Assembly: GCF_050320075.1 (NCBI RefSeq)
Contig: NZ_CP190018.1
DNA from: Escherichia coli
GTDB taxonomy: Bacteria; Pseudomonadota; Gammaproteobacteria; Enterobacterales; Enterobacteriaceae
Reading direction: 5' to 3' (one strand)
DNA length: 64,000 bases
Part shown: one piece after another, positions 1-64,000 of the stretch
Layout of the letters: each line of letters opens with the position of its first letter
Numbering within the stretch: position 1 is the first letter of the stretch
Notes under the pieces: generated by a model
Told to the model about the DNA's origin: nothing
What the model saw: the letters and a program-made list of their open reading frames with translations, nothing else
Databases searched by the model: none
Program-made: the position numbers and the translations under genes

Positions 1-2959
1 TTTTTGCCGTCAGCCGCCCGTCCGGTGTCAGGGAAAATGCCGGAGGATTACCGCCGCTGGTAATGGTGGGAGCCGTCAGATATTTCAGGAACACTTCATT
101 CATAAATATCTGATCGCCCTGACCAACAAACATCGGCTTTGTGTTGCCATTCGCAGGATTAATCATCGCAATCCTGTCTGCCGCCAGCAGCACCTGACTC
201 TGCATGCCGTCAGGGGTGTTTTCAATACCGGCACCAATACCCGCGATATAAAGGCGTCCGTCCTGCATCTGCTGCAGCTTCACAGCCCACATGCTGCTCA
301 GGTTATTATTTGTATCAACCTGAACCTTCTGTATCTGCTGGATCGCTGCACTCTGGTCTTCCAGTTTCTTATTGACGGTCTGCGTGATTTCATTGCTGAC
401 ATCCGTAATGGACGTCCTGATTTCAGCCAGGTCAGGCGCAAGCTGACCGTTATCAATCTGCGTCCACAGCTCCTGAGCCAGATGGGTTTTCCCTATCTCT
501 CCTTTGAAAAAATCCAGATAGCCGGATGCATCATCACTCGGCTGGCCAACAGCCTCCACAAATGCCGATTTGCCAACGGTGTTCACACTGCGGATGTAAA
601 AATAATAATCACGGCCCGGTTTGATATTGATACTGGCGGCTATCCAGTACAGCGCCGTGCCAAGATAGCGGGCTGTGGTTTCAACCTGCCTGATATCGGT
701 AATCCGCGTTTCCGAGAACCAGAACTCAAACTGTACCGTCGGATCATAAACCGCAAGATGCGGCGTGGCAGTTATCTGAAAATAGCCCGGCGTCAGCTCA
801 ATCCGCGACGGCGCTGCCGGTGCGGCAATCCGGAACGATACCGACGCCGGATCGCCCTGCTGCCCCCAGGCATTTGCCGCCCGGACTGTCAGCCTGTAGT
901 TTCCCAACGCCAGTTGCGTGAAGCGGTATGTGGTTTCCGTCGTCCGGGCCGTGCTGACCAGCCGCTCACTGCCGTCATCCGCTGCCACGGTCAGGCGAAG
1001 CATAAAGCTCACGCCCTTCACCACCTTCGGCGTGTCCCAGCGCGCCAGTACCTGATATTCCCCGCTGTCTGCGGTGACTTCGGCAGTCAGGTGCTGCACC
1101 GCTGGCGGCGTGACACCATTCACCGTGCCACTCTGGTCGCCGTCAAAGTGCGCCCCGTTATCCACGATGGCCTCTTTTTCCGGCACATGCTGCACAGCGG
1201 TGATGGCATACGTGCCGTCGTCGTTCTCACGGATACTCACACAGCGGAACAGGCGCTGACGCAGCATCGGCAGCTTCAGCCCCCACACGCTGTATTCGGC
1301 AACGCCGTCAGGAACACGGCTCACTTTTACCTTCACGCCGTCGGTGACGGACTGGACCTCCACGCTCACCGGATTACCCTGCCCGTCAACCAGGCTTATC
1401 AGCGTGGTACCGGAGGATGGCAGCGTGATTTCACGGTCGAGCGTCAGCGTCCGGGTCTGGCTGTTCACCGCCAGCACGCGACCACCGATGCTGATACCGG
1501 CATAGTCATCATCACAGATTTCAATGACATCGCCCGGTACATGGCGAAGCCCTTCGGCACCCACGCTGAAGTCCACGGTCTGCGTTTCCAGCAGTTCCGT
1601 TTTAATCAGCCACAGCCCGGCGCGGTGCGCCTGCCCCCGGCTGGTACAGCCAAAGGCATCCATCTTCGTGACGTTACGACCGTAACGGAGAATGGCCTGC
1701 GTATCTTCAACAAGCTCTGTCGCCGTCTCCCAGCCGTTATTCGGGTCAATCCAGTTCACCTCAACGGCATTATGGCGGTCCTTCAGGGCGCTGAAGCTGT
1801 AGCGGAACGGCGCGCCATCATCCGGCATCACCACATTACTGTGGTTATAGGTCCACACCTTATCCGACGGTCGGTCCTGCACGAACGTCAGCGTCTGCCC
1901 GTTCCATACCGGCATACAGCGCATCGCCGAACAGAAATCACTGAGCACATCCCACGCCTTACGCTGTGTGGTCAGCCAGGCATTACAGGTGATGCGCGGC
2001 TCCGTACCACCAAAGCCATCCGGCACTGACTGATCGCAATACTGGCCGATGACATACAGCGCCCATTTGTCCACATCCGCCGCACCAAGACGTTTCCCCA
2101 TGCCGTAGCGCGGGTGGGTCAGCATATCCCACAGACACCAGGCCATGTTGTTGCTGTATGCCGGTTTAAACGTCCCGTCCCAGATACCGCTGTATTGCCG
2201 CGTCTGCGGGTTATAGTTCGATGGCACCTGCAGAATGCGCCCGCGAAGATGATAATTACGGCTCACCTGCTGGCTGCCGAACTGTTCCGAGTCCACCTGC
2301 ACGCCGACCAGTGCCGTGTTCGGGTAGCACTGTTTCACATCGATGATTTCAGTGTATGACGACCAGAGCGTTTTGTTCTGCAGCTGGTCTGTGGTGCTGT
2401 CCGGCGTCATCCTGCGCATCCGGATATTAAACGGGCGCGGCGGCAGGTTACCCACCACCACCGATGCCAGATACTGTGAGGTGGTTTTGCCTTTAATGGT
2501 GATGTCTTTTTCCGTCACCCAGCCACCGTTACGCTGTATCTGAACCAGCAGGCGGACTTCCGACGGATTCCGGTCCCCCTTTGAGGTGGTTTCCACCAGT
2601 GCCTGCACACCGAAGGTAAAGCGCAGACGGTCGATGTTTGCAGACGTGATGGTCCGGGTAATCGGCGTGTCGTACTTCACTTCCGTACCCAGCACCGTCT
2701 CGGAGCCGGAGGATTCAAATCCCTCCGGCGGTGTCTGCTCCTGCTCACCTGCCCGGAAAACCACCGTGACACCGGAGATATTGGTATTCCCCTCACTGTC
2801 CAGCACTGGCGTACTGTTCAGCAGCACACTTTTTAATCCGTCCACCGGACCTTCAATCGGCCCTTCACTGATGGCGTCTATCACGCTCAGCATCTGCGTG
2901 GACTTCAGGTTGTCCTTCGCTTCGCGCGGGGTATGCCCCTTACTGCTGCCTTTACCCAT
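1..2959 (-). CDS. J: Tail tip / host specificity protein J (N-terminal ~986 codons; 3' end beyond window)
   Basis: Reverse translation from ATG at 2959 reads [43 protein letters not shown], matching the lambda gpJ N-terminus; not in ORF track because the stop lies outside the window. Confidence 0.9.
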
Positions 2960-3019
2960 TCCTCACGCTCCAGAAACGACAAAACCGCCCTGAGGCGGTT
3001 TCACATAAAACGTTTTTCA

Positions 3020-3691
3020 TCAACGACCAATCACCACAACCTGACCACCGTCCCCCTCGTCTGCCGTGCTGATCTCCTGAGAAACCACGCGTGACCCCAC
3101 GCGCATTTCCCCGTACAGAACAGGCAGAACATTGCCCTGGGCAACCATGTTATCCAGTGAGGAGAAATAGGTGTTCTGCTTACCGTTATCCGTTGTCTGT
3201 GTACGGGGAGTTCTGGCTTTCGGTGCCAGCATCTGCGCCACACCACCGAGCACCATACTGGCACCGAGAGAAAACAGGATGCCGGTCATACCACCGGCCC
3301 CAATGGCTGCCCCCCATGCTGCAAGGGTGGCTCCGGCGGTAAAGAATGATCCGGCAATGGCGGCAGCCCCCAGGACAATCTGGAATACGCCACCTGACTT
3401 GGCCCCGGCGACTCTGGGAACAATATGAATCACAGCGCCATCAGGCAGAGTCTCATGTAACTGCGCCGTTAACCCGGACGTGCTGACGTCCCGCCCGGCA
3501 ATCCGTACCTGATACCAGCCGTCGCTCAGTTTCTGACGAAACGCCGGGAGCTGTGTGGCCAGTGCCCGGATGGCTTCAGCCCCCGTTTTCACACGAAGGT
3601 CGATGCGGCGACCAAATCGTTGTAAATTCCCGTAAAGGCAGATGCGCGCCATGCCCGGTGACGCCAGAGGGAGTGTGTGCGTCGCTGCCAT
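3020..3691 (-). CDS. I: Tail assembly protein I
   Basis: 223-aa ORF MAATHTLPLASPGMARICLYGNLQRFGRR... matches lambda gpI in length and sequence. Confidence 0.93.
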   Translation of the reverse strand: MAATHTLPLASPGMARICLYGNLQRFGRRIDLRVKTGAEAIRALATQLPAFRQKLSDGWYQVRIAGRDVSTSGLTAQLHETLPDGAVIHIVPRVAGAKSGGVFQIVLGAAAIAGSFFTAGATLAAWGAAIGAGGMTGILFSLGASMVLGGVAQMLAPKARTPRTQTTDNGKQNTYFSSLDNMVAQGNVLPVLYGEMRVGSRVVSQEISTADEGDGGQVVVIGR

Positions 3692-4332
3692 TTGTCGGTG
3701 TACCTCTCTCGTTTGCTCAGTTGTTCAGGAATATGGTGCAGCAGCTCGCCGTCGCCGCAGTAAATTGCGGCGTGATTCGGCACCGATGAACCAAAACAGC
3801 ACAGCAGCACATCGCCCGGCTGTGCCGCTGACAACGGCACCTGATACAGCCCCGTCGCCTCCAGATTATCCAGATAGAGATTCTGGCCGTTACGCCACCA
3901 GTCATCCTCACGATGAAAGTCCGGCATCTCAATCCCCGCCAGATGATAAGCATCCCGGAACAGGGTGTAACAGTCCGTCACACCGTGCTCAAAGCGCCGC
4001 CCGGTAAGATGCGGCACACAGCGGAACTTATGAATCGTCCCCCGGCAGACCAGCCACCACGGCAAATCACTCTGCACCTGCAGCCGCCGGTCGGCCTCAC
4101 TCAGCCAGGGCAGACCACCGGGGTGGCTGTGGACCAGCGCCACAATCTCACCCTGCATTTCTGCCTGCAGCCAGTCTTCCGGCGACATACGGAAATACGC
4201 CTCCGGCTCACCGGAGATATTCACGCAGGGGAAATATCTTTCCCCCTCCGGCGTGCTTACCACGAAGCCGCACGACTCCGCTGGCGCACATCGCCGGGCG
4301 TGCGCCAGAATCGCTGATTCTGTCTGTGTCAT
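3589..4332 (-). CDS. K: Tail assembly protein K (JAB/MPN plus NlpC/P60-like); alternative start at 4188 would give the 199-aa lambda-annotated form
   Basis: ORF contains MTQTESAILAHARRCAPAESCGFVV and an HSHPGG JAMM-like motif; overlaps I by ~100 bp as in lambda. Confidence 0.88.
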   Translation of the reverse strand: MTQTESAILAHARRCAPAESCGFVVSTPEGERYFPCVNISGEPEAYFRMSPEDWLQAEMQGEIVALVHSHPGGLPWLSEADRRLQVQSDLPWWLVCRGTIHKFRCVPHLTGRRFEHGVTDCYTLFRDAYHLAGIEMPDFHREDDWWRNGQNLYLDNLEATGLYQVPLSAAQPGDVLLCCFGSSVPNHAAIYCGDGELLHHIPEQLSKRERYTDKWQRRTHSLWRHRAWRASAFTGIYNDLVAASTFV

Positions 4333-4336
4333 GGGA

Positions 4337-5035
4337 TTACTGCGAAAGTTTGTTAATGGAAAGGAAGCCGCCAAAGTTGCCGACGTTATTGCGAAACTTA
4401 CAGCCGCTCAGGCATTTGCTGCATTTATCCTTCGTGATATCGGACGTCGGCTGGTCATATTCATCCGCGACCGCCGGACCGTGATAACCGCACTCATCAC
4501 CGCGATAGGTCCAGGTGCAGGTATTAGCAAGCATGATGCGCCCCGGAAAAACAGCGCCGTCCGTTTCCGTCGGCGTGGACAGTACAAAGGAGGCACTGAC
4601 CGCGCTCAGTTCGCTGCACTGCTCAATACGCCAGCGGCTGATCACCTCCTGCTCCGGATCGGCGTCACTGTTTCCGTTGACGAAGTTCACCGCATCCAGA
4701 AAACGGGCGTAAACCTTACGCCTGACCACCGTTCCGCCGACCAGACTCTGCAGGTCTTCCGCCATCCCGGTGACCATACCGTACAGGTTAGAAACCGTCA
4801 GCGTGGGGCGCGTACTGGTGCCTTTGCCATTCAGTTCAAAACCGCTCCCCTGAATGGGATACGGCTGATACTGTCGCCCCTGCCAGGTGACCGGCTCACC
4901 TTTTTCGTTCTGCTCATTACAGAAAAAATAACGTTCTCCACCGACCTCTGTCAGGTCGATTTCCCAGAGCACCAAGCTGGCCGACTGCTCCGCACGGGTG
5001 CATTCATTCAGTGTTTCCTGCCGGATATCCTGCAT
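4337..5035 (-). CDS. L: Minor tail protein L
   Basis: 232-aa ORF MQDIRQETLNECTRAEQSAS... matches lambda gpL. Confidence 0.93.
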   Translation of the reverse strand: MQDIRQETLNECTRAEQSASLVLWEIDLTEVGGERYFFCNEQNEKGEPVTWQGRQYQPYPIQGSGFELNGKGTSTRPTLTVSNLYGMVTGMAEDLQSLVGGTVVRRKVYARFLDAVNFVNGNSDADPEQEVISRWRIEQCSELSAVSASFVLSTPTETDGAVFPGRIMLANTCTWTYRGDECGYHGPAVADEYDQPTSDITKDKCSKCLSGCKFRNNVGNFGGFLSINKLSQ

Positions 5036-5364
5036 CAGTTCACCACCTGTTCAAACTCTGCGCTGAACTCAACACGCAGCATACTGACCCGCGACGACCA
5101 TTTTGCGCAGGTCACCTTTATCTGCCGCCACTCATAAGGCGGCGTCCACAGAAAGGATTTCCAGCCCCCGTGCTCTTCCAGAAACGACTCCAGTACCATG
5201 GCCTCCTCACGGGGGACAGAAAGCGTCACGCTGTACGTTTTCAGGTTGGCATTCAGCCCGGCAGGCGCTCGCTGGGAATAGCCATCACCAAAGCGCACCT
5301 TTCTTACAGAAGGGGCCGAAGCCACATCCATACCGGGTTTCACTTTCCAGCGGAAGGTTTTCAT
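5035..5364 (-). CDS. M: Minor tail protein M
   Basis: 109-aa ORF MKTFRWKVKPGMDVASAPSVRKVRFGDGYSQ... matches lambda gpM. Confidence 0.93.
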   Translation of the reverse strand: MKTFRWKVKPGMDVASAPSVRKVRFGDGYSQRAPAGLNANLKTYSVTLSVPREEAMVLESFLEEHGGWKSFLWTPPYEWRQIKVTCAKWSSRVSMLRVEFSAEFEQVVN

Positions 5365-7940
5365 CGTCCACCTCCGGAGAACAGGCCACCATCACGCATC
5401 TGTGTCTGAATTTCATCACGGGCACCCTTGCGGGCCATGTCATACACCGCCTTCAGAGCAGCCGGACCTATCTGCCCGTTCGTGCCGTCGTTGTTAATCA
5501 CCACATGGTTATTCTGCTCAAACGTCCCGGACGCCTGCGACCGGCTGTCAGCCAGACTGCCCGGTGTACCGACATAACCACCGGTGGCATAGCCGCGCAT
5601 CAGCCGGTAGAGATTCCCCACGCCAATCCGGCTGGTTGCCTCCTTCGTGAAGACAAATTCACCACGGTGAACAATCCCCGCTGGCTCATATTTGCCGCCG
5701 GTTCCTGTGAATCCTCCGGTTGCAAAATGGAATTTCGCCGCAGCGGCCTGAATGGCTGTACCGCCTGACGCGGATGCGCCGCCACCAACAGCCCCGCCAA
5801 TGGCGCTGCCGATACTCCCGACAATCCCCACCATTGCCTGCTTAAGCAAAATTTCTGTCATCATGGACAGCACGGATCGGGTGAAGCTGCGCCAGTTCTG
5901 TTCACTGCCGGTCAGCATCGCCGCCATATTCTGTGCAATACCATCAAAGGTCTGCGTGGCTGCACTTTTAACCTGCGACATACTGTCCGTGGCGCTCTCT
6001 TCCCACTCACTCCAGCCGGACTTCAGGCCTGCCATCCAGTTCCCGCGAAGCTGGTCTTCAGCCGCCCAGGTCTTTTTCTGCTCTGACATGACGTTATTCA
6101 GCGCCAGCGGATTATCGCCATACTGTTCCTTCAGGCGCTGTTCCGTGGCTTCCCGTTCTGCCTGCCGGTCAGTCAGCCCCCGGCTTTTCGCATCAATGGC
6201 GGCCCGTTTTGCCCGTTGCTGCTGTGCGAATTTATCCGCCTGCTGCGCCAGCGCGTTCAGGCGCTCCTGATACGTAACCTTGTCGCCAAGTGCAGCCAGC
6301 TGGCGTTTGTACTCCAGCGTCTCATCTTTATGCGCCAGCAGGGATTTCTCCTGTGCAGACAGCTGGCGACGTTGCGCCGCCTCCTCCAGTACCGCGAACT
6401 GACTCTCCGCCTTCCACAAATCCCGGCGCTGCTGGCTGATTTTCTCATTTGCTCCGGCATGCTTCTCCAGCGTCCGGAGTTCTGCCTGAAGCGTCAGCAG
6501 GGCAGCATGAGCACTGTCTTCCTGACGATCGCCCGCAGACACCTTCACGCCGGACTGTTTCGGCTTTTTCAGCGTCGCTTCATAATCCTTTTTCGCCGCC
6601 GCCATCAGCGTGTTGTAATCCGCCTGCAGGATTTTCCCGTCTTTCAGTGCCTTGTTCAGTTCTTCCTGACGGGCGGTATATTTCTCCAGCGGCGTCTGCA
6701 GCCGTTCGTAAGCCTTCTGCGCCTCTTCGGTATATTTCAGCCGTGATGCCTCAGACTCGGCCCGATCTTTTGCTGCCATCTCACTGGCCTTTTCAAGATC
6801 TGCCTGCAACGTGGCGGCTGAAAGCCCAAGTCGCGCATTCTCTCTCTTCTCCCATGCCCCCCGGAGATTGGCAAGAAATGCTGACGTTTTACCGCGCCGG
6901 TGGCTTCGGCTCTGATACCACTGCCATTTTTTATCCGCTTCATCAAAAGCCTTTTCAGCTTTGGCGAGCATATCTGCAGAGGAGTCCGGGCGGCCAATAT
7001 CCAGCACCGCATCCCACATGGATTTGAATGCCTGTGCAGTCTTGTCTGCCCAGGTCTCCAGCGTACCCATGTTATCTTTCAGTTTACGGGTCTGGTCATC
7101 AAACCCTTTCGTTGCGGCCTCGTTCGCCGCCTGCAATGCCCCGGCCCCATCGCCGGAACGCTGCAACTGAGCAACATACGCAATCTGCTCCGCCGTCACG
7201 TTATGGAACTGGCGCGCCATCGCCGTCAGCCCCGACGTCGGGTCAGTGGTCAGCTTCCCGAAGGCTTCAGCGACCTTGTCCACCTCCACACCGGATGCAG
7301 AGGAGAAACGCGCCACACTCTGGCTGATTGCCTCAAACTGCTCACCACCACGCACACCGGCATTCACCAGCGCCGTCAGTGACTCGCTGGTCTGGTTAAA
7401 CGTCAGCCCTGCCGCCTGCCCGGATCTGGACAGGGCCAGCATACGATCTGCCGTCAGTCCCGCCTGATTACCGGAAAGGACCAGCGTTTTATTGAAATTG
7501 GACAGGGTTGAGTCACCCTGATACCAGGCATACGCCAGCGCACCGGTCGCCACCGCCAGCGAAGTGATACCAACCATCGGCAGGGTGATCGCACCGGCAA
7601 GCCCCCTGAACATGGGGATCATCCCGCCGAAGGAGTCCTTCACCTGACCACCCTGTTGCAGCAGGATGAGCCACGGATTCTGCCCCCCTGCAAGCTGCGT
7701 GGCCACGTCGGTGAACTGCGCAGGCAGCATACGCATGGCAGCTTTATACTGCCCGACGGAAATCCCCGCTTTCTGTGCAGCCAGCGCCTGCCGGTTTATT
7801 GACTGTTCAACGACTGCCGCTGTTTTTTTCGCATCACTTTCCGTACCGGAAAAATGACGCCTGACTCTGGCCATCTGCTCGTCAAATCTGGCCGCATCCA
7901 GACTTAAATCAACGACCAGATCGCCTACCGGTTCAGCCAT
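5361..7940 (-). CDS. H: Tail tape measure protein H
   Basis: 859-aa ORF MAEPVGDLVVDLSLDAARFDEQMARVRRHF... with coiled-coil middle and Gly-rich C-terminus, as in lambda gpH. Confidence 0.93.
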   Translation of the reverse strand: MAEPVGDLVVDLSLDAARFDEQMARVRRHFSGTESDAKKTAAVVEQSINRQALAAQKAGISVGQYKAAMRMLPAQFTDVATQLAGGQNPWLILLQQGGQVKDSFGGMIPMFRGLAGAITLPMVGITSLAVATGALAYAWYQGDSTLSNFNKTLVLSGNQAGLTADRMLALSRSGQAAGLTFNQTSESLTALVNAGVRGGEQFEAISQSVARFSSASGVEVDKVAEAFGKLTTDPTSGLTAMARQFHNVTAEQIAYVAQLQRSGDGAGALQAANEAATKGFDDQTRKLKDNMGTLETWADKTAQAFKSMWDAVLDIGRPDSSADMLAKAEKAFDEADKKWQWYQSRSHRRGKTSAFLANLRGAWEKRENARLGLSAATLQADLEKASEMAAKDRAESEASRLKYTEEAQKAYERLQTPLEKYTARQEELNKALKDGKILQADYNTLMAAAKKDYEATLKKPKQSGVKVSAGDRQEDSAHAALLTLQAELRTLEKHAGANEKISQQRRDLWKAESQFAVLEEAAQRRQLSAQEKSLLAHKDETLEYKRQLAALGDKVTYQERLNALAQQADKFAQQQRAKRAAIDAKSRGLTDRQAEREATEQRLKEQYGDNPLALNNVMSEQKKTWAAEDQLRGNWMAGLKSGWSEWEESATDSMSQVKSAATQTFDGIAQNMAAMLTGSEQNWRSFTRSVLSMMTEILLKQAMVGIVGSIGSAIGGAVGGGASASGGTAIQAAAAKFHFATGGFTGTGGKYEPAGIVHRGEFVFTKEATSRIGVGNLYRLMRGYATGGYVGTPGSLADSRSQASGTFEQNNHVVINNDGTNGQIGPAALKAVYDMARKGARDEIQTQMRDGGLFSGGGR

Positions 7941-8367
7941 ACCGGACTCCTCCTGCGATCCCTTCTGATACTGTCATCAGCATTACGTCATCCTCCGTCA
8001 TGTCCGCCACATACGGGGAAGCGGGGATAACTTCATTCCCGTCCGGGCCAAAACGAACGCCTCCGGCAAGCCCTGCCGCTTTCTGCATCAGCACATCATC
8101 TTCAGGCTCTTCGCCAGCCTCACGCCGGTTCAGCAGACTGAAATCCAGCGGATGCATATCCGGATCGCTGAAAAACAGGCTGAGCACGGTGTACGTCAGC
8201 CCGGAAAAATGCATATCCAGCAGAACATCATGAAAATAATGGGTACTGTAAAAGCGGTGCCAGTCGGCATACTCCGTGGATGACATCCCGGCAAGCATGG
8301 CGCGCCAGTCGGGTCGCCCCATCTCTCGCGCCAGTTTCAGGGCAAAACTCAGCTCACCGTCGAACAC
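7933..8367 (-). CDS. T: T frame of the tail assembly chaperone; expressed only as the G-T fusion by -1 frameshift
   Basis: ORF (V)FDGELSFALKLAREMGRPDWRAMLAGMSSTEYADWHRFY... matches lambda T; no independent start. Confidence 0.85.
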   Translation of the reverse strand: MFDGELSFALKLAREMGRPDWRAMLAGMSSTEYADWHRFYSTHYFHDVLLDMHFSGLTYTVLSLFFSDPDMHPLDFSLLNRREAGEEPEDDVLMQKAAGLAGGVRFGPDGNEVIPASPYVADMTEDDVMLMTVSEGIAGGVRYG

Positions 8368-8762
8368 TTTCCCGCAGAAACAGGCTCTGCAGGCCCGGCG
8401 TCATCTGCCTGTTCAGGGGCATTATTCACCACAAACTCATACATTCCGGACAGCCGGTACACCACGTTTTCAGCATGAGAAATTGCCTCTGTGGGCCAGG
8501 TGGTAAGCACTTCCTGCTCAATCTGTTTAACGGCTTCATTCATGGACGGCATCTGCGTCTTCTGCGGATGGTTATGCCACAGGGACATCGCCACCACAAA
8601 AGCGCCGGTTCTGATGACGTCTTCCACAGTAAACTTCCGGTTGCTGTCGGATTCTGCCTGCTGTTTCATCAGAGCGAGATGCTCAATACGCTGCAGGGCT
8701 GACAGTTCAGAAAGCGTGACGGTCACGCCGTTATATTCAAATGATTCGGTTTTCAGGAACAT
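8349..8762 (-). CDS. G: Tail assembly chaperone G
   Basis: 137-aa ORF MFLKTESFEYNGVTVTLSELSALQRIEHLALMKQQ... matches lambda gpG. Confidence 0.92.
   Translation of the reverse strand: MFLKTESFEYNGVTVTLSELSALQRIEHLALMKQQAESDSNRKFTVEDVIRTGAFVVAMSLWHNHPQKTQMPSMNEAVKQIEQEVLTTWPTEAISHAENVVYRLSGMYEFVVNNAPEQADDAGPAEPVSAGKCSTVS
8367..8373 (-). promoter_or_regulatory. G-T programmed -1 ribosomal frameshift slippery heptamer GGGAAAG
   Basis: Plus strand CTTTCCC at 8367..8373 is the reverse complement of GGGAAAG, located at the 3' end of G where the T frame opens. Confidence 0.8.
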
Positions 8763-8777
8763 CGCTGACTCTCCGGA

Positions 8778-9518
8778 TTAACTGGCGGTGACGGTGATTT
8801 CTGCAACCGCAGCAAACTCACCATTACCGGATACGACCGGAATGTTGACCTTGCCTGCAGCAACGCCGTTCACGGTGATGGTCATACCACTGACCGACAC
8901 GGTGGCTTTTGTTTTATCCGAAGACACCGCACGGAAGCTCTTGTCGGTTACGCCTTCCGGCTGGAATGCCACGGTCAGCGTGGTGCTCTGTCCTTTCACT
9001 ACGGACGCACTGGCTGGCGTTACCGTCATGCCGGTTGCCGCCGTCACCGTACTGCGATCTTCAGCCATCGACGGGCGTCCCACATTGGTGACCTTCACCG
9101 TGCGGGTGATCACTTCCTTCGCCGTCACCGCTTTACCGATACTGCTGACCCAGCCACGGAACACATCGACCGTGCCGTTAGGAAAGCGGATTTTATAGGC
9201 ACGGGTATCACCTTCATTAAACCACGCCAGCAGCGCCTGCTGCCCCTGCTCTCCGGGCATCCACGCCAGCGTGAAGCTGGTATCTCCGGCAGATTTCTGC
9301 CCCTGCCCGGTCGCAGTCCAGTCCGCATCTTCATCATCGAGATAGCTGTCGTCATAGGACTCAGCGGTCAGTTCGCCGGGTGTCAGGTCTTTAACTTTTG
9401 CCAGACGCGACCAGTCAACGTCTGAAAGCGGGTTCGCATAAGGGTCACCGTTCCCCTTATAAACCCACAGTGTGGTCCCGGCCCCTTTCACCGGTGCCAG
9501 AGGATTTGGTGTTGGCAT
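8778..9518 (-). CDS. V: Major tail tube protein V (with C-terminal Ig-like domain)
   Basis: ORF from internal Met [42 protein letters not shown]... matches lambda gpV (246 aa). Confidence 0.92.
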
Positions 9519-9525
9519 ATCGTCC

Positions 9526-9921
9526 TCACATTTCATAGGTAATGACATAAGTCAGATCGGCTGAACTCCACAGGCCCGCATCATCGTCGCGCCGGTAGTC
9601 ATAGCCACTGGCCACCATACTGGTGATCAAATCTGACAGTGCCGGGATATCGCTCATCACCGGATAAATCCGGGACTCCATCCACGCATCCAGCTCTGAA
9701 TCCGGCACCTGAGCAGGCAGGAAAACTTCGATATGCAGCTCCGCCTGCCAGGTATCGCTGTCCAGCTCTTCGCCCGTGTATTCAGCGCCGGTGAGATAAA
9801 CGGCAACTGCCGGAAAATCCGCCTCATCAAAAACAGCGGGGCGACCATCAAAAAGCGTCGCCCCGGTGTCATGCTTCTCCAGTGCATCCAGTACGGCTGC
9901 ACGGAGTTCAGTATGTTTCAT
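9526..9921 (-). CDS. U: Tail terminator protein U
   Basis: 131-aa [51 protein letters not shown]... matches lambda gpU. Confidence 0.93.
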
Positions 9922-10496
9922 CGCTTTATTACCATTCTCAGTTGATGCTGCAGCGCATAGCCCAGCTCTTTCGGAAGACGCTCACGCCGTATCCGCTCAA
10001 TATTCTGTTTAAACGCCGTGGTCAGCGGCACCGCCATCGGGATTTTCACCACATCAATGGGGTAACGGTTTTTCCCGGCCACACGCTGCATGACATGCCA
10101 CCGGCCATTTTTCAGTTGCTGAATAAACGCGCCGGGAATACGACGGTTTCCCACCACAAGCACGCTGCCGCCACCTTTCAGGGATGAACGCTGCCCCTTT
10201 TTACGACGCCTGCGGCGGGACAGGACAACCCGCGCATTACCCAGCCTGATTACGGGCAAATCCCCCCGGTTAACCCTGATTCTGGCCTGCGGATTTTTGA
10301 CCGTGGCCCTTTTCAGCCTGGCCCTTTCCTTTACCAGTTTCCGGCGTACCTTTGTCTCACGGGCAACCTGTGACGCAGACTGCGATATCGCGGATGAAGC
10401 AACGCGGTTAATGGCCATTGCGGCGGCACCGGGCACCGCCGTTTTGCTGATACGGCTGAGGTTTTCAACGGCCTGCTCAAGACCTTTTATGGCCAT
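9918..10496 (-). CDS. Z: Tail completion protein Z
   Basis: 192-aa ORF in the conserved position between U and FII; size and order match lambda gpZ. Confidence 0.88.
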   Translation of the reverse strand: MAIKGLEQAVENLSRISKTAVPGAAAMAINRVASSAISQSASQVARETKVRRKLVKERARLKRATVKNPQARIRVNRGDLPVIRLGNARVVLSRRRRRKKGQRSSLKGGGSVLVVGNRRIPGAFIQQLKNGRWHVMQRVAGKNRYPIDVVKIPMAVPLTTAFKQNIERIRRERLPKELGYALQHQLRMVIKR

Positions 10497-10507
10497 ACAT
10501 CCCCCTT

Positions 10508-10861
10508 TCAGCGGCGACGGTTAACGGCAGGCGGTACGCCCCGCCCAAGCCAGAGATGACAGCTTCCGCCATCATCCGGCGTAACCCGATCTACCCAGAA
10601 GTTTTCCTCACCGATGATCAGCGTGTCTCCACGCCGCAGCTGCCGCACATCATCAGTCCGGACAAACAGGGACGGGCTGGAGCCTTCAACGCGCACGCCC
10701 TGTCCGGCATAGCTGATATTTTCAGGGTCATCAAAAACACCACGTATCACCGCACCGGACTGCTCACCGGATGTAATGGTGGCTGACGTTCCCATGTACC
10801 CGCGTATCGTTTCATCAGCGCGGGCAATGGCAGCATCGAACAGGTTATCGAAATCAGCCAC
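10508..10861 (-). CDS. FII: Head-tail connector protein FII
   Basis: 117-aa ORF in the lambda FII position and of the lambda FII size. Confidence 0.88.
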   Translation of the reverse strand: MADFDNLFDAAIARADETIRGYMGTSATITSGEQSGAVIRGVFDDPENISYAGQGVRVEGSSPSLFVRTDDVRQLRRGDTLIIGEENFWVDRVTPDDGGSCHLWLGRGVPPAVNRRR

Positions 10862-10872
10862 AGCGCCTCCCG

Positions 10873-11271
10873 TTATTGCATTCTGGCCAGGCCACGTTCT
10901 GTCATTTCGGCTGCCACACCGGCAGAGACACGAAACGCCGTTCCCGGCAGCACAAATGCCACAGGTTTATCCCGCGTGGCGTGAAGCGCATCAGTATGCA
11001 GCGTCACCAGTGCCACGACCGTGACCAGTTCAGCCGTATCCTGAATCACGGTATCCGGCTGCGCTGATACCACCTCATTTTCATGCCCGGTCAGCACATT
11101 TTCCCGGCTGAGAGGGGTGTCCTGACCGGCAGTTTCATCCGTGTCATCAAGCTCTTCTTCCAGCTCTGCCACACGAAGCGCCAGTTCTTCTTTCGTTCCC
11201 GTCAAACTGACATCGCGGTTCAGTTGCTCACCCAGCGACCGGAGACGGACAATCAGTTCATCTTTCGTCAT
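10873..11271 (-). CDS. FI: DNA packaging protein FI
   Basis: MTKDELIVRLRSLGEQLNRDVSLTGTKEELALRVAELEEELDD... matches lambda gpFI (132 aa from the MTKDEL start). Confidence 0.9.
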   Translation of the reverse strand: MTKDELIVRLRSLGEQLNRDVSLTGTKEELALRVAELEEELDDTDETAGQDTPLSRENVLTGHENEVVSAQPDTVIQDTAELVTVVALVTLHTDALHATRDKPVAFVLPGTAFRVSAGVAAEMTERGLARMQ

Positions 11272-11312
11272 GAACTCCTCCACAGAGAGAAAATGGCCCC
11301 GAAGGGCCATGA

Positions 11313-12338
11313 TTACGCCAGTTGTACAGACACGAACTCATCAGGATCAGCCAGCAGCATCAGCGGTGCTGACTGAATCATGGTGAACTCACGCGCCGGA
11401 TCGCCGGTGGTCACCCAGTTTTTCGGGTAACGGGCAGAGGCGTTAATGCCTTCGCGCTGTGCGTCCGCATCCTGAATGCAGCCATAGGTGCGCAGACCGC
11501 GTGCCTGAGTGTTCCCCAGCACCATCGTGTTGTCCGGCAGGAAGTTCTTTTTGACGCCGTTTTCCACGTACTGTCCGGAATACACGACGATGGCCACATC
11601 GCCATACATCCCCTTATAGGACACCGCTTTGCCCAGGTCTTTCACCGCTGTCTCCAGCTCGGAATGAGAGCCACGACGGGTATCCAGCTTCTCCTTGACG
11701 GCTTTGAAGGAACGGAACAGCGCCCAGCCTTTCGGATCGAACACGATGATATTCACCACACCGCTGGCGTTCAGCGCGTAGGCTTCGATATCGTCGGTCG
11801 GGTCATACGTGGACTTGTCACGCTTGCTCCACTCCGTGCCGCCGGACTGCGTGATGTTATTCTCCTCACTGCGGCCCATATCCACCTCAACCGGATCGAA
11901 GGCTTCACCGGTCATGGTGTATTTGCCCTTAAGCACGGCAGAAACTGCCTGCATCTCTTCGACCTGAGCAATGGCCAGCTCTTCGTCACGCATGTTCTGC
12001 AGGATGATGCGACGGCGGCGGTAAGCCGGGTCCGCCAGATTCTGCGGATCTTCATCCGGCAGGCGACGCAGGGTCATCTGCGGATTCACTTCATGCTTCG
12101 GCTTGACATATCCCGGCGTAAATTCAGAGGTGGAGCCGCCACGGGAACGGATAACCTCACCGGAAACAATCGGCGAAACGTACAGCGCCATGTTTACCAG
12201 TCCCGGAATTTGTGAGAGATAGACTTTCTCCGTGGTGAAGGGATAGCTCTCACGGAAAAAGAGACGCAGAAACAGCGGATCAAACTTAAATTTCTGCTCA
12301 TTTGCCGCCAGCAGCTGGGCGGTTGTGTACATCGACAT
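11313..12338 (-). CDS. E: Major capsid protein E
   Basis: MSMYTTAQLLAANEQKFKFDPLFLRLFFRESYPFTTEKVYLSQIPGL... matches lambda gpE (341 aa). Confidence 0.95.
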   Translation of the reverse strand: MSMYTTAQLLAANEQKFKFDPLFLRLFFRESYPFTTEKVYLSQIPGLVNMALYVSPIVSGEVIRSRGGSTSEFTPGYVKPKHEVNPQMTLRRLPDEDPQNLADPAYRRRRIILQNMRDEELAIAQVEEMQAVSAVLKGKYTMTGEAFDPVEVDMGRSEENNITQSGGTEWSKRDKSTYDPTDDIEAYALNASGVVNIIVFDPKGWALFRSFKAVKEKLDTRRGSHSELETAVKDLGKAVSYKGMYGDVAIVVYSGQYVENGVKKNFLPDNTMVLGNTQARGLRTYGCIQDADAQREGINASARYPKNWVTTGDPAREFTMIQSAPLMLLADPDEFVSVQLA

Positions 12339-12393
12339 AAAAAAATCCCGTAAAAAAAGCCGCACAGGCGGCCTTTAGTGATGAAGGGTAAAG

Positions 12394-12726
12394 TTAAACG
12401 ATGCTGATTGCCGTTCCGGCAAACGCGGTCCGTTTTTTCGTCTCGTCGCTGGCAGCCTCCGGCCAGAGCACATCCTCATAACGGAACGTGCCGGACTTGT
12501 AGAACGTCAGCGTGGTGCTGGTCTGGTCAGCAGCAACCGCAAGAATGCCAACGGCAGCACCGTCGGTGGTGCCATCCCACGCAACCAGCTTACGGCTGGA
12601 GGTGTCCAGCATCAGCGGGGTCATTGCAGGCGCTTTCGCACTCAATACGCCGGGCGCGGTTGCGGTATGAGCCGGGTCACTGTTGCCCTGCGGCTGGTAA
12701 TGGGTAAAGGTTTCTTTGCTCGTCAT
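12394..12726 (-). CDS. D: Capsid decoration protein D
   Basis: [26 protein letters not shown]... 110 aa, matches lambda gpD. Confidence 0.95.
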
Positions 12727-12735
12727 AAACATCCC

Positions 12736-14035
12736 TTACACTGGTGTGTTCAGCAAATCGTTAACGGCATCAGATGCCGGGTTACCTGCAGCCAGCGGTG
12801 CCGGTGCCCCCTGCATCAGACGATCCAGCGCAGTGTCACTGCGCGCCTGTGCACTCTGTGGTGCAGCTGCCAGAATGCGGCGGGCCGTTTCCACGGTCAT
12901 ACCGGGGGTTTCTGCCAGCACGCGGGCCTGTTCTTCGCGTCCGTGAGCCTCCTCACAGTTGAGGATCCCCATAATGCGGCTGTTTTCTGCCGCAACCGCA
13001 GCGGTGATCTGCGCGTTCACGTCCGGCTGCGCCGCGCTGGCGTTTTCGCCCTCCGTCGCTGGCACCACGTCAGTAACGTCAGCCTGCGAAGCAGTGGCTG
13101 AAACAGTTGTTGATTGAGTCTCTTTGGTCATTCGCCCTCCTGAGAGACGGGATTTACGTGCATCCAGTGCATCACGCATAACGGTGATCGCATCGGTACT
13201 GTTAACAAGTTCATCAGCCAGTCCGGCATCAATGGCCTCCTGACCGCTGTACACTGCAGCCTCGGTATCCAGCACAGCCTGCACAGACAGGCCGGTATAT
13301 GCCGACACCTTCTGCGCAAACATCTGGCGGGTTGCGTCCATCCGGGACTGCAGTGTCTCCCGGACGTCATCCGGAAGATGGCTGTAGGGATTGCCATCCA
13401 CCTTATGGCTGCCGCTGTAAATCAGCGTGATTTCCACGCCCTGTTTCTCCAGCGCAGCACCGTAATTGCTGTGAGCCATCATGACGCCGATGGAGCCTGT
13501 CCGGGCGGTCTGCGTGACCAGACGCCGGGAGGCGGCGCTGGCAAGCAGCTGACCTGCACTGCAGTTCATGTCGTTGGCCAGCGCCCATACCGGTTTTATG
13601 TCTCGCACACGGGCGATGATGTCAGCACAGTCAAATGCTCCCGCCACCATCCCGCCCGGTGTGTCCATATCCAGCAGAATGCCGTCCACCATCGGATCGC
13701 TGGCAGCCTGTTGCAGACGGGCGATAATGCCGTTGTAACCGGTCATCCCCGAGTACGGCTGCAGCGCCCGCGTCCGGCTGACCAGCGTACCGGACACCGG
13801 CAGCACGGCGATGCCGTTCATGACCTGATAGCTGCGGGCCTGTCGTGGTCCGTCATCATCACCGGATAACGCCAGCGCCGCGGGTGCCTCTCCGGCAGTC
13901 AGGCTGTCGCCGGATACTGCATCCGTCAGGCGGCTGATCCCAAGCTGGCCTGCAAGCGCACAAAAGAAAACCCGCGCATAGGCGGGTTCAAGCATCAGCG
14001 GCTCATTAAAAGCCATGCTGGCAATATGCGGGAGA

Positions 14036-14055
<20 letters not shown>
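12736..14055 (-). CDS. C: Capsid assembly protease C (S49 family); scaffold Nu3 is nested in-frame in its 3' part
   Basis: (GTG start preceded by AGGAG) TAELRNLPHIASMAFNEPLMLEPAYARVFFCALAGQLG... matches lambda gpC (439 aa). Confidence 0.92.
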
Positions 14056-17736
<3,681 letters not shown>

Positions 17737-17762
<26 letters not shown>

Positions 17763-18282
17763 TCAGCAACCCCGGTATCAGTTCATCCAGCGCGGCTGCT
17801 TTGTTCATGGCTTTGATGATATCCCGTTTCAGGAAATCAACATGTCGGTTTTCCAGTTCCGGAAAACGCCGCTGTACCGAGAGAGGGATCCCGTCAAGAA
17901 TACTGGCAATTTCACCTGCGATCCGTGACAGCACGAAAGTACAGAATGCGGTTTCCACCACCTCTGCGGAGTCTCTGGCATTCTTCAGCTCCTGTGCGTC
18001 GGCCTGCGCACGCGTAAGTCGATGGCGTTCGTACTCAATAGTCCCAGGCTGGAGATCTGCCTCACTGGCAGCCCTGTAATCCTCAACCTCTTTACGGAGT
18101 TTTTCATTTTCGATATCAGCTTCCCTCTGCGCATACCACTGAATTGCCATGGCGGTATCAAATACAGATTCAACGCCCTTACCACCTCCGGAGACGCAAG
18201 GGAGTCCCTGAGACTGCCAGCGTTCAATCGTTCGCGGATCCACGTTGAAAATTTCGGCAAGTTTCTTTTTATTAACCTTCAT
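17737..18282 (-). CDS. Nu1: Terminase small subunit Nu1 with a divergent (phage-21-like) N-terminal DNA-binding domain
   Basis: 181-aa ORF; C-terminal ~100 aa match lambda Nu1 ([54 protein letters not shown]...) while the first ~80 aa ([54 protein letters not shown]) differ from lambda as I recall it. Confidence 0.9.
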
Positions 18283-18299
18283 GAAACAGTCTCACAATA

Positions 18300-18420
18300 A
18301 ATACAGGGGCCGACATGAAAGTGCCCGAAAATGACTTTTTTAGGCGTTTTCATGTCGGACCTTTTACGGATTCGATATTAGAAAAAACAAATAGTTATGT
18401 TCGAGAAGTACCGACATGAT
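18300..18420. promoter_or_regulatory. cosB: three R-type repeats (CCGACATG at 18310..18317 and 18411..18418, inverted copy CATGTCGG at 18351..18358); putative small-terminase binding sites
   Basis: Three copies of an 8-bp motif, the middle one inverted, between cosN and the Nu1 start; sequence differs from lambda cosB. Confidence 0.6.
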
Positions 18421-18458
18421 TTTCCCCAGAAAATTTTCATAAATAGCGAAAACCCGCG

Positions 18459-18470
18459 AGGTCGCCGCCC
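18459..18470. other. cosN cohesive-end site (12-nt overhang GGGCGGCGACCT on the minus strand)
   Basis: Plus strand AGGTCGCCGCCC is the reverse complement of the lambda cohesive end; flanking sequence (CGCGGGTTTTCGCTATTTATGAAAATTTTC on minus) matches the lambda left end and the sequence to the right matches the lambda right end. Confidence 0.85.
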
Positions 18471-18669
18471 CGTAACCTGTCGGATCACCGGAAAGGACCC
18501 GTAAAGCGATAATGATTATCATCTACATATCACAACGTGCGTGGAGGCCATCAAACCACGTCAAATAATCAATTATGACGCAGGTATCGTATTAATTGAT
18601 CTGCATCAACCTAACGTAAAAACAACTTCAGACAATACAAATCAGCGACACTGAATACAGGGCAACCTC

Positions 18670-18903
18670 ATGTCAACGAAGAACAGAACCCGCAGAACAA
18701 CAACCCGCAACATCCGCTTTCCTAACCAAATGATTGAACAAATTAACATCGCTCTTGTTCAAAAAGGGTCCGGGAATTTCTCAGCCTGGGTCATTGAAGC
18801 CTGCCGCCGGAGACTGTGCTCAGAAAAAAGAGTTTCGCCTGAAGCAAACAAAGAAAAGAGTGACATTACTGAATTGCTCAGAAAACAGGTCAGACCAGAT
18901 TGA
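18670..18903 (+). CDS. YlcI-like small prophage protein
   Basis: 77-aa ORF MSTKNRTRRTTTRNIRFPNQMIEQINIALVQKGSGNFSAWVIEACRRRL... resembles the DLP12 ylcI product. Confidence 0.6.
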   Translation: MSTKNRTRRTTTRNIRFPNQMIEQINIALVQKGSGNFSAWVIEACRRRLCSEKRVSPEANKEKSDITELLRKQVRPD

Positions 18904-18960
18904 AGCAATTTAGATAATCGTGCAGACTACGCCCCCTCATATCACATGGAAGGTACTACA

Positions 18961-19371
18961 ATGGCTCAGATTGCCATTTTTAAACAAATATTCGATAAAG
19001 TGCGAAATAATTTAAACTATCACTGGTTTTATTCTGAACTAAAACGTCACAATGTCTCACATTACATTTACTATTTAGCCACAGAGAATATTCATCTTGT
19101 TCTTGAAAACGATAATACGGTTTTAATAAAAGGACAGGGTAAGGTTGTAAATGTAAGATTTTCAAAAAATAAATGCCTTATAGAAGCCACCTTAAAAGGA
19201 TTCAAATCAGGAGAGTTATCATTTTACGAATACAGGAAAAATCTTGCTACAGCAGGGGTTTTCAGATGGATTACAAATATCCACGAAAACAAAAGGTATT
19301 ACTATACCTTTGATAATTCATTACTCTTTACTGAGAACATTCAGAACACTACACAAATATTTCCGCACTAA
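18961..19371 (+). CDS. YbcV-like prophage protein (DUF1398 family)
   Basis: [58 protein letters not shown]... resembles DLP12 YbcV; low GC. Confidence 0.65.
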
Positions 19372-19678
19372 ATCATAACGTCCGGTTTCTTCCGTGCCAG
19401 AACCGGACTCGCTGGCATGATGAAATATGTGTACCCGGTAACCCCGGTGTGCATCGTTTTTGATTATTCCCCCACACTTGTGCAGAAGGAGTTCCCCGTC
19501 AGGCTACAGTCATAATTAATGCAAGAGTACAGCGACGATACAGCGCACAGAAATAAATCAGGTATCCATTGACTTCACAAAGACGGTACATAGCATCGAC
19601 AGGAGTAATTGCGTAAATTGAACTCTTGGCACACTTTAGCCACCGGCGAATCTTCAGCGGATTATCCTTGGCCGGTTT

Positions 19679-20155
19679 TTATCTGAGGCATTGCTCTCGA
19701 ATGTATAGCTGTGCCCCTTCAAGTTGTTTTTGCATTATTATCAGTCGCGCTCTGAGGGTGAAATAATCCCGTTCAGCGGTGTCTGCCAATCGGGGGGAGG
19801 CTGCATTATCCACGCCGGAGGCGGTGGTGGCTTCACGCACTGACTGACAGACTGCTTTGATGTGCAACCGACGACGACCAGCGGCAACATCATCACGCAG
19901 AGCATCATTTTCAGCTTTCGCATCAGCTAACTCCTTCGTGTATTTTGCATCGAGCGCAGCAACATCACGCTGACGCATCTGCATGTCAGTAATTGCCGCG
20001 TTCGCCAGCTTCAGTTCTCTGGCATTTTTGTCGCGCTGGGCTTTGTAGGTAATGGCGTTATCACGGTAATGATTAACAGCCCATGACAGGCAGACGATGA
20101 TGCAGATAACCAGAGCGGAGATAATCGCGGTTACTCTGTTCATTGCTGACCCCAC
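19679..20155 (-). CDS. Rz: Spanin inner-membrane subunit Rz (i-spanin); likely true start near 20143
   Basis: (...)[59 protein letters not shown]... matches lambda Rz. Confidence 0.9.
19741..19923 (-). CDS. Rz1: Spanin outer-membrane lipoprotein Rz1 (o-spanin), embedded in Rz in the +1 frame
   Basis: 60-aa [63 protein letters not shown]: lipobox LVVVGC and proline-rich segment as in lambda Rz1. Confidence 0.88.
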
Positions 20156-20637
20156 AAACAGATTTCACGCTCAATCTCACGACGAGTCATGAGACCTTTC
20201 CATTGCTTACCGCCAGCATATGTCCAGCGACGTAACTGATCACATGCGCCTTTGATATCGCCCTGGTTTATTTTGCGAAGAAGCGTCGATGTTCTGAAAT
20301 TGCCAGCACCCACGTTGTAAACGAATGAGTAAAGAGCGCCGCGCGTTGTTTCCGGTATATCGACTTTGATGTACGGGTTAATTTGTCTGGCGACAGTGGC
20401 AAGGTCTTTATTCAAGAGTGCTTTGCATTCTGCTTTGGTATACGTTTTACCGAGCATGATGTCTTTTCCTGTATGCCCGTGACATACAGTCCATACACCA
20501 ACAATATCTTTGTATGGTATGTAGCTGACACCCTCCAGACCATCGTTACCACCTGGACCAGTGATTAACACTGATGCTATAGCAATTGCTCCGCCACCAA
20601 TAGCAGCAGCAACGGCTTTTCGTAATGATGGAGGCAT
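20140..20637 (-). CDS. R: SAR endolysin (T4-lysozyme-family muramidase with N-terminal signal-arrest-release domain), phage-21 R type
   Basis: 165-aa [60 protein letters not shown]...: Gly/Ala-rich weakly hydrophobic N-terminus followed by a lysozyme core; not the lambda R transglycosylase. Confidence 0.88.
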
Positions 20638-20852
20638 TATTCACCTCTCGCAGCCTTGCGCTTATCTTCTTTAATCTTGAAATAAAGGTTTGTCAGGTAC
20701 GTCAGCAGGCCAAATACCAAGCTACCCAGCACACCTATTGCTGCCCACTGTGAGGGCGTGACTTTATCGAGCAGCTGTAAAAACCAGTAGCCAGCACTGC
20801 CTGCGGAGGTGCCGTAGGCAATGCCCGTTGTTAACTTATCCATGGATTTCAT
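20637..20852 (-). CDS. S: Pinholin S (class II, two TMDs, dual-start motif MKSM), phage-21 S type
   Basis: 71-aa [74 protein letters not shown] directly upstream of the SAR endolysin. Confidence 0.88.
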
Positions 20853-21045
20853 AGCCTCACCTCCGCAAATAACGGATGGTGTACACGGTTCGGAACGAAG
20901 AGGAAAGGTATAGAAGTTACATTAGCGTAAGGCTTGAACATCTATTCAAAAAGAAAAACGCCAGCGATTATTCTGGCGTAGCTGAAAGCATCATACAATT
21001 ATCAAATACGAAAATTACAAAATCATTAAAACGCATCACGTTACA

Positions 21046-21627
21046 TCATGTCTTTTCTAAAAAAAATCTTGATGAATATTGATGGGGAGGAACACCAAAA
21101 TATCTTCTGAAAACACTTACAAAATATGACGTGTTTTCATAACCGCATATCTCAGCAACTTTTCCAACAGAATATAAATTGTAGCTTAATAACCTTTCCG
21201 CCATCACCATTCGCTCTTCAAGAATTAACTTACTAAATGATAAGCCTTCGTGCTTTAATTTTCTTTTTAACAGACTTTCACTCAGATACAGTCTTGAAGA
21301 TATATCACAAAGTCTCCATGCTGCAGATATATCCGTGTGAATAATAGCCTTAACTTTACTTCCTAAACTATTAAGACATCCAAATAAAAAACTTTGCACT
21401 ATTTTCTCTGAAGATAAGATAGCAAGACATGCAAGTGATATTTGATTTCTAACAAAATCCACAGTTCTGCCATCACAATTCAAGCATGCAATCAAGTTCT
21501 TTAACAATGAAAAATCTTCACATTCCACCATCAAGTATGCCGGATAAAACCTTCTTACAGAAAAAGGTGAGAGTGTGTTGCTTTTAAAGAAATCATTAAC
21601 TGTTTTCTCTTCAACATCTACGATCAT
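21046..21627 (-). CDS. AraC-family transcriptional regulator (prophage cargo)
   Basis: 193-aa ORF with C-terminal AraC-type HTH region (...LSYNLYSVGKVAEICGYENTSYFVSVFRRYFGVPPHQY); ~30% GC. Confidence 0.75.
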   Translation of the reverse strand: MIVDVEEKTVNDFFKSNTLSPFSVRRFYPAYLMVECEDFSLLKNLIACLNCDGRTVDFVRNQISLACLAILSSEKIVQSFLFGCLNSLGSKVKAIIHTDISAAWRLCDISSRLYLSESLLKRKLKHEGLSFSKLILEERMVMAERLLSYNLYSVGKVAEICGYENTSYFVSVFRRYFGVPPHQYSSRFFLEKT

Positions 21628-22121
21628 TGCATGATCTATATTTGATGAAAAAAATCTTTTAAATTTTAATCAATGAGAACAGCACTTCCTTTTTTAAATA
21701 AAATATCTTCTTTACCAATTCGGACATCAAACGAGTTCAACACCAAAATGATAGAACATATGTATGGCATATTATCCACCTGATATCATTGGGGTTACAC
21801 CAAGTAAGTATAGGTGGAAAATCAATATTCGCCAGTTCAACAATAAGGAAAATCTCATTGCATCACAAGTATAAAATTATGTATTTAACTCACAAAGACA
21901 AATTATTAAACCAATCTGTTATATTATATATAGCTGCGTGGAATCATAATATTATATATTTTGACTGGCATGTTTACCAACTTTAAGTTGCATCTCAATG
22001 GTTTCTTCAGCGTAAACAGAGTTTTTATACAAACTGACACTCTGGGTATCATAGTGTAGTTTTTACGATTGTAAATATCCTGCATGCAGGAACTCATCCT
22101 TTTGGATGATATCGCATACAA

Positions 22122-23081
22122 TTAATTTACCATCAGTCTTAGAGCCAGTTCGTCCGGATAGGGATCGAAGTAATTCTGTGTAAGCAAGTAATCATTAGGA
22201 TACTCACCCAGATAATGCTTCAGCAGAGTCAACGGCGCAAGAAGAGGTAATGTGCCAGAACGATAGTTAAGTATAACCTCGCTCAACTCTTTACGCTGGC
22301 GTGTACTTAAGTAGTTACTAAAATACCCCTGTATATGCATCATCACATTCGTGTGATTTTTACGTGATGCAGGTTTTCTGAGAATCGCCATCAGCTTATC
22401 ACGATACACCTCAAAGTATGATTCAAGGTCCGCCCACTCGTGTATTGCAGCCACAAATGGTCCCATATCTTTATAGCCTGCCTGACTATGCGCCAACAAC
22501 TGAAGCTTATAACGACTATGAAAAGCTAATAACTCTCTTCTTGATAATTTCTCCTTGTAAAGGTGATTGAGCTCATGCAAAGCAAAAACTCTTTCAACAA
22601 AATTCTCACGAAGCACTGGATCATGTAATCGCCCATCCTCTTCAACCGGTAGCCAGGAAAACTTTTCCATCAAAGTGCTCGTAAATAGTCCCACTCCATC
22701 TTTACGACCTCGATTACCATTTTCATCATAGACACGCACGCGCTCCATGCCACAGCTGGGAGATTTAGCACAAACCACAAACCCCGATACATCCTTTAAT
22801 TTGTCCATATAAGAACGACTAAACTCTGTCATTCTCTCTGTCACATCCTCATTCTGGTCGTGGCTGAAACACATCCGTATATTTCCTTGCGTCGAGCGCA
22901 CAAGACGTAGAGCAGGACGCGGAACTGGCAGCCCTATAGCCATTTCCGGACATACTGGTCTGAATGTTACCCATTCCACTAATTTGTCCATTAAAAAGTC
23001 AGCTCTTTTGTGACCACCATCAAAACGAACAGCAGAACCGGCCAGACAACCGCTGATTCCAATCACAGGTTTTTTTATCAT
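22122..23081 (-). CDS. DUF523/DUF1722 (YbgA-like) family protein, Cys-rich N-terminal half (prophage cargo)
   Basis: 319-aa ORF MIKKPVIGISGCLAGSAVRFDGGHKRADFLMDKLVEWVTFRPVCPEMAIGLPVPRPALRL... resembles YbgA-type DUF523-DUF1722 proteins. Confidence 0.7.
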   Translation of the reverse strand: MIKKPVIGISGCLAGSAVRFDGGHKRADFLMDKLVEWVTFRPVCPEMAIGLPVPRPALRLVRSTQGNIRMCFSHDQNEDVTERMTEFSRSYMDKLKDVSGFVVCAKSPSCGMERVRVYDENGNRGRKDGVGLFTSTLMEKFSWLPVEEDGRLHDPVLRENFVERVFALHELNHLYKEKLSRRELLAFHSRYKLQLLAHSQAGYKDMGPFVAAIHEWADLESYFEVYRDKLMAILRKPASRKNHTNVMMHIQGYFSNYLSTRQRKELSEVILNYRSGTLPLLAPLTLLKHYLGEYPNDYLLTQNYFDPYPDELALRLMVN

Positions 23082-23273
23082 ATCCTCCCCCTTGACTAAT
23101 TCATTAACACATAAACTGTGTAGTGCACGGAATAAATTGCCTTTCTGGCGTCATCACTGACAATTTTTCTGTTATGGACTATTCCTAATATAGTATGAAA
23201 GTTCTTTAAGTGATCGGTCGTAATCATCTATCTTTCATACTTACTCTCAACTATCAAAAGTACAGGATTTATT

Positions 23274-23798
23274 ATGAAGTTATGGCCTGTGTTGACTGGC
23301 ATTGCACTCTCTTTCACTCTTATAGCATGTAAGGCCCCGACACCACCTAAAGGTGTGCAGCCGATTACAAATTTTGACGCCAACCGCTACCTCGGAAAGT
23401 GGTATGAAATAGCTCGCCTCGAGAACCGGTTCGAACGTGGTCTGGAACAGGTCAGCGCTACTTATGGAAAACGGAACGACGGAGGGATTCGTGTACTTAA
23501 CCGTGGATACGATCCAACGAAAAATAAATGGAGCGAGAGCGAAGGTAAAGCATACTTTACTGGAGATACTAAAACTGCAGCGTTGAAGGTTTCGTTTTTT
23601 GGCCCCTTCTATGGTGGCTATAATGTAATCAAACTGGATGATGAGTATAAGTATGCTCTTGTCAGTGGTCCGAACAGAGAATACCTATGGATTCTGGCAA
23701 GGACCCCAACTATTCCAGATAAAGTAAAAGCAGACTATGTGCGAACCGCTCAAAAGTTGGGATTCAATGTCAATGAATTATTATGGGTTAAACAATAA
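23274..23798 (+). CDS. Bacterial lipocalin (Blc-like outer-membrane lipoprotein) paralog (prophage cargo)
   Basis: 174-aa ORF with lipobox LIAC and NFDANRYLGKWYEIARLENRFERGLEQVSATYG...KVSFFGPFYGGYNVIKLDDEYKYALVSGPNREYLWILARTPT, closely resembling E. coli Blc. Confidence 0.85.
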   Translation: MKLWPVLTGIALSFTLIACKAPTPPKGVQPITNFDANRYLGKWYEIARLENRFERGLEQVSATYGKRNDGGIRVLNRGYDPTKNKWSESEGKAYFTGDTKTAALKVSFFGPFYGGYNVIKLDDEYKYALVSGPNREYLWILARTPTIPDKVKADYVRTAQKLGFNVNELLWVKQ

Positions 23799-23835
23799 AA
23801 TCCCTACCCGAAATAATACTTATTAGAATAAATAT

Positions 23836-23859
23836 CCTCCGGCATAGCCGGAGGTTTTT
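23836..23859 (+). terminator. Rho-independent terminator downstream of the lipocalin gene
   Basis: CCTCCGGCATAGCCGGAGG hairpin followed by TTTTT. Confidence 0.7.
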
Positions 23860-23865
23860 CAAATG

Positions 23866-24575
23866 CGCCTATAAGGCTCTCTTACCAGCCGCGCCCTAAC
23901 AGGCGCACACGATCTGACATTTGCATCCAACTTCGTTACTTACGGCCCGTAAACGGGCTGCCCGGATAGGGAATCGATAACTGCTCTCCCATTTTATCCT
24001 CTTCAAGCTGGTGCTTTATGTAGTCCTGTATCTTCGCCGTGTTCTTACCCACCGTATCGACATAGTACCCTCGGCACCAGAACTCCCTGTTTCTGTATTT
24101 GAATTTCAAATCCCCAAACTGCTCGTAAAGCATCAGACTGCTTTTCCCTTTCAGATATCCCATAAAGCCGGATACGCTCATTTTGGGTGGGATTTCCACA
24201 AGCATATGGATATGATCTGCGCAGCACTCTGCTTCCAGAATCCGTACGCTTTTCCACTCACACAGCTTTCTCAAAATACTGCCTATCGCCCTACGCTTCT
24301 CTCCGTAAAACGCCAGTCTTCGGTATTTCGGCGCAAAAACTATGTGATATTTACAGTTCCAGCGGGTGTGCACTAAGCTCTTTTCGTCCCCCATTGGGAC
24401 CCCCTTTTGATTTCTTGTTTGACACTTGCAGTTGCCAGACCGCAAGGTGTTTTAACAAATCAAAAGGGGTTTTAATAACTGGCTCAAAGCTGAAAGCTTT
24501 CCGGAACCCCCAGCCTAGCTGGGGGTTTTCTGTGCACAAAAAAACCAGCCTTTGGGGAGGCTGGCTAAATCAGGA
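23866..24575 (-). mobile_element. IS200 insertion sequence (boundaries approximate)
   Basis: Contains the IS200 TnpA gene plus end hairpins (GGCCCGTAAACGGGC near 23945; CCCCCAGCCTAGCTGGGGG and CCAGCCTTTGGGGAGGCTGG near 24500..24570). Confidence 0.8.
23936..24394 (-). CDS. tnpA: IS200/IS605-family Y1 (HUH) transposase TnpA
   Basis: MGDEKSLVHTRWNCKYHIVFAPKYRRLAFYGEKRRAIGSILRKLCEWKSVRILEAECCADHIHMLVEIPP... matches IS200 TnpA (152 aa). Confidence 0.93.
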   Translation of the reverse strand: MGDEKSLVHTRWNCKYHIVFAPKYRRLAFYGEKRRAIGSILRKLCEWKSVRILEAECCADHIHMLVEIPPKMSVSGFMGYLKGKSSLMLYEQFGDLKFKYRNREFWCRGYYVDTVGKNTAKIQDYIKHQLEEDKMGEQLSIPYPGSPFTGRK

Positions 24576-24664
24576 AACAAGCTGTTATATGATAATAACT
24601 ACGTTGCGATTCCAACATTTAAAATGTTAGACTAATGAGAATCAGACAGCAACTTTTCCTTTAA

Positions 24665-25057
24665 TTATTTCGAACAATCAGCATCCATCTCCAATCGGAG
24701 ATCCAACACCATCAGCATACCCTCCACTACGCCCTCAGCTTTCTGGAGCATCCTGCCAACCCAACAATCAGATCGCCCATGCTTACGTGCAAGCGCCATA
24801 AAAGTCATGCCGCCGACATAATAGTCCACCAATAAATCATGCAAATCGCTGTTGTTCTTTTTCAGACGGGCCATGCACCCGCAAATGATCATCGCGTCAT
24901 CGTCACAACATTGTGGGCGAGATTTTACTTTTGAAGGAATTAATCCCTTAAAACCGGCGGCAATGGACGACCAGGTCACATCTTCATGATTATTAGCCGC
25001 CCACGCTCCCCAACGCTCAAGAACCATCTGAATATCACGCATCAACTTACTCCACAA
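24665..25057 (-). CDS. Late-gene antiterminator Q (phage-82 / DLP12 QuuD type); possible start at the MRDIQM Met
   Basis: ORF (MWSKL)[62 protein letters not shown]... resembles QuuD. Confidence 0.8.
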
Positions 25058-25264
25058 AACTCAGACCAGAACGCCAATTACAAGCAAAAATCAACAAAAC
25101 AGTATTAGTTGATTGTTATCTCTGACTTCATACTCCTGCTCCTGTCAGGGTTTTGGCGTAATTCTTCAGTATTCGGTAATCGGTCAAAACAGAACCAGGG
25201 AAACGATATAAGCGCAGGCGCATCCAGCGGTGGCGAAGAAGTTCTGCCATATAAAACTCAAACA

Positions 25265-25627
25265 TCATTCATCTCCCTGTTCAGTGATGGTCAGTTCCAG
25301 CTTTCCACCTTTGACAACCGGCATCTTCACAACGCGGTAATCAACGACCTGAGCATCATCCAACCAGAAACCTGCTTTGGTGAGTGCGTCAAAAGCGGCC
25401 TTTTGTAGATTATCCAGGTCACGGCGACGGCGATCCGGCATGTGACACTCAATGCGGATTTTCACAGGCATAGCCAGGCCGATATCCAGCATTGCGTTTT
25501 TAATGATTCGGGCGACGTTTTCGCGGTATGCCTGCCCCTCTGCGCTGATGTGCGTGCGCCCGCGATTATGGCGGTAATAGCGATTATTGCTCGGCGGCCA
25601 GGGTAATGTGATATTGTAGGTATTCAC
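25265..25627 (-). CDS. rusA: Holliday-junction resolvase RusA
   Basis: 120-aa [57 protein letters not shown]... matches DLP12 RusA. Confidence 0.92.
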
Positions 25628-25914
25628 GCCTTAATTACCCCCTCTTTCAGCCAGATAACCTGCGTTCTCGCCATACCTTCCAGCGCGCATTCTTTTGCAT
25701 ATCCAGCGTCAACAAAATGCGTGCGACGGTCGATCTCGTCGTGACAGGCAGAACATGCAATGGTGGCAATCAGGTCTGGCGGTTTGATACCGGTACCGCA
25801 CAATCCAGCCAGCCGGATATGTGCCAGTACAGACGTTTCAGGATTGCCATTACATACGCCAGGGATTCTTACCTGGCATTCCCGACCACGCGCTGCTTTT
25901 CTCAAATCAGCCAT
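25624..25914 (-). CDS. YbcO-like prophage protein (Cys/His-rich, putative nuclease)
   Basis: [64 protein letters not shown]... resembles DLP12 YbcO (96 aa). Confidence 0.85.
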
Positions 25915-26077
25915 GATTCCTCCTTGCTGCCAGTCGCAACCATTTTTTATCAACCAGGCTGGCGGTATATCCGAGCAGTGTTGGTATTTCGGATGGTTTC
26001 AGCTCAGGCCTACGCTTACGACGATTTGGTACTTTGTAGATGTGTCCGTTCATGACACGAATAAGCGGTGTAGCCAT
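25907..26077 (-). CDS. NinE-family small protein
   Basis: Hand-translated 56-aa [59 protein letters not shown], overlapping the ybcO-like start (ATGGCTGA); position between ninB and ybcO. Confidence 0.6.
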   Translation of the reverse strand: MATPLIRVMNGHIYKVPNRRKRRPELKPSEIPTLLGYTASLVDKKWLRLAARRNHG

Positions 26078-26532
26078 TACGCCTCCTGCTTATCACGCAG
26101 CAGCTGGAACTCGCAGCTCTGCGGAATAGTCAGGTGGCAGCCAATATTCATCGCCCAGGCTTCAACCTTACACAGGAAGACATACATCTCTCCGGTATCA
26201 AGGTCGGAGGTATGGCGTAACGACTGGATAGTGGTGATATCACCGGTTACGACATCAACCAGGTCTTTGGTTTCATAACCGAGATATGTGTGTTTGAGAG
26301 CATCTTTTACCCAAGCTGGAGTGGCGAACGTTTTACCCCTGCTGATGAGGTATTCACTGATTTCGCTGTACCACATGTGGCTGAGTGCATTCTGGGAAAG
26401 ACTGCGTCTCTCGCGCCACGGTTTAAGCACCATGCGAAAGCATTTGCCGTCCTCCAGATAAGGCTGGATCTGCCGACCGATAGCGGTGAAGTTACCGCGA
26501 TGTAATTTGATGCCATCTTGTGGGAGGTTCAC
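26077..26532 (-). CDS. ninB: Recombination protein NinB
   Basis: 151-aa [61 protein letters not shown]... resembles NinB family proteins. Confidence 0.85.
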
Positions 26533-26726
26533 GCTTCACCTCCGCAGAGGTCAAACGTTGGATGCAAAGAATCGCAGGTGCATTTCTGCATCTGTGAAGA
26601 GAGAAGAGAGTTTAGATTGTATGTGCGCATAAACGTCCCCGTTTAGCGCAGAAGTCACCGGAGTTGTTCAGGCTCCAATGGCATGATTATGGCTGGTTGA
26701 TTATTGGAAATCAAATGTGCTGAAAA

Positions 26727-27236
26727 TTAGTCTGCCAAGTCTTCCTCAGTCGCAACTGGGTAATTCCAAATATCAAAAAAAGCTATAGCCTCCTGCCATT
26801 TGCTCCATAAGTTATCAAGTACTTGTGTAGGTTCCGTACTTTTAAAAACAGAATCAGCCGCATCACCGTTATGAACTTCCTCGTACAGTTCCATTATTAG
26901 CAGATTAACAAAGTACTGTTTCAACATTAATGCCTGATTACCTTCTTTCTGCTGGCTATCCTGCTTGATGATCTCCATCGCCCGTACTAGGCACCTGATG
27001 ATATCCGCTGCATCATTAACGCTCCATTCAGATCCGCGCTTATCTTTAGCTGATGAATTGGCTCTCTCAGCGCAAGCCTTTAAAGACTCATAAAGGTAAA
27101 CTCTATTTTGTAGCTGCAGCGCTTTTTTTGACGTGTACCAACTTGCAAGCGCCGACCCCGCTGCGGCTAATGTGCCAAACGCAGAAATACCTGCTGCTAT
27201 TGCACTTAAGTCGGCACTGTCAAAGTTCCACATCAT
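26727..27236 (-). CDS. Hypothetical protein with one N-terminal transmembrane segment (prophage cargo, unknown function)
   Basis: 169-aa ORF MMWNFDSADLSAIAAGISAFGTLAAAGSALASWYTSKK... then a hydrophilic acidic tail; low GC; no family recognised. Confidence 0.55.
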   Translation of the reverse strand: MMWNFDSADLSAIAAGISAFGTLAAAGSALASWYTSKKALQLQNRVYLYESLKACAERANSSAKDKRGSEWSVNDAADIIRCLVRAMEIIKQDSQQKEGNQALMLKQYFVNLLIMELYEEVHNGDAADSVFKSTEPTQVLDNLWSKWQEAIAFFDIWNYPVATEEDLAD

Positions 27237-27905
27237 CGTTACACCTTATATAAATACCCCTCAGTAATATCCAATAAGGTATGTGCACAATCAATATAAT
27301 TTTATCCGTATCGGCACATAGCGATTTGAAGGCTACTGGTAATAGTATATTTTAGATTATATCGTCCAGTTTACAGCACCCGTATTTTATGAAATGGACT
27401 CGCATATTACCCAAAAAATGCCAGCACTTCCGTCATCGTAGAATGCTGGCAGTATTTCTAACTAGTGACTTTATTGGAACAGATTCTGACGGAAATATGG
27501 TAACACTCGACTCCACTTATCATCCAGCCACGGCTGGAATTTTACATGTGCCGTTTATCTGGCGAGGATTGCTCGCGCTCTGTTGAGTATCTGGGGATAT
27601 TCATGCTCGATAGAAGTAAAGCGGCCGGCTTCGCGGTGCTCCGCAACCTGAAGTAGTGGAGTAACGTTCTGGCAGGCAGTTAACATCACATCACCTGCTC
27701 GCCATAACCAAGCACGTGCACAAAGTTTGTTATCAGTGAATTGTTTTGTGATTGGGTATTGTTGAACTGCTAGAACGAGAACGCCAGCATCCATTGGCAG
27801 TCCCTATAGTAAAACCATAGCTCAGGACGCTTCGTTCAGGATAGATAATTTTATTGTACTTACCTAACTTTCTTACTATAGCACGGTTGAAAAAGTGATT
27901 ATTAC

Positions 27906-29432
27906 TCAAAAATAAACCTCACCATCAACCATATATTTGAGAGTACTTATCGCCTGCTGGGCGGATATTATTTTCATTAAAGGATAGTGTTTAAAAACAA
28001 TGCCATTCATAAAATAGATATCACAGGTTTTATTATCTGTATTGATTATGATTTTTTCGAATGTTTTATAGGCAAGTGTACGACATAGCTCTCGCCCATT
28101 TTTACTGGTTAAGTCAATAGCATGAAAATCACCAAGTGAACTCACCGCTTTACTCTTCAAAGTTTTTAATGATACAGAAGCCCTTCGTAATTCCTTATCT
28201 AATACTCTGATTTTTTCTGCTATAGCGGTAACTTCAGGCGCAACAGATAATGCAGCAATTAAATTATTAATTTTCATCTGGAGCTCAATAATTTTCAACT
28301 CTAAAGTTTCATTAGCATCTTTCTTGTTTTCAACTGGTTGGATTTTACTACAATTAAAAAGCAACTCATTAATGATATTATAATCAACCAAATCTCTCTT
28401 TATTGATGGCCTGTCACATCGATGCAGTCTTCTCATCGGACAAACATAATAGCCATGCAAACTTCCAGATACCGCATGAACAATCATGGTATTACCACAA
28501 GCCTCGCACTTCATAACTGTTCGAAGTAGATTTATCAACATAGGATTTTTGCTACTATTGCTAATACCAAAAGGTGCCAACCGAATTTCCTGCACAGCGT
28601 AAAACAAATCATCTGATATGACTCTGGGATAATAGCCAGCGATTTCACTTATTCCTTTACCTCTTGCACGATATGAAGGTACGCATATACCTATCAGAGC
28701 TTTATTCGCTAATAATTTTTCAATTACAGAAGGTCCCCATGCACTTTCTTTTCCTGAGAAATTCTTTACAGCATGATCATTTAAATACTTGGCTATTGCA
28801 TTCAATGAGCGCCTTTCCATCCTGAGTTTAAAAATTAGCTCAATAGTTTTCACCCTGTCGGGGTCTGGAACAAAAGCCGTTCTTTTGTCATCCAATGAGA
28901 GCCATCTCGGACAAGACGCCGTCATAATCGTGCCTGACTCCAGTGCATCCTGCCGTTTTTTCTTCCATGATAATTTAACCCGACTTGACTTTATCTCGCT
29001 TTCTTCATTTGCCCTTTGTGCTATAAGTATGGCTTTTATTAATGAATATGGCTCATTCAATGAGTCAATATTATAGACTGTATTATCGCAAAGAGTTATA
29101 ACATCAATACCGTGATTCAAAATCAATTTCAGACGCTCAATCGCTTCACCGACTTTTTCTCTTGAAAGTCTGTCCAGACTTTCAACTAACAATGTAGTCC
29201 CTGGCAATATATAACCATGTTCTATAGCATCTAAAAATTCCGAAAAAGCTCCTGATTGTGCATGCTTTCCATTGAATGCGCTTAACCCCAAATCTTCATA
29301 CGTTACGGTATCAAGGTAATAATCACTATTTACCTTTAGCCATTCAGTAATAAGCCTTCTCTGGCGGTTTAATGAATCACCAGACATCTGACCTGGTGAT
29401 GAAAATCGCATATATGCTATGGCTTTTTTCAT
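27906..29432 (-). CDS. Large serine recombinase (resolvase/invertase catalytic domain plus recombinase and Cys-rich zinc-ribbon-like domains), DLP12 YbcK type
   Basis: 508-aa ORF MKKAIAYMRFSSPGQMSGDSLNRQRRLITEWL... (catalytic Ser in RFSSPGQ) with downstream CEACGN...CPMRRLHRCDRP cysteine cluster; low GC. Confidence 0.85.
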   Translation of the reverse strand: MKKAIAYMRFSSPGQMSGDSLNRQRRLITEWLKVNSDYYLDTVTYEDLGLSAFNGKHAQSGAFSEFLDAIEHGYILPGTTLLVESLDRLSREKVGEAIERLKLILNHGIDVITLCDNTVYNIDSLNEPYSLIKAILIAQRANEESEIKSSRVKLSWKKKRQDALESGTIMTASCPRWLSLDDKRTAFVPDPDRVKTIELIFKLRMERRSLNAIAKYLNDHAVKNFSGKESAWGPSVIEKLLANKALIGICVPSYRARGKGISEIAGYYPRVISDDLFYAVQEIRLAPFGISNSSKNPMLINLLRTVMKCEACGNTMIVHAVSGSLHGYYVCPMRRLHRCDRPSIKRDLVDYNIINELLFNCSKIQPVENKKDANETLELKIIELQMKINNLIAALSVAPEVTAIAEKIRVLDKELRRASVSLKTLKSKAVSSLGDFHAIDLTSKNGRELCRTLAYKTFEKIIINTDNKTCDIYFMNGIVFKHYPLMKIISAQQAISTLKYMVDGEVYF

Positions 29433-29687
29433 GGTGACACCTGCTAAAGTATGCTTTTATAAACCTTAGTGGTGAGATATGATTTTTGTTTAATTTTTAT
29501 TTAAAAAGACAATTAAGGTCACATTATCTTGAATATACAACAATAATCGTATTGCAATTTTCTTACACCATAATCTTGAAAGCACAAAAGAATGAATAAA
29601 AACTAAAGACATTAACAAAAAGCATAAAACGAGGCCCATATAAATATACGAACCTCCATATTTTAGTCGTTTAAAAACAAATTATTT

Positions 29688-30020
29688 TTAATGTGGCGTG
29701 CTTCGTGACAATAAATTAATAACCAACACACCGGCACAAATCAACATCATGCCTATAATGGCTGGCAGGTCCAATCGTTGGCCGAAAAATCCCCATGATA
29801 GTAAGCTAATCAGGACAATACCGACTCCTGACCAGATAGCATAAGCAATCCCTGTAGGAATATAAGCCAGCGTCTGAGCTAATAACCAGAATGATGCACA
29901 ATAACAAATAATTGTACCAACAGATGGCCATAACCGTGTAAAACCTTCTGAAAACTTCATTAAGGTTGTACCAATGACCTCTGCAAGTATTGCACCACCA
30001 AGATAAATATAAGGATTCAT
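29688..30020 (-). CDS. emrE: Small multidrug resistance (SMR) efflux protein EmrE
   Basis: MNPYIYLGGAILAEVIGTTLMKFSEGFTRLWPSVGTIICYCASFWLLAQTLAYIPTGIAYAIWSGVGIVLISLLSWGFFGQRLDLPAIIGMMLICAGVL... essentially identical to E. coli EmrE (110 aa). Confidence 0.95.
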   Translation of the reverse strand: MNPYIYLGGAILAEVIGTTLMKFSEGFTRLWPSVGTIICYCASFWLLAQTLAYIPTGIAYAIWSGVGIVLISLLSWGFFGQRLDLPAIIGMMLICAGVLVINLLSRSTPH

Positions 30021-30087
30021 AGCATATTCTTTCCTGTTCAAACTGGAGAGAATTGTACTACAGTTTGAACTCAACTCACCTGTTTCA

Positions 30088-30390
30088 TCATTGTGTACCC
30101 ATTGATGTTCTTTTATATACCCTCAATACCCGTTTCATCGCGGCACTCTGGCGACACTCCTTAAAAATCAAATTCGTGCTCACCTTTCCTTCCCATTCTT
30201 CTCTGGTAGCGAACCGATAATACACCGTTCGCCAGACCTTACCATCAACGACCAGGATTCCTGCCCGCGCCATTTTAGCCGCAGCCTGATTTATGCTGGT
30301 TACCGTTGCGCCTGTTACCGCGGCAACGTCCTGCGCACAGAATTTCTTATGAGTCCCCAGGTAATGAATAATTGCCTCTTTGCCCGTCAT
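30088..30390 (-). CDS. ren: Ren protein
   Basis: 100-aa ORF MTGKEAIIHYLGTHKKFCAQDVAAVTGATVTSINQAAAKMARAGILVVDGKVWRTVYYRFATREE... matches lambda Ren. Confidence 0.9.
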   Translation of the reverse strand: MTGKEAIIHYLGTHKKFCAQDVAAVTGATVTSINQAAAKMARAGILVVDGKVWRTVYYRFATREEWEGKVSTNLIFKECRQSAAMKRVLRVYKRTSMGTQ

Positions 30391-31088
30391 ACCCTTGCTC
30401 CTTTCAGCCCAAACTTAGCTTTGATTTCTGCGATCTTCGCCAGAGCCTGAGCACGATTTAGAGGTCTACCGCCCATGACAGGAAGTTGTTTTACTGGTTC
30501 AGGTATAGCCTCACCACGGTTAATTCGTGCGGTCATACAGGACAGTTCATCGGCAGCCTTGCGCCGTAATTCCGCGTCAGTCAACGCATTGGCCCGCATG
30601 TTCTGATACAGGTTGGTAACCAGCCAGTAGTGCGCGTTTGATTTCCACGGATAAGACTCTGCATCCGGATACAGCCCGCGCTTCCGGCAATACTCGTAAA
30701 CCATATCAACCAGCTCGCTGGCGTTTGGCAGCCCAGCGGTAACGGATGCTTCTTCCCGGCACCAGGCGACAAACTGCCCGGGTGATGGCAGGAATGGTCG
30801 ATTCTGCCGACGGGCTACGCGCATTCCAGCGTTAACCTGTTCCATTGTGGTGATCCCGTTTTCCCGAAAAGCCAGCACCCACTGGCGGCGGATTTCGTTC
30901 AGTTCATTCTGGTCACGGTTAGCCAGGCTCGCCGGGAAAGTTGCCAGTAACTGGCTGAACACACCGTTGATGATCTGCGCTACCTGCTGTACCTGTGGCT
31001 TTTCGTCGTACTGTTCCGGCATGTTGTTGGCGATCCGACGCATCTGCTCACGGTCAAAGTTAACCATCTGTGCGGCGATGTTTTTCAT
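30387..31088 (-). CDS. P: Replication protein P (DnaB helicase loader)
   Basis: 233-aa ORF MKNIAAQMVNFDREQMRRIANNMPEQYDEKPQVQQVAQIINGVFSQLLATFPASLANRDQNE... matches lambda P. Confidence 0.95.
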   Translation of the reverse strand: MKNIAAQMVNFDREQMRRIANNMPEQYDEKPQVQQVAQIINGVFSQLLATFPASLANRDQNELNEIRRQWVLAFRENGITTMEQVNAGMRVARRQNRPFLPSPGQFVAWCREEASVTAGLPNASELVDMVYEYCRKRGLYPDAESYPWKSNAHYWLVTNLYQNMRANALTDAELRRKAADELSCMTARINRGEAIPEPVKQLPVMGGRPLNRAQALAKIAEIKAKFGLKGARV

Positions 31089-32104
31089 AGATCCACCCCG
31101 TAAATCCAGTCAGTGTTTGTCAGGTCGAGTTTTGGTTTGCCGACTGTCACGCCAGCCTGTTGCTTGTTCCGGTTGATTTCGAGCTGGGTCCACTTGTCGC
31201 GGAGTTTGGCCGGACTCAGCACGTTACCGGACCAGAAGTTGTCCTGGCAGGCCCAGCGGAACAGTACACACATGTCGCGGTGGTTACGTCCATCACGTTC
31301 ACGCATCAGACGGATATCGTTAGCCCACCCTGCAAAATTCGGTTTTCTGGCTGATGGCGCGATGGTCTTCACCATGTCAAACATCCACTCTGCGGCGGTC
31401 AGGTCTTCTGCTGTCCCCCACTTGCTGCCGCTCTGAATTGCAGCATCCGGTTTCACCACAGGAAGATCGTTTTCTGGTTGGTCAGAGGATTCGCCAGAAT
31501 TCTCGGACGAAAAAGGTTTTATATTGTCTTTTGTTAGTTTGTCTTTTGTGTTTACCTGATTCGGGTAAACGCCTTTACCTGATTTGGGTAAACTTTTTTT
31601 ACCTGATTCAGGTAAATTTACCTCTTTCAGGTAAACTTTATTTTTCTTACCTGATTCGGGTAATGTTGACCATTCACTGACCACATTATTAATGCCGGTA
31701 TTCCGCCCGCTCTGAATAAAAATCCCACGCTTTACCAGAACACTTTTTGCAGCAGAACACTTGTGCGGCAATATCCCGGTTAATTCGGAAAGTTGCTCGT
31801 TGCTAACCCAATCCAGTTTTTTATTAAAGCCATATGTTTTGCGCATGACAGCCAGAAAGACCAGAAGCTGGTGCTGTGTTAATCCGGCCAGCATCACAGC
31901 TTCCAGCAACTCATTTGCAATGCGCGTATAACCATCATCGAGATCTGCCACGCGCGGCTCCTTTTGTGCCTCATCCGGCACTGGAAAATTGAATATCTCA
32001 GCAGTGTTTGCCATAATTCCTTCCGCAATGAGTGCGTTACGATTTGCACCTGAAAGTCGGCTCTGTTCCCGCAGACCGGCTTTCGCCATTTCTGAACCTG
32101 TCAT
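31085..32104 (-). CDS. O: Replication initiator O (non-lambda N-terminal iteron-binding domain, lambda-like C-terminal P-interaction domain); alternative start at 32014
   Basis: 339-aa ORF whose C-terminal ~100 aa match lambda O; start overlaps the upstream ydaT-like stop in ATGA; ori iterons inside the gene. Confidence 0.88.
   Translation of the reverse strand: MTGSEMAKAGLREQSRLSGANRNALIAEGIMANTAEIFNFPVPDEAQKEPRVADLDDGYTRIANELLEAVMLAGLTQHQLLVFLAVMRKTYGFNKKLDWVSNEQLSELTGILPHKCSAAKSVLVKRGIFIQSGRNTGINNVVSEWSTLPESGKKNKVYLKEVNLPESGKKSLPKSGKGVYPNQVNTKDKLTKDNIKPFSSENSGESSDQPENDLPVVKPDAAIQSGSKWGTAEDLTAAEWMFDMVKTIAPSARKPNFAGWANDIRLMRERDGRNHRDMCVLFRWACQDNFWSGNVLSPAKLRDKWTQLEINRNKQQAGVTVGKPKLDLTNTDWIYGVDL
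31545..31660. repeat. Replication origin iterons inside O: about five ~18-bp palindromic repeats (TTACCTGATTCGGGTAAA-like) plus AT-rich tract
   Basis: Direct repeats seen in sequence: TACCTGATTCGGGTAAAC, TACCTGATTTGGGTAAAC, TACCTGATTCAGGTAAAT, ACCTCTTTCAGGTAAAC, TACCTGATTCGGGTAATG; position equivalent to lambda ori within O. Confidence 0.8.
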
Positions 32105-32646
32105 ATTGCCCCCAGCATGGTGGTAACCATCGCCATTAATGGACCAGCCAGATCCGGGTCCACACGAAACATCGACACAATACCTTCACTCATTTCCTTC
32201 AGTTTCTGGTGGCGTGGTGCGTTGAGAATGACCGCCTGCTTTGCCTCACAGAGTTCCTTTTCCATTTCAGCCAGCCGAGCCATGAAGCTATCCTGCTCAA
32301 CCAGGTGGCCGCGATATTCCAGCGGTAGTACCGCCAGAATTGCCGGGGTCAGTTCACGCACGTTATTTCGGTATTTTTCAGAATCGAATTTGTTATCGAG
32401 GAAGCGGAACAGCTTCTGGCGTGCACGGCTGACATCATCAGGGAAATCGATGGTGCCGCCGCCCTGCTCCCGATACTCATTCACAATGAGTGCGGCAACA
32501 ACATCCTGATTATCTGCAGCCGACCACGCGCGAACGGCATCACGGATTTTTTCGTGGCCTGGCACCTGTTTTATTTGAGAACGATTTATCACCGCAGTCG
32601 GGCTAAATCCGCTAGTCTGTTGGTATGTAAGTGGTTGCATAGTCAT
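32101..32646 (-). CDS. YdaT-like protein (Rac-prophage ydaT family) in the cII position
   Basis: 181-aa ORF containing ...ELTPAILAVLPLEYRGHLVEQDSFMARLA..., resembling Rac YdaT as I recall it. Confidence 0.6.
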   Translation of the reverse strand: MTMQPLTYQQTSGFSPTAVINRSQIKQVPGHEKIRDAVRAWSAADNQDVVAALIVNEYREQGGGTIDFPDDVSRARQKLFRFLDNKFDSEKYRNNVRELTPAILAVLPLEYRGHLVEQDSFMARLAEMEKELCEAKQAVILNAPRHQKLKEMSEGIVSMFRVDPDLAGPLMAMVTTMLGAI

Positions 32647-32670
32647 TGCCTTATCAGTTAACGCCGCAGT

Positions 32671-32904
32671 TTAGGCGGCAGAATTACTCGCGTTAAACAA
32701 TGGTGCAAGGTCGGGACGAATATCTGCTGGTTTAATCTTTCCACCAGTGGCTGAGACAATTTTCATTACATAGCGGGCATCAATTCCGCCACCGTGTAGC
32801 CAACGCCAAACAGTGGGCTGGGCTACACCGCATAGATCTGCCAGTCGTTTTTGACTACCTGTAATACTGATTGCGAGTTGAATGGTTTGATTTGTCATTA
32901 TCAA
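32671..32904 (-). CDS. Cro/YdaS-like HTH DNA-binding protein (lytic-side regulator)
   Basis: 77-aa ORF ...QKRLADLCGVAQPTVWRWLHGGGIDARYVMKIVSATGG... (helix-turn-helix), divergent from the repressor gene. Confidence 0.75.
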   Translation of the reverse strand: MIMTNQTIQLAISITGSQKRLADLCGVAQPTVWRWLHGGGIDARYVMKIVSATGGKIKPADIRPDLAPLFNASNSAA

Positions 32905-33008
32905 TTCCTATTGGTATTACAATGAATGGATAATAGCAATGCGTATTAATCCAATCAATAGCAAAACGTGTTTTGACCATCAATACGCAAGCGTATAAAT
33001 TAAAACTT
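32905..33008. promoter_or_regulatory. Immunity-region divergent promoter/operator region (OR equivalent) with ATACGC/GCGTAT half-sites including the palindrome ATACGCAAGCGTAT (32983..32996)
   Basis: AT-rich 104-bp spacer between divergent cro-like and cI-like genes; repeated half-sites seen in sequence; operator assignment is inferred. Confidence 0.5.
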
Positions 33009-33701
33009 ATGAAAAAAGAAACTCTTGCTGATCGCTTAAACCTAGCGATGGAACAATCTGGAATGTCTCAAGGCGCTCTTGCAAAGGCGTCTGGCGTAGC
33101 TCAACCCACAATCTGGAGACTGACAAGCGGCAACGCACGCGGCTCAACAAAAATTGTTGAAATAGCTAATGCATTGGGTGTTCGAACAGAGTGGCTCTCA
33201 TCAGGCATAGGCCCGATGAGAAATGACGGTCAACAATCAGGGAAGCCTGCTGTCAACCATTCCAAATACTTCAAAATTGACGTTCTTGATATAGAAGTCA
33301 GTGCTGGGCCGGGTGTCATCAACCGTGAGTTTGTAGAAGTCCTACGCTCGGTTGAGTACTCGTTTGACGATGCTCGTCACATGTTCGATGGCAGGAAGGC
33401 AGAAAATATCCGCATCATTAACGTACGCGGTGACAGCATGTCAGGAACGATCGAACCAGGTGATCTTCTGTTCGTTGATATCACTGTTAAATCTTTCGAC
33501 GGTGATGGTATCTATGCGTTTCTGTACGACGACACAGCCCATGTAAAGCGCCTGCAAATGATGAAGGATAAGCTGCTGGTTATCTCTGATAACAAGAGCT
33601 ACTCACCGTGGGACCCGATCGAAAAAGACGAAATGAATCGGGTATTTATATTTGGGAAAGTTATTGGGAGTATGCCACAGACATATAGAAAACATGGGTA
33701 G
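33009..33701 (+). CDS. CI-type prophage repressor (N-terminal HTH, C-terminal S24 LexA-like autopeptidase domain)
   Basis: MKKETLADRLNLAMEQSGMSQGALAKASGVAQPTIWRLTSGN... plus C-terminal RGDSMSGTIEPGDLLFV...VKRL motifs and a candidate Ala-Gly cleavage site (VSAGPG); not lambda cI. Confidence 0.88.
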   Translation: MKKETLADRLNLAMEQSGMSQGALAKASGVAQPTIWRLTSGNARGSTKIVEIANALGVRTEWLSSGIGPMRNDGQQSGKPAVNHSKYFKIDVLDIEVSAGPGVINREFVEVLRSVEYSFDDARHMFDGRKAENIRIINVRGDSMSGTIEPGDLLFVDITVKSFDGDGIYAFLYDDTAHVKRLQMMKDKLLVISDNKSYSPWDPIEKDEMNRVFIFGKVIGSMPQTYRKHG

Positions 33702-33807
33702 ATTATTAATGACAGATTTCATCAAGATAACCAGATGATGTTTTGGTGAGACATGCTGACATCCTCATAATTTATAGAATGGATGTTTCAAGCAGAGCTT
33801 AAGGTAT

Positions 33808-35415
33808 ATGGATATGTCAAAAAAAATTTTTGAATTCAAAAATTACCCAATAGTCTTTATTGGCTCAGGCATTTCAAAAAGATATTTAGAGAACTACCCA
33901 ACGTGGGAAGAGCTATTAAACGAGTATTGGAAAATAACAAATCCCACAAATGATTTCTATAGTTATCTTTTAACAATAAAAGAATCACATAAAAATAACA
34001 GTGATAATGATATCGATCATAAGATTTATACAGAGGCAGCAAGTAAAATTGAAAATGATTACAATCTATTGTTTAGGACTGGCAAATTAAAATTAAATGG
34101 ACTAGATGCCAAGAGGGTTTTTAGTGAAGATATTTCACCATTTAAATACGCCATATGCCAAAGATTTTCTAATAACACAATCAGAAAGGATGTAAATCTT
34201 GATGAATTAGCATCATTTAAAACATTAATAAAAAAGGCCAAGATAATCATCACTACAAATTATGATGCTTTCATAGAAAATTTACTTCAAGAGCAAAATG
34301 TAACTCCAAAACTCTATATTGGAAATAATGGTTTTTTCGAAGATACTATTGGCTGGAGTGAGTTATACAAAATACATGGTGATATAAAGGATCCACACTC
34401 AATAATCATAAATAAAGATGATTACGAAAAATATGACAACAAATCTATACTCATTAGTGCCAAGATACTATCTAACATGATTAAAAATCCAATAGTTTTT
34501 CTTGGATATTCTTTAACTGACAGGAATGTAAAGAAACTTCTTTCTGATTTTTCCTCACAACTACCTAGAGAAGATGGTCGAAAATCAGCTGAAAGAATAA
34601 TTTTGATTGAATATAAAGAGAATGAACAGGAAGTAGTACCAAAACAGATTACCGATCAACAGCTACAAATTACATATACATCTGTTAAAACAGATAACTA
34701 TAAACAGATCTATGATGAGATCAGTGCTGTTGATGAAGGGCTCTCACCTTATGATGTTTTAAGGTATCAAAGAGCCATTAAAACACTTATCATTAATGAG
34801 GGTGAAAAAGGGCACTTAGATACTCTATTGGTTTCACCTTCTGACTTAGACAGACTTGAAGAAAGTGTTAAACAAGGAAAAAATTTAGTTGTTGCTCTAG
34901 GCGATAAAAAGTATGTATTCACACAAGTTAAAGAAATAAATTATCTTGAAGACTACTTATTTAATAAAAATGAAATATCTAATAAATTAGCTATAGATTT
35001 CATATTAGGTTCAGTAAACTCATTACAACTTCCATTTTCAAAAACTATAACCTCATGTAATTTGAAAGAGTTAAGTTTGCCAGCTAAATATGTGTTAAAA
35101 CTAAATCAACGCATTGAACGCCACGGAAAACTAGACGACTTGCTCAATAAAATCACCTTAGATAAAATCAATGCAAATAAAATTTACACCAACATCAAAG
35201 ATATAAAGGATGCAAAGTTCAAAAAGTACAAAGAATTGTCTATAGTCATTAAGAACATAAAAAATATCCCCAAAGAGGAGATTGAAGATTATGTTAAAAA
35301 AGAAGCGTTTGTTCAATTCAAGGCATGCGACGTTGACAATTTAAAAACCCAGTATAGGAAACTATTTCTTGCCTACGACTTGTTGATTCATGGAAATGTT
35401 GAAAAGATAAATTAA
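33808..35415 (+). CDS. SIR2-like (sirtuin-family, SIR2_2-type) domain protein with uncharacterised C-terminal half; candidate single-gene anti-phage defence protein in the rexAB-equivalent position
   Basis: 535-aa ORF, about 28-30% GC; motifs FIGSGISK (res 17-24), IIITTNYD (N151), YKIHGD (H190), IVFLGYSLTD (229-238) with Asn-His spacing of 39 as in defence-associated SIR2 domains; directly downstream and co-oriented with the repressor. Confidence 0.7.
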   Translation: MDMSKKIFEFKNYPIVFIGSGISKRYLENYPTWEELLNEYWKITNPTNDFYSYLLTIKESHKNNSDNDIDHKIYTEAASKIENDYNLLFRTGKLKLNGLDAKRVFSEDISPFKYAICQRFSNNTIRKDVNLDELASFKTLIKKAKIIITTNYDAFIENLLQEQNVTPKLYIGNNGFFEDTIGWSELYKIHGDIKDPHSIIINKDDYEKYDNKSILISAKILSNMIKNPIVFLGYSLTDRNVKKLLSDFSSQLPREDGRKSAERIILIEYKENEQEVVPKQITDQQLQITYTSVKTDNYKQIYDEISAVDEGLSPYDVLRYQRAIKTLIINEGEKGHLDTLLVSPSDLDRLEESVKQGKNLVVALGDKKYVFTQVKEINYLEDYLFNKNEISNKLAIDFILGSVNSLQLPFSKTITSCNLKELSLPAKYVLKLNQRIERHGKLDDLLNKITLDKINANKIYTNIKDIKDAKFKKYKELSIVIKNIKNIPKEEIEDYVKKEAFVQFKACDVDNLKTQYRKLFLAYDLLIHGNVEKIN

Positions 35416-35919
35416 ATAAACGCCCCGTACAAAGCGATGGCGGGGCTAATAAGTCATTTATGTATCATTTAGCAACTGACTAAAAAAATACACATAAGAA
35501 CTCAGACTACCAATATTCGATTAAATTTGCTGCCAACCTACCGAGCTCACCACAACCCGATGCCCCTCTGTCACGAGGCACATTAAAGCTGTACAAATTT
35601 CAGCCACACCAATAAGTCTTCATACTCTTTTTTATAAAAATTCATTTAATTATCAATCAGAACAAGTATATCAAACATTATCAATACTAATTGCTATTGA
35701 CTACACCAATAGCTATTGCTATTGTCATGCTATTGCATCGATGTTGGTATCACAAAATTTATAACTTCACCGTTGCGATGACCGCTTAGATCCGCAGCTT
35801 GAATTTCAGCAGGCTCCGGGGAGTGCGAGGGGTGAAGCGGACGCGTGAACGTCGGTGTGACCAGCTGAAATCAACTCAACACTTCATACCTCAGTCGCTT
35901 CAACGAGGCGACTTAGTTA

Positions 35920-36209
35920 TGACAACCGGCGGCCATCCACCGCCTGAATACGCGCAGAAGTCTCTATATGTTCAGCAGCCCAGCTTACGGGCAGGAGTTT
36001 TTATGGTTCATCAACATTACGGAACGCAGACCGTTAATCGAGGTGCGGTCATGCCAGGAATGCTGGTCAAACACAAAGATGGTACCTGGACTGCATCAGC
36101 TAATTTACGCGGACGGCTATATCTGCATCGCGGCATCGAGCGCACTTATACCCGTGATTTGCTCGTGGAAGTTTTTCTCGACGGACGCGGTAACGGCCTG
36201 AATCACTAA
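35920..36209 (+). CDS. Hypothetical protein (96 aa from ATG; a TTG-initiated 136-aa version starts at 35799)
   Basis: [38 protein letters not shown]... with upstream GAGG; sits where lambda has N-ral-cIII-kil but resembles none of them. Confidence 0.35.
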
Positions 36210-36284
36210 TCCCCTTTCCTGTTTTCCTAATCAGCCTGGCATTTCGCGGGCGATATTTTCACAGCCATTTTCAGGAGTTCAGCC

Positions 36285-36581
36285 ATGAACGCTTATTACA
36301 TTCAGGATCGTCTTGAGGCTCAGAGCTGGGCGCGTCACTACCAGCAGATCGCCCGTGAAGAGAAAGAGGCAGAACTGGCAGACGACATGGAAAAAGGTCT
36401 GCCCCAGCACCTGTTTGAATCACTCTGCATCGATCATTTGCAACGTCACGGGGCCAGCAAAAAAGCCATTACCCGTGCGTTTGATGACGATGTTGAGTTT
36501 CAGGAGCGCATGGCAGAACACATCCGGTACATGGTTGAAACCATTGCTCACCACCAGGTTGATATTGATTCAGAGGTATAA
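36285..36581 (+). CDS. gam: Gam (RecBCD inhibitor; 98-aa short form)
   Basis: [60 protein letters not shown]... matches lambda Gam. Confidence 0.93.
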
Positions 36582-36586
36582 AACGG

Positions 36587-37372
36587 ATGAGTACAGCACT
36601 CGCAACGCTGGCTGGGAAGCTGGCTGAACGAGTCGGCATGGATTCTGTCGACCCACAGGAACTGATCACCACTCTTCGCCAGACGGCATTTAAAGGTGAT
36701 GCCAGCGATGCGCAGTTCATCGCATTGCTGATCGTCGCCAACCAGTACGGTCTTAATCCGTGGACGAAAGAAATTTACGCCTTCCCTGATAAGCAGAACG
36801 GCATCGTTCCGGTGGTGGGCGTTGATGGCTGGTCCCGCATCATCAACGAAAACCAGCAGTTTGACGGCATGGACTTTGAACAGGACAACGAATCCTGCAC
36901 ATGCCGGATTTACCGCAAAGACCGCAATCATCCGATCTGCGTTACCGAGTGGATGGATGAATGCCGCCGCGAACCATTCAAAACCCGCGAAGGCAGAGAA
37001 ATCACCGGACCGTGGCAGTCGCATCCCAAACGGATGTTACGGCATAAAGCCATGATTCAGTGTGCCCGTCTGGCCTTCGGATTTGCTGGTATCTATGACA
37101 AGGATGAAGCCGAGCGCATTGTCGAAAATACTGCATACACTGCAGAACGTCAGCCGGAACGCGACATCACTCCGGTTAACGATGAAACCATGCAGGAGAT
37201 TAACACTCTGCTGATCGCCTTGGATAAAACATGGGATGACGACTTATTGCCGCTCTGTTCCCAGATATTTCGCCGCGACATTCGCGCATCGTCAGAACTG
37301 ACACAGGCCGAAGCAGTGAAAGCTCTTGGATTCCTGAAACAGAAAGCCACTGAGCAGAAGGTGGCAGCATGA
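36587..37372 (+). CDS. bet: Bet (Red-beta single-strand annealing protein)
   Basis: 261-aa [69 protein letters not shown]... matches lambda Beta. Confidence 0.95.
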
Positions 37373-38049
37373 CACCGGACATTATCCTGCAGCGTACCGG
37401 GATCGACGTGAGAGCTGTCGAACAGGGGGATGATGCATGGCACAAATTACGGCTCGGCGTCATCACCGCTTCAGAAGTTCACAACGTGATAGCAAAGCCC
37501 CGATCAGGAAAGAAGTGGCCTGACATGAAAATGTCCTACTTCCACACCCTGCTAGCTGAGGTTTGCACCGGTGTGGCTCCGGAAGTTAACGCTAAAGCGC
37601 TGGCCTGGGGAAAACAGTACGAGAACGACGCCAGAACCCTGTTTGAGTTCACTTCCGGCGTAAATGTTATTGAATCCCCGATCATCTATCGCGACGAAAG
37701 TATGCGCACCGCCTGCTCTCCCGATGGTTTATGCAGTGACGGCAATGGCCTTGAGCTGAAATGCCCGTTTACCTCCCGGGATTTCATGAAATTCCGGCTC
37801 GGTGGTTTCGAGGCCATAAAGTCGGCTTACATGGCCCAGGTGCAGTACAGCATGTGGGTGACGCGAAAAGATGCCTGGTACTTTGCCAACTATGACCCGC
37901 GTATGAAGCGTGAAGGCCTGCATTATGTCGTGATTGAGCGGAATGAAAAGTATATAGCGAGTTTTGACGAGATGGTGCCGGAGTTCATCGAAAAAATGGA
38001 CGAGGCACTGGCTGAAATTGGTTTTGTATTTGGGGAGCAATGGCGATGA
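37369..38049 (+). CDS. exo: Exo (lambda exonuclease, Red-alpha)
   Basis: 226-aa [68 protein letters not shown]... matches lambda Exo. Confidence 0.95.
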
Positions 38050-38228
38050 AACATCCTCACGATAATATCCGCGTAGGCACGATCACTTTCGTCTACTCCG
38101 TTACGAAGCGAGGCTGGGTATTTCCCGGCCTTTCTGTTATCCGAAATCCCCTGAAAGCACAGCGGCTGGCTGAGGAGATAAATAATAAACGGGGAGCTGT
38201 ATGCACAAAGCATCTCCCGTTGAGTTAA
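38040..38228 (+). CDS. Lambda orf60a-like small protein
   Basis: 62-aa [65 protein letters not shown] in the position of the small lambda ORF following exo. Confidence 0.7.
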
Positions 38229-38392
38229 GAACGAGTATCGAGATGGCACATAGCCTCGCTCAAATTGGAGTCAGGTTTGTGCCAATACCAGTAGAAACAG
38301 ACGAAGAATTTCATACGTTAGCCGCATCCCTTTCACAAAAGCTGGAAATGATGGTGGCGAAAGCAGAAGCAGATGAGAGAGACCAGGTATGA
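38201..38392 (+). CDS. Lambda orf63-like small protein
   Basis: 63-aa [66 protein letters not shown]. Confidence 0.65.
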   Translation: MHKASPVELRTSIEMAHSLAQIGVRFVPIPVETDEEFHTLAASLSQKLEMMVAKAEADERDQV

Positions 38393-38468
38393 CAACCACG
38401 GAATGCATTTTTCTGGCAGCGGGCTTCATATTCTGTGTGCTTATGCTTGCCGACATGGGACTTGTTCA

Positions 38469-38684
38469 ATGACACCTCAGCAGGAAAACGCCCTTCGCAG
38501 CATTGCCCGTCAGGCTAATTCTGAAATCAAAAAAGCCAGACAGCAGTTTCCGGATAAAAACGTCGATGACATTTGCCGTAGCGTACTGAAGAAGCACCGC
38601 GAAACGGTAACGCTGATGGGATTCACACCGACTCATTTAAGCCTGGCAATCGGCATGTTAAACGGCGTCTTTAAGGAACGATGA
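38469..38684 (+). CDS. Lambda orf61-like small protein
   Basis: ORF MTPQQENALRSIARQANSEIKKARQQFPDKNVDDICRSVLKKHRETVTLMGFTPTHLSLAIGMLNGVFKER from internal ATG. Confidence 0.6.
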   Translation: MTPQQENALRSIARQANSEIKKARQQFPDKNVDDICRSVLKKHRETVTLMGFTPTHLSLAIGMLNGVFKER

Positions 38685-38782
38685 ACATGAAAAGCAAAAT
38701 CATCAGGGAGCTACAGGCTCCTTTTTTATTATTCGCATTCACCCTCAAGCGTATTAACCAACAATTCAGGGATTAATGGAAG

Positions 38783-39004
38783 ATGGCAGACATCATTGAT
38801 TCAGCATCAGAAATTGAAGAATTACAGCGCAACACAGCAATAAAAATGCGCCGCCTGAACCACCAGGCTATATCTGCCACTCATTGTTGTGAGTGTGGCG
38901 ATCCGATAGATGAACGAAGACGCCTGGTCGTTCAGGGTTGTCGGACTTGTGCAAGTTGCCAGGAGGATCTGGAGCTTATCAGTAAACAGAGAGGTTCGAA
39001 GTGA
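38783..39004 (+). CDS. TraR/DksA-family C4 zinc-finger protein (lambda orf73-like, probable RNA-polymerase-binding factor)
   Basis: 73-aa ORF with CCECGDPIDERRR...CRTCASCQ four-cysteine motif. Confidence 0.75.
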   Translation: MADIIDSASEIEELQRNTAIKMRRLNHQAISATHCCECGDPIDERRRLVVQGCRTCASCQEDLELISKQRGSK

Positions 39005-39214
39005 GCGAAATTAACTAGAAGCCAAAGATAAAATCATCGCTGAGCAGGAGAAAATCGCTAACGGAGAAAAGACAGTAAGTCAGTATATGAAAACCGCATG
39101 ATATCATCAGATAAAAATCGGTCGTAAAGCGAAATATTAATACCAGAACAAACGAGTCGAGGTAAATTATATTACCTCGATAAATTAACTAAAACTTGCC
39201 CGCTATATACTATA

Positions 39215-39817
39215 TCATTCAGTATCATCACGCGCGGTCTGTGCATATGTCACTACCGCACCTAATATATTAATTTTCTTTTCAACATAGATAATATTAT
39301 CGTACTCATAATTGCCATACGGATAGCAAATGCGAATATTCTCATGTAGATCGGGGTCATCCACCTCAGCTCCAGAACAACTTTTTGAACTACCGGAAGT
39401 ATACCGATACGGTGCAACATAAGACGATGTCTCTCCAGGCAAAAAATAAGTTAGTGTCGTAAGGGGTATAATCAGAAAAAATCCAGCAAATATGCACATC
39501 CCTGCATAAACCTTAAGGTATGCTGACAGACTCTTCCAGCCTCTTTGTTTTACTATCCCCTTCTTAACCCAAAACAGAGATAACAGAAAAGCTATTCCCA
39601 TGCTAAACAGAATGTAATAGTGGGATATACTCTGATTAAGAAACGTGACCCTGTAGATATCTGCCCGCCACCAGAAGAAAAGGAAAATAAAGATCAGCCC
39701 TGAAACTGTCATGCAAATCAAATAAGGATACGAATCTTTTTTCATGTTTAGCGCCCATAAAATTTTTCCTGACCCGGACAAATTTACCATCCATTTTTTG
39801 CGCAGAAAATAGCTCAT
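39215..39817 (-). CDS. Hypothetical polytopic membrane protein (prophage cargo; likely start at the MKKDSY Met, 39745)
   Basis: 200-aa ORF with at least three hydrophobic helices (LICMTVSGLIFIFLFFWW; YYILFSMGIAFLLSLFWV; VYAGMCIFAGFFLIIPLTTLTYFL) and a hydrophilic C-terminal domain; low GC; opposite strand to surrounding early-left genes. Confidence 0.55.
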   Translation of the reverse strand: MSYFLRKKWMVNLSGSGKILWALNMKKDSYPYLICMTVSGLIFIFLFFWWRADIYRVTFLNQSISHYYILFSMGIAFLLSLFWVKKGIVKQRGWKSLSAYLKVYAGMCIFAGFFLIIPLTTLTYFLPGETSSYVAPYRYTSGSSKSCSGAEVDDPDLHENIRICYPYGNYEYDNIIYVEKKINILGAVVTYAQTARDDTE

Positions 39818-40266
39818 TACTTACTGCACAATAATACACAAAATTGCGTAAATTTTTTGCATGGATTTTAGCTCTTTCAGCCGACATTTAAGGGGTAAAT
39901 AGCATTTCCTAAAAGCAACTGCACCAACCCAACAGAATGGGCTACCGCTTACGTTGAGAGCAAAAAAGTGTATAGCAGCAATGAACAGCATCCTCGCACT
40001 GACGAGGATTTCTTTTATCTGAACTCGCTACGGCGGGTTTTGTTTTATGGCGATGATAAATGCACTTCCGAGTCACAGGAGAATGGAATGGAGAGCCATT
40101 CAACAGAGTTATCGAAGCGGAGAACATCAACGACTGCTACGACCACTGGATGATATGGGCGCAGATAGCACATGCAGACATAACCAATATTCGAATTGAA
40201 GAACTGAAAGAACACCAAGCCGCCTGATGGCGGTTTTTTCTTGCGTGTAATTGCGGAGACTTTGCG

Positions 40267-40485
40267 ATGTACTTGACACTTCAGGAGTGGAACGCACGCC
40301 AGCGACGCCCAAGAAGCCTTGAAACAGTTCGTCGATGGGTGCGCGAATGCAGGATATTCCCTCCTCCGGTTAAGGATGGAAGAGAATATCTGTTCCACGA
40401 ATCAGCGGTAAAGGTTGACTTAAATCGACCAGTAACAGGTAGCCTTTTGAAGAGGATCAGAAATGGGAAGAAGGCGAAGTCATGA
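40267..40485 (+). CDS. xis: Excisionase Xis
   Basis: 72-aa ORF MYLTLQEWNARQRRPRSLETVRRWVRECRIFPPPVKDGREYLFHESAVKVDLNRPVTGSLLKRIRNGKKAKS matches lambda Xis. Confidence 0.95.
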   Translation: MYLTLQEWNARQRRPRSLETVRRWVRECRIFPPPVKDGREYLFHESAVKVDLNRPVTGSLLKRIRNGKKAKS

Positions 40486-41533
40486 GCGCCGGGATTTACC
40501 CCCTAACCTTTATATAAGAAACAATGGATATTACTGCTACAGGGACCCAAGGACGGGTAAAGAGTTTGGATTAGGCAGAGACAGGCGAATCGCAATCACT
40601 GAAGCCATACAGGCCAACATTGAGTTATTTTCAGGACACAAACACAAGCCTCTGACAGCGAGAATCAACAGTGATAATTCCGTTACGTTACATTCATGGC
40701 TTGATCGCTACGAAAAAATCCTGGCCAGCAGAGGAATCAAGCAGAAGACACTCATAAATTACATGAGCAAAATTAAAGCAATAAGGAGGGGGCTGCCTGA
40801 TGCTCCACTTGAAGACATCACCACAAAAGAAATTGCGGCAATGCTCAATGGATACATAGACGAGGGCAAGGCGGCGTCAGCCAAGTTAATCAGATCAACA
40901 CTGAGCGATGCATTCCGAGAGGCAATAGCTGAAGGCCATATAACAACAAACCCTGTCGCTGCCACTCGCGCAGCAAAATCAGAGGTAAGGAGATCAAGAC
41001 TTACGGCTGACGAATACCTGAAAATTTATCAAGCAGCAGAATCATCACCATGTTGGCTCAGACTTGCAATGGAACTGGCTGTTGTTACCGGGCAACGAGT
41101 TGGTGATTTATGCGAAATGAAGTGGTCTGATATCGTAGATGGATATCTTTATGTCGAGCAAAGCAAAACAGGCGTAAAAATTGCCATCCCAACAGCATTG
41201 CATGTTGATGCTCTCGGAATATCAATGAAGGAAACACTTGATAAATGCAAAGAGATTCTTGACGGAGAAACCATAATTGCATCTACTCGTCGTGAACCGC
41301 TTTCATCCGGCACAGTATCAAGGTATTTTATGCGCGCACGAAAAGCATCAGGTCTTTCCTTCGAAGGGGATCCGCCTACCTTTCACGAGTTGCGCAGTTT
41401 GTCTGCAAGACTCTATGAGAAGCAGATAAGCGATAAGTTTGCTCAACATCTTCTCGGGCATAAGTCGGACACCATGGCATCACAGTATCGTGATGACAGA
41501 GGCAGGGAGTGGGACAAAATTGAAATCAAATAA
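40463..41533 (+). CDS. int: Integrase Int (tyrosine recombinase)
   Basis: 356-aa ORF MGRRRSHERRDLPPNLYIRNNGYYCYRDPRTGKEFGLGRDRRIAITEAIQANIELFSGHKHKPLTARINSD... matches lambda Int. Confidence 0.95.
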   Translation: MGRRRSHERRDLPPNLYIRNNGYYCYRDPRTGKEFGLGRDRRIAITEAIQANIELFSGHKHKPLTARINSDNSVTLHSWLDRYEKILASRGIKQKTLINYMSKIKAIRRGLPDAPLEDITTKEIAAMLNGYIDEGKAASAKLIRSTLSDAFREAIAEGHITTNPVAATRAAKSEVRRSRLTADEYLKIYQAAESSPCWLRLAMELAVVTGQRVGDLCEMKWSDIVDGYLYVEQSKTGVKIAIPTALHVDALGISMKETLDKCKEILDGETIIASTRREPLSSGTVSRYFMRARKASGLSFEGDPPTFHELRSLSARLYEKQISDKFAQHLLGHKSDTMASQYRDDRGREWDKIEIK

Positions 41534-41606
41534 TGATTTTATTTTGACTGATAGTGACCTGTTCGTTGCAACAAATTGATAAGCAATGCTTTTTTATAAT
41601 GCCAAC

Positions 41607-41621
41607 TTAGTATAAAAAAGC
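41607..41621. other. attL core (15-bp lambda att core, GCTTTTTTATACTAA on the minus strand) with the P' arm toward int
   Basis: Plus strand TTAGTATAAAAAAGC at 41607..41621; P'-arm sequence (minus strand ...GTTGGCATTATAAAAAAGCATTGCTTATCAATTTGTTGCAACGAACAGGTCACTATCAGTCAAAATAAAATCATTA) at 41534..41606; host ybhC-side sequence to the right. Confidence 0.85.
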
Positions 41622-41667
41622 AGGCTTCAACGGATTCATTTTTCTATTTCATAGCCCGGAGCAACCT

Positions 41668-42951
41668 GTGAACACATTTTCAGTTTCCCGTCTGGCGCTG
41701 GCATTGGCTTTTGGCGTGACGCTGACCGCCTGTAGCTCAACACCGCCCGATCAACGTCCTTCTGATCAAACCGCGCCTGGTACCTCTTCTCGCCCGATTC
41801 TGTCGGCAAAAGAAGCGCAGAATTTCGATGCTCAACACTATTTTGCATCCCTGACACCAGGTGCTGCAGCGTGGAATCCTTCCCCGATTACCCTGCCTGC
41901 ACAACCTGACTTTGTTGTCGGCCCGGCGGGTACTCAAGGTGTAACGCATACCACGATTCAGGCGGCGGTAGATGCGGCAATTATCAAGCGTACCAACAAG
42001 CGCCAGTATATTGCCGTGATGCCTGGTGAGTATCAGGGAACGGTGTATGTCCCTGCCGCTCCGGGTGGAATTACTCTGTACGGTACAGGTGAAAAACCGA
42101 TTGATGTGAAAATTGGGCTTTCCCTTGATGGGGGCATGAGCCCAGCCGACTGGCGTCACGACGTCAACCCACGCGGCAAATATATGCCGGGTAAACCAGC
42201 GTGGTATATGTACGATAGCTGCCAGAGCAAACGCAGCGACAGCATTGGCGTGCTCTGTTCTGCGGTCTTCTGGTCACAAAACAATGGCCTGCAACTGCAA
42301 AACCTGACCATCGAAAACACACTGGGCGATAGCGTAGATGCGGGTAACCATCCGGCGGTGGCACTGCGTACTGATGGCGACAAAGTGCAGATCAATAACG
42401 TCAATATTCTCGGTCGCCAGAATACCTTCTTTGTCACCAACAGCGGTGTGCAAAACCGTCTGGAAAGCAACCGTCAGCCGCGTACCCTGGTGACTAACAG
42501 CTACATTGAAGGGGATGTGGATATCGTTTCTGGTCGCGGCGCAGTGGTGTTCGATAACACCGAATTCCGCGTGGTGAACTCCCGTACCCAGCAAGAAGCG
42601 TATGTGTTTGCACCGGCTACGCTGTCCAACATTTACTACGGTTTCCTCGCCGTAAACAGCCGTTTCAATGCTTCCGGGGATGGCGTGGCGCAACTGGGCC
42701 GCTCGCTGGATGTTGATGCCAATACCAACGGTCAGGTAGTGATCCGTGATAGCGCCATCAACGAAGGTTTTAACACGGCGAAACCGTGGGCCGATGCGGT
42801 GATTTCCAATCGTCCGTTTGCGGGTAATACTGGCAACGTTGATGATAACGACGAAGTACAGCGCAATCTGAATGACACTAACTACAACCGCATGTGGGAA
42901 TACAATAACCGCGGCGTGGGTAGCAAAGTGGTTGCAGAGGCGAAGAAGTAA
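41668..42951 (+). CDS. ybhC: Pectinesterase-family outer-membrane lipoprotein / putative acyl-CoA thioester hydrolase YbhC
   Basis: 427-aa ORF MNTFSVSRLALALAFGVTLTACSSTPPDQRP... with lipobox; gene order matches the E. coli gal-bio interval. Confidence 0.9.
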   Translation: MNTFSVSRLALALAFGVTLTACSSTPPDQRPSDQTAPGTSSRPILSAKEAQNFDAQHYFASLTPGAAAWNPSPITLPAQPDFVVGPAGTQGVTHTTIQAAVDAAIIKRTNKRQYIAVMPGEYQGTVYVPAAPGGITLYGTGEKPIDVKIGLSLDGGMSPADWRHDVNPRGKYMPGKPAWYMYDSCQSKRSDSIGVLCSAVFWSQNNGLQLQNLTIENTLGDSVDAGNHPAVALRTDGDKVQINNVNILGRQNTFFVTNSGVQNRLESNRQPRTLVTNSYIEGDVDIVSGRGAVVFDNTEFRVVNSRTQQEAYVFAPATLSNIYYGFLAVNSRFNASGDGVAQLGRSLDVDANTNGQVVIRDSAINEGFNTAKPWADAVISNRPFAGNTGNVDDNDEVQRNLNDTNYNRMWEYNNRGVGSKVVAEAKK

Positions 42952-42993
42952 AAAAGAAAACCCGATAGTCTGAACCATCGGGTTAATGAAACT

Positions 42994-43022
42994 GGGCGCT
43001 ATATTTCATAGCGCCTTTTTTT
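42994..43022. terminator. Bidirectional rho-independent terminator between convergent ybhC and ybhJ
   Basis: GGGCGCTATATTTCATAGCGCC hairpin followed by T7; a second hairpin CCCGATAGTCTGAACCATCGGG lies at 42961..42982. Confidence 0.7.
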
Positions 43023-45282
43023 ACATCTGACGGTTTTTATTGAAGTTAATCAAACTACCCGCCTTGATAATCTCGCGCTCTTCGGCCGTCAGGCTTTCCA
43101 TGTAAAGCGTAATTTCCGTTACCGGCGCATCTTCATGGATCACATAACCTTTAAACGTCGTACCCGGATTATCCAGCGCTGCTTTAATGCCAGGGATGTA
43201 AATGTAATCACCTACGTCAAAGTTCGGTGCTTCCGCCATCTGCAGCGGTAACATCCCCCAGTTGATGACGTTAGAACGATAGCGTTTAGTCGCGTACTCC
43301 TCGGCAATATTCGCCAGACCGCCAATCACACGCTGACAACTCGCCGCCTGTTCACGCGCAGACCCATCGCCTGGTTTCACCGCATAAACCATGCTGCCAA
43401 TTTCAGTTTGCAGCGGATCAATATGCTCCTGACCAGCAATCTGCTTAATGCGCGCAAACACCTCTGTCAGCTCGCTGACATTTCCCGCCAGACGCTGATT
43501 TTCCAGCTCAGCAGTCGCTTTACTTCTACCAACATAACCTGGATCGCGGCGTGACAGGGTAAACTCCGTCAGACCAATCGGATTTGAACGATAAGAAGAG
43601 GTTTCACCGGAAGGAATCAGTTCGTCGGTGGTGGTCACTTCGTCGAGGATCTTCGAGCACACTTTGAGGACGATATTGTCAGTCAGCGCACCCAATTCTG
43701 GCCAGTCTTTAATGTTCGGTCCGTAAATCAGCGGTTGCTGGGTCGCCCCTTTCACAAAGCCCTGATAAACACGGTTTTTATACGGCGTTACATCGAAGGC
43801 GTACTCCGGCACGTTGTCCCAGCAATCCAGCTCGCTGGCAGAGGTTAAATAGCCACCGTTTGCCGCAGTCGCCGCAATAGAACGAGCGTCCATCAACGCC
43901 ACCGCTGACATCTGCCCATTAGCTGGCTTAGAGCCTTCGCGGTTCGGGAAGTTACGCGTGGTGTGGCGAATACTCAAACCGTTGTTGATTGGCGTATCGC
44001 CCGCGCCAAAGCATGGGCCGCAGAACGCGGTTCTGATGATTGAGCCTGCGCCAATCAAATCTGCGACCACACCTTTTTTGGCGAGATCCATAAACACCGG
44101 CTGTGATGACGGGTAAACCGCCAGCGAGAAGGTGTCATTGCCACAGGATTGACCGCGCAGTGCATTCGCCGCCGCGATGACGTTTTCGTAGTTACCGCCA
44201 GAACAGCCCGCGATAATCCCCTGCTGCACTTTCAGGCGACCGTTTTCGACTTTATCCAGCAGCGAGAGTTTGGCTTTACCGTGCGCCACGCGTTCGGACT
44301 CAATTTCAATCTCACGCAGAATGTCGGTCAGGTTCTGGTTCAGCGTGTCGATTTCATAGACGTTGCTCGGGTGGAACGGCAGCGCAATCATTGGTTTGAT
44401 GGCGCTTAAATCAACGCTGATGCAGCCATCGTAGTACGCCATTGGTTGAGGGTTAAGCTGGCAGTAATCCTGGCCGCGACCGTGCAACGCCAGCCAGTTA
44501 TGGACTTCTTCATCGGTTTGCCAGACAGAACTTAAACAGGTCGTTTCAGTGGTCATCACGTCAACGCTGTTGCGGAAATCGGTAGAGAGCGCTGCAACAC
44601 CGGGACCTACGAACTCCATCACTTTGTTTTTGACGTAACCGTTTTTGAACACGGCACCGATGATAGCCAGCGCCACATCCTGCGGCCCCACATACGGCGC
44701 AGGTTTTCCGGTCAGATGCACCGCAACCACGCCCGGATAGTCGATATCCCAGGTGTCATTAAGCAGTTGTTTTACCAACTCGCCGCCGCCCTCGCCAACC
44801 GCCATTGTCCCTAACGCACCGTAACGGGTATGGCTGTCTGACCCGAGGATCATTTTGCCGCCGCCTGCCATCATCTCACGCATATATTGATGGATGACCG
44901 CAATGTGCGGAGGCACAAAAATACCGCCATAACGCTGGGCTGCCGATAAACCAAAAACATGATCATCACCGTTAATAGTGCCGCCGACGGCGCAGAGTGA
45001 GTTATGGCAGTTGGTCAGCACATACGGCAGCGGGAAACGTTCCATACCGGACGCTTTAGCGGTCTGTACAATACCAACAAAGGTAATATCGTGAGAGGCT
45101 AATGAATCAAACTTAATTTTAAGTTTATCCATATTTCCGGACGTATTATGAGAAGAGAGAATAGACCAGGCAATAGTGCCTTTTTTGGCTTCTTCTTTTT
45201 TAATTTCGCCGGTGAAATGTTCTTCGGCAATTATTTCGTTATTACTGGCGAGAAACACGCCTTTTTCAGATAACTTGATCAT
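43021..45282 (-). CDS. ybhJ: Aconitase-family protein YbhJ
   Basis: [79 protein letters not shown]... aconitase-like; 753 aa from the second Met. Confidence 0.88.
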
Positions 45283-45464
45283 CAAATGCTCCAGATATCT
45301 GCGCACCGGAAAGTGCGCAGAAAGATAATAAATGGATATACTCTAAATAATTCGAGTTGCAGGAAGGCGACAAGAGAGTGAATCCCCAGGCGCTTACATA
45401 AGTAAGTGACTGGGGTGAGCGAACGCAGACGCAGCACATGCAACTTGAAGTATGACGAGTATAT

Positions 45465-46898
45465 TTACAGCATGTTCCAGCCGATCAGCATATTCCACCA
45501 CCACACGCCGAGGGTGATATGCACCAGGAAGGTTAATATCGTCAGTACCGCACCGACCAACCACCAGGATTTAATATCGTTGTAACCCACGCCAAAGATG
45601 ACCGGACCTGCCGCGCCGCCATAGTGAGTAACCATGCCGCCATAGGAGTTAGAGAACAACAGTGCCAGCGCGGTTAACATTAACGGTGCGCCGGAGACAT
45701 TCGCCAGCATGGCAAATACCGGTAACATGGCAACGATATAGGCACTACCAGAAGCGAAGAAATAACGCACGATGATGCTGAGGAAAATAATAACGAAGAA
45801 AGCAACGTTCCCGTGACCATCAAATGCCAGGTTATTTTTAAAGACTTCAGCTAACCATTCGAAGAATTTAACTTTCGATAATAAGGAGCTTAAGCCGATA
45901 ATACCGCCGTACCAGATTAAGGTATTCCAGCCGCCTTTATTTTTAACCACGTCTTCCCAGGTAACGATACCCAGCAGCAGCATAGTTGCCATAACAACGA
46001 TTGCCACGGTGGATTCATCAACCCCCAGAGACTTACTGAAAATCCAGCCCAGCAGCGCCAGCACAAAGACACCGAGCAGCATTTTTTCGCGGATTTTCAT
46101 CGGTCCCAGTTCGGCAAGGCCCGCTTTAGCGATGGTTTTGTTATCCACCTTCTTAATTTCTGGTGGATACATGGTGTAAATCACCAGCGGGGTGACCAGC
46201 AGCATAATGATGCCAGGCAATCCGGCGGCTAGCGCCCATCCACCCCAGCTAATTTGCAGGTGCAGAATGTCGTTGATCATTTTCAGCGCCAGAATGTTCC
46301 CCGCCATTGCGGTAAAGAACATATAGCTGGTGGTTTTGGTGACCATGTAAATGGACATCATCAGGTAATGTCCGACACGACGCGGACTTTTTTCCGGTTC
46401 TGACCCCAAAGCCACCGCCACGCTGTTGATGATCGGTAACACAATGCCGCCCGCACGCGCGGTGTTAGACGGTGTTGCCGGAGCCAGTACCAGATCGAGA
46501 AATACCGTAACGTAACCCAGACCCAGGGTAGTGCTACCAATTTTACCAATCAGCAGATAGGCAATACGTTTACCTAAGCCTGTGGTTACAAACGCGGCGC
46601 TTAAAGTAAACGCAGAAAACACCAGCCAGGTGGTACCGGAAGAGTAACCGCTTAATACGGCGGTGGTTTTAAATTCCCCACCTGATAAGTTACCCACCAC
46701 TACCATCGATGCGGCGACGGCAATTAACAGTACGACAGGTTCCGGGAAAGGCTTGATAACCAGCCCCACAATGGCCGCCAGGTAAATACCAAAAAGCACC
46801 CACGCCAGTTCGCTTAATCCTGCTGGAGCTGGCATAAAGCCAATAATACATGGGATTGCTAATATCAGAATTAGCTTCCATAACGATTTCTTATTCAT
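45465..46898 (-). CDS. ybhI: DASS-family anion transporter YbhI
   Basis: 477-aa polytopic membrane ORF MNKKSLWKLILILAIPCIIGFMPAPAGLSELAWVLFGIYLAAIVGLVIKPFPEP... Confidence 0.88.
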   Translation of the reverse strand: MNKKSLWKLILILAIPCIIGFMPAPAGLSELAWVLFGIYLAAIVGLVIKPFPEPVVLLIAVAASMVVVGNLSGGEFKTTAVLSGYSSGTTWLVFSAFTLSAAFVTTGLGKRIAYLLIGKIGSTTLGLGYVTVFLDLVLAPATPSNTARAGGIVLPIINSVAVALGSEPEKSPRRVGHYLMMSIYMVTKTTSYMFFTAMAGNILALKMINDILHLQISWGGWALAAGLPGIIMLLVTPLVIYTMYPPEIKKVDNKTIAKAGLAELGPMKIREKMLLGVFVLALLGWIFSKSLGVDESTVAIVVMATMLLLGIVTWEDVVKNKGGWNTLIWYGGIIGLSSLLSKVKFFEWLAEVFKNNLAFDGHGNVAFFVIIFLSIIVRYFFASGSAYIVAMLPVFAMLANVSGAPLMLTALALLFSNSYGGMVTHYGGAAGPVIFGVGYNDIKSWWLVGAVLTILTFLVHITLGVWWWNMLIGWNML

Positions 46899-46973
46899 TT
46901 AATATCCTGTTCTTTCTGTATGACTCATACAGAAGTCCTTTATTGATTGTCCTTATCCTGACAACGAATTTTT

Positions 46974-48026
46974 TCAGGGAAGATAAACTTCACCGGAAAA
47001 TATTTTTCTGGTCGTCCGAATAACAGATGCGCGTAACGTCGTGGCATCCTGACCTTCATTACTTAAATGAACGTCGAGCGCACCACTGGGGTGTTCAATA
47101 TTGATATTGCCGTATCCTACAGAAGGGACGATTTGTCGGGTGACGGTGCCTTCCAATGCACAACTACTGGAAATAGCAATAGCACCGGTTATCGCCAAAG
47201 CGCGATGGCAAGAATGCGGCATAAAATAACGCACATTAATTGCCCCGCCTTTCTGCGCTGGAGAAATAAGTACAGGTTTAGGGATAACCATATTACTGAC
47301 ATCGCCTAAGCCCATTGCTTTACCCGCTTGTAGACGGATAGATTCAATGCGAGCTAATAATGCTTTGTCGGCATCCAACTCCGTCGGTAATTCATAGCCT
47401 GTTTTTCCCAGATATTCAGCAGGAATAATGACAACTGGCATCGCCATATCGATACAGGTCACCGGGACATCGTCAAAATAATCAATCTGATTATCCGTCG
47501 GGAAGACTTTTCCGGTTTTGGTTCCGGCGGCATTCAGGAAAGTGAGCGCAACCGGTGCGGCAGTACCCGGTACGCCGTCAATTCTGGCGCTGCCCTCGTA
47601 CTCGACAACACCATTTGGCGTTTGCACATCAGCTTCGGTGAACGTACCCGTATTGACGTTGCGGATACGTACGCGGGTAACTGGCGAAGTCGCTGCAATC
47701 AAACCATTTTCAATGGCGAATGCCCCAACGCCAGACAGCATATTGCCGCAGTTAGGCGTGGTATCGACACGTTGCTCATGGACGATAACTTGAGCAAACA
47801 GATAATCGACATCTGCACGCGGATCGCTGGAGCGGCTAATAATGGCGACTTTACTGGTCAGCGGATTACCGCCGCCAATACCGTCAATTTCCAGATCGTT
47901 ACCGGAACCCATAATTGCCATCAATATTTTATCGCGCTGCGTTTGATCTTCGGGTAGATGTTCCGCTAACAGGAACGCGCCCCTCGAGGTTCCACCTCGC
48001 ATCATCACGCAGGGTATTTTTTTCAT
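46974..48026 (-). CDS. ybhH: PrpF-family putative isomerase YbhH
   Basis: 350-aa ORF MKKIPCVMMRGGTSRGAFLLAEHLPEDQTQRDKILMAIMGSGNDLEIDGIGGGNPLTSKVAII... Confidence 0.88.
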   Translation of the reverse strand: MKKIPCVMMRGGTSRGAFLLAEHLPEDQTQRDKILMAIMGSGNDLEIDGIGGGNPLTSKVAIISRSSDPRADVDYLFAQVIVHEQRVDTTPNCGNMLSGVGAFAIENGLIAATSPVTRVRIRNVNTGTFTEADVQTPNGVVEYEGSARIDGVPGTAAPVALTFLNAAGTKTGKVFPTDNQIDYFDDVPVTCIDMAMPVVIIPAEYLGKTGYELPTELDADKALLARIESIRLQAGKAMGLGDVSNMVIPKPVLISPAQKGGAINVRYFMPHSCHRALAITGAIAISSSCALEGTVTRQIVPSVGYGNINIEHPSGALDVHLSNEGQDATTLRASVIRTTRKIFSGEVYLP

Positions 48027-48209
48027 AATAATGCCCTCAATTTAAAAACATAACTTATTGCGATATGGTTACATTAAGGGCAAAGCATCTCTAATGACTT
48101 TAGCTCAACGATTAATAACATTTTTTCATTAATTTAAGTTGGTTAAATGCAGTTAAAATTTTTAACGGTCAGCCACCCAAAATCGACGCTTCCATTTTCC
48201 GGAGTAATA

Positions 48210-49163
48210 ATGAAGCATGAATTATCAAGTATGAAGGCATTTGTCATACTGGCAGAGTCCAGTTCATTTAACAATGCCGCTAAATTACTCAATATTACGC
48301 AACCTGCATTAACGCGAAGAATAAAAAAGATGGAGGAAGATTTACATATCCAACTATTTGAGCGTACAACTCGCAAGGTTACGTTAACAAAAGTAGGAAA
48401 AAGATTGCTCCCGGAGGCGCGGGAATTAATAAAGAAATTCGATGAAACGCTTTTTAATATTCGTGATATGAATGCTTATCATCGTGGTATGGTGACATTA
48501 GCGTGTATTCCGACCGCAGTATTTTATTTTTTACCGCTGGCAATCGGTAAATTTAATGAGCTGTATCCCAATATTAAAGTGCGGATTCTGGAACAAGGCA
48601 CGAATAATTGCATGGAATCGGTGCTGTGTAACGAATCAGACTTTGGCATAAACATGAACAACGTCACAAATTCATCCATCGATTTTACCCCACTGGTCAA
48701 CGAGCCGTTCGTGCTGGCCTGTCGGCGTGACCATCCATTGGTCAAAAAGCAGCTTGTAGAATGGCAGGAGTTAGTGGGTTACAAAATGATTGGCGTACGC
48801 TCCTCCAGCGGCAACCGACTGTTGATAGAACAACAGCTAGCCGACAAGCCCTGGAAGCTGGACTGGTTTTACGAAGTGCGTCATCTTTCGACGTCATTAG
48901 GACTGGTGGAGGCAGGACTGGGGATTTCGGCGCTTCCTGGTCTGGCAATGCCCCATGCGCCCTATTCTTCGATTATTGGTATCCCACTGGTGGAACCCGT
49001 TATACGTCGGACATTGGGGATTATTCGCCGCAAAGATGCCGTGCTTTCTCCGGCAGCTGAACGCTTTTTTGCCTTGCTGATTAATTTGTGGACTGACGAT
49101 AAAGACAATTTGTGGACCAATATCGTCGAACGCCAGAGACATGCGTTACAGGAGATAGGTTAA
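48210..49163 (+). CDS. ybhD: LysR-family transcriptional regulator YbhD (divergent from ybhH)
   Basis: MKHELSSMKAFVILAESSSFNNAAKLLNITQPALTRRIKKMEEDLHIQLFERTTRKVTLTKVGKRLL... LysR HTH; 317 aa from the internal Met. Confidence 0.9.
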   Translation: MKHELSSMKAFVILAESSSFNNAAKLLNITQPALTRRIKKMEEDLHIQLFERTTRKVTLTKVGKRLLPEARELIKKFDETLFNIRDMNAYHRGMVTLACIPTAVFYFLPLAIGKFNELYPNIKVRILEQGTNNCMESVLCNESDFGINMNNVTNSSIDFTPLVNEPFVLACRRDHPLVKKQLVEWQELVGYKMIGVRSSSGNRLLIEQQLADKPWKLDWFYEVRHLSTSLGLVEAGLGISALPGLAMPHAPYSSIIGIPLVEPVIRRTLGIIRRKDAVLSPAAERFFALLINLWTDDKDNLWTNIVERQRHALQEIG

Positions 49164-49167
49164 TACA

Positions 49168-49191
49168 CCGGCGCAGGAGAGACTGCGCCGG
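49168..49191. terminator. Bidirectional terminator hairpin between convergent ybhD and pgl
   Basis: CCGGCGCAG-GAGAGA-CTGCGCCGG inverted repeat. Confidence 0.6.
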
Positions 49192-49203
49192 GTAAATCAG
49201 CGG

Positions 49204-50235
<1,032 letters not shown>

Positions 50236-50353
50236 CTAAAATTAGTCGCTTTTGGCGGTGAATGCTGAATTAAAACGCAGAATTTTGTCCGATAGTGGTA
50301 TCGGTGTACCATTCGCGCAGAAGAAAATTCTTAACCTTAATCTGGAATACGCC

Positions 50354-51172
50354 ATGACCACACGCGTGATTGCTCTCGACTTAGACGGCACCTTATTGAC
50401 CCCGAAAAAGACCTTGCTTCCATCATCGATAGAAGCCCTGGCCCGCGCTCGCGAAGCAGGCTATCAATTAATCATCGTCACAGGTCGCCATCACGTCGCT
50501 ATTCATCCTTTTTATCAGGCGCTGGCGCTGGATACACCTGCTATTTGCTGTAATGGCACCTATTTGTATGATTATCATGCAAAAACAGTGCTGGAAGCGG
50601 ACCCAATGCCCGTTAATAAAGCCCTGCAACTCATTGAGATGCTGAATGAACACCACATTCACGGTCTGATGTATGTCGATGATGCAATGGTCTATGAGCA
50701 CCCGACCGGGCATGTCATTCGCACGTCTAACTGGGCGCAAACCCTGCCGCCGGAACAGCGTCCGACTTTCACACAAGTCGCTTCTCTGGCTGAAACGGCG
50801 CAACAAGTTAACGCCGTATGGAAGTTCGCCCTGACGCACGATGACCTGCCGCAATTGCAGCATTTTGGTAAGCATGTCGAACATGAACTGGGACTTGAGT
50901 GTGAATGGTCCTGGCACGATCAGGTTGATATTGCACGCGGCGGCAACAGCAAAGGTAAACGTTTGGCGAAATGGGTTGAGGCACAAGGTTGGTCGATGGA
51001 AAACGTCGTGGCATTCGGCGATAACTTTAATGATATCAGTATGCTGGAAGCCGCTGGTACAGGCGTGGCGATGGGCAACGCCGATGATGCGGTAAAAGCG
51101 CGCGCCAACATTGTGATTGGTGATAACACCACCGACAGCATTGCCCGGTTCATTTATAGCCACCTGATTTAA
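50354..51172 (+). CDS. ybhA: HAD-family (Cof-type) pyridoxal phosphate phosphatase YbhA
   Basis: MTTRVIALDLDGTLLTPKKTLLPSSIEALARAREAGYQLIIVTGRHH... HAD motif DLDGTLL; 272 aa. Confidence 0.92.
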   Translation: MTTRVIALDLDGTLLTPKKTLLPSSIEALARAREAGYQLIIVTGRHHVAIHPFYQALALDTPAICCNGTYLYDYHAKTVLEADPMPVNKALQLIEMLNEHHIHGLMYVDDAMVYEHPTGHVIRTSNWAQTLPPEQRPTFTQVASLAETAQQVNAVWKFALTHDDLPQLQHFGKHVEHELGLECEWSWHDQVDIARGGNSKGKRLAKWVEAQGWSMENVVAFGDNFNDISMLEAAGTGVAMGNADDAVKARANIVIGDNTTDSIARFIYSHLI

Positions 51173-52231
51173 TCAGGCGGTTATCGACACACTTTTAATT
51201 TGCGCGTACAGCCACAGGCCTGGTTTGATCGCCAGTTCATCCCTGGCCCACGGGCTGATACGCGCCCACAGCGTTTTACCGCCGACTTCCAGCTCCACTT
51301 CCACCTGGCCGTTGTCGTCATAACTATTAACAACTTTTGCCCGCAATACGTTACGAATGCTGGTTTGCTGCGGCGGTTGTAAAACCAGAGAAACATCGGA
51401 AGCCTGAATGCGGATACGTAGCGCAGCTTGCAGCGGTTCGTCCAGCTTATTGACCCACAAATGCTGATCGCCCAGCGCCAGCGCGGTCATCGCGTAATGC
51501 GGATGATGCTCAAGCACCGTCACTTTCAGAATGCTACTTTGTTGCTCTTTCGGCAGCCACGGATTCATCACGCTACTGCCCCACACTTCCTCCAGCGCGC
51601 CAAAGGCTTTCACCTGACCGTTTTCCAGTACCATCACTCTGTCTGCCAGATGGAGGATCTCATCCAGCGAATGGCTGACATACAACATCGGAATGTTGAT
51701 TTCCCGTATCAGCCGTTGCAGATAAGGCAACAGTTCGCGTTTACGCGGAATATCCAGTGACGCCAGCGGTTCATCCAGCAACAGCAATTCCGGTGCTGTC
51801 AGCAAAGCCCGACCAATCGCCACGCGCTGTTTTTCGCCTCCGGACAGGCTGCCTGGTAAACGGTCAAGCAACGGTTCAATGCCTAAAAGCGCCACCAGCT
51901 TATCGAACTGATCGACCATACTTTTCGACATGCCGTAGCGCAGATTGCCACGCACTTTGTAATGCGGGAACAGCCGTGCATCCTGAAAAACATAGCCAAC
52001 GCGACGCTTTTCTGGCGTCAGGCAGATACCTTTTTCGGCATCATTTAGTACCCGCCCATTGAGGACAATCCGCCCTTTTTGCGGGCGCGTCAGTCCACTG
52101 ATGGCGTTAATCAGCGAAGTTTTTCCGGCACCGGAGACGCCAAAGATAGCAGTGATGCCATTGGCGGGCAGCGTTTCATTAATGGTCAGGCAATGGTTGC
52201 CCAACGTCTGGGAAAAATTCAGTTCCAGCAT
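51173..52231 (-). CDS. modC: Molybdate ABC transporter ATP-binding protein ModC
   Basis: 352-aa [50 protein letters not shown]... Walker A and ABC signature ([15 protein letters not shown]). Confidence 0.95.
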
Positions 52232-52233
52232 GA

Positions 52234-52923
52234 TTAGCGCCCCGCCCGTTCACGGCTGATTCTGGCCAGCCATTCTGAAATCAACAGGGAGATCATCGCC
52301 AGTGCAATAGAAATAATGCACAGTCTCGCCGCGCCACTTTCCCCGCCGGGAGTCTGGATCAGGGTATACATGGCAGAAGGAATGGTTCGCGTTTCACCAG
52401 GAATGTTCGACACAAAGGTGATGGTTGCACCAAACTCACCGAGAGAACGAGCAAAAGCCAGTACCGTACCAACAATAATGCCCGGTAAGGTCAGCGGTAA
52501 CGTGATAGTAAAGAAAACGCGCCAGCGCCCGGCACCCAGTGTTCTTGCGGCCTGTTCCAGTTTGACATCAACCCCTTCCAGCGCCAGACGAATTGCCCGC
52601 ACCATCAGCGGAAACGACATGACGGCGGCAGCGAGAACCGCGCCGCGCCAGCTAAACGCGAAAGAAAGACCAAACCAGTCATACAGACGTTCACCGATAA
52701 ATCCGCGCCGTCCCATCGAAACTAATAATAAGTAACCGACGACCACGGGCGGTAACACCAGCGGTAGATGCAGTACGCTATCGAGCAGAGCTTTGCCCGG
52801 AAACGTGCAACGTACCAGTAACCAGGCAAAAAAGATCCCAAACGGCAGGCTAAACAGCACAGCCAGGGAAGAAACTTTCAGGCTTAATAAAACTGCCTGC
52901 CATTCTGGATCGGTCAGTATCAT
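52234..52923 (-). CDS. modB: Molybdate ABC transporter permease ModB
   Basis: 229-aa membrane [52 protein letters not shown]... Confidence 0.95.
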
Positions 52924-53696
52924 TACTTGGTTGTAAATCCGTAACGTTTAAAGATTTCCGCAGCCTGCGGCCCCTTCAGATAATCATAAAATGCTATCAC
53001 TGTCGCATTATTATGCCCTTCCACAACAGCAACCGGATATTCCACTTTTTTATGTGAATCTTCCGGGAAGGTGGCAACCACTTTTACCCCTTTGCTGGCA
53101 ACTGCGTCAGAACCGTAAACAATACCCAGCGGCGCTTCATTGCGTTCGACCAACGCCAGCGCGCCACGAACATCTTCCGCCGGAGCCAGTTTCGGGGAGA
53201 GCGTATCCCATGCGCCCAGTTTTTGCAGTGCTTCTTTTGCATAAATGCCAGCAGGGACATGTTCCGGATCGCCAACCGCGAGGCGACCGCCATTCAGCAG
53301 CGAAGTCCAGTTAGTTTTGCTGTCGATGGTGAAATCTTTCTGCTCGCTGGCTTTCGGTGCTACAACGACCAGGCTATTGCCGAGCAGTGTCTGGCGCGAA
53401 GCCGTATCGATCGCTTTTTTATCAACCGCATAATCCATCCATTTCTGATCGGCAGAAATAAACAGATCCGCAGGCGCACCCGCTTCAATCTGACGGGCCA
53501 AAGTAGATGACGAAGCGAAAGAAGAAACCACATCCACGCCTTTCTCTTTTTTATACTGCGTAGCAATGTCCTGCATTGCGTTAGTCAGTGATGCGGCGGC
53601 GAACACCGTGATTTTCCCTTCATCTGCCAGTGCATTGCCAGCAACAGCGAAAGAGAGTGCCGCCCCGGTAAACAAGTTCAACCATTTACGAGCCAT
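52923..53696 (-). CDS. modA: Molybdate ABC transporter periplasmic binding protein ModA
   Basis: 257-aa ORF MARKWLNLFTGAALSFAVAGNALADEGKITVFAAASLTNAMQDIATQYKKEKG... Confidence 0.95.
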   Translation of the reverse strand: MARKWLNLFTGAALSFAVAGNALADEGKITVFAAASLTNAMQDIATQYKKEKGVDVVSSFASSSTLARQIEAGAPADLFISADQKWMDYAVDKKAIDTASRQTLLGNSLVVVAPKASEQKDFTIDSKTNWTSLLNGGRLAVGDPEHVPAGIYAKEALQKLGAWDTLSPKLAPAEDVRGALALVERNEAPLGIVYGSDAVASKGVKVVATFPEDSHKKVEYPVAVVEGHNNATVIAFYDYLKGPQAAEIFKRYGFTTK

Positions 53697-53713
53697 TGGT
53701 AACCCCTTAATCT

Positions 53714-53740
53714 AACGTTATGTAGGCGTCAATATAACGG
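53714..53740. promoter_or_regulatory. ModE operator in the modABC promoter (CGTTATAT...ATATAACG inverted repeat)
   Basis: Minus-strand sequence CCGTTATATTGACGCCTACATAACGTTAGATTAAGGGGTT upstream of modA matches the known modA operator architecture. Confidence 0.7.
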
Positions 53741-53862
53741 CAAGTTCGGAATTTTCCCAGCAGTTATTTCTAACCTTTGTGAGGTAGATGAGAAAAAATA
53801 TCGGCAGGAAAAGCAGGAAGTTGAGAAAAAGAAAATGCCCGACTAAGCGGGCATTCAGGGAA

Positions 53863-54030
<168 letters not shown>

Positions 54031-54140
54031 TCATGAGACTATTCTAACCGCTAAGCACAGAAAAGCACTCCCCTTTTGTGCGGTCAGCTTTGCGTGGCGT
54101 TCGTTTTCCGTCACAATAAGACTTTTGCCAGGATATTGTT

Positions 54141-54929
54141 ATGCAGGCCGAAATCCTTCTCACCCTTAAGCTCCAACAAAAATTATTCGCCGACCCGCGC
54201 CGCATTTCGCTACTAAAACACATTGCGCTTTCCGGTTCCATTAGCCAGGGAGCGAAAGATGCCGGTATCAGCTATAAAAGCGCCTGGGATGCCATTAACG
54301 AAATGAATCAGTTAAGTGAGCATATTCTGGTCGAGCGCGCAACAGGCGGTAAAGGTGGCGGCGGCGCGATGCTGACTCGCTATGGTCAGCGACTGATTCA
54401 GCTCTATGACTTACTGGCGCAAATCCAGCAAAAAGCCTTTGATGTGTTAAGTGACGATGACGCCCTGCCGCTGAACAGCCTGCTGGCCGCGATCTCACGT
54501 TTTTCACTGCAAACCAGCGCCCGTAACCAGTGGTTCGGTACCATCACCGCCCGCGATCATGATGACGTTCAACAGCATGTTGATGTCTTACTGGCTGATG
54601 GAAAAACACGCCTGAAAGTCGCAATTACCGCACAAAGCGGCGCGCGTCTGGGGCTGGATGAAGGCAAAGAAGTGTTGATATTGCTAAAAGCGCCGTGGGT
54701 AGGCATTACTCAGGACGAAGCGATCGCGCAAAACGCCGACAACCAATTACCGGGTATTATTAGTCATATTGAGCGTGGCGCAGAGCAGTGCGAAGTAATA
54801 ATGTCGCTACCCGACGGGCAAACACTGTGCGCCACAGTGCCGGTAAATGAAGCGACTTCTCTTCAGCAAGGACAGAATGTCACGGCCTACTTTAATGCCG
54901 ACAGCGTGATTATCGCCACGCTGTGCTAA
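54141..54929 (+). CDS. modE: Molybdate-responsive transcriptional regulator ModE
   Basis: 262-aa ORF MQAEILLTLKLQQKLFADPRRISLLKHIALSGSISQGAKDAGISYKSAWDAINEMNQLSEH... Confidence 0.95.
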   Translation: MQAEILLTLKLQQKLFADPRRISLLKHIALSGSISQGAKDAGISYKSAWDAINEMNQLSEHILVERATGGKGGGGAMLTRYGQRLIQLYDLLAQIQQKAFDVLSDDDALPLNSLLAAISRFSLQTSARNQWFGTITARDHDDVQQHVDVLLADGKTRLKVAITAQSGARLGLDEGKEVLILLKAPWVGITQDEAIAQNADNQLPGIISHIERGAEQCEVIMSLPDGQTLCATVPVNEATSLQQGQNVTAYFNADSVIIATLC

Positions 54930-54996
54930 GCGTGTTGACAATTTGTTATGAAACACGTATCCCTGTCAGTAATCGCTGCACAAAATGGGATATAAA

Positions 54997-56469
54997 ATGT
55001 CATCGTTGCAAATTTTGCAAGGCACGTTTCGTCTTAGCGACACAAAAACGCTGCAATTGCCTCAGCTAACGTTAAACGCGGGTGATAGTTGGGCGTTTGT
55101 CGGTTCGAATGGAAGCGGGAAATCGGCCCTGGCCCGCGCGCTGGCGGGGGAACTTCCGCTTTTGAAAGGTGAACGGCAAAGCCAGTTTTCCCACATCACT
55201 CGTCTCTCCTTCGAGCAATTGCAAAAGCTCGTCAGCGACGAATGGCAGCGGAATAACACCGATATGCTTAGTCCTGGCGAAGATGACACCGGGCGTACCA
55301 CGGCTGAGATCATTCAGGATGAAGTAAAGGATACTCCGCGTTGCATGCAACTGGCGCAGCAGTTCGGTATTACCGCCCTCCTCGACCGACGCTTTAAATA
55401 CCTTTCCACTGGCGAGACGCGAAAAACCCTGCTGTGTCAGGCGCTGATGTCGGAGCCTGACTTGTTGATCCTTGATGAACCGTTCGATGGCCTGGATGTT
55501 GCCTCACGTCAGCAGCTGGCTGAGCTACTCGCCTCGTTACATCAGTCCGGTATTACTCTGGTACTGGTGCTCAATCGCTTCGATGAGATACCAGAATTTG
55601 TCCAGTTTGCTGGCGTGCTGGCGGATTGTACGTTAGCGGAAACTGGCGCTAAAGAGGAACTGCTCCAGCAAGCACTCGTCGCGCAACTGGCGCATAGCGA
55701 ACAGCTTGAAGGTGTACAACTGCCGGAGCCGGATGAACCTTCAGCACGTCACGCCTTACCCGCCAACGAACCGCGCATTGTGCTGAACAATGGCGTGGTT
55801 TCTTATAATGATCGCCCCATTCTTAATAACCTTAGCTGGCAGGTGAATCCAGGTGAACACTGGCAAATTGTCGGGCCAAATGGCGCGGGAAAATCGACGT
55901 TATTAAGCCTGATTACTGGCGATCATCCGCAAGGTTACAGCAACGATTTGACGCTTTTCGGACGACGTCGCGGCAGCGGCGAAACCATCTGGGATATCAA
56001 AAAGCATATCGGTTACGTCAGCAGTAGTTTGCATCTGGATTACCGGGTCAGTACTACTGTGCGTAATGTGATTCTTTCTGGCTATTTTGATTCGATTGGC
56101 ATTTATCAGGCCGTTTCGGATCGCCAGCAAAAACTGGTGCAGCAGTGGCTGGATATTCTCGGCATTGATAAACGCACGGCTGACGCTCCGTTCCATAGTC
56201 TTTCCTGGGGGCAACAACGCCTGGCGCTGATCGTCCGCGCGCTGGTGAAACATCCGACGTTGCTTATTCTCGATGAACCACTACAGGGGCTTGATCCGCT
56301 CAATCGCCAGCTTATCCGCCGGTTTGTTGATGTGCTGATTAGCGAAGGTGAAACGCAATTGTTGTTTGTTTCGCACCACGCTGAAGATGCGCCTGCCTGT
56401 ATTACCCATCGTCTTGAGTTCGTGCCAGACGGCGGACTCTATCGCTATGTGCTGACAAAAATAAATTGA
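54997..56469 (+). CDS. modF: ABC-family ATPase ModF (two ATP-binding cassettes)
   Basis: MSSLQILQGTFRLSDTKTLQLPQLTLNAGDSWAFVGSNGSGKSALARALAGEL... two Walker A motifs (GSNGSGKS, GPNGAGKS). Confidence 0.93.
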   Translation: MSSLQILQGTFRLSDTKTLQLPQLTLNAGDSWAFVGSNGSGKSALARALAGELPLLKGERQSQFSHITRLSFEQLQKLVSDEWQRNNTDMLSPGEDDTGRTTAEIIQDEVKDTPRCMQLAQQFGITALLDRRFKYLSTGETRKTLLCQALMSEPDLLILDEPFDGLDVASRQQLAELLASLHQSGITLVLVLNRFDEIPEFVQFAGVLADCTLAETGAKEELLQQALVAQLAHSEQLEGVQLPEPDEPSARHALPANEPRIVLNNGVVSYNDRPILNNLSWQVNPGEHWQIVGPNGAGKSTLLSLITGDHPQGYSNDLTLFGRRRGSGETIWDIKKHIGYVSSSLHLDYRVSTTVRNVILSGYFDSIGIYQAVSDRQQKLVQQWLDILGIDKRTADAPFHSLSWGQQRLALIVRALVKHPTLLILDEPLQGLDPLNRQLIRRFVDVLISEGETQLLFVSHHAEDAPACITHRLEFVPDGGLYRYVLTKIN

Positions 56470-56487
56470 GTCGGTAGTGCTGACCGT

Positions 56488-56560
56488 GCCGGAGGCGGCC
56501 TAAGCGCCCTCTCCGGCCAACGGTTCGACGCATCCAGGCATGAAACCGCGTCTTTTTTTT
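56488..56560 (+). terminator. Probable terminator region downstream of modF
   Basis: GCCGGAGGCGGCCTAAGCGCCCTCTCCGGC hairpin and downstream T8 tract. Confidence 0.5.
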
Positions 56561-56637
56561 CAGATAAAAAGCGCAATCATTCATAAACCCTCTGTTTTAT
56601 AATCACTTAATCGCGCATAAAAAACGGCTAAATTCTT

Positions 56638-56653
56638 GTGTAAACGATTCCAC
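56638..56653. promoter_or_regulatory. gal external operator OE (GalR/GalS site GTGTAAACGATTCCAC) within the galP1/P2 promoter region with adjacent CRP site
   Basis: Exact match to the classical OE sequence, followed by TTTATTCCATGTCACACTTTTCGCATCTTTGTTATGCTATGGTTATTTCATACCATAAGCC. Confidence 0.85.
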
Positions 56654-56731
56654 TAATTTATTCCATGTCACACTTTTCGCATCTTTGTTATGCTATGGTT
56701 ATTTCATACCATAAGCCTAATGGAGCGAATT

Positions 56732-57748
56732 ATGAGAGTTCTGGTTACCGGTGGTAGCGGTTACATTGGAAGTCATACCTGTGTGCAATTACTGCAAAAC
56801 GGTCATGATGTCATCATTCTTGATAACCTCTGTAACAGTAAGCGCAGCGTACTGCCCGTTATCGAGCGTTTAGGCGGCAAACATCCAACGTTTGTTGAAG
56901 GCGATATTCGTAACGAAGCGTTGATGACCGAGATCCTGCACGATCACGCTATCGACACCGTGATCCACTTCGCCGGGCTGAAAGCCGTTGGCGAATCGGT
57001 ACAAAAACCGCTGGAATATTACGACAACAATGTCAACGGTACTCTCCGCCTGATTAGCGCCATGCGCGCCGCGAACGTCAAAAACTTTATTTTTAGCTCC
57101 TCTGCCACCGTTTATGGCGATCAGCCCAAAATTCCATACGTTGAAAGCTTCCCGACCGGCACACCGCAAAGCCCTTACGGCAAAAGCAAACTGATGGTTG
57201 AACAGATCCTCACCGATCTGCAAAAAGCCCAGCCGGACTGGAGCATTGCTCTGCTGCGCTACTTCAACCCGGTTGGCGCACATCCGTCGGGCGATATGGG
57301 CGAAGATCCGCAAGGCATTCCGAATAACCTGATGCCATACATCGCCCAGGTTGCTGTAGGCCGTCGCGACTCGCTGGCGATTTTTGGTAACGATTATCCG
57401 ACCGAAGACGGTACTGGCGTACGCGATTACATCCACGTAATGGATCTGGCGGACGGTCACGTCGTGGCGATGGAGAAACTGGCGAACAAGCCAGGCGTAC
57501 ACATCTACAACCTCGGCGCTGGCGTAGGCAGCAGCGTGCTGGACGTGGTTAATGCCTTCAGCAAAGCCTGCGGCAAACCGGTTAACTATCATTTTGCACC
57601 GCGTCGCGAGGGCGACCTTCCGGCCTACTGGGCGGACGCCAGCAAAGCCGACCGTGAACTGAACTGGCGCGTGACGCGCACACTCGATGAAATGGCGCAG
57701 GACACCTGGCACTGGCAGTCACGCCATCCACAGGGATATCCCGATTAA
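56732..57748 (+). CDS. galE: UDP-glucose 4-epimerase
   Basis: MRVLVTGGSGYIGSHTCVQLLQNGHDVIILDNLCNSKRSVLPVIERLGGKHPTFVEGDIRNEALM... 338 aa. Confidence 0.97.
   Translation: MRVLVTGGSGYIGSHTCVQLLQNGHDVIILDNLCNSKRSVLPVIERLGGKHPTFVEGDIRNEALMTEILHDHAIDTVIHFAGLKAVGESVQKPLEYYDNNVNGTLRLISAMRAANVKNFIFSSSATVYGDQPKIPYVESFPTGTPQSPYGKSKLMVEQILTDLQKAQPDWSIALLRYFNPVGAHPSGDMGEDPQGIPNNLMPYIAQVAVGRRDSLAIFGNDYPTEDGTGVRDYIHVMDLADGHVVAMEKLANKPGVHIYNLGAGVGSSVLDVVNAFSKACGKPVNYHFAPRREGDLPAYWADASKADRELNWRVTRTLDEMAQDTWHWQSRHPQGYPD
56751..56766. promoter_or_regulatory. gal internal operator OI (GTGGTAGCGGTTACAT) inside the 5' end of galE
   Basis: Exact match to the classical OI sequence about 20 bp into galE. Confidence 0.85.
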
Positions 57749-57757
57749 GGAACGACC

Positions 57758-58804
57758 ATGACGCAATTTAATCCCGTTGATCATCCACATCGCCGCTACA
57801 ACCCGCTCACCGGGCAATGGATTCTGGTTTCACCGCACCGCGCTAAGCGCCCCTGGCAGGGGGCGCAGGAAACGCCAGCCAAACAGGTGTTACCTGCGCA
57901 TGATCCAGATTGCTTCCTCTGCGCAGGTAATGTGCGGGTGACAGGCGATAAAAACCCCGATTACACCGGGACTTACGTTTTCACTAATGACTTTGCGGCC
58001 TTGATGTCTGACACGCCAGATGCGCCAGAAAGCAAAGATCCGCTGATGCGTTGCCAGAGCGCGCGCGGTACCAGCCGGGTGATCTGCTTTTCACCGGATC
58101 ACAGTAAAACGTTGCCAGAACTGAGCGTTGCGGCATTGACGGAAATCGTCAAAACCTGGCAGGAGCAAACCGCAGAACTGGGGAAAACATACCCATGGGT
58201 GCAGGTCTTTGAAAACAAAGGTGCGGCGATGGGCTGCTCTAACCCGCATCCGCACGGACAGATTTGGGCAAATAGCTTCCTGCCTAACGAAGCTGAGCGT
58301 GAAGACCGCCTGCAAAAAGAATATTTTGCCGAACAGAAATCACCAATGCTGGTGGATTATGTTCAGCGCGAGCTGGCAGACGGTAGCCGTACCGTTGTCG
58401 AAACCGAACACTGGTTAGCCGTAGTGCCTTACTGGGCTGCCTGGCCGTTCGAAACGCTACTACTGCCCAAAGCCCACGTTTTGCGGATCACCGATTTGAC
58501 CGACGGCCAGCGCAGCGATTTGGCGCTGGCGTTGAAAAAGCTGACCAGTCGTTATGACAACCTCTTCCAGTGCTCCTTCCCCTACTCTATGGGCTGGCAC
58601 GGCGCACCGTTTAATGGCGAAGAGAATCAACACTGGCAGCTGCACGCGCACTTTTATCCGCCTCTGTTGCGCTCCGCCACCGTACGTAAATTTATGGTTG
58701 GTTATGAAATGCTGGCAGAGACCCAGCGAGACCTGACCGCAGAACAGGCAGCAGAGCGTTTGCGCGCAGTCAGCGATATCCATTTTCGCGAATCCGGAGT
58801 GTAA
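57758..58804 (+). CDS. galT: Galactose-1-phosphate uridylyltransferase
   Basis: 348-aa [41 protein letters not shown]... with HPHGQ active-site motif. Confidence 0.97.
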
Positions 58805-58807
58805 GAA

Positions 58808-59956
58808 ATGAGTCTGAAAGAAAAAACACAATCTCTGTTTGCCAACGCATTTGGCTACCCTGCCACTCACACCATTCAGGCGCCTGGCCGCGTGAATTTG
58901 ATTGGTGAACACACCGACTACAACGACGGTTTCGTTCTGCCCTGCGCGATTGATTATCAAACCGTGATCAGTTGTGCGCCACGCGATGACCGTAAAGTTC
59001 GCGTAATGGCAGCCGATTATGAAAATCAGCTCGACGAGTTTTCCCTTGATGCGCCCATTGTCGCACATGAAAACTATCAATGGGCTAACTACGTTCGTGG
59101 CGTGGTGAAACATCTGCAACTGCGTAACAACAGCTTCGGCGGCGTGGACATGGTGATTAGCGGCAACGTGCCGCAGGGTGCCGGGTTAAGTTCTTCCGCC
59201 TCACTGGAAGTCGCAGTCGGAACCGTATTGCAGCAGCTTTATCATCTGCCGCTGGACGGCGCACAAATCGCGCTTAACGGCCAGGAAGCAGAAAACCAGT
59301 TTGTTGGCTGTAACTGCGGGATCATGGATCAGCTAATTTCCGCACTCGGCAAGAAAGATCATGCCTTGCTGATCGATTGCCGTTCACTGGGTACCAAAGC
59401 AGTCTCCATGCCGAAAGGTGTGGCTGTCGTCATTATCAACAGTAACTTCAAACGTACCCTGGTTGGCAGCGAATACAACACCCGTCGTGAACAGTGCGAA
59501 ACCGGTGCGCGTTTCTTCCAGCAGCCAGCCCTGCGCGATGTCACCATTGAAGAGTTCAACGCTGTTGCGCATGAACTGGACCCAATCGTGGCGAAACGCG
59601 TGCGTCATATCCTGACTGAAAACGCCCGCACCGTTGAAGCTGCCAGCGCGCTGGAGCAAGGCGACCTGAAACGTATGGGCGAGTTGATGGCGGAGTCTCA
59701 TGCCTCTATGCGCGATGATTTCGAAATCACCGTTCCGCAAATTGACACTCTGGTAGAAATCGTCAAAGCTGTGATTGGCGACAAAGGTGGCGTACGCATG
59801 ACCGGCGGCGGATTTGGCGGCTGTATCGTCGCGCTGATCCCGGAAGAGCTGGTGCCTGCCGTACAGCAAGCTGTCGCTGAACAATATGAAGCAAAAACAG
59901 GTATTAAAGAGACTTTTTACGTTTGTAAACCATCACAAGGAGCAGGACAGTGCTGA
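58808..59956 (+). CDS. galK: Galactokinase
   Basis: 382-aa [55 protein letters not shown]... Confidence 0.97.
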
Positions 59957-60990
59957 ACGAAACTCCCGCACTGGCACCCGATGGTCAGCCGTACCGACTG
60001 TTAACTTTGCGTAACAACGCAGGGATGGTAGTCACGCTGATGGACTGGGGTTCGACTTTACTTTCCGCCCGTATTCCGCTTTCCGATGGCAGCGTCCGAG
60101 AGGCGCTGCTTGGCTGCGCCAGCCCGGAATGCTATCAGGATCAGGCCGCATTTCTGGGGGCCTCTATTGGTCGTTATGCCAACCGCATCGCCAATAGCCG
60201 TTATACCTTTGACGGTGAAACCGTGACGCTTTCACCAAGTCAGGGCGTTAACCAGCTGCACGGCGGCCCGGAAGGGTTCGACAAACGTCGCTGGCAGATT
60301 GTGAACCAGAATGATCGTCAGGTGCTGTTTGCCCTGAGTTCAGATGATGGCGATCAGGGCTTCCCGGGTAATCTCGGCGCGACGGTGCAATATCGTCTGA
60401 CCGACGATAACCGTATCTCCATTACTTATCGCGCCACAGTTGATAAACCTTGCCCGGTGAATATGACTAATCACGTCTATTTCAATCTTGACGGCGAGCA
60501 GTCTGACGTGCGCAATCACAAGTTGCAGATTCTGGCGGACGAATATCTGCCGGTTGATGAAGGCGGCATTCCGCACGACGGCCTGAAATCTGTCGCCGGA
60601 ACGTCTTTTGATTTCCGCAGCGCCAAAATCATCGCCAGTGAGTTTCTTGCCGACGACGATCAGCGCAAAGTGAAAGGTTACGATCACGCGTTCTTGTTAC
60701 AGGCCAAAGGCGATGGCAAGAAAGTGGCGGCGCATGTCTGGTCAGCAGATGAAAAATTGCAGCTGAAGGTCTACACCACCGCTCCGGCTCTGCAATTCTA
60801 CTCCGGCAACTTCCTCGGCGGCACACCGTCGCGGGGAACCGAACCTTACGCCGACTGGCAAGGGCTGGCTCTGGAAAGCGAATTTCTGCCGGACAGCCCG
60901 AACCACCCTGAATGGCCGCAACCAGACTGCTTCCTGCGTCCTGGCGAAGAGTATTCCAGCCTGACGGAATATCAGTTTATTGCTCAGTAA
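59950..60990 (+). CDS. galM: Aldose 1-epimerase (galactose mutarotase)
   Basis: 346-aa [59 protein letters not shown]... Confidence 0.95.
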
Positions 60991-61192
60991 TGTTAAGCCC
61001 TCGTCATGAGGGCTTTATCCTCATATTGTTCAAATCACCAGCAAACACCGACATATTTGCAACTCAATATTCACAACAACCTTACACTGCGACACTATTT
61101 TCGCTATGGTTATGCGTAAGCATTGCTGTTGCTTCGTCACGGCAATATAATGAGAATTATTATCATTAAAAGATGATTTGAGGAGTAAGTAT

Positions 61193-61945
61193 ATGGCTGT
61201 AACTAAGCTGGTTCTGGTTCGTCATGGCGAAAGTCAGTGGAACAAAGAAAACCGTTTCACCGGTTGGTACGACGTGGATCTGTCTGAGAAAGGCGTAAGC
61301 GAAGCAAAAGCAGCAGGTAAGCTGCTGAAAGAGGAAGGTTACAGCTTTGACTTTGCTTACACCTCTGTGCTGAAACGCGCTATTCATACCCTGTGGAATG
61401 TGCTGGACGAACTGGATCAGGCATGGCTGCCCGTTGAGAAATCCTGGAAACTGAACGAACGTCACTACGGTGCGTTGCAGGGTCTGAACAAAGCGGAAAC
61501 TGCTGAAAAGTATGGCGACGAGCAGGTGAAACAGTGGCGTCGTGGTTTTGCAGTGACTCCGCCGGAACTGACTAAAGATGATGAGCGTTATCCGGGTCAC
61601 GATCCACGTTACGCGAAGCTGAGCGAGAAAGAACTGCCACTGACGGAAAGCCTGGCGCTGACCATTGACCGCGTGATCCCTTACTGGAATGAAACTATTC
61701 TACCGCGTATGAAGAGCGGTGAGCGCGTAATCATCGCTGCACACGGTAACTCGTTACGTGCGCTGGTGAAATATCTTGATAACATGAGCGAAGAAGAGAT
61801 TCTTGAGCTGAATATCCCGACCGGCGTGCCGCTGGTTTATGAGTTTGACGAGAACTTCAAACCGCTGAAACGCTATTATCTGGGTAATGCTGACGAGATC
61901 GCGGCGAAAGCAGCAGCCGTTGCGAACCAGGGTAAAGCGAAGTAA
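61193..61945 (+). CDS. gpmA: 2,3-bisphosphoglycerate-dependent phosphoglycerate mutase
   Basis: [68 protein letters not shown]... 250 aa. Confidence 0.96.
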
Positions 61946-61968
61946 ACGTCTTTCGTTTAAAAATGAGA

Positions 61969-61998
61969 AAGCCGACTGCAAGTGAGTCGGCTTTTTTG
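61969..61998. terminator. Rho-independent terminator downstream of gpmA
   Basis: AGCCGACT-GCAAGTG-AGTCGGCT hairpin followed by TTTTTTG. Confidence 0.8.
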
Positions 61999-62025
61999 TT
62001 TGTCGTTGCTAACAATGGAGCACAT

Positions 62026-62105
62026 TGCCTGATGCTACGCTGCGCGTCTTATCAGGGCTACGGTGATTCATCGGATATGCCACTCTGACGGCGCATCCGA
62101 CAATT
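62026..62105. repeat. REP (repetitive extragenic palindromic) element(s) between gpmA and aroG
   Basis: GCCTGATGCTACGCTGCGCGTCTTATCAGGGCTACG resembles the E. coli REP consensus; a second inverted partial copy (GACGGCGCATCCGACA) follows. Confidence 0.7.
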
Positions 62106-62110
62106 AAACC

Positions 62111-63163
62111 TTACCCGCGACGCGCTTTTACTGCATTCGCCAGTTGACGTAACAGAGCATCGGTATCTTCCCAGCCGATGCAGGCATCAGTGATGCTCTT
62201 GCCATAGGCCAGCGGTTCCCCACTCTCGAGGCTCTGATTGCCTTCCACCAGATGGCTTTCCACCATCACGCCAATAATGGCCTTTTCGCCACCGGCAATC
62301 TGCTGGCAAACGTCAGCACAAACATCCATCTGCTTTTTGAATTGTTTTGACGAGTTAGCATGGCTGAAATCGATCATCACCTGTGCTGGCAGGCCTGCTT
62401 TGTTCAGCCCTTCTTTCACTTCAGCAACGTGCTTCGCGCTGTAGTTAGGCTCTTTACCACCGCGCAGAATGATATGGCAATCGCCGTTACCGCTGGTATT
62501 CACAATCGCCGAATGCCCCCATTTCGTTACGGACAGGAAGCAGTGCGGCGTACCGGCGGCATTAATGGCATCGATAGCCACTTTAATCGTACCGTCGGTG
62601 CCATTTTTGAAGCCTACCGGGCAAGAAAGCCCTGATGCCAGTTCGCGGTGCACCTGCGATTCCGTAGTACGTGCGCCAATTGCGCCCCAGCTCATCAGGT
62701 CAGCGAGATATTGTGGGGTGATCATATCCAGGAATTCACCCGCCGCTGGCAGACCGCTGTCGTTAATATCGAGCAGCAATTTGCGGGCAATACGCAGACC
62801 GTCGTTGATCTGGAAGCTGTTATCCATATGCGGATCGTTAATCAGCCCTTTCCAGCCCACCGTAGTACGCGGCTTTTCAAAATAGACGCGCATCACGATT
62901 TCCAGCTCATCTTGCAGCTCTTCACGCAGCGTCAGCAAGCGAGCGGCATACTCTTTAGCCGCGACAGGATCATGAATTGAGCACGGACCAATCACCACCA
63001 ACAGGCGATCATCATTACCTTTCAGGATTTTATGGATCGCTTTTCGGGCATGGGCGACCGTATTCGCGGCATTTTCAGTAGCGGGGAATTTTTCCAGCAA
63101 TGCGACAGGAGGAAGTAACTCTTTGATTTCTTTGATGCGTAAATCGTCGTTCTGATAATTCAT
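62111..63163 (-). CDS. aroG: Phe-sensitive 3-deoxy-D-arabino-heptulosonate-7-phosphate (DAHP) synthase
   Basis: 350-aa ORF MNYQNDDLRIKEIKELLPPVALLEKFPATENAANTVAHARKAIHKILKGNDDRLLVVIGPCSIHDP... Confidence 0.96.
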   Translation of the reverse strand: MNYQNDDLRIKEIKELLPPVALLEKFPATENAANTVAHARKAIHKILKGNDDRLLVVIGPCSIHDPVAAKEYAARLLTLREELQDELEIVMRVYFEKPRTTVGWKGLINDPHMDNSFQINDGLRIARKLLLDINDSGLPAAGEFLDMITPQYLADLMSWGAIGARTTESQVHRELASGLSCPVGFKNGTDGTIKVAIDAINAAGTPHCFLSVTKWGHSAIVNTSGNGDCHIILRGGKEPNYSAKHVAEVKEGLNKAGLPAQVMIDFSHANSSKQFKKQMDVCADVCQQIAGGEKAIIGVMVESHLVEGNQSLESGEPLAYGKSITDACIGWEDTDALLRQLANAVKARRG

Positions 63164-63478
63164 GTCTGTTCCAGTGTTGCCATACTTATCTTAGTGAATG
63201 CAATACTTCCAATCTATATCTTCCGTCAGAATGTGTAAACGGGGTTTTACACTATGAACGGATTAATCCTGGAATTAGCAAGAAAAACGCCAGATTGTCG
63301 CGAAAAACGAGATCTCTCCTACAATTTCTAACTGTAACTCCTTTGTTTGTTAATTATTTCAAGATTCTCTGCTGGGTATCTTTGCTTGGCTGAAATCTTA
63401 AACCATTGCCTTATATTCACCTGCAAATGCACTGTTGGAAGAGGTTATCCGACATAACGACCATAACAGGAGCATCCT

Positions 63479-63859
63479 ATGAAAATGACAAAACTGGCCA
63501 CACTATTTTTGACTGCCACTCTAAGCCTTGCCAGCGGTGCCGCACTGGCTGCCGATAGCGGAGCGCAAAGCAATAACGGCCAGGCAAACGCCGCAGCTGA
63601 TGCGGGCCAGGTAGCCCCTGATGCCCGTGAAAATGTCGCGCCAAATAACGTCGACAATAACGGGGTAAATACCGGTTCTGGCGGCACAATGCTGCATCCG
63701 GATGGTTCTTCAATGAACAATGACGGCATGACCAAAGATGAAGAGCACAAGAACACCATGTGCAAAGATGGTCGCTGTCCGGATATCAATAAAAAGGTAC
63801 AAACTGGTGATGGCATCAACAATGATGTCGATACCAAAACCGACGGTACCACGCAGTAA
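63479..63859 (+). CDS. ybgS: Secreted Gly/Asn/Asp-rich protein YbgS
   Basis: 126-aa [47 protein letters not shown]... with signal peptide. Confidence 0.9.
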
Positions 63860-63972
63860 CCCTGCGAAATAGCCAATAATGGGAGAGCGGAGTCTCTCCC
63901 TTTTAATTTTTCCCTTCTAAAAGCAGTATGATGTCATAAAGTTAAGTGAGAATAATTAAGGGATGACTCGTC

Positions 63973-64000
63973 ATGGCGCACTCACACTCACACACTTCCT
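63973..64000 (+). CDS. zitB: Zinc efflux transporter ZitB (first 9 codons only; continues beyond window)
   Basis: ATG GCG CAC TCA CAC TCA CAC ACT TCC = MAHSHSHTS, the His-rich ZitB N-terminus; expected gene order after ybgS. Confidence 0.6.

Follow-up and report, generated by a model that had tools for sequence, protein, structure and literature searches.

A phrog_1779 gene carried as moron-like cargo in a lambda-like prophage of Escherichia coli: a predicted membrane-tethered protein with a possible role in phage exclusion

Comparison with described systems

Morons, exemplified by HK97 gp15 and by bor and lom of lambda, are single extra genes inserted between genes that lie side by side in related phages. 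The gene analysed here, a 169-codon open reading frame (ORF) in a lambda-like prophage within 64,000 nucleotides of E. coli DNA (the whole stretch analysed, called the window below), has this anatomy: its composition deviates from that of its flanks, it is preceded by a conserved promoter-like element of its own, and in many relatives a factor-independent terminator follows directly. The likeness to HK97 gp15 extends to the product, which is in both cases a small predicted inner-membrane protein. In contrast to the characterised morons, the window copy lacks a terminator, its promoter is a predicted one, and the protein resembles none of their products in sequence or fold.

A second set of proteins, P22 SieA, T4 Imm and Sp, and again HK97 gp15, shares with the ORF product its small size, its hydrophobic N-terminal segment and its prophage or early-gene location. 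No homology between them was detected, however, and the folded domain of the ORF product is predicted to be cytoplasmic, which makes it a poor fit to injection blockers with periplasmic domains.

The SLATT-type effectors with two transmembrane helices, found with retrons/DRT and in CBASS, also combine a small-residue-rich membrane helix with a basic stretch and cytoplasmic helices. Three relatives of the ORF reach 12 to 16 bits against SLATT_1 of NCBIfam (best score 15.6, for a cut-off of 41), and one gives a similarly sub-threshold hit to RTasSLATT of PADLOC. Unlike SLATT proteins, however, the ORF family has one helix instead of two and no partner enzyme. An hhalign comparison with a SLATT_5 protein returned a probability of 0.1%, and Pfam detected no SLATT domain in P0042, a relative of 288 residues. 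Membership was therefore rejected, and the similarity of the few relatives is treated as compositional.

DUF4760 (PF15956) was a further candidate. Proteins of this kind (about 150 to 175 residues, an N-terminal membrane helix followed by a helical domain) are alike in size and architecture, and UniProt names three relatives recovered as Foldseek hits 'DUF4760 domain-containing protein'. This label was not reproduced by Pfam, which gave no PF15956 hit for the query at E <= 10 nor for 30 family members at E <= 0.1, and none of the database relatives carries a Pfam tag; DUF4760 membership was thus rejected as well. A literature search on PF15956/DUF4760 returned nothing useful, DUF4760 itself being unstudied.

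The family to which the ORF does belong is phrog_1779, whose 169-position profile is matched from end to end (E 1.2e-102, 342 bits; residues 1-169 aligned to positions 1-169); the distant relatives recovered in our analysis match it too. PHROG lists this family as function unknown, so that membership says nothing on mechanism. The initial annotation had described the ORF as an orphan. This does not hold: in addition to the full-length match, a set of 5.8 billion proteins contains 15 family clusters (90% identity), a profile search of 1.84 billion proteins recovered 35 representatives (50% identity), and 179 to 206 of the 5,426 complete E. coli genomes carry the ORF. The companion statement, that the protein matches no nameable family, was borne out. 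For the query, Pfam returned no match even at E <= 10, NCBIfam nothing, and PADLOC-DB v2 zero families at E <= 1. Among relatives, the 30 family members gave nothing in Pfam at E <= 0.001, NCBIfam yielded noise only, and PADLOC-DB scattered hits of 12 to 16 bits. The best match of a sequence profile search of the PDB had an E value of 1.3, no similarity to a solved or predicted structure of known function was found, and no homology to a known exclusion or abortive-infection protein was detected.

This small family is restricted to the temperate phages, phage-plasmids and satellites of Enterobacterales. All recovered contexts are a temperate phage, a phage-plasmid or a small integrative element, and no chromosomal non-phage copy was seen among them. 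Only three sequenced phage isolates carry the gene, namely PhiR26_1, PhiR5_1 and Erwinia phage vB_EhrS_49; it is also present on phage-plasmids of about 93 to 98 kb that encode phd-doc and a late promoter-activating protein and are P1-like by gene content. We found no paper mentioning the protein accession, PhiR26_1 or PhiR5_1, or the PHROG identifier. Phrog_1779 is already catalogued, and prophage morons that encode small membrane proteins are of a well-known kind.

The gene and its slot in the prophage

The coding sequence, stop codon included, occupies positions 26727..27236 of the minus strand; the strand was absent from the initial annotation. It figures in the ORF list and is supported by the phrog_1779 match and by codon-level comparisons, begins with ATG, and has a product labelled 'hypothetical protein' in RefSeq (WP_000990013.1). 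Read from the sequence, a Shine-Dalgarno motif judged good, AAGGTG (27242..27247, minus strand), lies 5 nt 5' of the start codon, and a GAGG or AAGG motif is retained at diverged loci of the family. Against diverged homologues, dN/dS is 0.09 to 0.16 for the pairs with unsaturated dS, which argues that the ORF is a real protein-coding gene under purifying selection and not a chance ORF. Its GC content had been described as low, which is true but modest: 43.9%, versus 49.9% for the window and 50 to 53% for the flanking nin genes.

From the RefSeq annotation of an identical region, the prophage is lambda-like and adjoins ybhC. Its genes run int, xis, exo, bet, gam, kil, a SIR2 gene, cI, cro, YdaT, O, P and ren, followed by emrE, ybcK, a pseudogene of a P22AR C-terminal domain, the ORF, a 33-codon ylcH-like ORF and ybcN (NinB), then by ninE, ybcO, rusA, ylcG and Q, and finally by cargo, lysis and head genes, the cargo after Q including a lipocalin gene and ybgA. 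The ORF shares its strand with the pR early operon; ybcN/NinB (26077-26532) lies downstream of it on the same strand, and the serine recombinase gene ybcK (27906-29432) upstream. The gene had been placed between the nin region and the serine recombinase, and these two flanks are correct, but the Rha/P22AR pseudogene that separates ybcK from the ORF had been missed. This remnant of a Rha / P22 antirepressor C-terminal domain (about 27471..27794, minus strand) is annotated as a pseudogene in RefSeq and contains an internal stop. It is truncated at its 5' end, covering only residues 147-249 of intact Rha, and phage homology begins at 27781.

When the region is compared by BLASTN with the DLP12 prophage of K-12 (NC_000913), homology ends at 27867 and restarts at 26715, with a backbone about 94 to 96% identical on both sides. 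The intervening cassette (26716..27866, minus strand) therefore replaces ybcL-ybcM. The earlier assignment of the ORF to the ybcL/ybcM slot is thus correct, with the qualification that the ORF fills it together with the 5'-truncated Rha. That the position is one for cargo is supported by its other occupants: ybcL/ybcM in K-12 and, in the ren-ninB interval of phage PhiR26_1, PD-lambda-1, whose place is after ren and directly before the pair formed by Rha and the ORF. Defence-type cargo is found elsewhere in the window prophage as well, where the SIR2 protein encoded next to cI matches PDC-S25 of PADLOC. An Rfam scan of 26300-27950 gave no match.

Rha is the companion of the ORF in E. coli, where two arrangements are found: an intact Rha followed by the ORF at 24 loci, and ybcK, a truncated Rha and the ORF at 15 loci, including the window. 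Rha is hence truncated beside an intact ORF at 15 of 39 E. coli loci. The idea of an obligatory pair was rejected, Rha being the neighbour only in E. coli and being separated from the ORF by a terminator-like hairpin described below. The 1.3 kb around the ORF are 100% identical in two complete genomes and 99.6% identical in strain 55989 and the O104:H4 outbreak lineage. The prophage of strain 55989 is defective, with frameshifted terminase and rusA, yet the ORF is intact there.

Such a history raises the question of whether the gene is a silent passenger, left behind by recombination and devoid of current function in this prophage. The cassette is indeed the product of a recombination that halved the neighbouring Rha, and one copy of the family (locus L057) is frameshifted. 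Moreover, the E. coli copies of 167 of the 206 genomes share 99% identity or more and thus carry little information on selection within the species. However, the dN/dS range given above holds family-wide, the ORF, its Shine-Dalgarno motif and its promoter element are all intact in the window, and only about 1 of 42 copies in IMG/VR is disrupted. We consider this scenario very unlikely.

A predicted membrane-tethered protein

The initial annotation had quoted an N-terminal peptide, AIAAGISAFGTLAAAGSALASW, as a hydrophobic helix followed by an acidic soluble domain. The peptide is present at the translated N-terminus, and a single hydrophobic segment, conserved in all 30 diverse family members that were aligned, is found there, but it is less hydrophobic than that description implied. 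The predicted membrane anchor, an Ala/Gly/Ser-rich helix delimited by hydropathy and alignment, corresponds to codons 10-32 (27141..27209, minus strand). Its best 19-residue Kyte-Doolittle mean is 1.59, for a usual threshold of 1.6, with an Ala/Gly/Ser/Thr content of 74%, and a simple sum on the Hessa scale gives +2.7 kcal/mol; from the first and last of these values, the helix is only marginally hydrophobic. The medians of the 30 members are 1.84 for the Kyte-Doolittle mean, 63% for Ala/Gly/Ser/Thr and +1.3 for the Hessa sum. The acidic domain stands as described: the isoelectric point is 4.6 for the whole protein and 4.75 without the N-terminus, and the domain is helical in the structural model.

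In 28 of the 30 members, the N-terminal flank of the helix has a net negative charge and the C-terminal flank a net positive one. By the positive-inside rule, this points to an N-out/C-in orientation with a cytoplasmic folded domain, so that the protein is probably tethered at the inner face of the cell membrane. An inner-membrane location is thus suggested by the consistent flank charges and by a polytopic fusion relative, P0042, but the marginal hydrophobicity of the helix weighs the other way. In P0042 the same helix is the last of about four hydrophobic segments and there is no internal methionine from which a shorter product could start, which supports a real membrane location. Along the helix, small residues are conserved every three to four positions (S18, A24, A29 and the invariant S32). 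Membrane helices that pack tightly or self-associate typically show this spacing, and the small-residue face suggests that the helix may self-associate in the membrane.

A helix of such composition resembles signal-anchor-release (SAR) domains, and we considered that the protein might be a lysis-timing component, of SAR type or antiholin-like, whose helix can leave the membrane. Its high content of small residues and its marginal hydrophobicity would suit this role. The predicted orientation, however, is the opposite of that of SAR proteins, whose cargo domain is periplasmic, the gene is never found in the lysis cassette, which sits after Q, several kb away, and P0042 builds the helix into a polytopic membrane protein. 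The predicted topology and the gene position led us to reject this idea as highly improbable.

Two AlphaFold2 models of the protein were obtained, with mean pLDDT values of 71 and 84. In the better one, computed with the 30-sequence alignment, a continuous helix (residues 7-63) runs from the hydrophobic segment into an all-helical bundle. A Foldseek search of AFDB50 retrieved only members of the family itself.

None of the His, Cys, Asp, Glu or Lys residues is invariant among the 30 diverse members, S32 being the sole invariant residue. In the absence of an invariant catalytic-type residue, an enzymatic role is unlikely. Conservation is seen instead at Q43, L52, A56, N60, W71, A86, I90, F109, L113 and W147, and in the motifs AxRAN, (D/E)W-x-F and PPD. 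The protein ends in an acidic tail, T-E/D-E-D-L-x-D (codons 163-169; 26730..26750, minus strand), delimited from the alignments. Residues T163, E165, D166, L167 and D169 are invariant among close homologues, and roughly two thirds of the 30 diverse members have retained an acidic tail of the D-x-D-L-x-D type. This DEDLxD tail looks like a docking or autoinhibitory peptide.

Transcription signals, genomic contexts and possible roles

Alignment of six lineages, whose proteins are 57 to 75% identical and whose upstream genes are unrelated, revealed a conserved stretch of about 65 nt ahead of the start codon, beyond which conservation ends. Within this block, TTGATT or TTGCTT is followed, after a spacer that is always 17 nt long, by a GATATT that does not vary, and an A/T-rich stretch precedes the block. 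In the window, this corresponds to a sigma-70-like element on the minus strand (27266..27294), with the -35 hexamer TTGATT at 27294-27289, the 17-nt spacer and the -10 hexamer GATATT at 27271-27266. With 8 of 12 consensus positions it falls below the threshold of a promoter scan and was not called; the assignment is made because of its conservation, not its strength. The element is missing at loci L022 and L062. An inverted repeat, ATACC-N19-GGTAT, found by pattern search, surrounds the -10 hexamer (27254..27282, minus strand). It is longer at locus L060 (AATACCCTGA...TCAGGGTATT), where it folds at -20.9 kcal/mol (z -5.4); for the window repeat, z is only -1.5. We read the 65-nt block as a weak sigma-70 promoter with an inverted repeat across it; the repeat could act as an operator, or as an RNA hairpin in read-through transcripts.

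Upstream of this promoter, between it and the Rha remnant, lies a hairpin resembling an intrinsic terminator (GCCAGCA...TGCTGGC followed by T6; 27413..27450, minus strand; -20.3 kcal/mol, z -3.0), which is kept in PhiR26_1 and PhiR5_1 after an intact Rha. On the other side of the gene, intrinsic terminators are found at most about 50 nt past the stop codon at L009, L010, L014/15, L017, L059/60, L062 and L063. Eight lineages other than that of the window thus have an intrinsic terminator after the gene, and since the terminator sequences differ between lineages, it is the feature and not the sequence that is conserved. No terminator follows the gene in the window copy or at L004, L005 and L022; at these four loci the conserved backbone preceding ninB begins 12 to 15 nt past the stop codon (12 nt in the window).

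As these alignments show, the gene travels as one module with the conserved 65 nt or so that precede it. A promoter-like element and, in relatives, a terminator around the gene, a composition that deviates and neighbours that vary are together the classical anatomy of a moron, which argues, as far as sequence can tell, for transcription independent of the early operon. The predicted promoter anatomy also favours expression from a repressed prophage, as the idea of phage exclusion requires.

The same anatomy would be expected of a lysogenic-conversion factor unrelated to defence, for instance a membrane-tethered modulator of envelope stress, transport or division bringing a niche benefit to the lysogen, as does other cargo of this slot (ybcL, emrE). 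The slot and its surroundings do hold non-defence cargo: emrE and ybcL/ybcM in DLP12, and the lipocalin gene and ybgA after Q in the window prophage. This scenario is nevertheless quite unlikely, for the family was found only inside phages, phage-plasmids and satellites, and the protein has no similarity to any host regulator.

The contexts of the relatives bring in another scenario. In all of them the gene is co-directional with early genes. It is found either on the pR side, between replication genes and ninB/Q (L002-L007, L019, L022 and L059-L066), or on the pL side, among cIII, kil, recT/erf, ssb, Ea22 and xis/int (L010 and L014-L017), where DUF551 genes are also among its neighbours. The upstream neighbour is Rha in E. 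coli and elsewhere a DUF551, HNH-like, Ea22-like or D12 methylase gene, so that the family has no constant partner gene. At L009, a small integrase-bearing element, the gene follows a gene resembling that of the theta subunit of polymerase III (HOT-like) and overlaps its stop codon; this element adjoins a retron-type RT-SLATT pair. At L022, the gene starts 35 nt after a DUF551 gene.

The gene may therefore be an early lytic accessory, involved in host take-over or anti-defence. The protein would be made with the delayed-early genes and act on a membrane host factor or a defence effector, and the lysogen would not be protected. The gene shares the orientation of early operons in every case and is sometimes tightly packed in them, for which reason we rank this scenario as the main rival. 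Its orientation follows that of the surrounding early operon everywhere, be it pR (between P/ren and ninB) or pL (among cIII, kil, recT/erf, Ea22 and DUF551); the overlap at L009 and the 35-nt gap at L022 suggest operon membership; and small acidic early proteins are a typical format of anti-defence proteins. On the other hand, the promoter-like block accompanies the gene whatever the upstream neighbour, intrinsic terminators directly follow the gene in eight lineages, a terminator-like hairpin directly precedes the promoter in the window, and the gene is intact in defective prophages. A simple operon member would need neither a promoter nor terminators of its own. An early lytic role is equally possible as a role, and we regard it as a serious possibility, short of probable.

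The reading we prefer, tentatively and with less than even confidence, makes the ORF an accessory gene of moron type in lambda-like temperate phages, with phage exclusion or abortive infection as its most likely role. Exclusion or abortive infection had been the guess of the initial annotation, a reasonable one, resting on position and size. A benefit to the lysogen is favoured by the anatomy of an autonomous unit, by the intactness of the ORF beside a decayed Rha and inside a defective prophage, by a ren-ninB cargo interval shared with the defence cargo PD-lambda-1, and by the presence of the PDC-S25 SIR2 gene next to cI in the same prophage. The predicted weak sigma-70 promoter and the flanking terminators (the preceding one seen in the window, the following ones in other lineages) would allow the gene to be transcribed while the prophage is repressed, without reliance on the pR and pL early operons. 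The Ala/Gly/Ser-rich helix would insert in the inner membrane, leaving a short acidic N-terminus outside, while the acidic helical bundle of about 135 residues would face the cytoplasm. Given the absence of conserved catalytic-type residues, the protein most likely works by binding. Acting at the cytoplasmic side of the inner membrane, it would then shield the lysogen from other phages by one of two routes: an inner-membrane step of infection may be blocked (exclusion), or oligomerisation of the protein upon sensing infection may depolarise the membrane (abortive infection).

Several observations stand against a role in protecting the lysogen. Being co-directional with early operons, the gene should also be expressed during lytic growth. 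Neither PADLOC nor structures of known function provide a match. The promoter element is weak by consensus and absent from L022 and L062, and four copies, that of the window among them, are not followed by a terminator. The helix is marginal for membrane insertion, and classical DNA-injection blockers do not typically have a domain that faces the cytoplasm.

A more specific form of the exclusion reading, which we think unlikely but which the features above would accommodate, is that phrog_1779 constitutes a new single-gene anti-phage system, gated by a regulator. Its marginally hydrophobic helix, with its zipper of small residues, would tether a cytoplasm-facing sensor bundle to the membrane. 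When infection is sensed, the protein might oligomerise and so depolarise the membrane, or else plug an inner-membrane route of DNA entry from inside. Expression would be gated by a putative regulator binding the conserved palindrome AATACCCTG...CAGGGTATT over the -10 hexamer.

As it stands, the gene is one among many uncharacterised prophage cargo genes, and unsurprising in itself. If it does exclude phages, it would represent a compact single-protein defence of lambda-like E. coli prophages, including those of O104:H4 and the 55989 lineage, and a tractable model of a membrane-tethered exclusion factor that faces the cytoplasm and has its own regulated promoter. Should it turn out to be an early lytic accessory or an anti-defence gene, it would mark a host target located at the membrane. 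Either way, it offers a defined module, made of promoter, gene and tail motif, together with two cultivable phages that carry it, PhiR26_1 and PhiR5_1.

Accessory genes of the prophage and of related loci

Adjoining the cI repressor gene of the prophage, at the position occupied by rexAB in lambda, is a plus-strand gene (window 33808-35415) for a SIR2-family protein of 535 aa. The whole protein is covered by the match to PDC-S25, a candidate defence model from PADLOC (E 6e-236), and weaker hits are of the ThsA-like SIR2 type. In the prophage, the Q antiterminator gene is immediately followed by an IS200-type transposase ORF and by genes for a Blc-like lipocalin and a YbgA-family protein (window 23936-24445 and 22122-23798); DLP12 of K-12 carries nmpC at this site. 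The IS200 copy of strain YZLc1-3 is interrupted by an IS66 element, so the window derives from a different strain.

ORF169 is the 169-aa phrog_1779-family gene of the lambda-like prophage (window 26727-27236, minus strand). P0042, a 288-aa relative encoded at locus L007 (6001-6867), has about three additional hydrophobic segments N-terminal to the family domain, and a Pfam search of this extension returned no domain. At locus L009, the family member lies about 2 kb from a reverse transcriptase and SLATT_5 pair (4031-5931), a retron/DRT-type defence arrangement. The pair is within, or adjoins, a small integrase-bearing element that also contains Ogr/Delta and pol III theta-like genes.

An inverted repeat over the putative -10 hexamer

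The putative -10 hexamer of ORF169 (GATATT, 27271-27266) is surrounded by an inverted repeat (window 27254-27282) that is conserved in relatives, where it is longer; its form at the family-member locus L060 is AATACCCTGA-N12-TCAGGGTATT. We know of no regulator that binds this repeat. An alternative fold of the window RNA, in which ACCUUAU pairs with the Shine-Dalgarno region of ORF169, is weak (z -1.5).

The segment preceding ninB and possible exchange of the Rha-ORF169 cassette

Between the ORF169 stop codon and ybcN/ninB lies a backbone segment of about 185 nt (window 26532-26714, minus strand), which is kept even in K-12 (DLP12, L013 8285-8472) and is also present in the family-member loci L004, L005, L022 and L060. 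It contains a sigma-70-like element, TTGATT-N17-CATAAT (26714-26686, minus strand), followed by a hairpin whose 9-nt loop, CCUGAACAM, is invariant while its stem covaries. A second hairpin has a GGGA loop and again a covarying stem, and a third reads AUGCAGAAAU...AUUCUUUGCAU. A search of Rfam with window 26300-27950, which spans the segment, gave zero matches. Lying 5' of ninB, the segment may act as a regulatory RNA or a terminator RNA, or it may be a small RNA.

In phage PhiR26_1 (L002), 89 bp of this segment are found a second time, 5' of Rha (4653-4741, corresponding to window 26562-26650), and direct repeats therefore flank the Rha-ORF169 pair. Such flanking repeats in PhiR26_1 suggest that the Rha-ORF169 cassette was exchanged by recombination at the pre-ninB element.

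Follow-up and report, generated by a model that had tools for sequence, protein, structure and literature searches.

The recombinase gene ybcK and its short flanks may form a compact, self-contained cassette of ~2.1 kb that has become stranded in a lambda-type prophage of Escherichia coli, a reading that we favor tentatively. We analyzed a 64-kb stretch of E. coli DNA (the window) in which ybcK lies beside the multidrug efflux gene emrE. The gene is already known and annotated, as ybcK of the K-12 DLP12 prophage; comparison of loci with and without it defines ybcK and its flanks as a discrete insertion/deletion, and emrE is a neighbor of this unit, not its cargo.

Table 1 Features of the ybcK region and the prophage integrase, with positions in the window
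Feature	Position	Strand	Basis or remark
ybcN (NinB family), first conserved nin gene to the right of the variable interval	26077..26532	−	ORF and RefSeq
Right edge of the variable interval, promoter-like site upstream of ylcH-ybcN	26686..26715	−	Common to lambdoid phages with and without ybcK
Hypothetical phage gene, 169 aa, phrog_1779	26727..27236	−	Backbone or cargo; follows rha in ybcK-less phages too
Truncated rha/antirepressor gene (P22AR C-terminal domain pseudogene)	27237..27781	−	RefSeq pseudogene at 27471..27794; PHROG anti-repressor matches
ybcK-associated 3' flank, 124 bp	27782..27905	−	All that is left here of the 309-bp 3' flank of K-12
ybcK, 508-aa large serine recombinase (Resolvase, Recombinase, zinc ribbon)	27906..29432	−	ORF, Pfam, RefSeq name
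ybcK-specific 5' flank, 247 bp	29433..29679	−	Not in ybcK-less emrE loci; the match to the chromosomal emrE-ybcL locus breaks off at 29680
ylcJ-like 49-aa ORF in the 5' flank	29490..29639		
Terminator-like hairpin in the 5' flank	29631..29656		24 nt inside the left edge
emrE, SMR multidrug efflux gene, 110 aa	29688..30020	−	NCBIfam EmrE, full length, 240.6 bits against a cut-off of 226
ren, with a mosaic junction in the last ~9 codons (~30115-30124)	30088..30390	−	Homology to ren of emrE-less phages ends there
Prophage tyrosine integrase	40463..41533	+	Beside ybhC at attLambda; RefSeq annotation mapped to the window

YbcK is an intact large serine recombinase

The protein contains a Resolvase domain (residues 4–161; Pfam, 2e-18), a Recombinase domain (PF07508, residues 191–284, 5e-14) and a zinc ribbon (Zn_ribbon_recom, PF13408, residues 302–357, 2e-7), which is the arrangement of a large serine recombinase, with an N-terminal catalytic domain followed by the Recombinase domain and a four-cysteine zinc ribbon. 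The sequence includes the motif AYMRFSSPGQ, and in a 22-member family alignment, with relatives down to 29% identity, the residues R9, S11, Q15, D87, R88 and R91 are invariant, as are the zinc-ribbon cysteines C309, C312, C331 and C339. ORF length, domains, motif and cysteines all agree with an earlier, sequence-only reading of this DNA, which had described a 508-aa serine recombinase with an RFSSPGQ motif and a cysteine cluster. A profile of the family aligns to SPbeta SprA at positions 142–471 and to A118 Int at 260–476; searched as a single sequence against the PDB, YbcK returns no relative at E ≤ 1e-3. Its sole NCBIfam match is to the XisF model (NF041201), which scores 47.6 bits where the cut-off is 375; YbcK is therefore not a member of this group, although XisF, the excision recombinase of the fdxN element, is also a large serine recombinase. 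[quoted passage not shown]

A survey of 5,426 complete E. coli genomes finds ybcK in 1,423, of which 1,397 have it at full length, with occasional IS insertions and truncations among the copies. Twelve sequenced lambdoid phages have it too, in each case reading in the direction of the early-right operon. Among allele pairs with more divergence (dS up to 0.18), dN/dS is 0.04–0.08, and these substitution rates clearly indicate strong purifying selection on ybcK. The invariant catalytic residues and the low dN/dS together argue that an intact large serine recombinase is being maintained by selection, and judged by its sequence YbcK looks functional and is apparently active. Its role is as unexplained as the earlier reading had it, since the literature that could be searched reports no function or phenotype for YbcK. 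PMC5426353 lists 16 site-specific recombinase genes for E. coli K-12, ybcK among them, and ylcJ is listed in PMC6001520; in the literature that could be searched, ybcK is mentioned only in gene lists, in a sabinene-tolerance screen and in work on Rho terminators. The untranslated region upstream of ybcK in K-12 is reported to hold a Rho-dependent terminator, and the K-12 gene is reported to be transcriptionally silenced (PMC4150792).

The gene occupies a cargo slot of a prophage with its own integrase

The ybcK-emrE block sits between ren and ybcN of a lambda-type prophage, which places ybcK among the recombination genes ninB and rusA. The tyrosine integrase of this prophage, which we take from its N-terminal sequence to be lambda Int, instead abuts ybhC. 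ybcK is therefore not the integrase of this prophage, since lambda Int performs that function at attLambda. The claim that the prophage encodes a second recombinase beside its tyrosine integrase stands; that recombinase is genuine and, on the evidence of its invariant catalytic residues and purifying selection, apparently active. The AT-richness and placement described for the two genes, in DNA foreign to the ren–nin interval, were likewise confirmed, with agreeing coordinates: GC is 36.5% and GC3 0.30 for ybcK, and 40.5% and 0.33 for emrE, against a GC3 of ~0.59 in the backbone genes P and ybcN.

Comparison with prophages lacking the block, as the sequence-only reading had suggested, does define its boundaries, with edges at ~30115 and ~26715; relative to the ybcK-less phages PhiR26_1 and PhiR5_1, the unique segment is 27782..30114. 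At the ren edge, the C-terminal tail of ren differs in each of the three cargo variants that we compared. At the other edge, homology among all cargo variants resumes at a promoter-like match, and the phage 82 record X92588 annotates −35 and −10 signals there. We considered this conserved edge as a candidate attR and rejected it, as the ybcK-less phages 82, HK639 and CobraSix have the same edge and the promoter-like site coincides with it. Integrative elements that replace part of a gene leave its native 3' end displaced; no such remnant of ren was found downstream of ybcK. Related phages carry other cargo in the same ren–nin slot (PD-lambda-1, an inverse autotransporter or rha), and no genome has ren and ybcN within ~880 bp of each other, as an empty site would. 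With its low GC3, a terminator-like hairpin at its 5' edge, sharp borders and alternative cargo in the same slot of sister phages, ybcK has the features of a moron.

The spacer to the left of ybcK (27237..27905) had been described as containing only weak small ORFs and as a possible location of a recombination site. It indeed holds no intact gene, but it is not anonymous DNA, as the 3' part of an rha/antirepressor gene fills it from 27781 leftwards. This remnant makes up 545 of the 669 bp and is 95.5% identical to the 3' part of the intact rha in PhiR26_1 and PhiR5_1. Apart from the 124 bp that adjoin the ybcK stop codon, the spacer is thus a fragment of a gene that is intact in ybcK-less phages, which argues against it as a recombination site.

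The K-12 allele in DLP12 (UniProt P77698, ‘putative recombinase’) is the same gene, 95.9% identical in DNA and also encoding 508 residues. DLP12 resembles the window in having emrE and ylcJ upstream of ybcK within the ren–nin interval. The two differ on the 3' side of ybcK, where K-12 has 309 bp followed by ybcL-ybcM, and the window has 124 bp followed by the truncated rha and the 169-aa ORF. Furthermore, the window prophage looks complete and lies at attLambda, whereas DLP12 is cryptic and lies at argU.

ybcK and its flanks are a 2,083-bp indel beside emrE

emrE does lie next to ybcK, as first described, although the position 30074 that was given as its end is the TTG start of the longest ORF and not the real start. 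Of the 3,693 genomes in which we find emrE, only 1,397 have it with ybcK, leaving ~2,300 with emrE and without ybcK. The two ybcK-less loci that we inspected are chromosomal, with the order fliE-emrE-ybcL-ybcM, and in them emrE is joined directly to ybcL-ybcM. The emrE and ybcL-ybcM blocks, which are split by ylcJ-ybcK in K-12, are only 4 bp apart in this locus. Compared to this empty form, K-12 has a clean indel of 2,083 bp that consists of ybcK, 247 bp on its 5' side and 309 bp on its 3' side, and a viral contig shows the empty form as well (P-ren-emrE-ybcL-ybcM). The two inspected loci identify ybcK as the indel and emrE as its neighbor, and the counts and the empty form contradict the proposal that emrE is cargo of the recombinase: the two genes share neither element boundaries nor constant co-occurrence.

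On the ybcL side of the K-12 cassette, a short hairpin can be read by eye as a possible terminator, and in the window homology to K-12 fades ~40–80 bp past the ybcK stop codon. Rfam finds no known RNA in the spacer or the leader at E ≤ 0.1. A short AATAAT repeat is present at both edges of the 2,083-bp indel, which is also compatible with the loss of ybcK from an ancestor that had emrE-ybcK-ybcLM as one block. Neither base composition nor the outgroups tell insertion from deletion: GC3 is 0.26–0.35 in all four genes, and ybcL-ybcM in Citrobacter and Cedecea have neither emrE nor ybcK beside them.

No inversion, excision or independent movement is seen in E. coli

The sequence-only reading had further proposed that ybcK might invert or excise a segment, and that repeats flanking 27237..30074 should be sought. 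Direct and inverted repeats in 25500–31500 amount to short, chance-level matches, and the whole 64-kb window holds no substantial inverted repeats, leaving no convincing candidate locally or across the window. A 16-nt inverted repeat (27890–27905 and 29316–29331) does bracket ybcK; one arm is changed in K-12 without compensation, and we rejected it as a recombination site because it is not conserved there. Across the complete E. coli genomes, the full-length copies of ybcK equal the intact emrE-ybcK junctions in number (1,397 each). Among the matches listed, every copy is adjacent to emrE and aligns as a single BLAST piece, except for one interrupted by IS1. The gene is thus seen in only one context, next to emrE and in the same orientation, where a mobile emrE-ybcK module would occupy several. 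No inversion, excision or relocation variants were seen in the genomes surveyed, which speaks against inversion or excision of a segment by ybcK, and only ordinary homologous mosaicism was found when alleles were searched for movement of ybcK independent of emrE. The earlier reading had paired an absence of repeats and variants with inactivating catalytic substitutions; we find the former and not the latter, as the catalytic residues are all in place and purifying selection is strong.

Relatives in other genera have sharp upstream boundaries

Relatives of YbcK that are 40–61% identical occur in accessory regions of other prophages and, across genera, in several contexts. Some are in nin-type regions, in one case (Pantoea) with a tyrosine integrase in the same prophage, and others are at a prophage end, after tail fibers and morons. 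Edaphovirga cremea has two copies in one genome, one of them 407 bp from the host gene yggS and the other after a tyrosine integrase next to mutS, with a boundary at −135 upstream of the gene. Between a nin-region relative and a copy next to a tyrosine integrase, homology is limited to −116 to +4, and further pairs give a boundary at −120 and limits of −65 to +403. Sharp boundaries 65–135 bp upstream of the gene therefore recur in independent pairs; no conserved att-like motif was seen at the left boundaries across relatives. On either side of one relative's module stand 229-bp direct repeats that duplicate the 5' part of the interrupted gene; the two copies are 82% identical in DNA and 97% in protein.

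Comparison with characterized serine recombinases

YbcK has the same three-domain architecture and catalytic motif as the phage serine integrases SPbeta SprA, Listeria A118 Int and TP901-1 Int, with which we also group phiC31 and Bxb1. These integrases adjoin attP at a prophage end as the sole integrase, whereas ybcK is internal to a prophage that uses lambda Int. In Tn4451 and Tn5397, a large serine recombinase (TnpX and TndX, respectively) is the only gene for mobility in a compact element, which it excises and inserts; these elements carry cargo and have defined ends with a GA dinucleotide. By analogy, the behavior that the several contexts of YbcK-family cassettes suggest may resemble that of TnpX and TndX. 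Unlike Tn4451 and Tn5397, the E. coli cassette carries the recombinase only, and no movement is seen within E. coli. Pin, Gin, Cin and PinQ are, like YbcK, prophage serine recombinases encoded in addition to a tyrosine integrase (PMC12529663). However, they are ~190 aa and flip a tail-fiber segment bounded by inverted repeats, whereas YbcK has 508 residues with Recombinase and zinc-ribbon domains and, unlike for the Gin/Hin/Pin invertases, no conserved inverted repeats were found locally or across the 64 kb.

Discussion

The cassette that we tentatively favor would begin at the emrE side with a terminator, followed by an untranslated leader and the ORF, with a possible second terminator at the ybcL side in K-12. 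It sits in the AT-rich accessory block (emrE / ybcL-ybcM) of the ren-to-ninB hotspot of DLP12-type lambdoid phages, and it may have arrived, or may spread, as a unit through the site-specific activity of YbcK itself. A candidate attachment site would lie 65–250 bp upstream of the ybcK start codon. We propose that ybcK is normally silent in lysogens because of the Rho-dependent termination reported in its leader, and that expression would follow when early transcription of the phage, antiterminated, runs through the gene. As the 3' end of the cassette is replaced by truncated rha in the window, this copy is probably immobile in cis; its protein could act in trans. Several observations point to such a unit: the match of the family profile to the solved integrases SprA and A118 Int, the clean indel with the same empty form in a viral contig, the hairpin at the left edge together with the terminator reported in K-12 (PMC4150792), the varied accessory locations and sharp upstream boundaries of relatives, and the 229-bp repeat around one of their modules. 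Against it, mobility is not directly apparent from the single E. coli context, the indel could have either polarity, as its AATAAT edges would fit deletion too, and the boundaries of relatives keep no att-like motif. Additionally, no recombination directionality factor for YbcK was identified, and sharp-edged, gene-sized modules are normal phage mosaicism that does not need self-mobility. A broader form of the idea, that YbcK-type recombinases of Enterobacterales are minimal self-inserting elements (the gene, ~65–250 bp on its 5' side and at most 400 bp on its 3' side, in some cases with a moron beside it), is possible but doubtful; such elements would colonize accessory hotspots in temperate phages and in islands where a tyrosine integrase is already present, and the E. 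coli copy would have split an accessory operon of emrE, ybcL and ybcM.

Strong purifying selection and intact catalytic residues would also suit a YbcK that is a domesticated accessory recombinase, benefits the phage and is inherited with the nin-region mosaic, as a secondary-site integrase, a resolvase of intermediates in replication or packaging, or a factor that promotes exchange with prophages already resident. Its retention in the 12 lambdoid phages in the orientation of the early-right operon, its place among ninB and rusA, the Pantoea relative at the same nin-type position in a prophage with its own tyrosine integrase, and the invariant E. coli context, which fits vertical and homologous inheritance, all favor this role. 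We nevertheless consider it somewhat unlikely: no prophage was seen in a permuted order that would suggest integration next to ybcK, with full-length copies and intact emrE-ybcK junctions equal in number, many close phages do without the gene and carry other cargo in its slot, and a gene with no phenotype in the searchable literature is reported silenced in K-12. That silencing, the occasional IS insertions and truncations, the redundancy of an internal gene with lambda Int and the fusion of the 3' flank to a pseudogene would instead suit a functionless relic integrase of another element, illegitimately captured and not yet decayed. This is improbable given a dN/dS of 0.04–0.08 over a dS of up to 0.18, full length in 1,397 of 1,423 genomes, and catalytic and zinc-binding residues that are invariant down to 29% identity. 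Least probable is a recombinase-driven module of emrE and ybcK able to invert, excise or move, for which its edges or the 670-bp spacer would provide the sites and which we regard as very improbable. In its favor, the two genes lie side by side in one orientation with similar AT-richness, phage genomes with one of them always have the other, and the edges of their block are fairly sharp. However, the ybcK-less emrE loci, with ~2,300 genomes carrying emrE alone and the two inspected contiguous with ybcL-ybcM, largely refute it; both edges are generic mosaic junctions that PD-lambda-1, the inverse autotransporter and rha also use, the spacer is truncated rha, the 16-nt inverted repeat is not conserved, and no flanking repeats and no inversion or excision variants were found.

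The present analysis removes the idea that ybcK mobilizes an efflux gene and narrows the search for the substrate of YbcK to a few hundred base pairs. It also supplies a natural ‘empty site’, the emrE-ybcL spacer, and a candidate joint, the right end of the K-12 cassette joined to its left end. If the self-inserting cassette is wrong, ybcK stays an ordinary, already-annotated prophage gene. If it is true, it would help to explain how single accessory genes enter phage genomes, and it would provide a compact Gram-negative serine integrase for the genome-engineering toolbox.

YbcK is a conserved serine recombinase in a lambda-type prophage

The recombinase gene in the window is ybcK of the K-12 DLP12 prophage, an already-annotated gene that the sequence-only reading had observed correctly: its product carries Resolvase, Recombinase and zinc-ribbon domains, and the family profile can be aligned to SPbeta SprA and A118 Int, two serine integrases of solved structure. 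The observation of a recombinase beside emrE stands as a whole, except that emrE starts at 30020 rather than 30074 and that the gap beyond ybcK is not anonymous DNA. Among 5,426 complete E. coli genomes, 1,423 carry ybcK at 95.7–100% identity, 1,397 of them in full length; 12 sequenced lambdoid phages have it too, Perceval, PhiR70_1, 1W, Lambda_4C10 and Turner among them, and both ybcK phages that we inspected have the order ren-emrE-ybcK. The searchable papers go no further than calling YbcK a predicted or uncharacterised recombinase and report no recombination activity. In K-12, according to one study, a Rho-dependent terminator in the leader silences ybcK (PMC4150792).

The surrounding region is a lambda-type prophage adjoining ybhC. 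The 5 kb around ybcK (26000-31000) are 100% identical to E. coli strain YZLc1-3, and identity over the alignable 42 kb is 99.99%, one IS insertion in YZLc1-3 excepted. This 2.7-kb ISCro1 element (IS66-family; 15426..18124 of the YZLc1-3 locus, L001), absent at window position ~24125, interrupts an IS200-family tnpA that is intact in the window (23936..24445). The SIR2-family ORF beside cI, at the lambda rexAB position, is a near full-length match to the PADLOC candidate defence system PDC-S25 (6e-236), with weaker ThsA-like SIR2 matches also. The cII-position gene is annotated not as a lambda-type CII but as a protein with a YdaT toxin domain, and a second cargo slot (22122..23798) separates the lysis genes from the Q antiterminator.

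Features of the prophage and of the ren-to-ylcH slot in sister phages (window coordinates unless a locus is named)
Feature	Location	Strand	Remark
YbgA-family accessory gene	22122..23081	-	Q-lysis slot
Lipocalin accessory gene	23274..23798	+	Q-lysis slot
ybcN/ninB	26077..26532	-	then ninE, ybcO, rusA, Q
ylcH-like small ORF		-	between 169-aa ORF and ybcN
169-aa ORF	26727..27236	-	
Gap			669 bp, between ybcK and 169-aa ORF
ybcK	27906..29432	-	
ylcJ-like ORF		-	49 aa, between emrE and ybcK
emrE	29688..30020	-	
ren	30088..30390	-	preceded by P in minus-strand order
cII-position gene	32101..32646	-	
SIR2-family ORF	33808..35415	+	535 aa, 29-30% GC
lambda Int	40463..41533		
PD-lambda-1 defence gene	L022 1906..3408		phage PhiR26_1, ren-to-ylcH slot
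Inverse autotransporter	L013 2794..6702		3.9 kb, strain MRSN346647, ren-to-ylcH slot
Alpha/beta hydrolase	L002 7877..8920		phage Perceval, ren-to-ylcH slot

Inactivating substitutions in the catalytic residues, which would have spoken against the sequence-only reading, were not found: catalytic R9, S11, Q15, D87, R88 and R91 are invariant in an alignment of 22 relatives, as are the four zinc-ribbon cysteines. The dN/dS of 0.04-0.08 between more diverged E. coli allele pairs (dS <=0.18) indicates strong purifying selection. That ybcK is a dead relic is unlikely in the face of these invariant residues and this selection, which argue that YbcK is kept functional.

ybcK, not emrE, is the variable element

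Among complete E. coli genomes emrE is present in 3,693, and the emrE-ybcK junction in only 1,397; the remaining ~2,300 have an emrE allele ~92% identical to that of the window. Homology of the ybcK-less emrE to the window ends at 29680, 8 nt past the emrE stop codon. Both such loci inspected (L104 8061..9920 and L105) are chromosomal, with the order fliE-emrE-ybcL-ybcM-...-yedF, and retain ~160 bp from upstream of the phage ylcH/ybcN, which makes the chromosomal locus itself a lambdoid remnant. Aligned against K-12 DLP12, the chromosomal form has 4 bp between the emrE and ybcL-ybcM blocks, which in K-12 lie 2,083 bp apart (247 bp, ybcK and 309 bp). The empty form also occurs among phage genes, in a viral contig (L139) with the order P-ren-emrE-ybcL-ybcM. 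These empty forms indicate that ybcK is the indel and that emrE belongs with ybcL-ybcM; the suggestion that emrE is cargo of ybcK thus finds no support, as emrE mostly occurs without it.

The K-12-type right junction of ybcK is found in 673 genomes; in 488 the arrangement is that of the window, a truncated rha having taken the place of the 3′ flank. Among the E. coli genome matches we saw no K-12-like empty site and no inverted or relocated ybcK. Every match displayed is emrE-adjacent, and full-length ybcK and intact emrE-ybcK junctions number 1,397 each; no variant among these matches represents the proposed inversion or excision of the block. The short repeat AATAAT stands at both edges of the 2,083-bp indel, so deletion of ybcK fits too. 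Base composition does not separate insertion from deletion, since emrE, ybcK, ybcL and ybcM are equally AT-rich, and nor do other genera, in which ybcL-ybcM has neither emrE nor ybcK alongside. In strain wlxctx60, whose prophage lies at the same attLambda site, an ordinary deletion rather than a precise excision leaves the first 156 nt of ybcK (L014 7001..7156) joined to the ylcH-like ORF that precedes ybcN.

The block occupies an accessory-gene hotspot

Repeats around the emrE-ybcK block and across the whole 64-kb window are chance-level matches only, and the 16-nt inverted repeat that brackets ybcK has lost one arm in K-12; the anticipated flanking repeats were thus not recovered. Nor does the spacer appear to be a recombination site, since leftwards from 27781 it consists of the 3′ portion of an rha/antirepressor gene. 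In phages PhiR26_1 and PhiR5_1, which have no emrE or ybcK, an intact rha precedes the 169-aa gene seen here and ybcN; against these phages, the window-unique segment is 27782..30114. Both outer edges of the block are generic. The ren junction falls at ~codon 90 in each of three cargo variants compared, each with its own C-terminal tail, and the right edge (~26715) is common to ybcK-less lambdoid phages and coincides with a promoter-like site. Sister phages carry PD-lambda-1, an inverse autotransporter or a hydrolase in the same slot, and this variety of cargo identifies it as a general hotspot for accessory and defence genes.

YbcK relatives share little beyond the gene

Proteins 38-61% identical to YbcK are found in Atlantibacter, Yersinia, Erwinia, Ewingella, Pantoea, Enterobacter, Cedecea, Lonsdalea, Pluralibacter, Citrobacter and Edaphovirga. 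Every relative with annotatable neighbours is found within the accessory DNA of a prophage or another mobile element. Some occupy nin-type regions between Q and the genes for replication; the Pantoea dispersa prophage of this kind has a tyrosine integrase too. Others stand at prophage ends after tail-fibre genes, assembly genes and morons (for example UmuDC, GtrB, Lom or an autotransporter), in one case 540 bp from the ssrA 3′ end, or adjoin a tyrosine integrase. The Citrobacter koseri relative has TraD and MobA genes close by, in surroundings that resemble a plasmid or ICE. The SOS-related genes umuDC and dinI turn up repeatedly beside these recombinases.

Independent pairs of relatives have little in common beyond the gene. 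Counting from the start codon (-) and stop codon (+), a nin-region and an integrase-adjacent copy share -116 to +4, and two Ewingella strains -65 to +403. Two Atlantibacter-type phages have a left edge at -120 and share sequence to ~+1,900, downstream dinI/DUF1367 included, while a umuD-umuC-recombinase block in Pantoea and Enterobacter is shared from -1939 to +366. This block is 88% identical between Pantoea (L031 8062..11887) and Enterobacter ludwigii (L032 8063..11884) prophages whose flanks otherwise differ. Edaphovirga cremea has two family copies in one genome (L040 and L041, each 9866..10449), one with host yggS upstream (407 bp away) and the other with mutS, then a tyrosine integrase, then a 174-aa ORF; in both, the shared sequence (97% identical) sets in at precisely -135, and the contigs end inside the gene. 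In one Atlantibacter-type phage (L018), two directly repeated copies of the 5′ portion of DUF1367, a nin gene, flank a recombinase-KGG-dinI module; the repeat measures 229 bp (9622..9850 and 12609..12831), and its copies are 82% identical in DNA but 97% in protein. The pattern resembles the footprint of an element that enters a gene and supplies a replacement end, but it is suggestive only, because the repeat is missing from another phage in which recombinase, dinI and DUF1367 follow one another in this order.

Discussion

We favor a reading in which ybcK is a compact, self-contained recombinase cassette within an accessory-gene hotspot, one that may have spread by its own site-specific activity. 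Its attachment site would lie within 65-250 bp upstream of ybcK, and its expression would depend on antiterminated early transcription of the phage reading past the leader terminator. ybcK is unrelated to the prophage's own integration and to any emrE movement, and the window copy is probably fixed in place, because its 3′ flank has been swapped for an rha remnant. The chief competing reading makes YbcK an accessory recombinase that serves the phage somehow; the sequence data do not discriminate between this reading and the cassette. Under either explanation ybcK is an orphan recombinase under selection, of moderate residual interest, for which this analysis supplies a natural empty site and candidate cassette ends for testing.

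Follow-up and report, generated by a model that had tools for sequence, protein, structure and literature searches.

Organization of the immunity region

The window analyzed here, a 64,000-nucleotide stretch of Escherichia coli DNA, contains an intact DLP12-like lambdoid prophage at argU, and the genes at 32101-32904 are the cro and cII genes of this element. They appear as a smaller and a larger open reading frame on the minus strand (32671-32904 and 32101-32646, respectively), divergent from a plus-strand gene (33009-33701) coding for a repressor with a helix-turn-helix (HTH) and an S24 domain. An earlier sequence-only reading of this DNA had placed the pair at the cro/cII position opposite a CI-like repressor, with which the gene map agrees, and had given the products as 77 and 181 aa; both frames are real, and their start codons correct the lengths to 75 and 179 aa.

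The cI-type repressor (Pfam Peptidase_S24, 1.3e-18, and HTH_3; PHROG 4 and 6201) is LexA-like, combining an N-terminal HTH with an S24 autocleavage domain, and PGAP calls the same 693-nt gene. Both a promoter scan and reading of the sequence place its ATG 7-8 nt past the -10 element of a PRM-like promoter, and its mRNA is on this account probably leaderless. A SIR2 gene adjoins the repressor gene downstream. The OR region (32930-33001), delineated by repeat search, promoter scan, pattern search and direct reading, holds three operator-like dyads at 32933-32946 (ATAGCAATGCGTAT), about 32960-32973 (ATAGCAAAACGTGT) and 32983-32996 (ATACGCAAGCGTAT). A PR-like promoter reads from it on the minus strand (TTGATT at 32958-32953, 17 nt, and TATTAT ending at 32930) and the PRM-like promoter on the plus strand (TTGACC from 32973, 17 nt, and TAAATT ending at 33001). 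Repeats of GCTATTG related to those of OR cluster at about 35685-35740, which presumably represents OL. A put-like RNA looked for 3' of PL (35770-35925) gave a fold z-score of -0.94, which is not significant, and there is no recognizable N gene in the window prophage.

The cro and cII genes

The first gene of the PR operon, cro (32671-32898, minus strand), codes for a small HTH protein and diverges from cI across the shared operators. Its product belongs to the YdaS family (PF15943, YdaS_toxin; E=1e-14, 54.5 bits with the cut-off at 30) and to PHROG 35 (1e-24), shows a weak Pfam match to P22_Cro, and finds its best sequence matches in the PDB among Cro proteins, namely the Xylella prophage Cro 3bd1 and 5w8y. 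The start is most likely the ATG at 32898, giving a protein of 75 aa in place of the 77-aa frame, because AGGA lies 7 nt upstream of it and PGAP calls a gene of 228 nt.

The second gene of the operon, cII (32101-32640, minus strand), is situated between cro and the replication genes, likewise divergent from the repressor gene. Since the upstream ATG at 32646 is ATT in some relatives, and both PGAP and the phage records call a gene of 540 nt, comparison identifies the ATG at 32640 as the start, and the product has 179 aa rather than the 181 aa of the longest frame. This protein matches PF06254 (YdaT_toxin; E=2.6e-29, 101.9 bits against a cut-off of 21) and, over residues 19-181 of the longest frame, PHROG 163 (“CII-like transcriptional activator”, E=7e-66); the YdaT-like segment ELTPAILAVLPLEYRGHL that had been pointed out in the larger protein is indeed present in its reading frame. 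It is 66% identical to phi80 cII and mEp237 CII over 179 of 179 residues, and 52% identical to the annotated CII proteins of HK225 and HK639. The proposed homology of the pair to YdaS and YdaT of the K-12 Rac prophage is borne out by BLASTP alignment (31% identity over 67 aa, E=3e-10, for YdaS; 35% over 96 aa, E=3e-12, for YdaT), and the cII product shares no more than 27-35% identity with the YdaT proteins that have been studied biochemically.

An AF2 model of the cII product (pLDDT 79.8; helices at 29-113 and 119-138) predicts disorder for residues 1-25, then a POU-like HTH domain and a long helix, with two additional helices at the C-terminus. Its best Foldseek matches are the YdaT crystal structures 3c4r and 8bt1, with a probability of 1.0 and a target-normalized TM-score of 0.70. 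The recognition-helix arginine R79, which corresponds to the α3 arginine of the homologs (R60 in CP-933P and R57 in Rac), is the same in all 30 sequences compared, Rac YdaT among them, and the gene is under purifying selection, with 50 synonymous versus 20 non-synonymous changes. The earlier statement that no cII-like gene is present holds for the lambda type, which finds no Pfam match and for which a tblastn search of the window with lambda CII reaches at best an E of 0.24, at an unrelated place, but not beyond it, since the 179-aa gene is on its sequence a phi80-type cII. The phi80 gene itself is, beside its GenBank annotation, reportedly defined genetically by Ogawa et al. 1988. A TTGC-N7-TTGC motif at the start of the window cII (32635-32649) has a lambda-like look, which we regard as a coincidence: it overlaps the start codons, its spacing is wrong, and the protein has no homology to lambda CII.

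An antisense RNA gene between cII and O

The replication genes comprise O, the initiator (31085-32014, minus strand; Pfam Phage_rep_O), which contains iterons at about 31548-31664, and P, the helicase loader (30387-31088, minus strand; Pfam Phage_lambda_P, 8e-62). The start of O is most likely the ATG at 32014, 90 nt 3' of the ATG at 32104. A Shine-Dalgarno sequence, GGAAGGA, precedes it, the N-terminus read from it (MANTAEIFNF) is lambda/phi80-like and matches phi80 gp15, and the PHROG 277 alignment begins at residue 31 of the longer frame. The 30-codon extension of that frame has 4 synonymous versus 8 non-synonymous changes, as against 50 versus 20 in cII, and is frameshifted in one relative (L032); for these reasons it appears to behave as non-coding DNA and is most likely untranslated. 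The ATGA overlap of the cII stop with the O start, noted from the sequence alone, is real for the longest O frame only and is an artefact of calling that frame; it does not apply to the likely start of O. The translational coupling of the pair to the replication genes that had been derived from it rests on this extension and is not supported.

With O starting at 32014, the cII-O gap measures 86 nt; the records of relatives show a gap of 84-85 nt at this position, and its sequence is homologous to the gaps of mEp237 and PHB10. Fold, covariation and homology to phi80 identify an oop/M3-like antisense RNA gene in it (32024-32092, plus strand), and the phi80 record annotates the M3 RNA within the same 85-nt gap. 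The RNA has the two-hairpin shape of phi80 M3, with a small hairpin at the 5' end and, at 32051-32085, a terminator hairpin of 15 bp that runs into a U-rich tail; its fold z-score is -2.95. From 16 diverse gap sequences, RNAalifold predicted 13 pairs, of which 9 show compensatory changes. The terminator has a weak U tract (CUUUCGCCAUUUCUG) and was missed by a simple terminator scan; scanning the region and the entire window with Rfam returned no family for the gap. The only Rfam match in the window is STnc490, in the Q region. The antisense RNA has a pO-like promoter (31989-32017, plus strand; TTGAAT, 17 nt, tgCATAAT), found by promoter scan, whose -10 element overlaps the O start codon and which reads back towards cII, as in lambda; its TGTTTGnCATAnT is kept in lambda, phi80, mEp237, HK225 and PHB10. 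Apparently, both RefSeq and the phage records give O of this phage group 30 codons too many, which hides the oop/M3-type antisense RNA gene.

Candidate CII-binding sites

For the experimentally defined YdaT operator consensus, TTGATW-N6-WATCAA, the window holds two perfect matches against 0.05 expected per window. If up to three mismatches to TTGATT-N6-AATCAA are allowed, there is no overall enrichment (40 matches against 38 expected), the enrichment being confined to sites with zero or one mismatch. One of the perfect matches is a candidate YdaT-type box at the cro start codon (32887-32904; sense strand TTGATA-ATGACA-AATCAA). A box near cro is not a general feature among 20 immunity types: it is perfect only here, and the total is 6 against 2.3 expected (p about 0.055).

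A further candidate CII box lies within codons 17-22 of cII itself (32575-32592; sense strand GTGATA-AATCGT-TCTCAA). It has two mismatches to the consensus in the window phage and is perfect in two distant members (L217 and L158). The pattern nTGATW-N6-NNTCA is kept in 38 distinct cII 5' ends though the encoded residues vary, and this extends to synonymous sites: Ile is encoded by ATA or ATT in every case, and the third base before CAA is T throughout. By analogy, we infer that it is the homolog of the YdaT-box that drives a PRE-like promoter in Rac and CP-933P. The PRE-like promoter itself was not located—there is no -10/-35 pair in a suitable register with the internal box, and application of the nin-region promoter geometry (see below) yields no -10 element. 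Searches near int and inside Q found no box, and the regions of the counterparts of lambda PRE, PI and PaQ have no 5+5-nt gapped motif in common.

The second perfect match, TTGATT-TCCAAT-AATCAA at 26697-26714, lies upstream of the genes ylcH-ybcN-ninE...rusA-Q, where it provides both the -35 element and the spacer of a sigma-70-like promoter (26686-26714, minus strand; TTGATT, 17 nt, CATAAT). Box and promoter also occur in phi80, where the box is the sole match genome-wide, in phage 82 and in the DLP12 prophage of K-12; across the carriers, the half-sites are conserved and the spacer is variable. The box co-occurs with the phi80-type cII, and at three IMG/VR loci it is found together with a lambda-type cII. 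We tentatively suggest, as a possibility well short of an even chance, that phi80-type CII has in this box a second, conserved target distant from the immunity region, through which it might directly control nin-region or Q expression. If true, this would be a promoter-occlusion counterpart of the lambda PaQ antisense mechanism. The K-12 DLP12 prophage keeps an identical nin-region box, and Rac YdaT could hence cross-regulate DLP12 genes.

Distribution and relationship to known systems

The cro/cII module is present at 96-100% identity in 2,215 of 5,426 complete E. coli genomes (about 40%), and at 96-98% identity in 16 cultured E. coli phages whose records annotate cII/Cro. Among the carriers of the cII module are plaque-forming lambdoid phages, 4A7, PhiR70_1 and Perceval being examples of plaque-forming carriers, and cII is named in the records of such phages, and the order cro, cII, replication genes is the same in nine related phages. 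This cII is found alongside 20 or more different cro/cI modules and several replication modules, and in some relatives the same cII sits 5' of unrelated replication genes; its combination with many cro/cI modules fits a module that is not immunity-specific. The arrangement is common and previously described, and it is neither a toxin pair nor a new type of switch.

Among the closest known systems is that of phi80 (cII: PHI80_49, JX871397; X13065), whose cII product has 180 aa against 179 here. In addition to the position of cII between cro (gene 30) and an O-like gene, with an antisense RNA in the gap that follows, the two phages share the same GC hairpin across the cro stop codon and a single YdaT-type box with promoter, upstream of an orf151/ybcN-like gene in phi80. 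In contrast, the specificities of cro, cI and the operators are unrelated (34% identity over 44 aa for cro), phi80 has gp15/gp14 in place of the lambda-like O and P of the window prophage, and it possesses an N gene.

The YdaS/YdaT pair of CP-933P (8bt1; Jurenas 2021, Prolic-Kalinsek 2023) shares the Pfam family and fold, the cro/cII position, the operator-like dyads of the above consensus and a leaderless repressor mRNA (probable in our case), and the recognition helices are closely alike (QKLFRFLDN versus QKIFRWLDK). However, CP-933P YdaT is about 27% identical to the window cII product, which has about 28 additional N-terminal residues, predicted to be disordered, and about 40 C-terminal ones forming two helices. 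Moreover, CP-933P is a defective prophage with PaaR2 and, in addition, a ParE toxin-antitoxin pair at the cI position, where the window prophage has an S24 repressor gene followed by the SIR2 gene. The Rac pair is likewise divergent from a repressor gene, and its YdaT-box at the ydaT start recalls the internal box of the window, located directly 5' of the cII portion to which Rac YdaT aligns. It differs in that Rac YdaT has 140 aa and lacks both extensions, RacR is not an S24 repressor, the prophage is defective, and only for Rac have toxicity and the RcsA link been reported. With lambda, there is agreement in the order and logic of cro-cII-oop-O, in a regulator site inside the cII 5' end (a candidate in the window), in a pO with the same CATAAT -10 over the O start codon, in a three-operator OR and in a leaderless cI (again probable here). 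Yet there is no sequence similarity between the two CII proteins, the lambda site is a direct TTGC-N6-TTGC repeat whereas that of the window is an inverted repeat, the window antisense RNA stays within the gap without overlapping the cII 3' end, and in the window cro and cII are only about 30 nt apart.

Functional implications

Comparison of sequences and structures establishes the homology, fold, gene order, operator/promoter layout and antisense RNA gene described above; for the functions, we draw on experiments with YdaS/YdaT of CP-933P and Rac and on the naming of cII in the phi80 record. [quoted passage not shown] In CP-933P, YdaS binds the OR operators and represses PRM (PMC8630535), and YdaT, whose structure has been solved, is described by its authors as a functional analog of CII. 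On this footing, we consider it very probable that the pair consists of Cro (75 aa) and a phi80-type CII lysogeny regulator (179 aa) of an intact DLP12-like prophage, both expressed from PR. Cro would bind OR and shut off PRM. CII would act as a tetrameric HTH regulator of TTGATW-N6-WATCAA dyads and, after infection, would switch on a leftward PRE-like promoter for cI from the box in its own 5' coding region (32575-32592), which would shift the decision towards lysogeny, with the pO-driven antisense RNA damping cII expression. More tentatively, CII may also bind the box at the cro start and that of the nin region, with less rightward or late-gene expression as a consequence—an outcome like that of lambda PaQ, brought about by promoter occlusion instead. 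Toxicity of the kind that over-expressed Rac YdaT and lambda CII show would be a side effect rather than the function.

The 179-aa protein could instead be mainly a repressor that occludes the nin-region promoter and blocks PR at the cro start, so that lysogeny would come about by rightward shutdown and not by PRE activation. The two best boxes, over the -35 element and spacer of the nin-region promoter and at the cro start, are at positions suiting repression, no PRE-like promoter was found, and the authors working on CP-933P call its YdaT a repressor, with its main site, OM, over a transcription start (PMC9986795). Nevertheless, we regard this as unlikely: both studied homologs activate a reverse promoter directed into the repressor gene (PMC8630535; 29-fold in PMC11879457), the box kept at a constant position in the cII 5' end corresponds to their activating sites, and other immunity types with this cII lack the cro-start box.

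Less likely still is a view along the lines of the sequence-only reading, in which a Rac-type growth-inhibition or lytic-switch module replaces Cro/CII in a phage without cII function, coupled to O so that growth arrest is tied to replication. That reading is correct on the toxicity of derepressed Rac YdaS/YdaT, which is reported for over-expression too (PMC5700377, PMC5700373, PMC11879457), with YdaT causing filamentation through RcsA (PMC11879457); both Pfam family names contain “toxin”, an in-frame ATG does overlap the cII stop as ATGA, and a lambda-type CII is absent from the window. Against this, CP-933P YdaT is non-toxic and activates a PRE-like promoter (PMC8630535), and over-expressed lambda CII is toxic as well (PMC5917428). 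The full-length orthology to phi80 cII and the plaque-forming phages with annotated cII also speak against it, as do the non-coding character of the O extension, the annotated gaps with their conserved antisense RNA, and the occurrence of the same cII before unrelated replication genes. That the pair is a type II toxin-antitoxin system, in line with the original RASTA prediction, the Pfam naming and the two-gene operon layout, is very improbable, as the pair sits in the complete immunity region of viable phages, PADLOC finds no match, the fold is that of a DNA-binding HTH tetramer, and the published tests on homologs were negative (cited in PMC5917428, PMC8630535, PMC9986795).

The label “toxin YdaS/YdaT” in Pfam and PGAP invites misreading of an ordinary cro/cII pair. 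With Cro and a phi80-type CII as the preferred reading, the one item with research value is the set of predicted CII boxes. The nin-region box is the most useful of these, as it offers a testable hypothesis, namely that phi80-type phages may link the lysogeny decision to late-gene control.

The phi80-type cro/cII pair

The window contains a complete DLP12-like lambdoid prophage adjoining tRNA-Arg (argU). Going by a 100%-identical copy annotated with PGAP, its genes run int, exo-bet-gam-kil, a SIR2 gene, cI, cro, a YdaT-like gene, O, P, ren, emrE, ybcK, nin genes, rusA, quuD (Q), and then those for lysis and for the head. Several sequenced strains, such as YZLc1-3 and Ec-U3, are 100% identical to the window sequence. 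Strain GE3 has an identical immunity region in a different prophage; a nin-region indel of a few hundred bp separates the two at about 25700-27300, and ybcN lies at 26077-26532 in the window, unlike the GE3-based prediction.

Divergent from the repressor gene (HTH+S24; 33009-33701) are two minus-strand ORFs, cro and cII, with longest readings at 32671-32904 and 32101-32646. Both are real genes under purifying selection, with cII showing 50 synonymous versus 20 non-synonymous segregating changes in 57 haplotypes. The sequence-only reading, which gave them 77 and 181 aa, had real ORFs but not their starts: cro most likely begins at ATG 32898 (75 aa), and cII begins at ATG 32640 (179 aa), since ATG 32646 reads ATT in some relatives and the annotated genes are all 540 nt long. 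Pfam assigns the smaller ORF to YdaS_toxin (PF15943, E=1e-14) and the larger to YdaT_toxin (PF06254, E=2.6e-29). The homology to the Rac YdaS/YdaT pair proposed in that reading is borne out by alignment to K-12 Rac (YdaS, 31% identity over 67 aa; YdaT, 35% over 96 aa), with the motif that it had quoted falling inside the YdaT alignment.

Its statement that no cII-like gene is present holds only for CII of the lambda type, which the window does lack; the larger gene is itself a cII of the phi80 type. It belongs to PHROG family 163, "CII-like transcriptional activator" (E=7e-66), and a tblastn search of 50,697 phage records aligns it over its full length with phi80 cII at 66% identity, with mEp237 CII at 66% and with the HK225 and HK639 cII at 52%. 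The phi80 homologue was already called cII in the 1988 early-region record X13065 and is a "CII decision making protein" in JX871397. The cro-cII-O junction recurs at 96-98% nucleotide identity in 16 cultured E. coli phages, annotated with cII and Cro, and the module is found in 2,215 of 5,426 complete E. coli genomes. In the AlphaFold model of the 179-aa protein (pLDDT 79.8), residues 1-25 are disordered; after them come an HTH domain built entirely of helices, one long helix and a further two at the C-terminus. Its only significant PDB matches are 3c4r and 8bt1, "YdaT transcription regulator (CII functional analog)", at a target-normalised TM-score of 0.70. The recognition-helix Arg is invariant.

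By analogy, the literature on homologues settles whether the pair is a growth-inhibiting toxin, as had been suggested, against that view: the homologues act as cro/cII-type regulators. In CP-933P, YdaS competes with the repressor for intergenic operators, and YdaT, itself non-toxic, turns on a PRE-like promoter (PMC8630535). Prolic-Kalinsek et al. solved the structure of the YdaT tetramer and footprinted TTGATT-N6-AATCAA (PMC9986795). Wons et al. found at the Rac ydaT start ATGATT-N6-AATCAA, which gives 29-fold activation of a reverse promoter reading racR (PMC11879457).

The immunity region

Three operator-like dyads occupy the cI-cro spacer (32933-46, about 32960-73 and 32983-96), with PR-like and PRM-like promoters positioned as in lambda. 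The cI ATG lies only 7-8 nt past the PRM -10 element, a spacing that suggests a leaderless cI mRNA. Repeats of a related kind place OL at about 35685-35740. Among 83 related loci, 17 combine a cII of at least 96% identity with another cro/cI module, the breakpoint coinciding with the start codon of cII, and the wider family comprises 20 distinct immunity types; cII is hence not immunity-specific, like its lambda namesake.

A search of 35416-36002 yielded no recognisable N-like ORF between the presumed PL/OL (about 35685-35760) and kil (36003-36209), where phi80 has N, and a put-like RNA fold is unsupported in the same interval (z = -0.94). An arginine-rich in-frame stretch, RLRGVRGVKRTRERR, lies upstream in the kil ORF. 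At 32663-32679, a 5-bp GC hairpin (GCCGC...GCGGC) holding the cro stop codon in its loop is common to phi80, HK225 and CobraSix although their cro genes differ; it may be an RNA element of the cro-cII junction, nutR/boxB-like or of another kind.

Immediately downstream of cI, where lambda has rexAB, a gene at 33808-35415 (plus strand) encodes a 535-aa SIR2-domain protein. It matches PHROG 2695 and, among the candidate defence families of PADLOC, PDC-S25 (E=6e-236); in heteroimmune relatives the place is taken by different cargo, such as the GevT/GevA toxin-antitoxin pair of PhiR47_2. Between ren and the nin region (27906-30074) are emrE (an SMR efflux pump) and ybcK (a 508-aa serine recombinase). 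The inducible phages PhiR70_1 and PhiR47_2 also carry them, which marks K-12 emrE as phage-borne cargo of an active phage lineage. The sole gathering-level RNA match in the window is Rfam STnc490, an Hfq-binding sRNA (146 bits; 24404-24527, minus strand), placed in the Q (quuD) region by a GE3 offset that is inexact in that part.

The probable start of O and a predicted antisense RNA

Every automatic annotation starts O at ATG 32104, which overlaps the cII stop codon. However, the PHROG 277 match begins only at residue 31 of this ORF, where MANTAEIFNF, behind GGAAGGA, matches the start of phi80 gp15 and also that of lambda O. The resulting cII-O gap of 86 nt compares with 84-85 nt annotated in phi80, mEp237, HK225 and PHB10, and the 30-codon extension shows 4 synonymous versus 8 non-synonymous changes and, in one relative, a frameshift. 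Together these point to ATG 32014, so that O is probably mis-annotated at its start. Inside O, five copies of an iteron of approximately 17 bp (TTACCTGATTCGGGTAA and variants; 31548-31664) presumably form the replication origin, as in lambda.

On the strand opposite to O, a pO-like promoter (31989-32017; TTGAAT, 17 nt, tgCATAAT) overlaps the O start codon with its -10 element, just as pO does in lambda, and is conserved in six phages. It would yield an RNA of 60-70 nt with two hairpins, like the annotated M3 RNA of phi80, an oop homologue. Of the 13 predicted pairs of the terminator hairpin, 9 show compensatory changes across 16 diverse sequences downstream of phi80-type cII genes, and the hairpin accompanies cII regardless of which replication gene follows. 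This predicted gap RNA is one more canonical cII feature of the region. With O probably starting at 32014 and an antisense RNA predicted in the gap, the translational coupling read from the ATGA overlap is most likely an artefact.

Predicted CII sites

Two sites in the window, where 0.05 would be expected, fit perfectly the YdaT operator consensus defined by experiment, TTGATW-N6-WATCAA, and CII may act at them. One (32887-32904) overlaps the cro start codon and is peculiar to this immunity type. The other (26697-26714), intergenic and upstream of ylcH-ybcN, supplies both the -35 element and the spacer of a good promoter (TTGATT, 17 nt, CATAAT). In phi80 the consensus is matched only once in the entire genome, in the homologous place, and the box recurs in phage 82 and K-12 DLP12 with conserved half-sites and a free spacer. 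Its region occurs in 30 phage records, 25 of which carry a phi80-type cII, and in none of 279 with a lambda-type cII; among 37 IMG/VR loci with enough upstream sequence, a YdaT-type cII lies 3.4-6.7 kb upstream in 30 and a lambda-type cII in 3, all these counts being inflated by shared ancestry. The nin-region box might instead serve autoregulation by a downstream gene product; as a CII target, it is a candidate distal site.

A weaker box lies inside cII (32575-32592, codons 17-22), corresponding in position to the boxes of Rac and CP-933P and reminiscent of the lambda CII site inside the cII 5' end. In 38 distinct cII 5' ends nTGATW-N6-NNTCA is kept, Ile is encoded by ATA or ATT throughout and the base preceding CAA is always T, while the peptides encoded vary (VINRSQ, MINRAQ, LIKRNQ, MIYQNR, MISINQ, LISIYQ) within an N-terminal segment that AlphaFold predicts to be disordered. 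The most distant members have a perfect copy of the box; a promoter that it might activate was looked for and not found.

K-12 DLP12 has lost its own cII and keeps the perfect box with its promoter, TTGATTTTGGGAAATCAAcacggCATAAT, upstream of ylcH-ybcN (6284-6312 of locus L218). Since Rac YdaT binds the consensus (PMC11879457, which makes no mention of the DLP12 site), it could cross-regulate DLP12 genes.

The sequence-only reading was largely right in what it observed and largely wrong in its interpretation: these are a cro and a cII gene of the phi80 (YdaT) type, accompanied by an oop-like RNA, and the pair is ordinary, widespread and already described. The new details are modest, namely the probable mis-annotation of the O start, a predicted antisense RNA missing from the annotations and, as a candidate, a distal box for CII.

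Follow-up and report, generated by a model that had tools for sequence, protein, structure and literature searches.

In a lambda-like prophage of Escherichia coli, integrated beside ybhC at what is also the lambda attachment locus, the gene encoding the replication initiator O contains a series of short palindromes whose sequence is not that of the lambda iterons, raising the question of whether they form a replication origin and, if so, to which specificity class it would belong. The analysis covered a stretch of 64,000 nucleotides (contig NZ_CP190018.1), here called the window. The genes of the prophage follow the lambda order, with the repressor, cro, a gene at the cII position, O, P and ren, the gene at the cII position encoding a YdaT-family protein. 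O is listed as an open reading frame from 31085 to 32104, and RefSeq relatives are annotated in this longer form up to 32104 (339 aa); alignment to the O proteins of lambda and SEN34 places the start at 32014, with AAGGA a few nucleotides upstream (Table 1). RefSeq names the O gene just "replication protein" and leaves the origin unmarked.

Five exact matches to TTACC-N7-GGTAA, of 17 bp each, were found inside the O gene, which lies on the minus strand, and together they span 112 bp (31552-31663). A repeat finder assigned the five copies to one family with start-to-start distances of 23, 24, 19 and 29 bp, and the same array was reported by Tandem Repeats Finder. When up to one mismatch was allowed, the whole 64-kb window gave seven matches against a mean of 1.2 in shuffled sequences, and none of 100 shuffles reached seven; the two matches beyond the cluster carry one mismatch apiece, and no exact copy occurs elsewhere in the window. 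The copies are palindromes of 17-19 bp separated by spacers of 2-12 bp, with the consensus TTTACC-YGAATCA-GGTAAA, and the array starts one codon past the conserved SEW motif that ends the N-terminal domain of O.

The initial annotation had placed about five tandem palindromes of about 18 bp, written TTACC-N6-GGTAA, at 31545-31660 within the O coding sequence. The five palindromic copies were recovered, all of them within the open reading frame of O, whose start at 32014 is supported by homology. The details needed correction: the unit is not a strict 18-bp tandem repeat, the N6 pattern has zero copies since the true spacer is 7 bp, and the interval holds the five copies in the main, the last one ending at 31663. 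The AT-rich tract, which had been said to follow the repeats, does so only when read in the direction of O, a minus-strand gene; in plus-strand numbering it precedes the repeats and falls outside that interval.

Table 1. Features of the proposed prophage origin and of the adjoining replication genes (positions in the 64-kb window).
Feature	Position	Strand	Description
P gene, DnaB helicase loader	30387..31088	-	PF06992, 8e-62; 4-nt overlap with the O stop
O gene, replication initiator	31085..32014	-	309 aa from the conserved MANTAE start
O C-terminal domain, presumed P-interaction	31085..31510	-	138/141 residues identical to lambda O (98%), plus stop
Lambda-like flank past the AT-rich tract	31479..31509		Imperfect dyad around an EcoRI site, O-sense GAGAATTCTGGCGAATCCTCTGACC
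AT-rich tract, presumed strand-opening site	31510..31549		40 bp, 22.5% GC (window average 50%)
Iteron 5	31552..31568		O-sense TTACCCGAATCAGGTAA; exact match; adjoins the AT-rich tract
Iteron 4	31575..31591		O-sense TTACCCAAATCAGGTAA; exact match
Iteron 3	31599..31615		O-sense TTACCTGAATCAGGTAA; exact match
Iteron 2	31618..31634		O-sense TTACCTGAAAGAGGTAA; exact match
Iteron 1	31647..31663		O-sense TTACCCGAATCAGGTAA; exact match; first in the O reading direction, most distal to the AT-rich tract
O N-terminal origin-binding domain (predicted)	31667..32014	-	aa 1-116; 48% identity to lambda O

The position of the repeats relative to the AT-rich tract was compared with that in other phages. In the O sense the tract begins ACACAAAAGACA, exactly as in five other origin types among the nine origins compared, while the beginnings found in SEN34 (CCACAAAAGACA) and mEp237 (ACACCCAATACA) differ. 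The lambda origin likewise has dyad-symmetric iterons of 17-19 bp at the same site in the O gene and a 40-bp AT tract beginning ACACAAAAGACA, the allele of the tract here being different from that of lambda. From iteron 1 to iteron 5, the centres lie 103.5, 74.5, 55.5, 31.5 and 8.5 bp from the start of the tract, and the lambda centres lie at 8.5, 31.5, 55.5 and 75.5 bp, values also found in ES18, HK446, P22 and mEp043. Iterons 5, 4 and 3 are thus at exactly the distances of lambda iterons 4, 3 and 2, and iteron 2 is 1 bp off lambda iteron 1, whereas iteron 1 has no lambda counterpart, there being five copies here and four in lambda; the centre-to-centre spacing is accordingly 29, 19, 24 and 23 bp, against 20, 24 and 23 bp in lambda. 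Near-identity to lambda begins at the flank beyond the tract (29/30 in each 30-nt interval from 31504 downwards), and megablast matches to lambda-type O genes stop at query positions 467-480, which correspond to 31551-31564 in the window. The classical lambda literature ascribes to this flank a role in the origin, and the flank with its EcoRI-site dyad may have such a role here.

The O reading frame matches Pfam PF04492 (Phage_rep_O, 1.1e-33, 116 bits for a cut-off of 28.7) and PHROG 277 ("replication initiation O-like", 5e-163). Its N-terminal domain was modeled by AlphaFold2 with pLDDT values of 80-95 over aa 30-116 and the topology H-H-H-H-beta-beta, the first 26 residues having low confidence, and the recognition helix is predicted at about aa 83-95 (PHKCSAAKSVLVK). 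Searching the PDB with the predicted fold retrieved CRP/FNR and MarR winged-helix domains and a plasmid Rep-DNA complex, all weakly (E >=4e-3), which is consistent with a winged helix-turn-helix as the predicted fold class and points to no specific relative. The O sequence itself had no match in the PDB, and no solved structure of O-DNA recognition was found by sequence search. The P protein shares 228 of its 233 residues with lambda P (98%) and belongs to Pfam PF06992 (Phage_lambda_P). A divergent N-terminal domain joined to a lambda-like C-terminus, as the initial annotation had it, is what the identities to lambda O describe (48% over aa 1-116, 98% over the last 141 aa), and since both this C-terminus and P are nearly identical to their lambda counterparts, the P/DnaB-loading interface has probably been retained.

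That lambdoid origins can differ in their iterons has been a textbook principle since 1979. When eight other O homologues were compared, differences in the palindrome went along with differences in the N-terminal domain of O, specifically in the predicted recognition helix. The iterons are TCCCTC..GAGGGA in lambda and ES18, TTAGC-N7-GCTAA in SEN34 and HK446, GTCTC-N7-GAGAC in N7, GTCAC-N7-GTGAC in mEp043, TTCCCG-N4-CGGGAA in mEp237 and TTACC-N5-GGTAA in P22, which makes at least seven iteron types on one conserved scaffold, and to each type belongs a recognition-helix motif that matches it. The comparison with other lambdoid phages that had been proposed as a check returned different palindromes in the same place, and this co-variation favors the earlier suggestion that the origin specificity differs from that of lambda. 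Klebsiella phages and the IMG/VR loci L075-L083 have the same N-terminal domain, iterons and AT-tract start, joined to an O C-terminal domain that is not of lambda type; the gene after O in three annotated Klebsiella phages encodes a P-like or DnaC-like loader.

Taken together, these features suggest, with a probability that we put at about 0.9, that the locus serves a lambda-like prophage as its replication origin, with the lambda architecture and a recognition sequence of its own. Lambda-type origins have at least three to four dyad iterons of about 19 bp, placed about 20-24 bp apart between the codons of the N- and C-terminal domains of O, an AT-rich stretch of some 40 bp that adjoins the array at its P-proximal end, an initiator with a Phage_rep_O N-terminal domain and, directly downstream, a loader gene P matched to the O C-terminal domain, and each of these is found here. 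The iteron sequence and the N-terminal domain differ from those of the lambda specificity class. The locus would then be an O/P-dependent origin of lambda type and of a different specificity class, its function being inferred.

An origin of this kind may also have come down by true descent and be an inactive relic in this particular prophage. The DLP12-like cargo genes emrE and ybcK are present, strain YZLc1-3 has a near-identical prophage that carries pseudogenes and IS insertions in other parts, and in related genomes it is exactly this region that has decayed, inter-iteron deletions having left 3 or 4 copies and a frameshifted O, and one relative having an IS1 in the AT-rich tract. In the present copy, by contrast, O (309 aa), P (233 aa), the five iterons and the AT-rich tract are all intact, and 15 sequenced genomes that were deposited as phage records match the region at 97-98% identity. 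We consider decay of this copy fairly improbable.

Being part of a coding sequence, the repeats could instead be merely a duplicated LPESGK-like peptide that links the two domains of O, with no function as DNA. The array does encode a low-complexity linker rich in lysine, serine and glycine (TLPESGKKNKVYLKEVNLPESGKKSLPKSGKGVYPNQVN) between two folded domains, and slippage can create such peptide repeats. However, the repeat persists as DNA across two codon frames, that of iteron 2 differing from that of iterons 1, 3 and 4, and gives the different peptides LPESGK and VYLKEVN; every copy is palindromic, which a peptide repeat does not need; and the linker has low identity to that of lambda (15/41 aligned residues) although the DNA architecture is conserved, the distances to the AT-rich tract matching those of the experimentally defined O-binding sites of lambda. 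In an alignment of 10 relatives from E. coli and Klebsiella, the variable columns number 2 of 50 in the arms against 26 of 62 in the centers and spacers (Fisher p = 2e-6), and third codon positions vary at 0 of 14 sites in the arms against 82 of 116 (71%) in the N-terminal domain (p = 2e-7), both p values assuming independent columns although the aligned sequences are related. The arms of iterons 3, 4 and 5 are invariant in all relatives and those of iteron 1 vary in 1 of 10 columns, while five iterons with unchanged arms were present in 77 of 80 IMG/VR relatives, the other three having one arm-base change. A purely coding role is hardly credible in the face of invariant synonymous arm positions, and the alignments indicate that the iterons are under selection as DNA, not as peptide.

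Palindromes of 17-19 bp are also typical operators of many dimeric regulators, and the copies could be sites for another protein, such as a phage repressor, a Cro-like protein or a host factor; yet the operators of the repressor and of Cro are expected at their own divergent genes, about 1.3 kb away (32671-33701), the palindrome tracks the O N-terminal domain across phages with differing immunity regions, and the exact motif is confined to the cluster, making such a role very improbable. Hairpins in RNA or DNA, for example terminators, were rejected just as firmly: the region 31300-32200 has no terminator-like site and no Rfam match, the terminator, promoter and Rfam scans being negative or at chance level, and the single-strand fold, far better than that of shuffled sequences (z = -5.3), was not counted as evidence because five similar palindromes produce it automatically.

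For the array as a lambda-type origin, we propose a mechanism in which O binding, strand opening, P/DnaB recruitment and the activity of this copy are all inferred from lambda. O dimers would bind the 17-19-bp TTTACC-N7-GGTAAA palindromes through the N-terminal winged-helix domain, with one half-site per subunit; the four copies proximal to the AT-rich tract would correspond one-to-one to the four lambda iterons, and the fifth would stand 29 bp further out; in the Stx phages the extra iterons are required. The O-DNA complex would bend the DNA and melt the neighboring 40-bp AT-rich tract in supercoiled DNA, the lambda-identical C-terminal domain of O would recruit the lambda-identical P carrying host DnaB, and host chaperones would then free the helicase. 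The lambda origin mechanism has been published (PMC5043065, PMC7466680), including the opening of the corresponding 40-bp region upon O binding (PMC5043065).

The same origin type was found in 2296 of 5426 complete E. coli genomes (about 42%), some of them with 2-3 copies, and in 15 sequenced phages, including 4A7, 1W, 3W, Perceval and the PhiR series. A lambda-style origin whose recognition sequence differs from that of lambda is ordinary biology that was to be expected, and in E. coli it is very common. Its weight beyond annotation is limited: what it adds is the precise position and consensus sequence of the origin in a very common prophage module. Because so many genomes carry this origin type, some of them more than once, it is conceivable that the shared specificity causes cross-activation or interference between co-resident prophages. 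The series of iteron types could guide studies of DNA recognition by O and, for prophages of the same or of different origin types, could help to predict whether their replication is compatible or subject to cross-talk. The origin of phage 82 is said to have been published by Moore et al. in 1979 and by Grosschedl and Hobom in 1979, and a relationship to it is possible because the late region of the prophage is DLP12-like. A literal search for six iteron strings in 8 million papers gave no hit, no earlier publication describing the present iteron sequence was found, and a lambdoid-phage paper (Genome Research 2025) covers O-only replication modules and does not describe this iteron type.

Several features set the origin apart from that of lambda. 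The lambda iteron is TCCCTC-N5-GAGGGA (consensus ATCCCTCAAAACGAGGGA) instead of TTACC-N7-GGTAA, and the recognition helix reads VKRCNEAKLEL in lambda O and PHKCSAAKSVL here. Lambda has an A4 tract inside its iterons, whereas the iteron centers here are without A4 and the A-tracts lie in the spacers between iterons; bending of the DNA may therefore be organized differently. The lambda origin type also occurs in 434, 21, ES18 and the Stx phages, the latter having six lambda-type iterons (PMC7466680).

Among classical phages, the closest in the O N-terminal domain is P22, whose gene 18 product shares 65% identity over aa 19-115. The half-site arms TTACC and GGTAA are the same, the recognition-helix motifs are similar (PTKCSTAK in P22, PHKCSAAK here) and the geometry of the iteron centers is common to both origins. 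In contrast, the P22 spacer is 5 bp against 7 bp in all five copies here, so that the P22 half-sites are 2 bp closer; of the four P22 copies several are imperfect; and the C-terminal domain of gp18 is unrelated to lambda O, its partner being gp12, a DnaB-type helicase, rather than P. With a 7-bp spacer and with a C-terminal domain and partner of the lambda O and P types, the prophage origin falls outside the P22 specificity class. P22 gene 18 has been reported to contain four repeats of about 20 bp of its own, and such proteins are said to vary with origin specificity (PMC8022706). That the two origins are told apart only through the 2-bp difference in half-site spacing seems rather doubtful; if true, it would be a natural change of specificity of a winged-helix initiator through dimer geometry and not through base contacts.

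HK446 and SEN34 (both HK97-like), N7, mEp043 and mEp237 (phi80-like) have, at the same gene position, a Phage_rep_O-type N-terminal domain with 3-5 palindromes and an AT tract directly after it, the half-sites being TTAGC (HK446 and SEN34), GTCTC, GTCAC and TTCCCG, respectively. The partner of O also varies among them, being a P-like loader, a DnaB-like helicase, a primase/helicase or a DnaC-like ATPase. In plasmid origins the iterons are mostly direct repeats that lack a palindrome, are bound by Rep monomers and are located outside rep, and handcuffing or copy control is central to them. The plasmid origins of pSC101, F, R6K and P1 nonetheless also have an initiator-specific repeat array by an AT-rich region that is opened, and their initiator is likewise of winged-helix type, and lambda-type and iteron plasmid origins have been compared before (PMC5043065).

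Inside the O gene, the minus-strand replication initiator gene of a lambda-like prophage, a pattern search identified five exact copies of a 17-bp palindrome, TTACC-N7-GGTAA, within 31551-31664, most of which extend to the 19-bp form TTTACC-N7-GGTAAA. The initial annotation had described about five palindromic tandem units of ~18 bp with a 6-bp spacer. The repeats and their symmetry were recovered on re-examination with small corrections: the spacer is 7 bp long, the N6 pattern matching none of the copies, and the start-to-start distances obtained by a repeat search (23, 24, 19 and 29 bp) indicate spaced palindromes rather than strict 18-bp units. With at most one mismatch allowed, the pattern occurs seven times in the 64-kb window, compared with a mean of 1.2 in shuffled sequences, none of which reached seven (0/100). 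The two matches beyond the cluster look like chance occurrences, since each carries one mismatch. A lone half-site-like sequence, CTTTACCAGAA, located at 31730-31740 within the N-domain coding region, separated by ~67 bp from the most AT-distal copy (iteron 1), is probably also due to chance. An AT-rich tract adjoins the repeats, and its position is reported in the table with the other features.

Features of the origin region and of the surrounding prophage
Feature	Coordinates	Strand	Observations
Iterons (five copies)	starts 31552, 31575, 31599, 31618, 31647	+	exact pattern match
AT-rich tract	31510-31549		adjoins array; 40 bp, 22.5% GC vs 50% window average (composition)
O ORF	31085..32104	-	contains iteron array (ORF list)
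P homologue	30387-31088		next gene downstream of O; PF06992 at 8e-62; 228/233 residues identical to lambda P
cII-position gene	32101-32646	-	YdaT family, PF06254 at 2.6e-29; PHROGs 'CII-like transcriptional activator' 7e-66
SIR2-family gene	33808-35415	+	535 aa; adjoins CI-like repressor, at position of lambda rexAB
emrE	29688-30020	-	multidrug transporter; inside prophage, between ren and ybcK
DLP12-like region	~24600-29500		nin/rusA/Q and lysis genes essD-rrrD-rzpD, after emrE/ybcK
int	~40463-41533		prophage end
ybhC	~41668-42951		beside int

As previously proposed, the array lies within the O coding sequence, in an ORF matching Pfam Phage_rep_O (1.1e-33) and PHROG 277 'replication initiation O-like' (5e-163). 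Judged by alignment with the O proteins of lambda and further homologues, the conserved start is the ATG at 32014 (MANTAE..., 309 aa), with AAGGA a short distance ahead of it; this methionine is the start in all homologues (lambda, P22, SEN34 and the Klebsiella phages). RefSeq relatives annotate an ATG at 32104 (339 aa) that overlaps the YdaT-like gene's stop codon within ATGA, and the start is ambiguous between these two positions. A ren-like gene and then emrE follow the P homologue, and upstream of O lie genes for the YdaT-family protein (cII position) and a Cro-like HTH protein, and a divergently oriented LexA-like (S24) repressor gene. The Pfam 'toxin' name of the YdaT-family gene conflicts with a cII-like role. 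The SIR2-family gene is probably a prophage-borne anti-phage gene, its product matching PDC-S25, a candidate defence family of PADLOC (6e-236), and ThsA of Thoeris in its SIR2 part (1.5e-21). The prophage appears to be related to the defective K-12 prophage DLP12 and, unlike it, to be intact, although it is integrated beside ybhC, at the attachment locus of lambda. The element corresponds in E. coli YZLc1-3 to a lambda-like prophage whose terminal integrase adjoins ybhC, on the side of lambda attachment; the window shares 99.99% identity with that chromosome (NZ_CP123240), except for one IS66 insertion there. This 2.7-kb IS66-family (ISCro1) element (9926-12624 of locus L093) splits an IS200-type transposase gene; the corresponding site of the window (~24124-24131) is without insertion.

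Decayed versions of the origin exist in other genomes, and the window's copy could conceivably be an inactive relic as well. Deletions between iterons (L011 1852-1940, L094, L095) leave four or three copies: one of 24 bp is in frame and leaves four, while those of 23 bp (four left) and 43 bp (three left) frameshift O. In a further locus (L042, ~1990-2740), an IS1 element with InsA and InsB ORFs is inserted in the AT-rich tract. In the window, however, O, P, iterons and AT tract are all intact, and the region is 97-98% identical to its counterpart in 15 sequenced phage genomes, which argues against decay. The palindromes might otherwise be sites for another regulator, or hairpins or terminators, as the strong single-strand fold of the region (z = -5.3) could suggest; this fold, however, follows automatically from five similar palindromes. 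Scans of the region found no terminator-like site or Rfam match, and a search of 29000-36000 detected neither an oop-like RNA nor any further Rfam family. Moreover, the place expected for operators is the interval separating repressor and cro, ~1.3 kb away, and the palindrome changes together with O rather than with the immunity genes. A pure peptide repeat is at odds with the use of two reading frames, with dyad-symmetric copies, with synonymous sites that do not vary and with iteron distances like those of lambda.

Three copies are read in the frame TTA-CCN-NAA-TCA-GGT-AAR (LPxSGK) and two in another, giving VYLKEVN and VYPNQVN; a DNA palindrome kept across two frames is not what a peptide repeat would preserve. 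Selection on the repeats as DNA was assessed by aligning the window with nine diverged relatives, comprising IMG/VR loci (84-90% N-domain identity) and three Klebsiella phages (~79% DNA identity). Variable columns amount to 2/50 in the iteron arms, 11/35 in their centres and 15/27 in the inter-iteron spacers (arms vs centres and spacers, Fisher p = 2e-6). At third codon positions, none of 14 arm bases varies, against 82/116 over the N-domain (p = 2e-7). Both p-values are only indicative, the columns coming from related sequences, although the contrast is drawn within one sequence set. The arms are invariant in the three AT-proximal iterons and carry one change in each of the two distal ones, in agreement with lambda, whose AT-proximal iterons are the most important ones (PMC7466680). 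Five copies are present in 79 of 80 IMG/VR relatives, L011 having four, and in 3 of the 80 loci one copy has a single arm-base change, the arms being otherwise unchanged.

Classical lambda/phi80/82 hybrid work assigned origin specificity to the N-terminus of O and contact with P to its C-terminus. In the Klebsiella phages KO-TP1, ST11-VIM1phi8.2 and GZ7 (L090-L092) and in loci L075-L083, conservation runs from the N-domain through the five iterons and ~30 bp into the AT tract, and beyond this point the O C-domain is unrelated and non-lambda; the recombination junction lies inside the AT-rich tract. The gene after O in the three annotated phages encodes a P-like or a DnaC-like (AAA ATPase) loader. 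Thus, the N-domain travels with the iterons and the C-domain with the helicase loader. Comparison with other lambdoid phages revealed differing palindromes at the equivalent position of O homologues: TCCCTC-N5-GAGGGA (lambda, ES18), TTAGC-N7-GCTAA (SEN34 and HK97-like HK446), GTCTC-N7-GAGAC (N7), GTCAC-N7-GTGAC (mEp043), TTCCCG-N4-CGGGAA (phi80-like mEp237) and TTACC-N5-GGTAA (P22 gene 18). AlphaFold2 predicts the N-domain as a winged helix-turn-helix (pLDDT 80-95 over aa 30-116), with a beta hairpin after the helices at 72-79 and 83-95; fold matches in the PDB, to CRP/FNR and MarR winged-helix domains and a plasmid Rep-DNA complex, are weak (E 4e-3 or worse). Across homologues, the half-site tracks the start of the predicted recognition helix: P(H/T)KCS with TTACC (window and P22), HTH(C/V) with TTAGC (SEN34 and HK446, otherwise quite different), VKRCNEAK with TCCCTC (lambda and ES18) and RQ(N/K)VNKAK with GTCTC or GTCAC (N7 and mEp043). 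This joint change supports the earlier inference that origin specificity differs from that of lambda, and the group of O-type proteins is reported to vary with origin-binding specificity, P22 gene 18 having its own four ~20-bp repeats (PMC8022706).

The overall interpretation of the initial annotation is supported. The anatomy, homology and conservation of the origin were observed directly. By analogy with lambda (PMC5043065, PMC7466680), O dimers would bind the palindromes in a complex that bends the DNA, supercoiled DNA would open at the adjacent 40-bp AT-rich region, and O-P-DnaB complexes would form and then be remodelled by host chaperones; the same analogy suggests that the window's copy is active.

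At a cut-off of at least 95% identity over at least 80% of its length, the N-domain and iteron segment is present in 2296 of 5426 complete E. coli genomes, some with up to three copies; it also occurs in 15 phage records (97-100%) and six Klebsiella phages (~79%). None of the inspected records carrying the TTACC-N7-GGTAA type has an annotated origin, and the iteron strings appear in no paper of the searched literature. The origin may be identical to that of phage 82, which together with the phi80 origin is the subject of papers from 1979-1981. It has been established for decades that iterons lie inside O, that N-domains are heterospecific and that C-domains can be exchanged, and the origin in the window is a previously unremarked example of this well-known kind.

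Alignment with lambda O confirmed the divergent N-terminus and lambda-like C-terminus first proposed: identity is 48% over the N-domain (aa 1-116), 15/41 aligned residues in the poorly conserved linker, whose codons make up the iterons and AT tract, and 98% over the C-terminal 141 aa. DNA identity is 30-70% across the N-domain and iterons and 29/30 per 30-nt window from ~31504 downwards; in megablast, similarity to the O genes of lambda, 434 and Stx phages ends at 31551-31564, the array edge. In the O direction the layout is that of lambda, the end of the N-domain (SEW) being followed by the iterons, ACACAAAAGACA with the AT-rich tract, and GAGAATTCTGGCGAATCCTCTGAC. Measured from where the AT tract starts, the iteron centres lie at 8.5, 31.5, 55.5, 74.5 and 103.5 bp, compared with 8.5, 31.5, 55.5 and 75.5 bp in lambda, ES18, HK446, P22 and mEp043; thus, four of the five copies match lambda's four iterons, one being shifted by 1 bp, and the copy at 31647-31663 is extra. 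These five phages share identical centre distances despite unrelated iterons, and a common AT-tract start, ACACAAAAG; the phi80-like mEp237 differs, with an even 21-bp iteron spacing and another AT-tract start.

What the first reader, a model, noticed from the sequence alone, without database searches (positions are those of the whole stretch)
33808..35415. Candidate undescribed single-gene SIR2-family anti-phage system in the rexAB-equivalent slot downstream of the prophage repressor
This 535-aa ORF is the most AT-rich coding segment in the window (visibly ~28-30% GC against ~50% for surrounding phage genes), indicating recent horizontal acquisition. It lies immediately downstream of, and co-oriented with, the CI-type repressor, the position where lambda carries rexA-rexB and where lambdoid prophages commonly carry lysogen-expressed exclusion genes. 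Its N-terminal ~240 aa contain the hallmark order of SIR2_2-type sirtuin-like domains: a Gly-rich dinucleotide loop (FIGSGISK, res 17-24), TTNYD (Asn151), a catalytic-type HG (His190) 39 residues later, and IVFLGYSLTD. The same spacing occurs in the NAD+-degrading SIR2 domains of Thoeris ThsA and DSR proteins. The remaining ~290 aa match nothing I recognise. A lone mid-sized SIR2 effector with an unknown C-terminal domain, without TIR, HerA, pAgo or SLOG partners, does not correspond to a named system I know. It may act by NAD+ depletion and abortive infection on sensing an incoming phage.
Basis: partly seen in the sequence, partly recalled or inferred. Interest (0 to 1): 0.9.

Follow-up and report, generated by a model that had tools for sequence, protein, structure and literature searches.

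The report
Prophage SIR2 defence candidate (PDC-S25)
A lambda-like E. coli prophage carries, right after its repressor gene, one AT-rich gene for a sirtuin-type NAD+-cleaving enzyme joined to a helical domain found only in this family; it is very probably an anti-phage gene, but it is already listed as an untested candidate (PADLOC PDC-S25), so it is a good target for experiments and not a discovery.

Summary
ORF 33808-35415 (+) is real, though the true start is probably 33814 (533 aa). It has 29.6% G+C, the lowest of any 1.6-kb stretch in the window. It follows a CI-like repressor and precedes an O_L/p_L-type operator-promoter, so it sits where lambda has rexAB.

The N-terminal ~300 residues are a SIR2_2 domain (Pfam E=5.5e-23). 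N151 and H190 align with the catalytic N112 and H152 of ThsA, and the closest solved folds are the defence NADases DSR2 and ThsA. The C-terminal helical domain has no Pfam or PDB relative and occurs only in this ~530-aa architecture.

"Undescribed" is not correct. The protein matches PADLOC candidate PDC-S25 over its full length (E=6e-236) and PHROG 2695. The slot is a published defence hotspot. I found no experimental test of the family.

New here: the family is a lone-gene cargo of lysogeny modules in both enterobacterial prophages (cI then SIR2) and Firmicute prophages (repressor, ImmA, SIR2, integrase). At least 46 of 62 viral loci show this. Sibling E. coli prophages carry other defence-type cargo in the same slot.

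Best reading: a lysogen-expressed, single-protein abortive-infection NADase whose C-terminal domain senses or regulates (confidence 0.55). Interest is moderate.

The parts
32101..32646 (-). CII-like activator gene (YdaT-domain); context, early-right operon
   Evidence: phrog_163 'CII-like transcriptional activator', E=7e-66. RefSeq calls it 'toxin YdaT domain-containing protein'.
32671..32904 (-). cro-like HTH repressor gene, divergent from cI
   Evidence: phrog_35, E=6e-24. RefSeq annotates an HTH protein.
32893..32964 (.). O_R-type operator region between cro and cI, carrying CAATAGC/GCTATTG-type repeats
   Evidence: Repeat families D1, D6, I1, I2 and I6 link this region to 35676-35745. One exact GCTATTG lies at 32956. 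Promoter-like sites face both ways.
32973..33701 (+). CI-like prophage repressor (HTH + S24 peptidase); the annotated start is 33009
   Evidence: phrog_4 E=1.3e-69 and phrog_6201 'CI-like repressor' E=2e-46. RefSeq: XRE family regulator, 230 aa. Full-length copies occur in 718 E. coli genomes.
33702..35765 (.). Variable cargo segment: homology to sibling prophages stops at the cI stop codon and resumes at 35766
   Evidence: blastn against L013, L014 and L015. The siblings carry TAC-like, HipA-like+DUF3037 (PDC-M66) or DUF6414 cargo here.
33808..35415 (+). SIR2-family gene (PDC-S25 family); probable true start 33814
   Evidence: ORF. PADLOC PDC-S25 E=6e-236 over 1-528. PHROG 2695 E=8e-204. Present in 165 of 5426 complete E. 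coli genomes at >=99% identity.
33808..34737 (+). SIR2_2 (DHS-like Rossmann) NADase-type domain, residues ~1-310, with GSG loop, N151 and H190
   Evidence: Pfam PF13289 146-285, E=5.5e-23. Alignment to ThsA 6lhx/8bto puts N151 on N112 and H190 on H152. Foldseek best hits are DSR2 and ThsA. Model pLDDT is mostly 85-97.
34930..35412 (+). All-helical C-terminal domain private to the family, residues ~375-535 (putative sensor/regulatory module)
35422..35446 (+). G+C-rich hairpin 7 nt after the stop codon; possible weak terminator
   Evidence: RNA fold -14.3 kcal/mol, z=-1.4, poor U-tract. The scan reports a terminator-like site on the minus strand at 35436..35421. Weak evidence.
35676..35745 (+). 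O_L-type operator cluster overlapping a p_L-like promoter (TTGACT-17-TATTGT, 35697-35725) that faces kil-gam-bet-exo
   Evidence: Five of the window's 14 GCTATTG sites fall within 43 bp. Promoter scan. Homologous element in siblings.
36003..36209 (+). kil-like cell-division inhibitor, first annotated gene of the early-left operon (context; no N gene)
   Evidence: RefSeq annotation, mapped from L001 14196-14402.

Best explanation
The gene encodes one protein that acts alone as an anti-phage system of the abortive-infection or exclusion type, carried as cargo in the lysogeny module of a lambdoid prophage.

Proposed steps:
1. It is transcribed in the lysogen, mainly by read-through from the repressor promoter. 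This is inferred: it is co-oriented with cI, separated by a 106-nt gap with no terminator, and lies upstream of O_L/p_L.
2. The N-terminal SIR2_2 domain is held inactive until infection (inferred).
3. The fast-evolving C-terminal helical domain, found only in this family, recognises a phage-derived cue. Most likely this is a phage protein, by analogy with DSR2 binding the tail-tube protein. Alternatively it controls oligomerisation (inferred).
4. The activated SIR2 domain hydrolyses NAD+ through the conserved Asn and His. This starves the infected cell and stops the superinfecting phage from replicating. The step is inferred from homology to ThsA, DSR2 and KomC.

Shown here: the fold, the catalytic residues, the lone-gene architecture, the position in the slot, and the recurrent placement in lysogeny modules. 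Not shown: expression, protection, NADase activity and the trigger.
For: - SIR2_2 domain, E=5.5e-23.
- The only sequence relatives in PDB are defence NADases: ThsA 1e-11 and KomC 9e-8.
- Catalytic N and H align with ThsA and are conserved in 42 homologues spanning 41-75% identity.
- Best structural matches are DSR2 and ThsA.
- Full-length match to defence candidate PDC-S25, which was derived from genes embedded in BREX, DISARM and type I RM loci.
- The slot lies between cI and O_L/p_L. It holds other defence-type cargo in sibling prophages that share a 96-97% identical repressor. The literature documents it as the rexAB / bstA / HigBAC defence locus.
- In Morganella, Kosakonia and S. suis the gene directly follows the prophage repressor, and in Listeria it lies between repressor and integrase.
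- In 46 of 62 viral contigs a repressor or ImmA lies upstream, or an integrase downstream, within two ORFs.
- An E. faecalis copy sits beside RM and HepT/MNT genes.
- The C-terminal domain diverges faster than the catalytic core, 35% against 60%.
Against: - No experiment exists. PDCs are explicitly untested.
- Nothing shows the gene is expressed. At 29.6% G+C it is the kind of DNA that H-NS silences in E. coli (established knowledge, not tested here).
- The C-terminal domain never occurs with another effector, unlike typical modular sensors, so it may serve assembly or autoinhibition and not sensing.
- Its fold resembles only generic helical repeats, so no ligand can be inferred.
- Some SIR2 domains ADP-ribosylate macromolecules and do not deplete NAD+ (PMC9503650).
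- The resident prophage has its own lambda-type virion genes, and no self-immunity mechanism is visible.
Confidence: 0.55

Rival explanations
1. It is a defence gene, but the SIR2 domain acts as an ADP-ribosyltransferase or other NAD+-consuming modifier of a specific macromolecule (phage or host protein, DNA or RNA). It would not work by depleting the NAD+ pool.
For: Sirtuin domains in conflict systems can ADP-ribosylate targets, and this has been proposed for HerA-linked and Macro-linked sirtuins (PMC9503650). The helical C-terminal domain could be a substrate-binding module.
Against: The nearest relatives by sequence and fold (ThsA, DSR2, KomC) are all annotated as NAD+ hydrolases or NADases. 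No Macro or other de-ADP-ribosylating partner gene is adjacent.
Confidence: 0.15
2. It is prophage cargo with a job other than defence. For example, an NAD+-linked regulator of the lysis-lysogeny switch or of induction, which would fit its place between repressor/ImmA and integrase. Or a host-fitness or virulence moron.
For: It is placed inside lysogeny modules next to repressor, ImmA and integrase in most viral loci. bstA, in the same slot, was first linked to virulence phenotypes (PMC8585504).
Against: The gene also occurs outside lysogeny modules: after a PBSX-like lysis cassette and beside RM genes. The family was recovered from genes embedded in BREX, DISARM and RM loci. The slot holds interchangeable defence-type cargo, which argues against a role integral to the switch.
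Confidence: 0.1
3. It is an orphan effector that needs an unlinked partner or a small-molecule signal made elsewhere, in the way ThsA needs ThsB. Alone it would do nothing.
For: The best sequence relative is ThsA, a signal-activated effector.
Against: There is no SLOG or other known ligand-sensor domain. No conserved neighbour exists across E. coli, Morganella, Kosakonia, Listeria, S. suis, Bacillus and Enterococcus. Only the CDS is conserved at DNA level. The gene moves as a single-gene cassette between unrelated prophages.
Confidence: 0.08
4. It is silent or decaying cargo: an AT-rich xenogene repressed by H-NS with no current function in E. coli.
For: 29.6% G+C. One genome has an IS1 insertion in the gene (H3). 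Many truncated entries exist, though most look like contig fragments.
Against: The gene is intact at >=99% identity and full coverage in 165 of 165 genomes, with one interrupted by IS1. Length and catalytic residues are conserved over 41-75% identity across phyla, which indicates purifying selection on the family.
Confidence: 0.07

Closest known systems
PADLOC-DB candidate PDC-S25 (Payne et al. 2024, 'guilt-by-embedding' phage defence candidates) and PHROG 2695
   Same: Full-length profile matches: PDLC04967 E=6.3e-236 over residues 1-528 of 535, and phrog_2695 E=8e-204 over 1-533. Single-gene architecture.
   Different: None at sequence level; this protein is a member. PDC-S25 is only a bioinformatic candidate with no assigned mechanism or experimental support. 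PHROG 2695 is labelled 'unknown function'.
DSR2 (defence-associated sirtuin 2, Bacillus subtilis)
   Same: A single protein with an N-terminal SIR2 NADase domain followed by an all-helical C-terminal region. It is the best Foldseek PDB match (E=8e-10; TM ~0.6 to chains holding only the DSR2 SIR2 domain). It is the closest model for how this protein may work: phage protein binds the helical domain and NADase is switched on.
Thoeris ThsA (type I)
   Same: Closest sequence relative of the SIR2 core (PADLOC ThsA E=1.5e-21; PDB 6lhx E=1e-11). The catalytic N112 and H152 equivalents are conserved.
   Different: No SLOG domain. No adjacent TIR gene thsB. The match covers only residues ~147-288. It is not a member.
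Lambda rexAB, Salmonella BTP1 bstA and E. coli HigBAC: cargo of the cI-to-p_L/N slot
   Same: Same genomic position: downstream of and co-oriented with the repressor, upstream of O_L/p_L. The literature treats this slot as a variable defence locus expressed with cI.
   Different: No sequence or domain relationship. RexAB is a sensor plus membrane channel, BstA is a DNA-binding Abi protein and HigBAC is a toxin-antitoxin-chaperone system. Here the effector is a SIR2 domain.
SIR2-HerA (Nezha), SPARSA (SIR2-APAZ/pAgo) and Kongming KomC
   Same: All use SIR2 domains of the same broad defence clade. There are weak matches to the core only: KomC 9e-8, Aga_SIR2 3e-4.
   Different: All are multi-gene systems. 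No HerA, pAgo or KomAB genes lie nearby.

Membership tests
PADLOC PDC-S25 (candidate single-gene system) | Full-length match to the PDC-S25 profile HMM | tested here: met
   PDLC04967 E=6.3e-236, residues 1-528 against profile 1-526 of 528. The second model PDLC04968 gives E=7e-85.
PADLOC PDC-S25 (candidate single-gene system) | Acts as a single gene, with no conserved partner | tested here: met
   Neighbours differ in E. coli, Morganella, Kosakonia, Listeria, S. suis, Bacillus and Enterococcus. Only the CDS is conserved at DNA level. No ORF of 30 aa or more lies in 35416-35690.
PADLOC PDC-S25 (candidate single-gene system) | Confers phage resistance | not testable with these tools
   PDCs are described as untested or unvalidated. 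No experimental paper was found.
SIR2_2 / defence-type SIR2 NADase domain | Rossmann-type SIR2_2 domain with a Gly-rich loop and catalytic Asn and His | tested here: met
   PF13289 E=5.5e-23. G19-S20-G21 and N151 are invariant and H190 is kept in >=90% of 42 homologues. N151 aligns with N112 and H190 with H152 of ThsA 6lhx. The fold matches DSR2 and ThsA.
SIR2_2 / defence-type SIR2 NADase domain | NAD+ hydrolase activity | not testable with these tools
   Needs an enzyme assay or NAD+ measurement.
Thoeris (ThsA/ThsB) | C-terminal SLOG domain that binds the cADPR-isomer signal | tested here: not met
   No SLOG hit in Pfam on the full protein or the C-terminal alignment. The C-terminal model is all-helical and matches only alpha-solenoids.
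Thoeris (ThsA/ThsB) | Adjacent TIR-domain thsB gene | tested here: not met
   The flanking genes are cI and kil/gam/bet. No TIR gene appears in any sampled context.
DSR1 / DSR2 (defence-associated sirtuins) | Match to DSR profile HMMs; ~1000-aa protein with a long C-terminal sensor region | tested here: not met
SIR2-HerA (Nezha) / SPARSA | Adjacent HerA ATPase or short pAgo/APAZ gene | tested here: not met
   None in the annotated neighbourhood or in other contexts. The PADLOC Aga_SIR2 match is weak and covers the core only (E=3e-4).
Canonical sirtuin protein deacylases (CobB/Sir2, Pfam PF02146) | PF02146 match and a Zn-binding Cys4 module | tested here: not met
   Only PF13289 matched. The protein has 3 scattered cysteines (117, 417, 507) and no CxxC pairs.
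Cargo of the lambdoid cI-to-p_L slot (rexAB-equivalent) | Lies between the repressor gene and O_L/p_L, co-oriented with the repressor, within a segment that varies among otherwise homologous prophages | tested here: met
   Operator cluster and promoter at 35676-35745. Homology breaks at 33701 and 35766. Siblings carry alternative cargo.
Cargo of the lambdoid cI-to-p_L slot (rexAB-equivalent) | Co-transcribed with cI in the lysogen | not testable with these tools
   No terminator-like site and no significant structure in the 106-nt gap, which is consistent but not proof. RNA-seq or a 5'/3' end map is needed.

The most novel reading that the evidence does not exclude
PDC-S25 could be the founding example of a third class of defence-associated sirtuins. 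It would be a compact (~530 aa) single-protein NADase that temperate phages of both Gram-negative and Gram-positive bacteria carry in their lysogeny modules. Its private C-terminal helical domain would directly sense a conserved component of superinfecting phages. The resident prophage would then need an as yet unseen way to avoid triggering it on induction.
Probability: 0.4. Interest if true: 0.6.

Novelty: new variant of a known kind. Interest (0 to 1): 0.42.

Why it matters
If validated, this would add a small single-protein SIR2 system to the known NAD+-depleting defences. Its sensor domain is unrelated to those of ThsA, DSR1 and DSR2, which would give a new trigger-recognition module to study.

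The gene sits in the lysogeny module of temperate phages from E. coli to Listeria, Streptococcus and Bacillus. It would therefore be a widespread means of prophage-versus-phage competition, and it would raise the question of how the carrier prophage escapes it on induction.

In practice, about 3% of complete E. coli genomes carry it (165 of 5426), including some O157:H7 strains, so it could affect phage-therapy host range.

Its importance is limited because the family is already flagged by PADLOC and because SIR2-mediated NAD+ depletion is a well-established defence principle.

Tried and rejected
- Phage GenBank collection (megablast with the gene): no match, so no sequenced isolated phage in that set carries a near-identical copy.
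- NCBIfam: no family.
- Rfam E-value scan of 32500-36500 for regulatory RNAs, put-like or nut-like elements: only a chance snoRNA hit at E=0.96.
- Vassallo et al. 2022 'Sir2 homologue': considered as a possible identity. Rejected because no PD-T4, PD-T7 or PD-lambda model of PADLOC matched.
- C-terminal domain as a modular sensor shared with other effectors: rejected. All 110 profile hits among 1.84 billion representatives, and all significant AFDB50 matches, have the same SIR2 architecture or are fragments. P0213 is a contig-end fragment. P0226 is a lone 244-aa oddity on a contig with 1.3x coverage.
- Pfam RBB1NT hit on the linker (E=0.04-0.14): dismissed as chance.
- Hidden second gene or antitoxin in 35416-35690: only ORFs of 29 aa or less, and the region is not conserved with the gene in other genera.
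- O_L/p_L apparently inside the variable segment: resolved. Siblings carry a homologous but diverged O_L/p_L allele.
- Brenes & Laub 2025 (E. coli prophage defence screen): could not be read because it is not held, so a test of this gene there cannot be excluded.
- Searches for 'DSR3' or 'SIR2-only' systems: nothing relevant.
Full report
**1.

The ORF 33808..35415 (+) exists and encodes 535 aa. RefSeq annotates the identical gene from ATG 33814 (533 aa, 'SIR2 family protein', WP_167784488). That start is more plausible. An AAGG lies 9 nt upstream of it and only 3 nt upstream of 33808, and homologues begin M-x-x-K-I-F.

The gene has 29.6% G+C (GC3 25.9%) in a window of 49.9%. It is the lowest-GC 1.6-kb stretch of the whole window.

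In an alignment of 42 homologues sharing 41-75% identity, G19, S20, G21, T149, T150, N151, Y152, D153 and G191 are invariant, and H190 is kept in at least 90%.

**2. What the protein is**

Pfam gives one domain, SIR2_2 (PF13289), at residues 146-285 with E=5.5e-23.

By sequence, the only solved relatives are defence NADases: ThsA (6lhx E=1e-11; 8bto; 7uxt) and Kongming KomC. In the ThsA alignment, N151 and H190 fall on N112 and H152.

An AlphaFold model built on the 42-sequence alignment has mean pLDDT 83. It shows three parts:
- an alpha/beta SIR2 domain up to about residue 310;
- a poorly predicted linker at 335-371;
- a confidently predicted all-helical domain at about 375-535.

Foldseek against PDB puts DSR2 first (E=8e-10; TM about 0.6 to chains that hold only the DSR2 SIR2 domain), followed by ThsA.

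The protein has only three scattered cysteines and no match to the canonical Sir2 family, so it is not a CobB-type deacylase.

**3. The C-terminal half**

A profile of this region, searched against 1.84 billion representative proteins, found only 110 clusters. All are proteins of about 520-545 aa with the match at about 290-535, or shorter pieces. Of the two short pieces I checked, one is a contig-end fragment and one is an unresolved low-coverage singleton.

Foldseek against AFDB50 likewise returned only SIR2-family proteins of about 500-550 aa. These reach Fusobacterium, Segatella, Sulfurospirillum and a Methanococcoides archaeon.

So the domain is private to this architecture and is not a shuffled sensor module. 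It evolves faster than the catalytic core, with 35% against 60% mean pairwise identity.

**4. It is already catalogued**

PADLOC-DB gives a full-length match to PDC-S25 (E=6.3e-236), and PHROGs gives phrog_2695, 'unknown function' (E=8e-204). Matches to ThsA, Aga_SIR2 and PDC-S65 cover only the SIR2 core. No DSR, HerA-system or PD-T4/T7/lambda model matched.

The PDC set comprises 145 untested candidates derived from genes embedded in BREX, DISARM and type I RM loci (Payne et al. 2024). The DefensePredictor paper excludes them 'because they are unvalidated'. The only paper that names PDC-S25 merely lists it as a PADLOC prediction in an E. coli O157:H7 strain.

Seven further literature searches found no functional study of this family. 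The Brenes & Laub 2025 prophage screen could not be read.

**5. The slot**

The window is E. coli. The gene occurs in 165 of 5426 complete genomes, always on the chromosome and at 99% identity or more.

It lies in a lambda-like prophage integrated next to ybhC. The prophage has lambda-type head, tail, O/P/ren, bet/exo/gam, xis/int modules and a DLP12-like nin/lysis region.

Upstream is a CI-like HTH+S24 repressor (phrog_4 E=1e-69), with cro-like and CII-like genes divergent from it.

Downstream, repeats of GCTATTG/CAATAGC link the cro/cI intergenic region to 35676-35745. Five of the 14 window copies of GCTATTG lie within 43 bp there. They overlap TTGACT-17-TATTGT, which faces kil-gam-bet-exo. 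The gene is therefore between cI and O_L/p_L, as rexAB is in lambda.

The 106-nt gap after cI has no terminator-like site or notable structure. Read-through from the repressor promoter is plausible but unproven.

The same repressor, full length, occurs in 718 genomes. The allele at 99% identity or more is found in 165 genomes, the same number as carry SIR2. Three sibling prophages with a 96-97% identical cI lose homology exactly at the cI stop codon (33701) and regain it at 35766. Between these points they carry:
- a putative toxin, an MqsA-like antitoxin and SecB, which is the TAC architecture;
- a HipA-like kinase plus DUF3037, which matches PADLOC PDC-M66;
- a DUF6414 protein.

Each sibling has a homologous O_L/p_L, TTGATA-17-TATTAT.

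The literature already describes this position as a mosaic hotspot and 'variable defence locus'. It holds rexAB in lambda, bstA in BTP1 and a validated HigBAC in an E. coli lambdoid prophage.

**6. The family sits in lysogeny modules across phyla**

Distant homologues are lone genes in these settings:
- directly after an HTH+S24 repressor in unrelated Morganella and Kosakonia prophages;
- directly after the repressor and just before the integrase in S. suis, and between repressor and integrase in a Listeria prophage;
- after the lysis cassette of a PBSX-like element in Bacillus velezensis;
- beside RM and HepT/MNT genes in E. faecalis.

A scan of IMG/VR found 98 viral contigs that encode a relative. 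I analysed 62 non-redundant loci. Ten downstream neighbour clusters, covering 31 loci, are all integrases. Upstream clusters are phage repressors (28 loci) or ImmA-like metalloproteases (16 loci). In total, at least 46 of 62 loci have such a neighbour within two ORFs, and 15 have both.

The typical Firmicute order is repressor, ImmA, SIR2, integrase, all co-oriented.

Only the coding sequence is conserved at DNA level between genera, so the unit that moves is the single gene.

**7. Composition**

Copies in Morganella, Kosakonia and other enterobacterial prophages, which are 60-75% identical in protein, are also about 30% G+C within flanks of 46-52%. The Firmicute copies match their hosts.

A foreign, low-GC origin is therefore supported. 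'Recent' acquisition is not.

**8. Mechanism**

The best-supported reading is a lysogen-expressed, single-protein abortive-infection or exclusion system. An autoinhibited SIR2 NADase would be switched on when the C-terminal helical domain detects a phage cue. It would then deplete NAD+ through N151 and H190.

The catalytic domain, the lone-gene nature and the genomic logic are shown. Expression, protection, NADase activity and the trigger are inferred. The inference rests mainly on analogy with DSR2 (helical sensor binding the tail-tube protein) and ThsA.

Rival explanations:
- targeted ADP-ribosylation instead of NAD+ depletion;
- a non-defence role in the lysogeny switch;
- dependence on an unlinked signal;
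- silent cargo.

**9. Verdict**

It is a typical member of PADLOC candidate family PDC-S25, sitting in a published defence hotspot.

Compared with experimentally characterised systems, it is a distinct architectural variant of the single-protein SIR2 defences. It fails the membership tests for Thoeris, DSR1/2, SIR2-HerA and SPARSA.

Interest is moderate (0.42). It is a clean, widespread and easily testable candidate with an unknown sensor domain, but a specialist would not be surprised by it.

Noticed in passing
window 35726-36003: No N-like antiterminator ORF lies between the p_L-like promoter and kil, the first annotated gene of the early-left operon. An Rfam E-value scan of 32500-36500 found no RNA element. 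How early-left transcription passes terminators in this prophage is unexplained.
   Followed up: partly
L013 5361-6871; L014 5352-6925; L015 5379-6378 (sibling E. coli prophages, same slot): With a 96-97% identical cI, the slot instead holds one of three cargoes: a putative toxin plus MqsA-like antitoxin plus SecB (TAC architecture); a HipA-like kinase plus DUF3037, which matches PADLOC candidate PDC-M66 (E=6e-15 and 4e-16); or a small ORF plus a DUF6414 protein with no PADLOC hit.
   Followed up: partly
window 35676-35765 compared with L013 ~7000-7122, L014 ~7075-7196 and L015 ~6525-6647: The O_L/p_L allele linked to SIR2 is clearly diverged from the one shared by the three siblings, although the repressors are 97% identical. 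The exchanged segment seems to include the left operator, which may subtly change immunity specificity.
   Followed up: no
window 39215-39817 (-): A 200-aa ORF on the opposite strand in a 37-39% G+C patch between the TraR/DksA-like gene and xis. It matches phrog_1416 (unknown function) and has no PADLOC hit. It may be another moron.
   Followed up: partly
E. coli PSJ-14, NZ_AP027626.1 3412237-3414621 (hit H3): In this one genome an IS1 element interrupts the SIR2 gene, which matches the 195-aa fragment BEB26610.1. This is the only disrupted copy seen among the 165 genomes.
   Followed up: no
L017 368-1102: A 244-aa protein made of the C-terminal region only, with no SIR2 domain encoded upstream, on a 1.5-kb metagenome contig of 1.3x coverage. 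It could be a rare standalone version or an assembly artefact.
   Followed up: partly
window ~21200-25300 (L018 21229-22419 and L001 1-2587): An IS66-like ISCro1 element with tnpA and tnpB lies between two IS200 transposase remnants, in the region between the Q antiterminator and the lysis genes. The prophage may therefore be defective for late gene expression.
   Followed up: no
window 28000-30100: A second low-GC block (31-40%) holds DLP12-type cargo inside an otherwise lambda-like prophage at att-lambda: the ybcK recombinase gene, a small ORF and emrE. This shows a mosaic origin.
   Followed up: no
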